In this document: positions 1-64,000 of the stretch, piece by piece
Layout of the letters: each line of letters opens with the position of its first letter
How positions within the stretch are numbered: position 1 is the first letter of the stretch
Assembly (NCBI GenBank): GCA_044892505.1
Contig: CM097883.1
Span: 336,784,001-336,848,000, forward strand
Length of the DNA stretch: 64,000 bases
DNA from: Schmidtea nova
Taxonomy: Eukaryota
Direction of reading: 5' to 3'
Notes under the pieces: model-generated
The model's database searches: none
What the model saw: the letters and a program-made list of their open reading frames with translations, nothing else
What the model was told of the DNA's origin: nothing
Made by a program: the position numbers and the translations under genes

Positions 1-655
1 CTTCAGATATTTTAAACCTTGTGTGTAATACATCATTCGAAAGGTAATACCGATGTGCACACAATGGTCATACCTTCGAAGGTGTATGGTGTGTGCTCAA
101 CCTTCAAGGGGTCAAAATCCTTCAAATATTTTTAAACATTACAAGTTATATATCAAACAAAAGGTAATTGAGATTTGAGTATGATGGTCAACCCTCGAAG
201 GTGGGTGGTCGACCCTTGAAGGGTCCAAGACTCAAAATTTTAAAAACTATATAATATATGTATCAAACAAAAGGTAATTGAAGGGTGCACACAATGGTCA
301 TACCCTTAAAGGGTCCAAGGTTCAAATTTTTAAAACTATATAATATGTATATCAAACAAAAGGTAATTGTGAGATGAGTGTGTGTGTGTGTTACAATTTG
401 CCAGCCGAGTGTGTGTTACAAATCCTTATTCAAACCTTATAATATACATATCATTCGAAAGGTAATTATGGTGTGTGTGTGTGTGTTATATTTTTTTCTA
501 TTTCCTACCTGAATTACAACAAAGACATTGCAATCCATGTGCAACGAAACAAACACTAATAAAACTTGTAATAATAATTTTTGCACACGTATCTTAGTGT
601 TTAAAACAAATAACAGTACGCATTGAACGCGCGTGGAACGCGCGTTCTTCTTCTC
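1..655. repeat. Left terminal inverted repeat of Polinton A (partial; cut by window edge and N gap), with internal degenerate direct repeats
   Basis: Position 1 pairs with 33926; a few mismatches/indels versus the right TIR; repeated TATCAAACAAAAGGTAATTG and GTGCACACAATGGTCATACC. Confidence 0.93.
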
Positions 656-919
656 NNNNNNNNNNNNNNNNNNNNNNNNNNNNNNNNNNNNNNNNNNNNN
701 NNNNNNNNNNNNNNNNNNNNNNNNNNNNNNNNNNNNNNNNNNNNNNNNNNNNNNNNNNNNNNNNNNNNNNNNNNNNNNNNNNNNNNNNNNNNNNNNNNNN
801 NNNNNNNNNNNNNNNNNNNNNNNNNNNNNNNNNNNNNNNNNNNTATAAAAATTCAAACAATCAAAAACTAAAATTGAAATTACTAAATTTTATTGAATAT
901 AACATTTATAAAATAACAA

Positions 920-1336
920 TTATGCATATCGTGCACTGTCAATTCTCCAAATTGGAGTTATAACATCTTTTGTATCGATTTTATATCCCTGAATGATTAT
1001 GGTAATAAACCAATTTTCTTGATCCTTGTATTCGATAGATTGGAAAGCATCATGGAAACGAGTTTTCCGGTTGTTGATCCATATAGTTTCCTTGCAACTT
1101 AAATTGTTATTGATTTTGAATAAAACTTTATTTAGTGCAACAACATCTTCTTTATTTAGATTTGCAGCTAAATTGTCATACAATGACTTTGTTAATTTCA
1201 CTGGATACGACAAACGAAATGGTATTTCTTGAACCAGGAAATAAATTTTGTAATCGTAATACATTTGTACTGGTTTCACTTCATTATTGATTTTTCTTTC
1301 TTCACTGATGTCATAAGTTGATTTACGTGCTGGCAT
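920..1336 (-). CDS. Conserved Polinton hypothetical protein (138 aa; LxCxE motif; possibly OB-fold/SSB-like)
   Basis: Colinear homolog at 26823-27239 in element B; LSCKE at aa 79-83. Confidence 0.8.
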   Translation of the reverse strand: MPARKSTYDISEERKINNEVKPVQMYYDYKIYFLVQEIPFRLSYPVKLTKSLYDNLAANLNKEDVVALNKVLFKINNNLSCKETIWINNRKTRFHDAFQSIEYKDQENWFITIIIQGYKIDTKDVITPIWRIDSARYA

Positions 1337-1941
1337 TTTTGAAATTGTGACAACATCTGAAAAATGTCTTTGTATTTATAGTGATGAGTAATGCCTTTGT
1401 CCAATCAAAATGACGCATTCTAACTGCACATGTTATGCAAGTCTTTGTTACATGCATGCATGCATGTCTTTGTTGCATACATTAGTACTTGTTGCATGCA
1501 TGTCTTTGTTGCACACGTATTTGCTACATGTCTGTCGTGTGTTAATTATACATGTATGTTTATTTTGTTGAAACTGATTTTGGAATACATGACTTTGTTG
1601 TAATTAATTCATGCATGTGTATTTATTATTGAAATTGTCTTTATTTATAAAAATTACTATTTAACATAATTCATTTAAATAAAACTTATTTAAAACTTAA
1701 TAAAAATTACTAGTAAACCTATTTCATTTCAAAAAACTAAATAAAAATTATTTTAAAATTATTTAAAAAATTTATTTAAAAACCGAATAAATAACTCATT
1801 AACAAAATAAAAAACTGAAACAGAAAAAACTAAAATAACAATGATAAAAGATTTATTAAATAATAAAATGTGAATACATAAAATGTGTCTAATTAAAATG
1901 AAAATACACAAATAAATAAAAACATATAACATTTATAATGT

Positions 1942-2595
1942 TTATTCTGCAATCTCTATATTTGAAAGCTTGCAATGGCATTGATCGCAATCAGGCGATT
2001 GAGGCGATTCAATACATTTGTTTTCGTCGCATTGATCCATAGCAGTCCAACAACCAAAAGATAATTGTAATTCAGGCAATTCATCTAAATGATCAGGTGA
2101 ATTATCGCAATCATGCGATTTATCGCAATCTGGCGATTTATCGCAATCTGGCGATTTTTCATCATCCGACGCTTTGGGTGTTGAATTTGGCCATTGCTTT
2201 GGAATCTCGTCCTCGTCAATTTTTTCCAATTTCTTGGAATCCATTTCAAATTGGTGGAGGGCGTTTCGTAACATCCAGACCCGATACTTCTGTATACGGT
2301 CCATACAATGGCCGCATTGGTATGCGCACAAGATGTGCTCCGCCATATATGGCATTTCACTGTCCCGATTAGCCAGATGATCCAGTAAGACCTGATGAAT
2401 ATCGATCCCAGTCAGGCATTGAATTTTGTAGGGAAAGAGCTCCGGTGCTGTATAGGTCAGCTTCGGCATCAGCATCGGATAGATTTCCTCAAGTTTACCG
2501 TAAAGTACGGAAATTAATTTCTCTAAAATGAAAAAATTATAAAAATGAAAAAATAGTAAACTTTAAAATTTACCATATTTCATTATCTCGGGCAT
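1942..2595 (-). CDS. Conserved Polinton hypothetical Cys/His + acidic protein, two exons (intron 2523-2573)
   Basis: ATG 2595, 22-nt exon, 51-nt GT-AG phase-1 intron giving MPEIMKYEKLISVLYGKLEE; same intron in homolog 25629-26312; EHILCAYQCGxC and SPQSPDC motifs shared. Confidence 0.8.
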
Positions 2596-2680
2596 TTTGT
2601 GATTGTGAATATAAATGATAGCAAAATGTTAATTGTATATATACGATAGAAGCACAAAGAATGTACAAAATATTACACAC

Positions 2681-2751
2681 TGAACCAATCAAATTCGAGC
2701 ATGCATGACATGTCTTTATTATCGATATACACACTGAACCAATCAGAATCG
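2681..2751 (-). promoter_or_regulatory. Putative promoter: two CCAAT boxes plus TATCGATA (DRE-like)
   Basis: CCAAT 2685 and 2739, TATCGATA 2720-2727; the same arrangement is conserved at ~25481-25550 in B. Confidence 0.45.
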
Positions 2752-2778
2752 TGCATTAATATTGTAGATTTATTGCAA

Positions 2779-3246
2779 TCATGAGTCACACGATAATATG
2801 AAATCGGCAAAGGCTTTATCTTCAATAATTGATTTTACATCATTAATAATAATATCAACTATATTTAAATAGTCTTTGTTTTTTAAACCTAATATAACTA
2901 CTTTACCGCTTGCAAATATATTAACGCACATGGGGTTATATTTTGTATATCTCAAAGCTGGAAATATTTCTGGTTCGTAAACACATTCTATTAATTTAGC
3001 CAAATCACTTAAATTACAATTAAATCCCAAGTCTGTCGTTACAGTGATTGATTGTATTGTTAAATTGTAAAACTTTACTTTTTCATCACTAATAAATTCC
3101 TTACATCCCATAATTCTATATCTCCCGGTCTTAAAATATATTATCGGATATTTACCACTTCTATCAACAATTTGCTGTGGTTTCCCATTTGGAAAATTCA
3201 TGTGAGATACATCAGTCTTACCCTTATAATTTATGTTGCTAATCAT
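2779..3246 (-). CDS. TATA-binding-protein-like protein (divergent TBP fold, 155 aa)
   Basis: YEPEIFPALRY...IFASGKVVILGLK matches TBP repeat 2 (YEPELFPGLIY...IFVSGKVVLTGAK); YFKTGRYRIMGCK matches repeat 1 (IFSSGKMVCTGAK); ATG 3246 chosen by homology to 24986. Confidence 0.85.
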   Translation of the reverse strand: MISNINYKGKTDVSHMNFPNGKPQQIVDRSGKYPIIYFKTGRYRIMGCKEFISDEKVKFYNLTIQSITVTTDLGFNCNLSDLAKLIECVYEPEIFPALRYTKYNPMCVNIFASGKVVILGLKNKDYLNIVDIIINDVKSIIEDKAFADFILSCDS

Positions 3247-3337
3247 TACTGAAATTTTTTTAAATATGACAATAATAAAAACAACTATTATTTTAAACAA
3301 ATATAAACAATAATAATAAATTAATAAAATTTGAAAA

Positions 3338-3961
3338 ATGGAATTAAGAAATGATGCAGTGTTTCAAATTGTTGGACCGAGCGGGAGTGGAAAAACTATA
3401 TATGTTTGTAAATTATTACAATCAAAATTATTCAAATCAAAGTTTAATAAAATTTATTGGCATAGGGGTGCGGATGATGAACATGGAATGACTCAAGATC
3501 AATTTTGTAAAATAAAAATGACTATAATAAAAGGTTTCGATAAAAATTGGTCATCAAGATTAAGAGAAGGGGATGTGATTATTATTGATGATTTGTACCA
3601 AGAAGCAAATAAAGAAAAGGATTTTAATAATTTATTTACAAAAATCGCTAGACACAAGGGTGTTACAGTCATTTTTATTACTCAGAATTTATTTCATCTG
3701 GGCGGCAGTCATCGAACTCGTAATTTAAATGTTCAATATCTTGTTGTTTTTAAAAATCCTAGAGACGCAACAGTTATTGATTTTCTTGCAAGACAAGCAT
3801 ACCCTTCTAATCGTAATTTCTTGATTGAAGCATTCCAAGATGCCACAAAAGCCCCTCATGGATATCTTTTTCTTGATTTCACGCAACAATGTAGTGATGA
3901 TTTAAGAGTTAGAACAGATATTTTCAACAAGGAAGGAGCCATGGTTTATAAACAAAGTTAA
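3338..3961 (+). CDS. A32/FtsK-like DNA packaging ATPase
   Basis: Walker A GPSGSGKT, Walker B IIIDD, ARH and ITQN motifs. Confidence 0.95.
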   Translation: MELRNDAVFQIVGPSGSGKTIYVCKLLQSKLFKSKFNKIYWHRGADDEHGMTQDQFCKIKMTIIKGFDKNWSSRLREGDVIIIDDLYQEANKEKDFNNLFTKIARHKGVTVIFITQNLFHLGGSHRTRNLNVQYLVVFKNPRDATVIDFLARQAYPSNRNFLIEAFQDATKAPHGYLFLDFTQQCSDDLRVRTDIFNKEGAMVYKQS

Positions 3962-3981
3962 CTAGATGTATATTATCAATC

Positions 3982-4524
3982 ATGTTAATGAAATCTAGAG
4001 TAAAGTTTGAGCGCTTGATAAAGGCTAGAAAAATGAAGAAACCGGGAAAGAAATTAGTTTCAAAGAAAGTATTTACAAAGAAAACAAAGAAACCAGTTCC
4101 AAAAACTAGTTATACACCATCTAAAAAATTACTTATTGATAATATCCCAAAAAGTAATCGTATTCAAAATACTTACAAACCAAATCCAAAACAACTAAAT
4201 CATCGTAGTTTCCCATTTTTCAATGCATTACTTAAAGCCCCTAGTATTAGAAGAATGAGTATTTTACAATCGTTTCCTAATTACGTTATTGACGATTTAC
4301 TAATGATTTTAATTAAAGTTGTTAGAGGTAAAATCAATATAAGTGAATCTAATAGAAGAGTTTTGAACAAACACAAGAAACCATTGTTATCACTTGTAAA
4401 AACCAAAAATAGAAAATTAATGCGTAAAATAATATATAAACAACAAGGAGGGTTTATTGCAGCATTGTTACCATTAGCATTATCACTATTAGGAGGTGCT
4501 GGTTTATTAGGAAAACAGTCATAA
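3982..4524 (+). CDS. Lys-rich putative virion core protein with C-terminal QQGG-FIAALLPLAL hydrophobic peptide
   Basis: Very basic; adenain-like xGG cleavage site followed by an amphipathic segment; homolog 23739-24248. Confidence 0.65.
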   Translation: MLMKSRVKFERLIKARKMKKPGKKLVSKKVFTKKTKKPVPKTSYTPSKKLLIDNIPKSNRIQNTYKPNPKQLNHRSFPFFNALLKAPSIRRMSILQSFPNYVIDDLLMILIKVVRGKINISESNRRVLNKHKKPLLSLVKTKNRKLMRKIIYKQQGGFIAALLPLALSLLGGAGLLGKQS

Positions 4525-4527
4525 ACA

Positions 4528-4749
4528 ATGGGACAATCATTGCCTAATCTTAATTTAAACTTTAAATCTTCTTGTTGTAATGGAGAAGATTTGGACCAAC
4601 CCAAAACACGAAGCAGGTTTCGGTGGAGTCAAAAAGCTAAGCAAAAATGTATCGAATTCGAAAAAACAGACTCAAAGTTGGTTATCGGGGCAACTTGCAT
4701 ACAGTCTAAACAAACCTATGCTGAAACGGTTTCCGACTCGAGCATATAA
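4528..4749 (+). CDS. Small protein (73 aa) overlapping the integrase 5' end in another frame
   Basis: Same start, length and stop in B (23514-23735); the 4 codon differences in the 17 non-overlapped codons are all synonymous. Confidence 0.65.
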   Translation: MGQSLPNLNLNFKSSCCNGEDLDQPKTRSRFRWSQKAKQKCIEFEKTDSKLVIGATCIQSKQTYAETVSDSSI

Positions 4750-5627
4750 AACATATAGAATTAATGATTTGTGGCAAATGGATTTGATGGAAATAATTCC
4801 GTATTCAAAAATTAACAAGGGATACAAGTATATTTTAACATGTATTGATGTTTACAGTCGTTTCGCTCGAGCTATTCCGGTAAAATCTAAATCTGCTAAT
4901 GATATGGCAATCGCAATCAAAACAATGTTCAAAAGTGGACGTCCAACTAATTTACAAACTGATTTGAGTAAGCTAATAAATATTTTAGAAAATGATAATT
5001 ATTTATCTAGGTAAGGAATTTTACAATAGCAAAGTCAAAGAAATTATAAAGGGAATCAATCATTACTCAGTATTCTCTCAATTCAAAGCCGCTCATGTTG
5101 AAAGATTTAATCGTACATTACGAGATCGTCTCAAAAAGTATTTTGTACATCAAGGTAATAAAATATGGATTAATGTTTTACCACAAATGATTCATAGTTA
5201 TAATCATTCTGCTCATCGAGGTATAAATGGAAGGAAACCTGCTGAAGTAGTTGATACTAAAAAAATTTTGAATGATACAATAATAAAGAAACCAAAATAT
5301 AAAATAGGTGATCATGTTCGAATTAGTAAAATTAGTGCATCGCCATTCATTAAAAATTTTTATAGTAATTGGAGTGATGAGGTATTTAAAATATCGAAAG
5401 TCAACACAGTCCAGAATCCTGTCATGTATACTATTTCTGACTCTGATAACAATATAGTCAGTGGGAAATTCTATGAACAAGAATTACAAGTTATTCCCCC
5501 TCCCACAATATTTAGAATTCAAAAAATATTGAAAACTAAAATGGTAGGTAAGGATAAACAATACTATGTAAAGTGGCATGGATATAAAGAACCATCATGG
5601 ATATCGTCAAAAGACCTAGTAAAGTGA
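4580..5627 (+). CDS. int: Retroviral-like DDE integrase with C-terminal chromodomain; two exons (intron 4968-5010)
   Basis: WQMDL, QTDL|SKEF, VERFNRTL; YYVKWHGY chromodomain; 43-nt GT-AG intron restores the frame (334 aa). Confidence 0.93.
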
Positions 5628-6643
5628 ATTTCTATACTATATTACCAAGTAATAGCTGTCCACTAATACATCCAGACAATCAAGCCAGTAAATTCATGGT
5701 CAATCTCCAAAATCCAATTTATTTAAATGGTAATTGGGAAGTTGCATTACAAGATTTCACGTTTGTGTACAATACATTTCCATTTTATAGTCAATGTAAG
5801 ATTGATTACAAAAGAATTGAAAATAGAACATGCAGTGGTCAATTCATCATCAACAATTTTGAAAGGATATATACTATTCCTAACCAAAATTTGAATGTTC
5901 ATTGTAGTATGTATTTCAGCAATGGTTGTTTAAAAATTAATTGTGATTTTACTCCATATACAATTACATTTAAAAATATTGAAGAAGCCAAGCGAATGGG
6001 AAGTCATCAACTTAAAATTGTAAGTACACTAAAAGAATATCAATTAAAGTTCATATTATTTGAACCGAATAGTTATTTGAAAGAAGATTTTACAGTGACA
6101 ATATCACATGATGCAGAAATTGAAGATACATTTACATTTGCAAATGATTTGTATATAATGCAACTGGAAGATTTATCTAAATATTTATCATTCAATTGTT
6201 CCCATATCTTTAAAACTCTAGAGATTAATAAATGGTTCCAATTCTGTCTCAATGATAATATTAGTGAAGTTACATTTGATAAAAACTTGGTCAATACTTT
6301 AGGATTAGCTAAACAAACGTATAGAGACCGAAACCTTGTCGATGGGACTGTGAAACCTAAAATACTTGTTCATCATCAACAAATGTTCATTTACAGTAAC
6401 ATTATTGAACCAATAATTGTCGGTGATTCTCTGGTTCCCCTACTAAAATCGGTATGGATCGAAAAATATGAACAGGATGAAGTTGTACAAATAGTAATGG
6501 ATAATCCAATGTACTTACCTATTTCTACCTCATGTATAAACAATATAGAAATAAATATACGTGACGATAGTGGTAAATTAATAAATTTTCCAAAAGATTC
6601 AAAAACACATTTGACATTACATTTTCGTAGATTAAATGAGTAA
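5597..6643 (+). CDS. Minor capsid protein (penton-like)
   Basis: FYTILPSNS...WEVAL N-terminus and IEINIRDDSG...LTLHFR C-terminus typical of Polinton mCP. Confidence 0.85.
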   Translation: MDIVKRPSKVNFYTILPSNSCPLIHPDNQASKFMVNLQNPIYLNGNWEVALQDFTFVYNTFPFYSQCKIDYKRIENRTCSGQFIINNFERIYTIPNQNLNVHCSMYFSNGCLKINCDFTPYTITFKNIEEAKRMGSHQLKIVSTLKEYQLKFILFEPNSYLKEDFTVTISHDAEIEDTFTFANDLYIMQLEDLSKYLSFNCSHIFKTLEINKWFQFCLNDNISEVTFDKNLVNTLGLAKQTYRDRNLVDGTVKPKILVHHQQMFIYSNIIEPIIVGDSLVPLLKSVWIEKYEQDEVVQIVMDNPMYLPISTSCINNIEINIRDDSGKLINFPKDSKTHLTLHFRRLNE

Positions 6644-7016
6644 TCCCGATATAATTTCATTGTACAGTAATAGCCAAACCGGTGGCGAATTACCGTATTT
6701 TGTAAGTAAACAGTATGGATCAGGTTGGTTAAAAACTATTGGAAGATTTGCACTTCCAATACTTAAGCGAATAGGTAGTTTTGGATTCAATACTGCCAAG
6801 GATGTAATCATGAAAGATAATAAACTATTACCGTCATTGAAAACAAATGCTTTGGCCGCAGTTAATAAAGCTATACCTGCTGTAACACAAATGATTCCTT
6901 CAATTACAAATATGTTTACAAAAAATGAACCGGAACCTGTACCAGTAGGACCAAGACGTAAACGAAAACGTATAAACAAACGAATGAAAGGTCATGGAAC
7001 TATATTTGAAGAATGA
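6636..7016 (+). CDS. Putative internal virion protein (adenovirus pVI/pX-like)
   Basis: QTGG, QYGSG and KGHG glycine motifs, amphipathic WLKTIGRFALPILKR, basic C-terminus; lies between mCP and MCP. Confidence 0.65.
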   Translation: MSNPDIISLYSNSQTGGELPYFVSKQYGSGWLKTIGRFALPILKRIGSFGFNTAKDVIMKDNKLLPSLKTNALAAVNKAIPAVTQMIPSITNMFTKNEPEPVPVGPRRKRKRINKRMKGHGTIFEE

Positions 7017-8233
7017 TTTGCGGTAAATCTGAATTATGTATTTTTGATCGACCAAGCCCCCAAGCAGTTATTGAATATGGGGTGTTTGAAGATGTGTTTC
7101 CAATGAATTCTATTACAGATAGTAGAAATGATGTGGAATTTTACATTAATGGTTCACAAACCGAATATTTGGATTTGAACGATACGTTATTATCCGTTAC
7201 GGTCAAAGTTGTAGATAAAGATAAAAAGAACTTAGTTGATGCGAGTGATGTAGTACCTAATAATTACTTGTTTCATACACTTTTCAAAGATGCAATTCTT
7301 GGATTTAATAATATAAAAATCGAAGGTGGAAACAATACATATGCACACAAGGCAATAATCGAAACTATTTTAAATTGTACGAATGATTCAAAAGAAACTT
7401 GTCTTACTCCAATGGGATATGGGGCAAGTGACGATAGAAAAAAGTGGATCAAGGGATCGAAACTTTTTAACATGTGTTCATCATTACAACTCGATTTTAT
7501 GGATCAACCTAAATACTTACTTCCCGGAGTTAATGTACATATTAGATTGAAGCGATCTGATTCTGCATTATCATTGAAATCAGCAACTGGGAAACCAATA
7601 ATCCAATTAGTAGACGCTAAATTAATGGTTCGAAGAGTTCGGTGTGAATCTTCAGTTTTGGCCGGTCATCAAATTGGTTTAAATAGCAAACATGCAATTT
7701 ATCCGATAAAATCCAAAGAAATCGTATCGTTTGCAATTGGTAAAGGTGCATCATCATTTTACAAGGAGCAAATATTTGGAGATAAAAGAATGCCTAATTT
7801 CATTCTTGTGGCTTTTCAAACAGAAAATCAATATAACGGGTCTTATGCTGAATCTTCATCTACATTCAAACACTTTAATGTAACTTCATTATCATTATCG
7901 AAAAATACCGATTATCGAGAAACTTATACTCAAGATTTTGAAAATGATAATTTGAGTGCCACATATATGCAAAGTCTTGTTAGAAATTTAGGATATTTAG
8001 ATAAAAACTTGAATTGTGGTATAAGTCTCGATGAATTTAAATCAAGTTATCCATTCTTTACTTTTGTTCTTGCTCCTGATTTTGACTTGAATCAAAGTCA
8101 AATCCCGCAAAATGGGAATTTACGATTAGATATCAAATTTGGTAAAGCCATTGACGAACCGGTTCATGTAATAATATATGGATTGTTTGAAAATGAAGTA
8201 CAAATTACTGCGAATCGAACTGTATTAGTTTGA
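7013..8233 (+). CDS. Major capsid protein (double jelly-roll)
   Basis: CGKSELCIF start, 406 aa, PFFTFVLAPD...NLRLDIKF; syntenic position; near-identical to 20033-21253. Confidence 0.9.
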   Translation: MICGKSELCIFDRPSPQAVIEYGVFEDVFPMNSITDSRNDVEFYINGSQTEYLDLNDTLLSVTVKVVDKDKKNLVDASDVVPNNYLFHTLFKDAILGFNNIKIEGGNNTYAHKAIIETILNCTNDSKETCLTPMGYGASDDRKKWIKGSKLFNMCSSLQLDFMDQPKYLLPGVNVHIRLKRSDSALSLKSATGKPIIQLVDAKLMVRRVRCESSVLAGHQIGLNSKHAIYPIKSKEIVSFAIGKGASSFYKEQIFGDKRMPNFILVAFQTENQYNGSYAESSSTFKHFNVTSLSLSKNTDYRETYTQDFENDNLSATYMQSLVRNLGYLDKNLNCGISLDEFKSSYPFFTFVLAPDFDLNQSQIPQNGNLRLDIKFGKAIDEPVHVIIYGLFENEVQITANRTVLV

Positions 8234-8375
8234 GCAGAGCTCAAAAATTACTGTTTTGAGCAGAGCTCAAACATTATTAGTTTGTGCAGGTATAAATGAA
8301 CCAAATGATAGAAATAATTGTCATGGAGTAAGTTTTTTAATTACTAAAATACTTAATTAAATTAGTTCTGTTCAG

Positions 8376-8699
8376 GTATATAGACTTGGTAAAAAACTAT
8401 TGGGAAATCAATTTATTGGAGTTTATCCACTAGATAAAATTCCGTATTTAGATATTAATCAGGCCATCATTGTAAATACTCAGACATCTACTTTGGGCGG
8501 TGAGCATTAAATTGCTGTTTATGTGAAACCGGATCGAATACATGTATTTGATCCATTTGGATATTATTATCCCAATTTACTAGTTCGAAAATTGCAGACT
8601 ATGGGTAAACCGATTGTATATAATAGAATTCGGTATCAACATCCATTCTCGACCACTTGTGGTCAACATTGCCTTGCATGGCTAAAATCTATGTTATAA
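8376..8699 (+). pseudogene. Adenain-like cysteine protease with premature stop
   Basis: GEH*(TAA 8508-8510, TGG in B), FDPFG, YQ, TCGQHC; preceded by intron-like 8328-8375. Confidence 0.85.
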
Positions 8700-8733
8700 A
8701 CAATTTAGTTTAATAAATTTTGTTGTGAAAAAA

Positions 8734-9150
8734 ATGACTTGTTATTTTATTGATATTTACGGTTATAATGATATGGGAGGATTAATTATTAAAGAATTAT
8801 GTATTATGAATGTTAATAATATTTTTAAACCAAAGTATTATATATACAATGATTTACCGTTCTGGGCTGGAATTGGAATTCCCGATCGATTAGAATGGTA
8901 TGAAGGACAAGATTACTTTTGCCCAACATGTATTATGAATGATATTGAAGATACTAGTGCTATTTTCTATGTCACTGATGCTGATAAACTCCAAGTCTTG
9001 AAGAAATATTTCCCGAAATTGAGATTAATTAAATATAATTTTAAAGAAATTGAAGATGTTCCAGATAATATATCATGTCCATATAGGGATCATAGTATGT
9101 GTGCCTATAAAGGATGTTTGAGTGCAGTTATTGATTATTTAAAGCAATAA
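8734..9150 (+). CDS. DEDD/DnaQ-exonuclease-like Polinton protein with C-terminal Cys/His cluster
   Basis: YFIDIYG...IIKELCI N-terminus, CPYRDHSMCA; homolog 19121-19522. Confidence 0.6.
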   Translation: MTCYFIDIYGYNDMGGLIIKELCIMNVNNIFKPKYYIYNDLPFWAGIGIPDRLEWYEGQDYFCPTCIMNDIEDTSAIFYVTDADKLQVLKKYFPKLRLIKYNFKEIEDVPDNISCPYRDHSMCAYKGCLSAVIDYLKQ

Positions 9151-9192
9151 ATGTATTGTTATTTTAATAAATTTTAATAATGTGTATTAATG

Positions 9193-9243
<51 letters not shown>

Positions 9244-9604
9244 TTATAAATATTATTATCATCTCTTTATTTTATAAATGTAATTATTATTATTATTTTA
9301 TAAATATTATTAAATTATTCGTCACATGTATATCATAAAGCATGATGACATCAACAAAGTCTTTGTCGATAAAGTCACGACATAAAGACACATGGGGTCG
9401 TGAACTTACATGTCTTTATGTAGTCACATAACAACTATCGTGACATAAACAAACATGCAGTATGTGTGCATTTATTTCCCTATCCTATCTCGATTCTGAT
9501 TGGATGGTTAATAAAACTTGAAATTATCTGCTTTATATAGTCTATACTTGTATTATTTCGTCACTTTTAATCACAAAATCTATTATCAAGTTTTTTAAAT
9601 AAAA

Positions 9605-10003
9605 ATGAATAATTTAATGAATCAAGGACGAGTTGCTCGAAAATCATACGGAGCTGGAGTCAATGGTAAATTTACTTTTTATTTAATTATTTATTTTTAA
9701 TATTATTAGAAGTTAATATAGCGAACAATATCGCGAACAATATCTTAAATAACAACGGATATGTCACTGGGACTGGAGTCATTGGAACTGGAGTCATCGG
9801 AAATAGAGTCAATGGTATATTTACTTTTATTATTGTTAATTTTAATTGACAATAATCTTTAGAAATTAATAATGTAATAAATTACGGCCAAACTGATGCT
9901 CAAATTACTGCTGGTTCTCGTTTTTATGCCCCGAATGCAGCTGGTTCTACTTGCAATGGATCAAATTTTAATGCTGCTGGATTAACGATTGGATTGAAAA
10001 AAT
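9605..10003 (+). pseudogene. polB: polB (A) upstream exons 1-3: 9605-9665, 9710-9814, 9863-10003
   Basis: GT-AG phase-1 introns of 44 and 48 nt; same exon structure in B; donor at 10004 joins acceptor at 10658 in polB frame. Confidence 0.65.
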
Positions 10004-10658
10004 GTAAATATTTTGATGATTTTTTATATTATATCTAAGAAAATATATTATTAAATATTTTATTATTTTATAATATTAGAAATGATAATATTATTAAAAA
10101 ATAATAATAATATTTTTAAAATTTTATGAATTTTATGAAAATTAAATGCGTTATGAATTTTAAGAAGTAAAAGTAAATATTTTATTATTTTATAATAATA
10201 ATATTAGAAATGATAATATTATTATAAAACAATAATAATATTTTAAACATTTATGAATTTATGAATTTACTAAAAATGAAATGATTTATATATTTTTATG
10301 AAAATGATTTATTTATGACCATTTTTTTATGAAGAAGAAATTATTTATTTATTTATTTATTTTATTTATGAAAATAAAATGATTTATTTATAAAAATGAT
10401 TTATATATATGAAAAAAGAAATGATTAATGTATTTATGATTAAGAAACCTTTTTATGAACGATAATTTTATGATAACATATTATTTTTAATAATTTACAG
10501 TCACAATATTATCAAAAGTTATTTTAAAAATTTTAAATATTTTTTATTTAAACTTAATATAATACGTAATAGTTTTTGTAAATCATTACGTAATATGTTA
10601 AAGGTAAATAAAATGTTTTTTTATACTTGAATTTAATATTTTATTTCCTGTTATATAG

Positions 10659-10951
10659 GCAATTTATACCCGCAATACTGCAACAGTACTTCCCATAATA
10701 ACTGCCACGTCATAATGGAAAAGTATTACTCTTATAAGTATAACGGTATCACCCACCTTTTATGCCCTAATTGTAATATTATTGATAACATACCATATAT
10801 ACAATTTTATGAAAAACACTGTATTCATTTGAGTCAGTATATGACATCTAAAAAATCACTTTTTAATAAATTATATTCAACACATAACCAACAAACAATA
10901 ATTAATCAACAAATACCAGACCAAGTACGAAATATTAACAAAGAGCTTGAT
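10659..10951 (+). pseudogene. polB: polB (A) main exon, 5' piece, truncated by insertion of Polinton B
   Basis: MEKYYSYKYNGITHLLCPNC matches the start of ORF 13114-17367; frame resumes at 28918 (KELD|NNQ). Confidence 0.9.
10946..10951. repeat. 6-bp target-site duplication CTTGAT (left copy)
   Basis: Identical hexamer at 28918-28923. Confidence 0.95.
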
Positions 10952-11093
10952 AGTAGGTAGATGTGTGGAGCCGGGAACAAAGACATTGCGTGGGCGGAAA
11001 AAAAAAGAACAAAGACCCCCCCTCCCCCCCTCCCCCCCCCCCTCCCCCCCCCTCCCCCGGGGGGTAGAAAATTTTTTTTTTTTTTTTTTTTAA

Positions 11094-11191
11094 TGAGTCA
11101 TCGATGAGTCATCGATGAGTCATCGATGAGTCATCGATGAGTCATACTTTTTTTTTTTTGATGAGTCATCGATGAGTCATCGATGAGTCAT
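11094..11191. promoter_or_regulatory. 11-bp tandem ATGAGTCATCG: 8 AP-1-like TGAGTCA sites
   Basis: Direct reading; mirrored at 28715-28797; also present with TGACGTCA in the A TIR (~34069-34221). Confidence 0.55.
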
Positions 11192-11213
11192 AATTTTTTT
11201 TTTTAAAAATTTT

Positions 11214-11425
11214 TTTCGCGCCAAATTTTTTTTTTTCAAAAATTTTTTTCGCGCCAAATTTTTTTTTTCAAAAATTTTTTTCGCGCCAAATTTTTTTTTT
11301 TTTAAAAATTTATTTCGTGCCAAATTTTTTTTTCAAAATTTTTTTTCGCGCCAAATTTTTTTTTTTCAAATTTTTTTTTTCGCGCCAAATTTTTTTTTTT
11401 TTCAAAAATTTTTTTTCGCGCCAAA
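11214..11425. promoter_or_regulatory. Array of E2F-like sites TTTCGCGCCAAA (6 perfect + 1 variant), ~33-bp period
   Basis: Direct reading; mirrored (4+1 copies) at ~28550-28692. Confidence 0.6.
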
Positions 11426-11836
11426 TTTTTTTTTCAAAAATTTTTTTAAGACAAATTTTTTTTTCAAAAATTTTTTTAAGACAAATTTTTTAAGACGAAT
11501 TTTTTTAACACAAATTATTTTTAGTGAAATTTTTTTTTTTTACAAGACAAAATTAGAGTAATCAAAATTATTTACAACAGGTGTGCAAACTAAACAAAGA
11601 CATTTTTAATTAATTATTATTTGTCAAGTATGAAGCTTTTGCACTTCAAAACCATCACAGAAGAGGTTCTGCTTCCAGGGTTCTGATCGCAATGTTCTGC
11701 TTCCAGGGTTCTGATACTAAATGTTCTGCTACATTTAATTATTATTTTTTCAAACTAAAGACATTGCAACACGTGTGCAAGTTAACAAAGACATTGCAAC
11801 ACACGTGCAAGGACTTTGCAACACGCGTGCAACAAG

Positions 11837-11960
11837 AACAAAGACATTGCAATACACATGCAACATGAACAAAGACATTGCAATACACATGCAACATGAA
11901 CAAAGACATTGCAATACACATGCAACATGAACAAAGACATTGCAATATACATGCAAACTA
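11837..11960. repeat. 31-bp tandem repeat AACAAAGACATTGCAATACACATGCAACATG (x4 plus degenerate copies)
   Basis: Starts at 11837, 11868, 11899, 11930; mirrored in the right TIR. Confidence 0.9.
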
Positions 11961-12734
11961 AACAAAGACACATGCGTGCAACACATAAACAAAGACATTA
12001 AAAAGACAAAATTTATTTATAAATATATCGTTGNNNNNNNNNNNNNNNNNNNNNNNNNNNNNNNNNNNNNNNNNNNNNNNNNNNNNNNNNNNNNNNNNNN
12101 NNNNNNNNNNNNNNNNNNNNNNNNNNNNNNNNNNNNNNNNNNNNNNNNNNNNNNNNNNNNNNNNNNNNNNNNNNNNNNNNNNNNNNNNNNNNNNNNNNNN
12201 NNNNNNNNNNNNNNNNNNNNNNNNNNNNNNNNNNNNNNNNNNNNNNNNNNNNNNNNNNNNNNNNNNNNNNNNNNNNNNNNNNNNNNNNNNNNNNNNNNNN
12301 NNNNNNNNNNNNNNNNNNNNNNNNNNNNNNNNNNNNNNNNNNNNNNNNNNNNNNNNNNNNNNNNNNNNNNNNNNNNNNNNNNNNNNNNNNNNNNNNNNNN
12401 NNNNNNNNNNNNNNNNNNNNNNNNNNNNNNNNNNNNNNNNNNNNNNNNNNNNNNNNNNNNNNNNNNNNNNNNNNNNTAATATTAATAATAATATTAATAA
12501 TAATAATAATAATACTATAAATCAAAATAATAAAACACTTAATAAAACATATAATAATAACTTATAATAACTTATAAAAATAACTTATCAAAAAGAAAAA
12601 ACAAAAACTAATAAAAATAACTTATAAAATATTAACAAAAAAAAAATAATTTCTTAGTTTTAATTGATTGCGCAATTTATTACAATCAAAATGTAATGGC
12701 CCTAAAGAGGACCGTTATTTCTTTCACACTCTGA

Positions 12735-12829
12735 TTCGGCTTTCTGTTTCCGATTATTTTCATTTTCGGCTTTCTGTTTCCGATTATTTTCATTTTCGGC
12801 TTTCTGTTTCCGATTATTTTCATTTTCGG
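12735..12829. repeat. 30-bp tandem repeat (x3)
   Basis: TTCGGCTTTCTGTTTCCGATTATTTTCATT repeated. Confidence 0.9.
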
Positions 12830-13113
12830 TTTTCGTTTCCTTTTCTGTTTCCTTAGCAGTTTTATTTTCTGTTTCTGTTATCTTTTTTTCTTTATCTGTG
12901 AGCTAAATTTTTTTTTTTTATTATTTTTTAAACGATCATAAATTGTGGCCCTGAAGAGGGCCGATTGTTCGTTCTCATATCTTTTTTTGGTTTTTTCTTT
13001 GTTGAATTTTTTCGGCTTTTTCTTTTTCATTTTCTTTTTTTTCTTTTTTTTTTTTTTTTTTTATTTTTCCATTCTTCTCATATTTCTCATCCTTATTATC
13101 ATCAGTCTTGACA

Positions 13114-13173
13114 TCATCCGAAGTAGTCCCGAGCAGTCGGATCATGGAAATCATAAGGGTCATCAGACGGACC

Positions 13174-13211
<38 letters not shown>

Positions 13212-16200
13212 GAAGATTCTGCTGTTCTGATCCATCATCACCTACAAATATAGTGGTGTCACCCCCCATATAGTGGCCATACGCTAAACTTTTATTTTTT
13301 TCCACCCAGTTCCTCTTATCATCCCTACAAGATAAGGCTCTCTTATTGCTTTTAATACTAAAGAGTTGATGATTTTTACTCGTAATGCGGAACTGGGGGA
13401 CATTGTATATCTTATCATTAAGGTAACAGTCAAGATAAGATTGATGTGTGAGACCTGCATCTTTCAAACAGATCCCCTTGGCTTTCATGCAGGCCTCGTC
13501 TCCCATAAGACTATAGCACTTAGGTCTTAAGAAAACCCACTCATCATACAGTAGACCCTTATTCTCATCCTTAAATTTACCAATCACAGAATCAAGGGTC
13601 CTACTATACAATGCATGATGAGTGTCGTAATTAGAGGTATCCAAAAGCCTATCTCGAATCATGGCGGTCAAAAGAGTGTTCAAGTCAAGATTTTTGATTT
13701 CCAAGAAGAAGGAATCAGTATCCCCAGCAACGATGTTAATTTCGCAGTTGAAGTCGTTACGATATTTTTGTAACTCTTCATACTGCAGCTGGTACATACG
13801 AAGTTTGGATAAATCCAGTACGGTTTGTCCAATGTAGCTGGGTCTATCCAAACATACTGATTCCTTCTGAAGCAATACGGAGATGAGGTCATTGTCTATT
13901 TTGTTTGTTTTTTTAAAATTAGCTTTTGACGTGTAAGTCAGCATTTTTTGTGCCGAGTTACACAGTCGTAAATTAATTCTTTTTTTTAAATTCTCTACGG
14001 TTTTGCCGTAGAGACTATTATTTAATAATTTATAAAAGTTCTTATCGAGCTTATTTGTAGATGCAGCTCGTAAGTCTGTGTTTATTTTTATATAATTATA
14101 AAAGATTTTATTTTGTGTAAATTTAATAGCGCGATGTATGTGCGTTACCTTCACACCAATTTTAATAAATAGTTGCAGAAGCCGCCAATGAAGAACATAA
14201 TTCTTCTTTGGAAGATGCGTTAGCAAAAGCTTCTCAACCTTGGATCCCGGTGCACACATCTTTTCAGCGGCAACTGGAAGATCATCCAGTTTGTCGTGAA
14301 TCGATGCCGGAATTTCCAAATCCACTTCTATGGTGTAACCATAATGAAGTGTATCGAGATTTTCCGATGTGCACTCACAAACGATGTTCTTTAATAATTG
14401 GTCATCAGTGACCCACTCAAAATTACCACAAGGAAGGGGTTGGCTTAAGGCCCACCCATATAAATTATTTATGTCAATATATAGTAATGCGGTATCCGGG
14501 CTCGTCTTGACATAATGTTTATTGACAAACGTTAGTCCGCCGCGAATACCGCCCTCGAAAAAGTTATACATCTCCATATCGGTGAGGAGCTCGATAGGAG
14601 AGTCAAGAGTTAATAAAGCGGAACTCCACGACATGCCGGGAATTCCGAGAAAATTTAAAGGCTCAAGCCTGTTATGGTTAATTGATTTTAATCGAAATTG
14701 CTGAAAATAATCAGCTAACAAAAACACATCCAATTTTAAATAAACCATCATGTAATCGTACAGTGATGTACATGATGTTTCTTGCCAGATTTTATGGGCA
14801 GCAGCATACTCGACAGCAGTTATATCTTTCCATTTCGGGGGTAAACACAAGGTTGATTTTAAAACTTCTAAAGAAGTGGCAGCGTCATAAGGAAAAATGC
14901 CCTTGGCAGTGACTATAGTGCCTCGAAATTCAGATTGTGTTAATGGTAAGCTAGTGAGTGTTTTTACTGCATTATTTAGAGACTCACTTACAAACTGATA
15001 AGAGTCAATAAATTTTACGGTCAGGCTATCGATGTACGCGAAAAGACTTAAAAACTTTTCACTAGTCAATGGAATACAACTAATATTCCAACTGTTATAT
15101 TTGGAAAGACCATATTTTAAAATATGGTGTAAATCGTAACCCTTCAAGTTGTGAAAGATTACGGGCAAAGAGTGTCGTATTTGCCGGGACTTGTTACATT
15201 CTGAGCAGGCTGCTCCAATATAAAGACCGGTGAAATGGTCGTGATCCCTAACAGGCGCAACTAAAAGTTTTTTGCATAAATAACAATTAGTGCTATTATC
15301 AAATTGTCGCTGTTGGGTCGCAGTGATAGTCATACGTTTTTGATAATTTTTATAATAATAGGGTGTCACTATATACCGACTGATTGACTCAATTTCTCTT
15401 AAGAATTGATCAACACAGTCTAACCCTACAAAAGACTTGTAAATTCTCACCCCAGAAAAGTTGTTAATGAGAAGGAGACCTGCGGCAATAGGAAGATGTT
15501 TTTGATGGTGAACAGTGTCTTTCGGTAATATTGCCTCGAAATCTGCATATATTACGAAAGGAGGAGTTACTGTTTTCTTCCAATCAGTAAACTCCAAAAA
15601 TTTATTTTTTGGTAAGGTGTACAGTGTAGTACCCAACTGATTTTTGGTACAAAGACCCATATGACGATTAAAGGCTTCGTCATTCCTAAACCCATTCAAG
15701 CAACGAGGGCACCATTGACTACAAATCCTAACTGGGGTGATTGTGCTGTTTCGGCAATTCAAAAAGCGATTCAGATCGGTAATCGCAAGATAATGAAAAT
15801 TATCTTTTTTCTCCAAAAGAAGCAAATTTATGGGAATAGCCCCGACTACTTTACTACGGTAGACTATATCGATAAAGGGATGTTTAAGAACGACATTATC
15901 ATCATTGTCATTGTCGCTTACATCTATTTGGGCCTTTTCGTCATATGTAAGGACATTAATACTATAGCCACTGTTTTGTCTCTCAAATTTTTTGATGTTA
16001 ACTAATTTCATGGGCATGTCGGTGGGGTCAAAAACAAGTTGGGAAAGATCATAAGAAGTAGTCCTATGCCTGTATTGGCGTTCAATACTATTATATTTAA
16101 CTACTGCCAAGAAACTGTAAAGAAAGCAATAGGTGTCATTATTTTGGACATTTACAAGGCAACTTAAATTTCTTAAAGTATTCGGCGTCTGGATATAACT

Positions 16201-16727
16201 GCTGCCGCTCAATCGACTAATTTCCGAAAATTTAGTGACTAAAAAACTAATATATTCTATTTTGGAGATTGTCCAATTACTCCCCTTTTCGTTAATCTGG
16301 ACAATCTTCTCATTTAAATTAGTGACACCTTCCTCAATAAAGGTATCACTCCACTCTCTGGCAGAATTTGAGATGACGAAAGATTGTAATTGATCATCTT
16401 TCTCAAATTCTACCTTGAGACAAAATTGTATTTTTACAGATTTTAAATTAATAATATAAGATTTTAGTTTTTCTAATAATATATCCGGCACAGAGACCGT
16501 TTTTAATAATAAATTAGATACATCCATTTTTATAATAAAATGGGTATCGTTCAAGTCGGAAGTAACTTCAACAATACCCATTCCAATTTGATTATTATTA
16601 TTATTATTTAAAATATTAACATAATCGTCAAATTCATCATCATTGACGATTATGTCAGATATAATATTGATATTACTACTTTTATTATAAATAAGATCAT
16701 CCTCATCATCACTGATGAGGGATATAA

Positions 16728-16758
<31 letters not shown>

Positions 16759-17423
16759 ATTATTATTATTATTATTATTATTAGAAATATTATTTTCATC
16801 TTCATCATCGCTGATGTCGATTATGATCAGTTTTTTAGGAACTGAATCCATTATTGTTGTGTTTTTTCTTTTATTATTTAGTTTTTGTAAAGTATTATTA
16901 TTTTGTATATTATTATTATTTTGATTATTTTGATTAAGTGTATTATAATTTAGTTTTTGTAAAGTATTATTTTGTAGATTATTATTTTGTAGATTATTTT
17001 GATTAAGTTTATTATTATTTTCTAGATTATTTTGATTAAGTGTATTATTATTTTTATTTATAGTATTATTATTTTGATTAAGTATATTATTATTTTTATT
17101 TATAGTATTATTTTGATTAAGTGTATTATTATTATTATTATTATGATTTATAGTATTATGAAGGTTATTGTTGTTGTTGTTGTTGATATTGTTAATATAA
17201 TTAGCATATATGTTATTAAAAAGACATTTTTTCGAAGGCATGAATTGTGAAAGGTGACTTCTATGCGAAAGAAAAAATTCACTATAAGATGTTGTTGAAA
17301 TTATTTTACATTTTGGGCAGAGGAGGTGGGTGACACCATTATATTTATAGGTATAGTACTTTTCCATAATGACATGACAGTCATTATGGAAACGACTATT
17401 ACAAAAATTGTAATAAATTGAAC
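13114..17423 (-). CDS. polB: Protein-primed family B DNA polymerase (main exon), with poly-Asn linker, vOTU-like, EndoVII-like Zn, exonuclease and polymerase domains
   Basis: YADFEA (ExoI), YIDINNLYG, KLLNNSLYGK, AGDTDS; VQNNDTYCF...HYLAI; CYLC...RDHDHFTG...ACSECN. Confidence 0.97.
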
Positions 17424-18372
17424 CTTAATATTAAATAAAAAATTTAAATAATTATTAATTGTTAAAATATAAAATAATATTATCATTAAATTTTATTAAA
17501 ATATTCGTTAAAAAAAAAAAAAAAAAAAATTATTCTTAAAAATTCACATTGTTAATAATTTACCTTTAACATATTAAGTAATTATTTGAATTATATATTA
17601 CTTAATATGTTAAATATAAATTATTATAATATATTTCTTTATTATTTCGTAATATTATTCTTGATTAATATTTCATTGTCTTTTTTTTAATCGATCATAA
17701 AATTTTAAAATAATAAAAAACATTATCATAATAATATATATAAAAATAAAACATAGAATAAAATATTTATTTTTCTTCATATTATTCATAAATATTTCAT
17801 CATGATTAAAAGTCATATTGTTAATATTACATTTAACATATTAAGTTATATATTTAATACAATTACTTAATATGTTAAATGTAATATTAATTTATATAAA
17901 ATTCAATATAAAATAATTTATTTATTTATTTATGTTCCATCATAATTTTCATAATAAAAAAAAAAAAAAATTAAATTCCTAATAATCTTATTCATCATAA
18001 TAAATCATATTGTTCTTCATTAAAATAAGTTCATCATCATCATCATCATCATCATAATAATTCATCTTTGTCTTCATTTCATAATAATTCATCTTCATAA
18101 TAATTTCATAATAATTCTTCTTTTTTTCTTCATTTAAATATTTTCATCTTCATCATAATAATTTCATAATAATTCATCTTTTTCTTCATTTCATTTAAAT
18201 ATTTTCATCATCATCATAATAATTTCAATATATAAAAAATTCTTCATTTCATTTAAACATTTAATATACATCATAAAATTATTATTAATAAATTAAATTA
18301 TAAATGAATTAAATAAAAATGATAAAAATATTATTATTATTATTATATAAAAAAATAAAAATAAAAAATTAC

Positions 18373-18728
18373 ATTTTCGAGAGTTTTTAAAACTCTGACC
18401 AGCGAAATTCGGGACATCATTCATCATGTTATCATCATCAGCATATCTCGGAACATCAATAATCGGGACATCAAGCGAGACATCCATCGAGGCATCAATA
18501 TCAACATTATTATCCTCTAAAATTTTAATAATAATAAATAAAATTAAAATAATATTAATTTTACCAATTATTCTAATCGTTTTTCCGAGTTCGTTTGATG
18601 ATCCGGCCATAGTGTTAGATATATTAATTGCTAGAAAAAAAAAATAAAATAATAATAATAATAATAATAGTAATAAATTTACTGTTAAGTCCTCCGGCGA
18701 TACGTTTTGATAAATTTAAATTATTCAT
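18373..18728 (-). CDS. polB: polB (B) upstream exons 1-3: 18728-18683, 18630-18565, 18516-18373
   Basis: 52- and 48-nt GT-AG phase-1 introns; intron 18372-17424 joins in frame, giving a predicted 1521-aa protein. Confidence 0.65.
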
Positions 18729-19120
18729 ATTCTTCATTTTTCTTTTTTAAATTGATAAAATAATTTGAAATTGATTAAAAATTTTGTGAGTAAAAAGTGA
18801 CGAAATAATTCAAGTATATACTATATAAAGGTGAATTTTATTAACCGACCAATCAGAATCGAGATAGGATAGGCAAATACATGCACACATACTGCACACA
18901 TAATATACCTTTGTTTATGTATGTTTGACGTCACGATATTGCTTTGTATCGTGACAAAGACATGACATGTCACGTTTTATCATGTGCTTATCACGCATTG
19001 ATCACGCACTGGTCATGCCTTTGTGATGAAAATAATAATATTTATAATTAATAATAATAAAAATAATAATTAATAAAAAAATAATAATTAATAAAAATAA
19101 TAAAAAATAATAAAATACAT

Positions 19121-19522
19121 TTATTGCTTTAAATAATCAACAACAGCAGACAAGCACCCTTTATAGGCACACATGCAATGATCTTTATAGGGACATGAAA
19201 TGTTTTCAGGAACATATTCAACTTCTTTATAATTATATTTAATTAATCGTAATTTGGGAAAATACTTCTTCAAAACATGCATCTTTTCATTATCGGTAAC
19301 ATAGAAAATAGCTCCTTTATCTGTAATATCATCCATTATACATTTTGGGCAAAAATAATCTTGTCCTTCAAACGATTCTATACGATCAGGCCATAAAGAT
19401 AAATCACTGTATATATAATACTGAGGTGTGAAAATATTATTGACATTCATAATACATAATTCCTTAATTGTTGTTCCACCCATTTCATTATATCCATAAA
19501 AATCGATAAAATAACAAGACAT
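19121..19522 (-). CDS. DEDD/DnaQ-exonuclease-like Polinton protein
   Basis: YFIDFYG...TIKELCI; homolog of 8734-9150. Confidence 0.6.
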   Translation of the reverse strand: MSCYFIDFYGYNEMGGTTIKELCIMNVNNIFTPQYYIYSDLSLWPDRIESFEGQDYFCPKCIMDDITDKGAIFYVTDNEKMHVLKKYFPKLRLIKYNYKEVEYVPENISCPYKDHCMCAYKGCLSAVVDYLKQ

Positions 19523-19554
19523 TTTTTCAAATAAAGTTTATTAAAATAAATTGT

Positions 19555-19878
19555 TTATAACATTGATTTCAACCATGCAAGGCAATGTTCACCACAAGTG
19601 ATTGTTAAAGGATGCTGATACCGAATTCTATTATACACAATAGGTTTACCGATAGTTTGTAGTTTTCGAACAAGTAAATTCGGATAATAATATCCAAAGG
19701 GATCAAATACATGTATTCGATCTGGTTTCACATAAACTGCAATCCAATGTTCACCGCCCAACGTAGATGTCTGAGTATTTACAATGATGGCTTGATTCAT
19801 TTTCAAATAAGGTATTTTATCGAGAGGAAATACTCCAATAAATTGATTTCCCAATAGTTTTTTACCTTGTTGTAATAC
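19555..19878 (-). CDS. Adenain-like cysteine protease (start codon unresolved)
   Basis: Catalytic H (GEHW), D (FDPFG), Q (RYQ), C (TCGEHC); intron-like 19879-19927 upstream. Confidence 0.88.
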   Translation of the reverse strand, partial: VLQQGKKLLGNQFIGVFPLDKIPYLKMNQAIIVNTQTSTLGGEHWIAVYVKPDRIHVFDPFGYYYPNLLVRKLQTIGKPIVYNRIRYQHPLTITCGEHCLAWLKSML

Positions 19879-20032
19879 CTGAAAAGAACTATTTCAAAAT
19901 AAATAACTAATCAATTAAAAATCTTACTCCATAATAATAATAATAAAAATAATAACTTTGATCATTTATACTGTTTAAGCTTTGCTCAAAATACAAATGT
20001 TTAAGCTCAAACCAATAATGTTTGAGCTCTGC

Positions 20033-21253
20033 TCAAACCAGTATTGTTCGATTGGCAGTAATTTGAACTTCATTTTCAAAAACTCCATAAATAACTACAT
20101 GAACCGGTTCATCAATAGGTTTGGCAAACTTTATATCGAGTCGTAAATTTCCGTTTTGAGGGATTTGGCTTTGATTCAAATCAAAATCGGGAGCCAGAAC
20201 AAATGTAAAGAATGGATAACTAGATTTAAATTCATCTAGACCAATACCACAATTCAAGTTTTTATCCAAATAACCTAGATTTCGGACAAGACTTTGCATA
20301 TATGATGCACTAAAATTATCATTTTCAAAATCCTGGGTATATGTTTCACGATAATCGGTATTTTTCGACAATGTTAATGAAGTCACATTAAAATGTTTGA
20401 ATGTTGATGTTGACTCGGTATAAGACCCATTATATTGATTTTCAGATTGAAAAGCCACAAGAATGAAATTAGGCATTCGTCTATCTCCAAATATTTGCTC
20501 CTTGTAAAATGACGATGCCCCTTTACCGATAGCAAACGATACGATTTCTTTAGATTTTAATGGATAAATTGCATGTTTTTTATTTAAACCAATTTGATGA
20601 CCGGCCAATACTGAAGAATCACATCGAACTCTTCTTACCATTAATTTTGCATCAACTATTTGGATAACTGGTTTCCCAGCTGCAGATTTCAATGATAATG
20701 CAGAATCAGATCGCTTCAATCTAATATGTACATTAACTCCGGGAAGTAAGTATTTAGGTTGATCCATAAAATCCAGTTGTAATGACGAACACATGTTGAA
20801 AAGTTTAGATCCCTTTATCCATTTTTTCCGATCGTCGGCTGAACCATATCCCATTGGAGTAAGACACGTTTCTTTAGCATCATTCGTATAATTTAAAATA
20901 GTTTCGATTATTGCCTTGTGTGCATATGTATTGTTTCCACCCTCGATTTTTATATTATTAAATCCGAGAATTACATCTTTGAAAAGTGTATGAAACAAAT
21001 AATTATTGGGAACTACATCACTCACATCAGCTAGAGCTTTTTTATCTTTATCTACAACCTTGATTGTAACGGACAATAATGTATCGTTCAAATCCAAATA
21101 TTCGGTTTGAGAACCATTAATGTAAAATTCAACATCATTTCTACTATCTGTAATTGAATTCATTGGAAACACATCTTCAAACGCCCCATATTCAATAACT
21201 GCTTGAGGTGATGGTCGATCAAAAAGACATAATTCAGATTTACCGCAAATCAT
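20033..21253 (-). CDS. Major capsid protein (double jelly-roll)
   Basis: Colinear homolog of 7013-8233. Confidence 0.9.
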   Translation of the reverse strand: MICGKSELCLFDRPSPQAVIEYGAFEDVFPMNSITDSRNDVEFYINGSQTEYLDLNDTLLSVTIKVVDKDKKALADVSDVVPNNYLFHTLFKDVILGFNNIKIEGGNNTYAHKAIIETILNYTNDAKETCLTPMGYGSADDRKKWIKGSKLFNMCSSLQLDFMDQPKYLLPGVNVHIRLKRSDSALSLKSAAGKPVIQIVDAKLMVRRVRCDSSVLAGHQIGLNKKHAIYPLKSKEIVSFAIGKGASSFYKEQIFGDRRMPNFILVAFQSENQYNGSYTESTSTFKHFNVTSLTLSKNTDYRETYTQDFENDNFSASYMQSLVRNLGYLDKNLNCGIGLDEFKSSYPFFTFVLAPDFDLNQSQIPQNGNLRLDIKFAKPIDEPVHVVIYGVFENEVQITANRTILV

Positions 21254-21633
21254 TCTTCAAATATAGTTCCATGACCTTTCATTCGTTTGTTTATACGTTT
21301 TCGTTTACGTCTTGGTCCTACCGGTACAGATTCCGGTTCCTTATTTTTTGTAAACATATTTGTAATTGTAGGAAGCATTTGTGTTACAGCAGGTATAGCT
21401 TTATTAACTGCGGCCAAAGCATTGGTTTTCAATGACGGTAATATTTTATTATCTTTCATGAGAACGTCCTTGGCAGTATTCATTCCGAAATTACCTAGTC
21501 GTCTAAGAATTGGAAGTGCAAATCTCCCAATAGTTTTCAACCAACCTGATCCGTACTGTTTACCGACAAAATACGGTAATTCGCCACCAGTTTGGCTATC
21601 ACTGTACATTGAAACTATATCGGGATTACTCAT
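21250..21633 (-). CDS. Putative internal virion protein (pVI/pX-like)
   Basis: Homolog of 6636-7016. Confidence 0.65.
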   Translation of the reverse strand: MSNPDIVSMYSDSQTGGELPYFVGKQYGSGWLKTIGRFALPILRRLGNFGMNTAKDVLMKDNKILPSLKTNALAAVNKAIPAVTQMLPTITNMFTKNKEPESVPVGPRRKRKRINKRMKGHGTIFEE

Positions 21634-22669
21634 CGTTTTTTCGAAAATGTAGAGTTAAGTGAGTTTTTGAATCTTTTGGAAATTTTATAAATCTTCCACT
21701 GTCATCCCGGATATTTATTTCTATATTGTTTATACAAGATGTTGAAACAGGTAAATACATTGGATTTTCAACTTGTATTTGAACAATTTCATCTGGCTCG
21801 TATTTTTCAATCCATACCGATTTTAGTAAAGGAACCAAGGAATCACCAACAATAATGGGTTCGATAATGTTTGTATACACGAATAATTGCTGATGAAGTT
21901 TAGATATTTTCGGTTGACGAACACCAGAAATGATATTTTTATCGGTAAATGTATCCTTATCTAATCCCAATGTATTGACCAAGTATTTATCAAATCTGAC
22001 TTTATTGATTTTTTCTTTGAGTTTGAATTTGAACAATTTATTTAATTCGACAACTGTAAAAATATCCGAACAATTATCGCTAATATATTTCTGTAATTCA
22101 TCTAGATGCGTTATATACAACTCCTCCTTGAAGGTGAATACATGTCCTTCTTGACGATCATACGATATAGTAAAAGTAATTATTTCTTCATCGTTACTGG
22201 CCAAGTTTTGCATAACTTTGAATTCACATTCTTCTTCATTACATTTTATTGTCAGTTTATTACTTCCCATTCGTTTTGCTACATCAAGATCGTTAAATGT
22301 AATTGTATAAGGAACAACATTACACGTGAGAATTATTTTTCCACTTCGTTGCCACATTTCGATATCCGGATCAATTGTGTGAGTTGGAACATTCAGATGA
22401 CCACTATTATTATATATCGAGAAAAATGCATTTGCAACAATTGTTTTCGTAATATAGTAATATATTTTACAATAACTATAAAATGGAAAAGGTTGGTAAA
22501 CAAATGTAAAATCCATTAGAGCAACTTCCCAATTTCCGTTTAAATAAATTGGATTAGGTAAATTCACCATGAATTTACTTGCGGTATTATCCGGATGGAT
22601 ATTCGGACAACTATTGCTCGGTAAAATAGTGTAAAAATTCACTTTACTAGATTTTTTGACGAGATCCAT
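21626..22669 (-). CDS. Minor capsid protein (penton-like)
   Basis: Homolog of 5597-6643; conserved ends, divergent middle. Confidence 0.85.
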   Translation of the reverse strand: MDLVKKSSKVNFYTILPSNSCPNIHPDNTASKFMVNLPNPIYLNGNWEVALMDFTFVYQPFPFYSYCKIYYYITKTIVANAFFSIYNNSGHLNVPTHTIDPDIEMWQRSGKIILTCNVVPYTITFNDLDVAKRMGSNKLTIKCNEEECEFKVMQNLASNDEEIITFTISYDRQEGHVFTFKEELYITHLDELQKYISDNCSDIFTVVELNKLFKFKLKEKINKVRFDKYLVNTLGLDKDTFTDKNIISGVRQPKISKLHQQLFVYTNIIEPIIVGDSLVPLLKSVWIEKYEPDEIVQIQVENPMYLPVSTSCINNIEINIRDDSGRFIKFPKDSKTHLTLHFRKNDE

Positions 22670-23683
22670 GATGGTTCTTTATATCCATGCCATTTAACAT
22701 AGTATTGTTTATCCTTACCCACCATTTTAGTCTTCAAAATCTTTTGAATTCTAAATATCGTAGGTTTAGGAATAACTTGTAATTCTTGTTCGTAGAATTT
22801 GCCGCTGATTATATTGTTATCAGAGTCACGAATAGTATACATGACAGGATTCTGCACTGTGTTGACTTTCGATATTTGATATACCTCATCACTCCAATTA
22901 TTATCAAAATTTTTAACGAATGGCGATGTACTAATCTTGCTAATTCGAACATGATCATCAACTTTATATTTTGGTTTCTTTACTTTCACTTCACTCACAA
23001 TATTTTCAGTATCAACTACTTCTGCCGGTTTCCTGCCATTTATACCCCGATGAGCACTATGATTATAACTATGAATCAATTGAGGTAAGACATTAATCCA
23101 GGTTTTATTGCCTTTAAAAACAAAGTATTTTTTCAATCGATCACGCAAAGTTCGATTAAATCTCTCGACATGAGCGGCTTTGAATTGTGAGAATACCGAA
23201 TAATGATTTATTCCCTTGATTACTTCCTTGACTTTACTGTTGTAAAATTCCTTTCCTAAAAAATATTAAATTTATAAATTTAAATTAAAATTTACCCAAA
23301 TCCGTTTGTAAATTAGTTGGCCGATCCTTTTTCATCATTGTCTTGATAGCAATTGCCATATCATTAGCAGATTTTGATTTTACTCCAATTGCTCGAGCAA
23401 ATCTACTGTAAACATCAATACACGTTAAAATATACTTGTACCCCTTGTTAATTTTGGAATACGGAATCATTTCCATCAAGTCCATTTGCCACAAATCATT
23501 GATTCTATATGTTTTATATGCTCGAGTTGGAAATCGTTTCAACATCGGCTTGTTTAGACTGTATGCAAGTTGCCCCGATAACCAACTTTGTGTCTGTTGT
23601 TTCGACTTCTGTGCTTTTTTCCTTAGCTTTTCGACTCCACCGAAACCGGCGTCGTCTTTTGGGTTCGTCCAGATCTTCTCCAT
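22639..23683 (-). CDS. int: DDE integrase with chromodomain; two exons (intron 23256-23295)
   Basis: QTDLG|KEF after splicing the 40-nt intron; exon 1 is 388 nt, as in A. Confidence 0.95.
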
Positions 23684-23735
23684 TGCAACAAGAAGATTTA
23701 AAGTTTAAATTTAAATTAGGTAATGATTGACCCAT
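23514..23735 (-). CDS. Small overlapping protein (73 aa)
   Basis: Homolog of 4528-4749. Confidence 0.65.
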   Translation of the reverse strand: MGQSLPNLNLNFKSSCCNGEDLDEPKRRRRFRWSRKAKEKSTEVETTDTKLVIGATCIQSKQADVETISNSSI

Positions 23736-23738
23736 TGT

Positions 23739-24248
23739 TTATGACTTTCTTTTTCCCAATAAACCAGCACCTCCCAATAAAGATAATGCTAATGGTAACA
23801 ATGCTGCAATAAAACCACCTTGTTGTTTATATATTACTTTGCGCATAAGTTTTTTATTTTTTGAGTTTACTAGCGACAACAATGGTTTTTTATGTTTGTT
23901 CAAAACACGGCGATTAGATGGAGTTAGATTTATTTTACCTCGCACGACTTTAATTAAAATAGAGAGTAAATCATCGATGACGTAACTAGGAAACGATTGA
24001 AGAATACCCATTCTTCTAACGGAAGGGGCTTTAAGTAATGCATTAAAAAACGGTAAACTACGATGATGTGTTTGTTTAGCATTAGATTTCAAATTATTTT
24101 TGGGAATATTATCCATAAGTATTTTCTTGGATTTCTTTCTTGATTTCTTTATAGATTTCTTTGTAAATAGTTTCTTTGTTTTCTTTCCCGCTTTCTTTGT
24201 TCTAGCCTTTATCAATGGCTCAAACTTTACTCGAGATTTCATTAACAT
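23739..24248 (-). CDS. Lys-rich putative core protein
   Basis: Homolog of 3982-4524. Confidence 0.65.
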   Translation of the reverse strand: MLMKSRVKFEPLIKARTKKAGKKTKKLFTKKSIKKSRKKSKKILMDNIPKNNLKSNAKQTHHRSLPFFNALLKAPSVRRMGILQSFPSYVIDDLLSILIKVVRGKINLTPSNRRVLNKHKKPLLSLVNSKNKKLMRKVIYKQQGGFIAALLPLALSLLGGAGLLGKRKS

Positions 24249-24268
24249 GATTACGATTGTAAACAGAA

Positions 24269-24892
24269 TTAACTTTGTTTATAAACCATGGCTCCTTCAG
24301 GGTTAAAAATATCAGTTCTAACGCGTAAATCATCACTGCATTGTTGAGTAAAATCCAGGAAAATATATCCATGAGGAGATTTTGTAGCATCTTGAAAGGC
24401 TTCAATCAAAAAGTTACGATTAGAAGGATAAGCTTGTCTTGCCAGAAAATCAATAACTGTTGCATCTCTAGGATTTTTAAAAACAACAAGATATTGAACA
24501 TTTAAATTACGAGTTCGATGACTACCGCCCTGATGAAATAAATTCTGAGTTATAAAAATAACAGTAACACCTTTATGTCTACTGATTTTCGTAAATAAGT
24601 TATTGAAATCCTTTTCTTTATTTGCTTCTTGATACAAGTCGTCAATGATAATCACATCACCATGTTTTAATCTAGATGACCAGTTTTTATCGAAACCTTT
24701 AATGATTGTCATTTTTATTTTACAAAACTGATCTTGTGTCATTCCACTTTCGTCGTCAGCTCCCCTATGCCAATAAATATTATTAAATTTTGACTTGAAT
24801 AATTTCGATTGCAATAATTTACAAACAAATAAAGTTTTTCCACTCCCGCTCGGACCAACAATTTGAAACACTGCATCATTTCTTAATTCCAT
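24269..24892 (-). CDS. A32/FtsK-like packaging ATPase
   Basis: GPSGSGKT, IIIDD, SRH, ITQN. Confidence 0.95.
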   Translation of the reverse strand: MELRNDAVFQIVGPSGSGKTLFVCKLLQSKLFKSKFNNIYWHRGADDESGMTQDQFCKIKMTIIKGFDKNWSSRLKHGDVIIIDDLYQEANKEKDFNNLFTKISRHKGVTVIFITQNLFHQGGSHRTRNLNVQYLVVFKNPRDATVIDFLARQAYPSNRNFLIEAFQDATKSPHGYIFLDFTQQCSDDLRVRTDIFNPEGAMVYKQS

Positions 24893-24985
24893 ATTTAAAA
24901 CTTATATTTTCTTAATATTATTGTTTATATTTGTTTTAAATACCTGTTCTCAAAGTAATTATTTCATTTAAAAATATTTTCAGTA

Positions 24986-25453
24986 ATGATTAGAAACATT
25001 AATTACAAAGGTAAGACAGATGTATCACACATGAAATTTCCAAATGGAAAACCCCAGCAAATTGTAGATCGAAGTGGGAAATACCCAATAATATACTTTA
25101 AATCAGGAAGATATAGAATAATGGGATGCAGAGAATTTATTAGTGACGAACAAGTTGAGTTTTACGATTTAAAGATACAATCGATAACTGTAACTGCGGA
25201 TTTAGGATTTATTTGTAATTTGAATGAATTATCGAAATTAATACCGTGTGTTTACGAGCCAGAATTATTTCCAGCTTTGAGATATATCAAATATAATCCC
25301 ATGTGTGTAAATATATTTACAAGCGGGAAATTAGTCATATTAGGATTAAAAAACAAAGACTATAGTACTATAGTTGATGATATTATTTACGATATAAAAT
25401 CAATTATAGAAGATAAAGCCTTTGTTGATTTCATACTAACATGTGACTCATGA
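24986..25453 (+). CDS. TATA-binding-protein-like protein (155 aa)
   Basis: YEPELFPALRY...IFTSGKLVILGLK; LKIQSITVTADL aligns with TBP FKIQNMVGSCDV. Confidence 0.85.
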   Translation: MIRNINYKGKTDVSHMKFPNGKPQQIVDRSGKYPIIYFKSGRYRIMGCREFISDEQVEFYDLKIQSITVTADLGFICNLNELSKLIPCVYEPELFPALRYIKYNPMCVNIFTSGKLVILGLKNKDYSTIVDDIIYDIKSIIEDKAFVDFILTCDS

Positions 25454-25628
25454 CTGCAATATCGATGCATTAGAAATGCACGATTCTGATTGGCTCTGTG
25501 TGTATCGATAGAATAAAGACATGTTGTGCATGCTTCATTCTGATTGGTTCATTATGTGTGTTTCAAATCATGTGTGTTTCTTTGATATATATACTATGAA
25601 CAATCTCACATAGTTTATATTCACAATT

Positions 25629-26312
25629 ATGTCGATGACCCAAACTTTAATTAAAAGCCGTAAGGATTTTAATTTTTAATTTTTCATATTTTATATTATT
25701 ATTATTTTAGATAAATTAATGAACGTAATATATCGCAAATTGGAGGAGCTGTTCCCGAACCTGATGCCTGCTCTGGTCTATACGGCTCCGGAGATGTTCC
25801 CGTACAAGATAATGGTCTTGACGGGAATCGATATAAATCAGATTGTGCTCGACCACATGACGAGCCAGAATACCGATTTGCCAGTGGTACCCGAGCACAT
25901 TCTCTGTGCGTACCAATGCGGAAGTTGTGTTGAGCGCATTCGCCAATTCAACATTTGGGTGTTGAGGAATTCCCTCAAATTATATGAAGTCCAACAAATG
26001 GACAAAATCGATGAGGAGGAGGAGGAGGAGGACCAAATCAAGGAAACCTGGCCCAACTCGACTCCGGAGCCGACTGATGAAACAACAACAACAACGACAA
26101 CAACAACAACAACAACAACAGAATTGGAAGCACCAACTCTAGATGGTCCGTTTCCATCTGTTGAATCCGATGAATCCAATGATTGTATGGATTCACCACA
26201 ATCACCGGATTGTGCAGAATGCCATCGAAAGGCAGATGGTATTGAGGATGATGATGATGATGATGAAGAAGAAGAAGAGGAACAAGAAAAAGAAAAAGAA
26301 GATGAACAATAA
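25629..26312 (+). CDS. Conserved hypothetical Cys/His + acidic protein; intron 25660-25710
   Basis: 51-nt phase-1 intron at the same position as in A. Confidence 0.8.
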
Positions 26313-26822
26313 TGATTAATTTGATGTTTTATGTATTTAGTTTTTAGTTATGTTATTTTAGTTTGTTGATTTTTATATTAATAAAAGTTTATTATTAATT
26401 TTAGTTTTTATTTTTGTATTTTAGTTTTTATTTAAATAATAGTTTTTAATTAAATCATTTTTTATGAGTAGTTCTTTATTTAATATATATAAAATAGTAA
26501 TTAGTTTTTATTAAATAATTAGTAAGAAAGTGTATTATGAAGAATAATAATAATTAGAATAAAAATAATTGTGAAATAAACTAATACATTAGTAGCAGAA
26601 CATTGCAAACAGAACCCTGGAAGCAGAACTTTTTTATGTGTTTGTTTTTTATAAGAAAAAGCTTCATAATAAATAAAACATACATGCATGCATACAACAA
26701 AGACATTGCAATACATGTGCATACTGTGTGCAAAACAAATGCATGAATATGATTGGACAAAGACATCCAGTCATCAGTATAAATACAAAGACATTTAATA
26801 AAATATTGTCACTATTTACAAC

Positions 26823-27239
26823 ATGCAATCACGAAAACAAAATCTAGATATAAGCGAAGAAAAAATATATCAGACTGAGGTAAAACCAGTTCAGATGTAC
26901 TATGACAGCCGACTTTATTTTTTGGTTAATGAAATACCGTATCGATTATCATTTCCGGTAAAGTTAACAAAATCTTTATATGACAGTCTTGCTGTAATTA
27001 TTGCCAAGGAAGATATTATCGCATTAAATCGATTATTTTCAAAGATGAATGTTAATTTGACATGTAAAGAAACAATGTACATCAATAACCGAAAAACTCG
27101 GTTTCATGATGCTTTTCAAACTATTGATTTCATGGATCAAGAACACTGGTTCGTTACAGTTATTATTCAAGGGTACAAGATTGATAAAAAAGATGTTGTT
27201 ACTCCGATTTGGAGAGTTGACAATGCAAGATACGCATAA
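26823..27239 (+). CDS. Conserved hypothetical protein (138 aa; LTCKE)
   Basis: Homolog of 920-1336. Confidence 0.8.
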   Translation: MQSRKQNLDISEEKIYQTEVKPVQMYYDSRLYFLVNEIPYRLSFPVKLTKSLYDSLAVIIAKEDIIALNRLFSKMNVNLTCKETMYINNRKTRFHDAFQTIDFMDQEHWFVTVIIQGYKIDKKDVVTPIWRVDNARYA

Positions 27240-27303
27240 TTGTTTTTTAATAAATATTTTAGTATGAACAAATTTAGTTTTTATATTAGTTTTTGTTTTT
27301 AAA

Positions 27304-27885
27304 ATGAAATTAATTATAGTTATTTTATTATTATGTGTTGATAATACTGAAGGAGAACAAGCTTTGGAAGATTGTCAATCATCTCATCCGTTTCGAAAAC
27401 AAGATAGTACTTGCGCGAGTTATAACGATATATGTCTTTACTCAAACATTGAATGCAATCAAATAAAATTACAATGTAATCAATGTCCTTCCAAAAATAA
27501 TGTGATTAATAAAGATATTGAAAAAATGATTGACAAAATAATGATGAAAATAGTTGAACGATTAAAATGTATAAATCAAACTTTTGTTAAAAAAGAATAT
27601 GAAGTCAGATACCAAAATCAAACAGTTGAAAATGAAAAAACAGCCATTGTATTACATTATATAAGTTTATTTATATTAATAATTATAATGATGTTATCGG
27701 CATCCATACGGCTGGAGAAGATTACAAATATTCCAAAGAATAATATTCCGACAAATACTAGTATTCCGATGAATAATATTACAATGAATAATATTCCGAT
27801 GAATAATATTCCGAGTAACAATTCAGATGTAAATAATTTTGAAACTAAATTTTGTACACGTACACAACGATATATTTATAAATAA
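27304..27885 (+). CDS. B-specific predicted membrane protein (signal peptide, Cys-rich ectodomain, TM helix, NNIP repeats)
   Basis: Hydrophobic N-terminus, multiple Cys, IVLHYISLFILIIIMML segment; last codons lie inside the TIR. Confidence 0.6.
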   Translation: MKLIIVILLLCVDNTEGEQALEDCQSSHPFRKQDSTCASYNDICLYSNIECNQIKLQCNQCPSKNNVINKDIEKMIDKIMMKIVERLKCINQTFVKKEYEVRYQNQTVENEKTAIVLHYISLFILIIIMMLSASIRLEKITNIPKNNIPTNTSIPMNNITMNNIPMNNIPSNNSDVNNFETKFCTRTQRYIYK

Positions 27886-28917
27886 ATTTTGTCTTTTTAA
27901 TGTCTTTGTTTATGTGTTGCACGCATGTGTCTTTGTTTAGTTTGCATGTGTATTGCAATGTCTTTGTTCATGTTGCATGTGTATTGCAATGTCTTTGTTC
28001 ATGTTGCATGTGTATTGCAATGTCTTTGTTCATGTTGCATGTGTATTGCAAAGTCCTTGCACGTGTGTTGCAATGTCTTTGTTAACTTGCACACGTGTTG
28101 CAATGTCTTTAGTTTGAAAAAATAATAATTAAATGTAGCAGAACATTTAGTATCAGAACCCTGGAAGCAGAACATTGCGATCAGAACCCTGGAAGCAGAA
28201 CCTCTTCTGTGATGGTTTTGAAGTGCAAAAGCTTCATACTTGACAAATAATAATTAATTAAACATGCACACATATAAAAAATGTCTTTGTTTAGTTTGCA
28301 CACCTGTTGTAAATATTTTTGATTACTCGAAATTTTTTATTACTCGAATTTTGTCTTTTAAAAAAAAATTTGACTAAAAATAATTTGTGTTAAAAAATTT
28401 GTCTTAAAAAAATTTTTGAAAAAAAAAAATTGTCTTAAAAAAATTTTTGAAAAAAAATTTGTCTTAAAAAAATTTTTGAAAAAAAAATTTGTCTTAAAAA
28501 AATTTTTGAAAAAAAAATTTGTCTTAAAAAAATTTTTGAAAAAAAAAAATTTGGCGCGAAAAAAAATTTTGAAAAAAAAAATTTGGCGCGAAAATAATTT
28601 TTGAAAAAAAAAAATTTGGCGCGAAAATAATTTTTGAAAAAAAAAAATATGGCGCGAAAAAAATTTTTGAAAAAAAAAATTTGGCGCGAAATAAATTTTT
28701 GAATAAAAAAAATTATGACTCATCGATGACTCATCGATGACTCATCAAAAAAAAAAAAAAAAAGTATGACTCATCGATGACTCATCGATGACTCATCAAA
28801 AAAAAAAAAAATTTTTCTACCCCCCCCGGGGGGGGAGGGGGGGGTCTTTGTTCTTTTTTTTTCCGCCCACGCATGAGTCATAATGTCTTTGTTCCCGGCT
28901 CCACACATCTACCTACT
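27865..28917. repeat. Right TIR of Polinton B
   Basis: Reverse complement of 10952-12033. Confidence 0.95.
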
Positions 28918-28923
28918 CTTGAT
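28918..28923. repeat. 6-bp TSD CTTGAT (right copy)
   Basis: Matches 10946-10951. Confidence 0.95.
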
Positions 28924-31900
28924 AACAATCAAATAAATGAATTAATTAATATTAATAAACAATTAAATAATAACCTAAATATTTTAATTAATAATTTAAA
29001 TAATAATAAAAGAAAAATTTTTAATGAGGATTCAATTCCTCAAAAATATCAAATAATTGAAATAAGTGACGATGAAATCAATGAAATCAATGAAGATGAA
29101 ATCATCGAAATCAATGACGATGAAATCATCGAAATCAGTGATGATGATGATCAAATAATTAATAATAATTTAATTAATCAAGTAGGATGCGGAAATGTCG
29201 AGGTTATTTCCGACTTAAACGATTCCCACATAATTTTAAAAATGGATGTATCATCCTTAAACTTAAAAATTGTTGTTGTTCCAGATATTTTAATTAATAA
29301 ATTAAATTTAACAGTTTCGCAGATGAGTTCTGTAAAAATTCAGTTTTGTATAAAGGTAGAATTTGAGAAAGATGACGAACTCCAATCTTTCGTAATCTCA
29401 AATTCTGCCAGAACTATGAGTGATACCTTCATTGATGAAGGTATTGCTCTTTTAAACGAAAAAATTATTAAAATTAACGAAAAGGGTTCAAATTGGACGA
29501 TACATAAAATTGAATATATAAGTTTTTTATTAACAAAATATAGTGAAATTAGTCGCTTAAGTGGTCGTCGATTTCTCGCAACTCCTAAAACTTTACTTCG
29601 TAAATACTGCATTGTTAATATTGAAAATCAGGATGAGTTTTGCTTTCTTTATAGCATTTTGGCTATTTTAAAATATTATAGTACTATTCCTGAGTTGAGA
29701 CATCTTCCTTCCTCTTATAACCTTTCACAACTAAAGTATGATGCTGCTGATATGCCCATGAAACTTGGAAATATTTCTAAGTTTGAACGACAAAATCCAG
29801 GGTATGCAATTAATGTTTTGTCGTATGATGAAACTGCGTTGATTGATATAAGTAATGCCGGCTCTATAATGAAACATCCCTTTATAGATATAATTTATAA
29901 AAGTAAGGTTGTAGGAGGAACACCAATTAACTTACTGCTTTTAGATAATAATAAAAATTTTCATTACACTGCCATAACTGATTTAAATCGATTCTTAAAT
30001 TGCAGAAATGCATCAATAACTTCTGTCCGTATTTGCTGTCAATGGTGTCCTCGGTGTCCCAACGGTTTCCGAACTGATGATGGTTTTAATCGTCATCGTG
30101 GTCTTTGTGAAAATAATCAATTGGGTACAACTTTGTACACTTTGTCTAAAAACCCTTTGCTTGAATTTACTGATTGGAAGAAAACTGTCACTCCTCCCTT
30201 TGTCATTTATGCCGATTTTGAGGCAATTTTACCGAAGGACACCAAATATTATCAAAAACATTTACCGATTGCAGCTGGCTTATTACTAATTAATAACTTC
30301 ACCGGTGAAAAAATCTACAAATCATTTTTAGGGCTTGATTGTGTAGATCAATTTCTTCATGAAATTGAAGATATAAGTAAATATATTGTAAGTCCCTATT
30401 TTTATAAAAATTACAATAAGAAAATGATCTTCACTGGCGATGATCAAATAACTTTTAATAACAGCATAAACTGTCATTTGTGCAAGAAACTGTTAGTAGA
30501 ACCAATTAGAGATCACGACCATTTTTCAGGTCAATTTATTGGTGCAGCTTGCAAAAAGTGTAATCTTAGCAGGCAAATAAGACACACTTTGCCTGTTGTC
30601 TTTCATAATTTGAGAGGGTATGATCTCCATCATATCCTCAAATTTGGCTTATCTCGGTATACATCTTGGAATATAAGCTGCATTCCAATTACTAGCGAGA
30701 AATTTCTTTCACTTTTTGCTAATATTGATTCTTTGTCTGTGAAATTTATTGACTCTTGTCAATTTGTGTCTGAATCATTAAAAGGTGCTGTAGCAACACT
30801 AACATCTTTGCCATTAACATCTTCAGAGTTCAGGGGAACTATAATTAACAGCAAGGGAATTTTTCCTTACGATGTTGCGACCTCTTTAGATGTTTTAAGG
30901 TCAACATCAGAATTACCACCAATTTGGAAAGGTGTTGACGCAGAGGAATATGAGTTGGCTAAAGTAATATGCGAGAAACATCATGTACTTGCCTTTTGGA
31001 TTACATGATGGTGTATCTAAAACTTGATGTGTTTTTACTGGCTGACTTTTTTCAGCAATTTCGGGCTAAGAGCATTGCCCATAACAAACTTGAGCCCCTT
31101 AATTTCTTGGGGATTCCCGGTATGAGTTGGAGTTCGGCTTTGATGACTCTTGAGAAACCGATTACATTATTGACCGACATGGAAATGTACAATTTCTTTG
31201 AAGGGGGAATTCGTGGGGGGCGTACTTTTTTAAACAAACATTATGTTAAAAGTAGTGCGGATACAGAGTTGTTGTATATCGATATCAACAACCTGTATGG
31301 ATGGGCTTTATCACAAAAGCTACCCGAGGGTAATTTTCAATGGGTGACCGATGATAATTTATTAACTAATTTATTAATTGAATGCGCTACGGTAGATCTA
31401 AGTTTGCTTAGCTATGGTTATACCATAGAAGTAGATTTAGAAATACCGACATCTATTCACGATAAATTGGATGATTTTCCAATTGCCGCTGAAAAGATGT
31501 GCGCTCCTTTTTCCAAAGTTAAGAAGCTGTTGCTAACGCACAACTCCAAAAAGAACTACGTTCTTCATTGGAGGCTTCTACAGATTTTTATTAATTTAGG
31601 TGCACTTGTAACAAAAATACATAGGGCAATTAAATACGACCAAAGCTATGTATTTAAAAATTACATTGACACAAACACACAGTTAAGAGCAACATCGACA
31701 AGTAAATTAGACAAAAATTACTACAAGTTGCTCAACAACAGTTTGTATGGAAAAACTGTTGAGAATTTGAAAAAACGCATTAATCTGCGACTCTGCAATT
31801 CAGCACAAAAACTAATCACATATGCCTCAAAACCGGCATTTAGGAAAACCACAAGGATAGACGACGATTTGATTTCGGTTTTGCTTAGGAAGGAATCAGT

Positions 31901-32645
31901 GTGTTTGGATAGGCCTAGTTACATTGGGCAAACTGTACTAGATTTATCCAAACTGAGAATGTACGAGTTGCAGTACAATGAGTTACAAAAATATCGTAAT
32001 GAATTGAACTGTCAGATTAATATAGTTGCTGGAGACACTGATTCCTTCTTTTTGGAGATTAAAAATTGTAGTCTTGACATTCTTTTAGCTGCTATGATTA
32101 GAGACCAGTTGCTTGACACATCCAATTATGACCCTAATCATCCGTTATATAATAGGAACCTTGACTCTGTCATTGGCAAGTTCAAAGACGAGAGTAAAGG
32201 ACTATTATATAAGGAGTGGGTGTTCCTGAGGCCTAAATGTTACAGTTTGTTGGGTGATGCGAGTAACATGAAGGCTAAGGGAGTTGATTTGAAAGATACT
32301 GGACTGAGTCATGAGTCGTATCTTGATTGTTATGTGAACAATAGGATTTACAAGGTACCGCAATTTAGAATATGCAGCAAAAATCATCAGCTATATAGCA
32401 TTAAGAACAACAAAAAAGCACTGACAAATATGGACGACAAAAGGTTTTGGGTAACAAAAAATTAAAGTTTAGCCTATGGCAATTTTCGGGTGGGTGATAC
32501 CTTTATTGATGAACCAAATGATGATCCAGAACCTTTCAATCAGCCAATCTCTCCAGTTTTGTATCAAAATAATGAAGGAAATGATCCAGACAATCCAGAT
32601 GATTTTATTGATGATTTTAACAATGATCATGATTATTTTGCTTGA
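28918..32645 (+). pseudogene. polB: polB (A) 3' piece: 1-bp deletion at ~30971 and nonsense codon at 32463-32465
   Basis: ORFs 28873-31008 and 30969-32465 are colinear with B polB; SLAYG...DYFA* continues after the TAA. Confidence 0.92.
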
Positions 32646-32961
32646 TTTATTTTCATTCAATAGATTTGTTAATTTATTTGTTATCGTTTTTTAATTGCTT
32701 TTATTTGTAAAACTTTGTATTAGTTTTTGAAAGTTTTTATAANNNNNNNNNNNNNNNNNNNNNNNNNNNNNNNNNNNNNNNNNNNNNNNNNNNNNNNNNN
32801 NNNNNNNNNNNNNNNNNNNNNNNNNNNNNNNNNNNNNNNNNNNNNNNNNNNNNNNNNNNNNNNNNNNNNNNNNNNNNNNNNNNNNNNNNNNNNNNNNNNN
32901 NNNNNNNNNNNNNNNNNNNNNNNNNNNNNNNNNNNNNGAAAATTTTTTATATTTTTTATAA

Positions 32962-33016
<55 letters not shown>

Positions 33017-33217
33017 TTTTTATAAGTTTCTATTNNNNNNNNNNNNNNNNNNNNNNNNNNNNNNNNNNNNNNNNNNNNNNNNNNNNNNNNNNNNNNNNNN
33101 NNNNNNNNNNNNNNNNNNNNNNNNNNNNNNNNNNNNNNNNNNNNNNNNNNNNNNNNNNNNNNNNNNNNNNNNNNNNNNNNNNNNNNNNNNNNNNNNNNNN
33201 NNNNNNNNNNNNNNNNN

Positions 33218-34241
33218 GAGAAGAAGAACGCGCGTTCCACGCGCGTTCAATGCGTACTGTTATTTGTCTTAAACAACAAGAGGAGAAGAACGCGCGTTCC
33301 ACGCGCGTTCAATGCGTACTGTGATCCTTATTAAACACTAAGATACGTGTGCAAAAATTATTATTACAAGTTTTATTAGTGTTTGTTTCGTTGCACATGG
33401 ATTGCAATGTCTTTGTTGTAATTCAGGTAGGAAATAGAAAAAATTATAACACACACACACACCATAATTACCTTTCGAATGATATGTATATTATAAGGTT
33501 TGAATAAGGATTTGTAACACACACTCGTCTGGCAAATTGTAACACACACACACACTCACAATTACCTTTTGTTTGATATACATATTATATAGTTTTAAAA
33601 TTTGAACCTTGGACCCTTTAAGGGTATGACCATTGTGTGCACCCTTCAATTACCTTTTGTTTGATACATATATTATATAGTTTTTAAAATTTTGAGTCTT
33701 GGACCCTTCAAGGGTCGACCACCCACCTTCGAGGGTTGACCATCATTCTCAAATCTCAATTACCTTTTGTTTGATATATAACTTGTAATGTTTAAAAATA
33801 TTTGAAGGATTTTGACCCCTTGAAGGTTGAGCACACACCATACACCTTCGAAGGTATGACCATTGTGTGCACATCGGTATTACCTTTCGAATGATGTATT
33901 ACACACAAGGTTTAAAAAATCTGAAGGTTTTTGACCCTTTGAAGGTTAAGGACACACCATAGACCCTCGAGGGTATGACCATTGTGTGCACCTCTCAAAG
34001 ACCTTTCGAATGATACCCTTGTTTGAAGGTTTGACCTTTGGAAATTCAAATTTAAAATTTGAAATTGAAATGAGTCATCGATGACGTCATAAAATTCAAA
34101 TTTGAAATGAGTCATCGATGAGTCATGCCGACGAGTCATCAATGACGTCATCGATGAGTCATAAAAAAAATTCTCACCCCCCGGGGGGTGACGTCATTTC
34201 CTTTGTTCGGCGATGACTCATGCTCCACATAACTGCCTACT
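33218..34241. repeat. Right TIR of Polinton A
   Basis: Reverse complement of 1-655, extending to the CTACT terminus. Confidence 0.93.

Positions 34242-64000: not shown

Follow-up and report, generated by a model that had tools for sequence, protein, structure and literature searches.

We identified a short and non-canonical member of the family of TATA-binding proteins (TBPs), referred to as mini-TBP, that is encoded by two Polintons of Schmidtea nova and is a fixed gene of a wide Polinton lineage. In the interpretation that we prefer, and hold at a probability of roughly 65%, this mini-TBP has an altered specificity, reads the word YATAAAC and recruits host TFIIB and RNA polymerase II (Pol II), much like the late-gene TBP mimics of herpesviruses. 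DNA binding by the mini-TBP, the reading of YATAAAC, the recruitment of TFIIB, and an early/late timing are what we infer from sequence. The window, i.e., the whole stretch of DNA that was analyzed, comprises 64,000 nt, and its features are listed in Table 1.

Table 1. Genes of Polinton elements A and B and sites of the promoter-like word in the window.
Feature	Position	Strand	Remark
Mini-TBP gene, element A (P0001)	2779–3246	−	intact, 155 aa
Mini-TBP gene, element B (P0002)	24986–25453	+	intact, 155 aa
A32-type ATPase, element A	3338–3961	+	head-to-head with mini-TBP
A32-type ATPase, element B	24269–24892	−	head-to-head with mini-TBP
Virion/integration module A	3338–9150	+	ATPase, core-like, integrase, penton-like, pX-like, hexon-like, protease region, 138-aa ORF
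Virion/integration module B	19121–24892	−	inverted; 82% identical to A over 7.1 kb
Peptidase_C5, element B	19555–19800		Pfam
138-aa ORF, element A	920–1336	−	canonical CCAAT and TATAAATA upstream
138-aa ORF, element B	26823–27239	+	same canonical promoter layout as A
Family B DNA polymerase ORF, 1417 aa	13114–17367	−	PolB motifs by eye
Family B DNA polymerase, element B	28873–32465	+	two frames (broken or frameshifted)
TATAAACA	3302–3309	+	36 nt before ATPase ATG, in non-coding gap between divergent TBP and ATPase genes
TATAAACA	3947–3954	+	within 3' end of ATPase, 35 nt before 180-aa core-like ORF
TATAAACA	4435–4442	+	before 73-aa ORF/integrase region, A
CATAAACA	4520–4527	+	60 nt before integrase ATG, A
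TATAAACA	6535–6542	+	101 nt before 126-aa pX-like ORF, A
TATAAACA	6971–6978	+	42 nt before 406-aa hexon-like ORF, A
TATAAACA	8695–8702	+	39 nt before 138-aa ORF at 8734, A
TATAAACA	24922–24929	−	before ATPase, B
TATAAACA	24276–24283	−	before core-like ORF, B
TATAAACA	23824–23831	−	before 73-aa ORF/integrase region, B
CATAAACA	23736–23743	−	before integrase, B
TATAAACA	21727–21734	−	before pX-like ORF, B
TATAAACA	21288–21295	−	before hexon-like ORF, B
TATAAACA	19552–19559	−	before 133-aa ORF, B

An earlier note, made from the letters of the window, had described two intact ORFs of 155 aa, each head-to-head with an ATPase gene, and had aligned them with both TBP repeats. Both ORFs are open at this length, their neighbors are A32-type ATPases, and the two proteins share 84% identity. 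The Pfam TBP family (PF00352) matched the two copies with 55.7 and 51.1 bits (cut-off 22.9), a match which is limited to the C-lobe (residues 62–127/133), while lobe 1 has no Pfam match of its own. Profile-profile comparison of the mini-TBP family (92 sequences) with canonical TBP covered both lobes over 146 columns (probability 99.7%, E = 9e-26), in agreement with the proposed alignment to both repeats. The nearest PDB structure by sequence was archaeal TBP 2z8u (E = 1.6e-17); comparison of atlas features with TBP clusters yielded 0.95–0.96, with recognition below the stated threshold. Of the repeat-2 motifs quoted earlier (YEPELFPAL and others), those given hold for copy B, but copy A reads YEPEIFPAL and IFASGKVVILGLK. 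By sequence, the Polinton ORF is thus a member of the TBP family, yet not a canonical TBP.

The mini-TBP genes belong to two inverted sets of Polinton genes, and 1–655 and 33280–33926, putative terminal inverted repeats, are inverted copies with 97% identity. The rve integrase, the A32-type ATPase (Pox_A32, 32.2 bits, cut-off 22.8), and the C5 protease all exceeded the Pfam cut-offs; the integrase of module A is an rve integrase with a chromodomain, spread over two frames. The Pfam scan of the window ORFs returned no PolB match and no match for the penton-like, pX-like, hexon-like, or core-like ORFs, labels that we presume from the known order (and size) of Polinton genes. An atlas search with residues 1–100 of a 197-aa neighbor ORF gave no usable match. 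In both elements, the integrase is split at the same place by a short AT-rich GT..AG interval (4969–5010 and ~23257–23294 on the minus strand), and distant relatives have the integrase as a single ORF. The interval is a probable lineage-specific intron, which would fit transcription by nuclear Pol II. The protease gene (~8290–8700 and 19555–19960) likewise shows an apparent short intron near its start, and in A this gene is interrupted by an in-frame stop codon. A further canonical promoter layout of CCAAT and TATATAG precedes an apparent spliced gene common to A and B (~9560–9700 on the plus strand and ~18760–18860 on the minus strand).

Several further observations concern the elements and their surroundings. 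In its own genome, the TBP gene forms sub-families at 60–100% identity within a very large Polinton expansion, and the similarity of neighboring genes to A and B varies independently, which hints at module shuffling. Near the terminal repeat of element B (34050–34200), we found a cluster of TGACGTCA and TGAGTCA, which we take to be CRE- and AP-1-like words. Between element B and the downstream repeat array lies a 359-aa ORF (34644–35723) with a weak zf-RVT match below the cut-off, which is probably the terminal part of a non-LTR retroelement. Other genes carried by TBP-bearing Polintons encode an E2 ubiquitin-conjugating enzyme (L046:225-719), a RING finger protein (L076:13315-13893), a KilA-N protein (L085:7136-7993), and a phospholipase A2-like ORF (L076:3994-4395). 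In the genome collection, five Polinton contigs (L112–L116) were binned into bacterial MAGs.

The mini-TBP gene is under purifying selection. Comparison of copies A and B revealed a dN/dS of 0.115 at a dS of 0.72 (0.064 for the ATPase), with 0.023 for residues 1–48 and 0.217 for residues 61–140. Repeat 1, which had been called degenerate, is indeed shortened, but this N-lobe is more constrained than the C-lobe. Among 40 stretches of the own genome that were picked by their ATPase, a TBP match stands head-to-head in all 40 (one of just 22 aa) and the mini-TBP is intact in 27; the other 13 were excluded from dN/dS calculation. First-look searches of the genome returned 19,110 TBP and 15,483 ATPase places, which are candidates and not copy numbers. 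The best 150 of the 19,110 TBP candidates contain no stop, each shares ≥99% identity with copy B, and they are spread over chromosomes C1–C3. From these matches, the host would therefore carry a very large number of variant TBP genes that expanded recently and in which the TFIIB surface is retained.

Relatives outside the own genome comprise 33 sequences from one protein search, and a profile search of representatives at 50% identity brought up 57 clusters (E ≤ 1e-30). Among 80 metagenome loci selected by their TBP, 37 have a Polinton core gene on their contig; the fraction amounts to 27 of 35 for contigs of at least 3 kb and 14 of 16 for those of at least 5 kb, with at least three gene orders. 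As the loci were selected by TBP and are mutually related, these counts represent non-independent events, and 15 of the 80 loci lack a usable TBP ORF, owing to a stop, a truncation, or a missing start. In a viral contig collection, the TBP scan returned a single locus (L031) with a canonical-looking TBP and no Polinton genes, and hexon-like and ATPase queries returned no loci. A quick tree, midpoint-rooted and with long branches, grouped 28 Polinton-linked TBPs together and separated them by a branch with an SH-aLRT of 92 from cellular TBPs and the host TBP. This separation points to an old acquisition of the Polinton TBP rather than a recent capture. Recent capture of the host gene was considered and ruled out; the host exon (L159) is 72% identical to canonical TBP and groups with cellular TBPs. 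Loci L159–L163 comprise the canonical host TBP together with several more of the TBP/TRF-like kind, one on a long branch. Within the Polinton TBPs, the tree further separates a short type without helix H2 from a long type with H2.

Residues are numbered after yeast TBP via colinearity with P0085, and the expected letters matched at every site checked. Counts refer to 144 short-type sequences, which were not de-duplicated; a few TBPs from outside the family are part of the "long" set of 54 sequences. Between the lobe-1 glycine and strand 1 of lobe 2, the linker has 16 residues in the mini-TBP versus 31 in canonical TBP, which fits the absence of helix H2; as read from the alignment, the N-lobe of the short type is devoid of H2 and of a portion of H1. 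In the region of the H2 basic patch, the column of K138 is gapped in 132 and that of K145 in 143 sequences. At F99, 140 sequences have a gap, with a conserved proline beside it, and the other three intercalating phenylalanines are kept (F116 in 141, F190 in 144, and F207 in 142). The alignment thereby supports the earlier statement that repeat 1 lacks the helix after GxK and one phenylalanine. The TFIIB-contacting glutamates are nearly invariant as well (E186 in 140, E188 in 142). On the DNA face, replacements are almost fixed, which applies to V71N (124), V122R (141), T124M (144), N159S/T (144), V161T/S (142), and L205N (142). Canonical minor-groove residues that are retained include N69, an L114-like residue, and V213. 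P191, which favors T at position 1 of the target, is retained in 131 sequences, though C is common at position 1 of the word described below.

With DNA-face replacements that are fixed and a gene under strong constraint, a changed specificity seems favored over decay. In yeast TBP, arginine substitutions on the DNA face abolish binding, and the lost phenylalanine together with the lost minor-groove residues could equally weaken DNA binding of the mini-TBP. In the sections of Ravarani et al. (PMC7221094) drawn on here, the two stirrup glutamates contact TFIIB/Brf, and the H2 basic patch contacts TFIIA, TAF1, Mot1/BTAF1, and Brf1/2.

In positions 1–34100 of the window, TATAAACA occurs at 12 sites, six per element, all on the sense strands of the modules and at matching places. 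It is absent from the antisense strands of the modules and from the other 22.3 kb of this region. A Markov model predicted 0.43 sites per module, with a maximum of 3 in 300 runs. The total of 12 is not unusual (permutation median 7, maximum 23 over 168 permutations), and the signal of TATAAACA lies in strand and position and not in total count. Per element, four of the six sites are located inside upstream ORFs checked for frame, where they are read in two frames. As would be expected of a promoter, the word precedes the leading gene of the run, next to which lies a divergent gene, and is absent after the last gene. The penton-like ORF of the window has no word nearby, and the mini-TBP genes of the window have no clear canonical TATA.

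We complemented these sites by the regions upstream of genes in relatives, among which duplicates were removed on the basis of shared 16-mers; owing to unreliable start calls, the core-like, protease, and PolB genes do not enter the motif counts. Within 110 nt before the ATPase start, YATAAAC was present in 19 of 20 de-duplicated metagenome loci (shuffles 0.65, antisense 0), and 17 of these 19 sites are located 32–55 nt from the ATG. The same held for integrase (9/14), penton-like (5/7), pX-like (4/4), and hexon-like genes (8/9) and for the downstream ORF (7/9); before module genes of these loci, the antisense count was 0 and shuffle means stayed below 0.7. An unbiased count revealed ATAAAC as the top 6-mer (39 of 49 versus 1.97 expected). 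Overall, 55 of 63 regions before such genes in relatives contain ATAAAC (antisense 1 of 63), mostly 30–59 nt from the ATG, i.e., at the place of a TATA box. None of the single-base variants exceeded 11 of the 63 regions (ATAAAA 5, ATAAAG 4, ATAAAT 11, GTAAAC 2). Position 1 is T in 31 regions (TATAAAC) and C in 21 (CATAAAC); the short type has mostly T (25 versus 6 with C) and the long type mostly C (17 versus 7 with T), so that the two sub-clades may differ in their preferred first base. The C at position 7 belongs to the half that is read by the N-lobe, according to the part of PMC1636458 considered here. In the own genome, the word precedes the ATPase in 38 of 40 stretches. Before TBP genes, YATAAAC was found in 0 of 42 cases, and a canonical TATA at similar spacing in 22 of 42 (shuffles 4.5).

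Contigs outside the own genome that were picked by their ATPase served as a further comparison. The one with a TBP of the mini-TBP family (L112) has ATAAAC before the ATPase. The negative control consists of four contigs, at least three of them incomplete and two from one assembly: no ATAAAC precedes the ATPase in three contigs without a detected TBP (L113–L115) or in one that encodes an unrelated TBP and its own TFIIB (L116). The link between protein and word is one of co-occurrence. The last contig represents a different Polinton-like element (L116 and L171, G003:C86, 22.9 kb; L158:824-2088), in which a divergent TBP gene stands beside a TFIIB-like gene (Pfam) and which has ORFs for ATPase, integrase, and protease-like, hexon-like, and PolB-like proteins. 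Its TBP has no acidic stirrup and falls outside the mini-TBP family in the tree, and YATAAAC is absent before its genes. On these sequence features, it would constitute a second, orthogonal solution in small DNA viruses.

In the mechanism that we propose, the mini-TBP would act as the factor by which the promoters of the Polinton's virion, packaging, and integration genes are recognized. Its re-faced saddle would bind YATAAAC(A) at TATA-box distance before the module genes, and the intact acidic stirrup of the C-lobe would recruit host TFIIB and, with it, Pol II. Loss of H2 would remove the surface for host TFIIA, TAF1, Mot1/BTAF1, and Brf1/2, so that the mini-TBP would act outside TFIID and escape eviction by Mot1. 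The ordinary TATA box before the TBP gene in many relatives suggests a two-step cascade, in which host TBP would produce viral TBP, and viral TBP would then switch on the late-type genes. That a broad, animal-type Polinton lineage runs such an early/late cascade of its own, with a private word and borrowed host TFIIB and Pol II, is a view towards which we lean slightly. The idea of a basal factor for late promoters, raised in the earlier note, is thereby retained as the best reading, but the element would be YATAAAC and not the TATAAA before the protease; the protease has TATAAATG upstream in both copies, unlike the YATAAAC before other module genes.

Compared with known systems, the mini-TBP shares with cellular and archaeal TBPs the two-lobe layout (by profile), a complete C-lobe, the acidic stirrup, F116/F190/F207, N69, and P191. 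It differs from cellular TBP by its length of 155 aa, the apparent lack of H2 and part of H1, the loss of F99, and the fixed swaps at V71, V122, T124, N159, V161, and L205. By analogy, its mode of action most likely resembles that of the late-gene TBP mimics of beta- and gammaherpesviruses. In KSHV ORF24, as far as Table 1 and the related text of PMC12529657 show, V122, T124, V161, and L205 are also changed, and a polar DNA face is needed for late-gene activation. Common to both are a viral TBP fold (predicted for the mini-TBP) and a more polar DNA face, which is paired with a non-canonical promoter word in ORF24 (TATTWAA) and may be so in the mini-TBP. According to the same parts of that source, however, ORF24 has 752 aa and all four phenylalanines, whereas the mini-TBP is a bare core of 155 aa with three; ORF24 lacks the TFIIB-binding acids, has its own Pol II-binding domain, and acts in a six-protein complex, whereas the mini-TBP keeps the acids. 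The mini-TBP is therefore not a herpesvirus-type vTBP in the sense of a large multidomain protein with its own Pol II domain and without the acids.

TBPs of NCLDV likewise are virus-encoded and have lost the regulatory patch of the N-lobe. According to the sections of PMC7221094 drawn on here, a paper in which Polintons are not mentioned, most NCLDV and giant-virus TBPs have lost the glutamates and come with a viral TFIIB, and their drifting stirrup is conserved to ~40%. In contrast, the stirrup of the mini-TBP is conserved to 97–99%, and no partner TFIIB was seen. Pfam searches of 18 ORFs from the window (out of 49 with ≥70 aa) detected no TFIIB, and neither did those of 36 further ORFs of the TBP lineage (unassigned ORFs from 104 listed, plus 2 window ORFs); the scan, which covered element ends and spliced genes partly, did detect TFIIB in L158. 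With adintoviruses and Mavericks, the elements share rve integrase, packaging ATPase, adenain-type protease, and putative PolB and capsid-type ORFs. In the text consulted of Starrett et al. (2021; PMC8502044), the legend of Figure 5 labels a TBP-like gene in adintovirus-like elements, in a section on non-animal datasets, and TBP occurs once in the main text; the map text of animal adintoviruses in Figure S2 names no TBP, and neither a promoter word nor a mechanism was seen in the text consulted. The novelty claimed in the earlier note, in which TBP lies outside the canonical Polinton gene set, is slightly lowered by this one label. By titles and abstract openings, the open-literature papers found on TBP in Polintons, Mavericks, and adintoviruses describe neither the mini-TBP family nor the word.

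Other explanations have to be weighed against the preferred one. A dominant-negative TBP mimic, also considered in the earlier note, is kept as a weaker rival that we regard as unlikely: a mini-TBP with poor DNA binding would tie up host TFIIB by its stirrup, and host TBP would read YATAAAC as a weak TATA variant once the copy number in the genome rises. Such a decoy would be compatible with the nearly invariant stirrup, the lost F99, and the bulky Arg and Met on the DNA face, and host TBP tolerates some TATA variants (PMC1636458, in the part considered). Against it, the DNA-face residues are fixed and do not drift, the N-lobe has the low dN/dS of 0.023, and host TBP leaves the strict C unexplained, as ATAAAC clearly outnumbers ATAAAA, ATAAAG, and ATAAAT in the 63 regions. 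Moreover, TFIIB normally binds TBP on DNA. Similarly doubtful is a reading of the word by a different factor, be it a host Forkhead protein or the product of another Polinton ORF, with the mini-TBP as a low-specificity partner beside it. The Forkhead consensus is RYAAAYA, which ATAAACA fits, and ATAAACA is present in 46 of the 63 regions; unassigned ORFs of 138 and 177/197 aa accompany the TBP gene, and the TBP-like factors of herpes- and poxviruses act within complexes. However, further Forkhead-type words are rare (GTAAACA 1/63, GTAAATA 2/63), the word is locked to one strand and mostly to the TATA-box place, and the 138-aa ORF of the 920–1336 type accompanies the TBP gene in just 20 of 80 metagenome loci.

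We consider it improbable that the word is a signal for RNA 3'-end formation or termination, or for packaging or replication, with TBP having a separate job, e.g., at the terminal repeats. In favor of this, the genes follow one another closely in head-to-tail order, so that most sites fall close to where the preceding gene stops, and the word is similar to AATAAA. Against it speak the position of the word before the first gene, whose neighbor is divergent, its absence after the last gene, and the lack of TATAAACA in the unmasked terminal-repeat region. Least of all do we expect the mini-TBP to serve Pol III genes like those of the neighboring U6/tRNA array, a link that had been proposed speculatively. 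The array itself is real: a tandem array of ~35 near-identical units of 760 nt occupies ~36400–64000, a few units being spaced 1134 nt, and every unit combines a U6 snRNA gene with a tRNA gene that lies on the other strand. The stirrup is contacted by Brf1/2 as well, according to the sections of PMC7221094 drawn on here. The link is nevertheless not supported, as the gene copies are scattered over the genome (all 150 listed places over C1–C3), the N-lobe patch needed by Brf1/2 is missing, and the word is absent from the U6 repeat unit, with three YATAAAC in 34101–64000 versus ~35 units.

With a dedicated factor and a defined word of 7–8 bp, the question of how integrated Polintons switch on their capsid and packaging genes, be it with or without a helper virus, becomes accessible to simple binding, reporter, and start-site experiments. 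If the altered specificity of the mini-TBP is true, it should become apparent as a contrast in binding between YATAAAC and TATAAAAG, and between YATAAAC and its single-base variants. The word may also aid the annotation of Polinton genes. If the cascade is true, it would represent a convergent counterpart of the herpesvirus late-gene TBP mimics and evidence for control of Polinton virion genes without a helper virus. It would further provide a natural orthogonal pair of TBP and promoter, with a regulation-proof TBP as the smallest possible kit. Overall, the sequences suggest that these Polintons bring their own switch for packaging and capsid-type genes.
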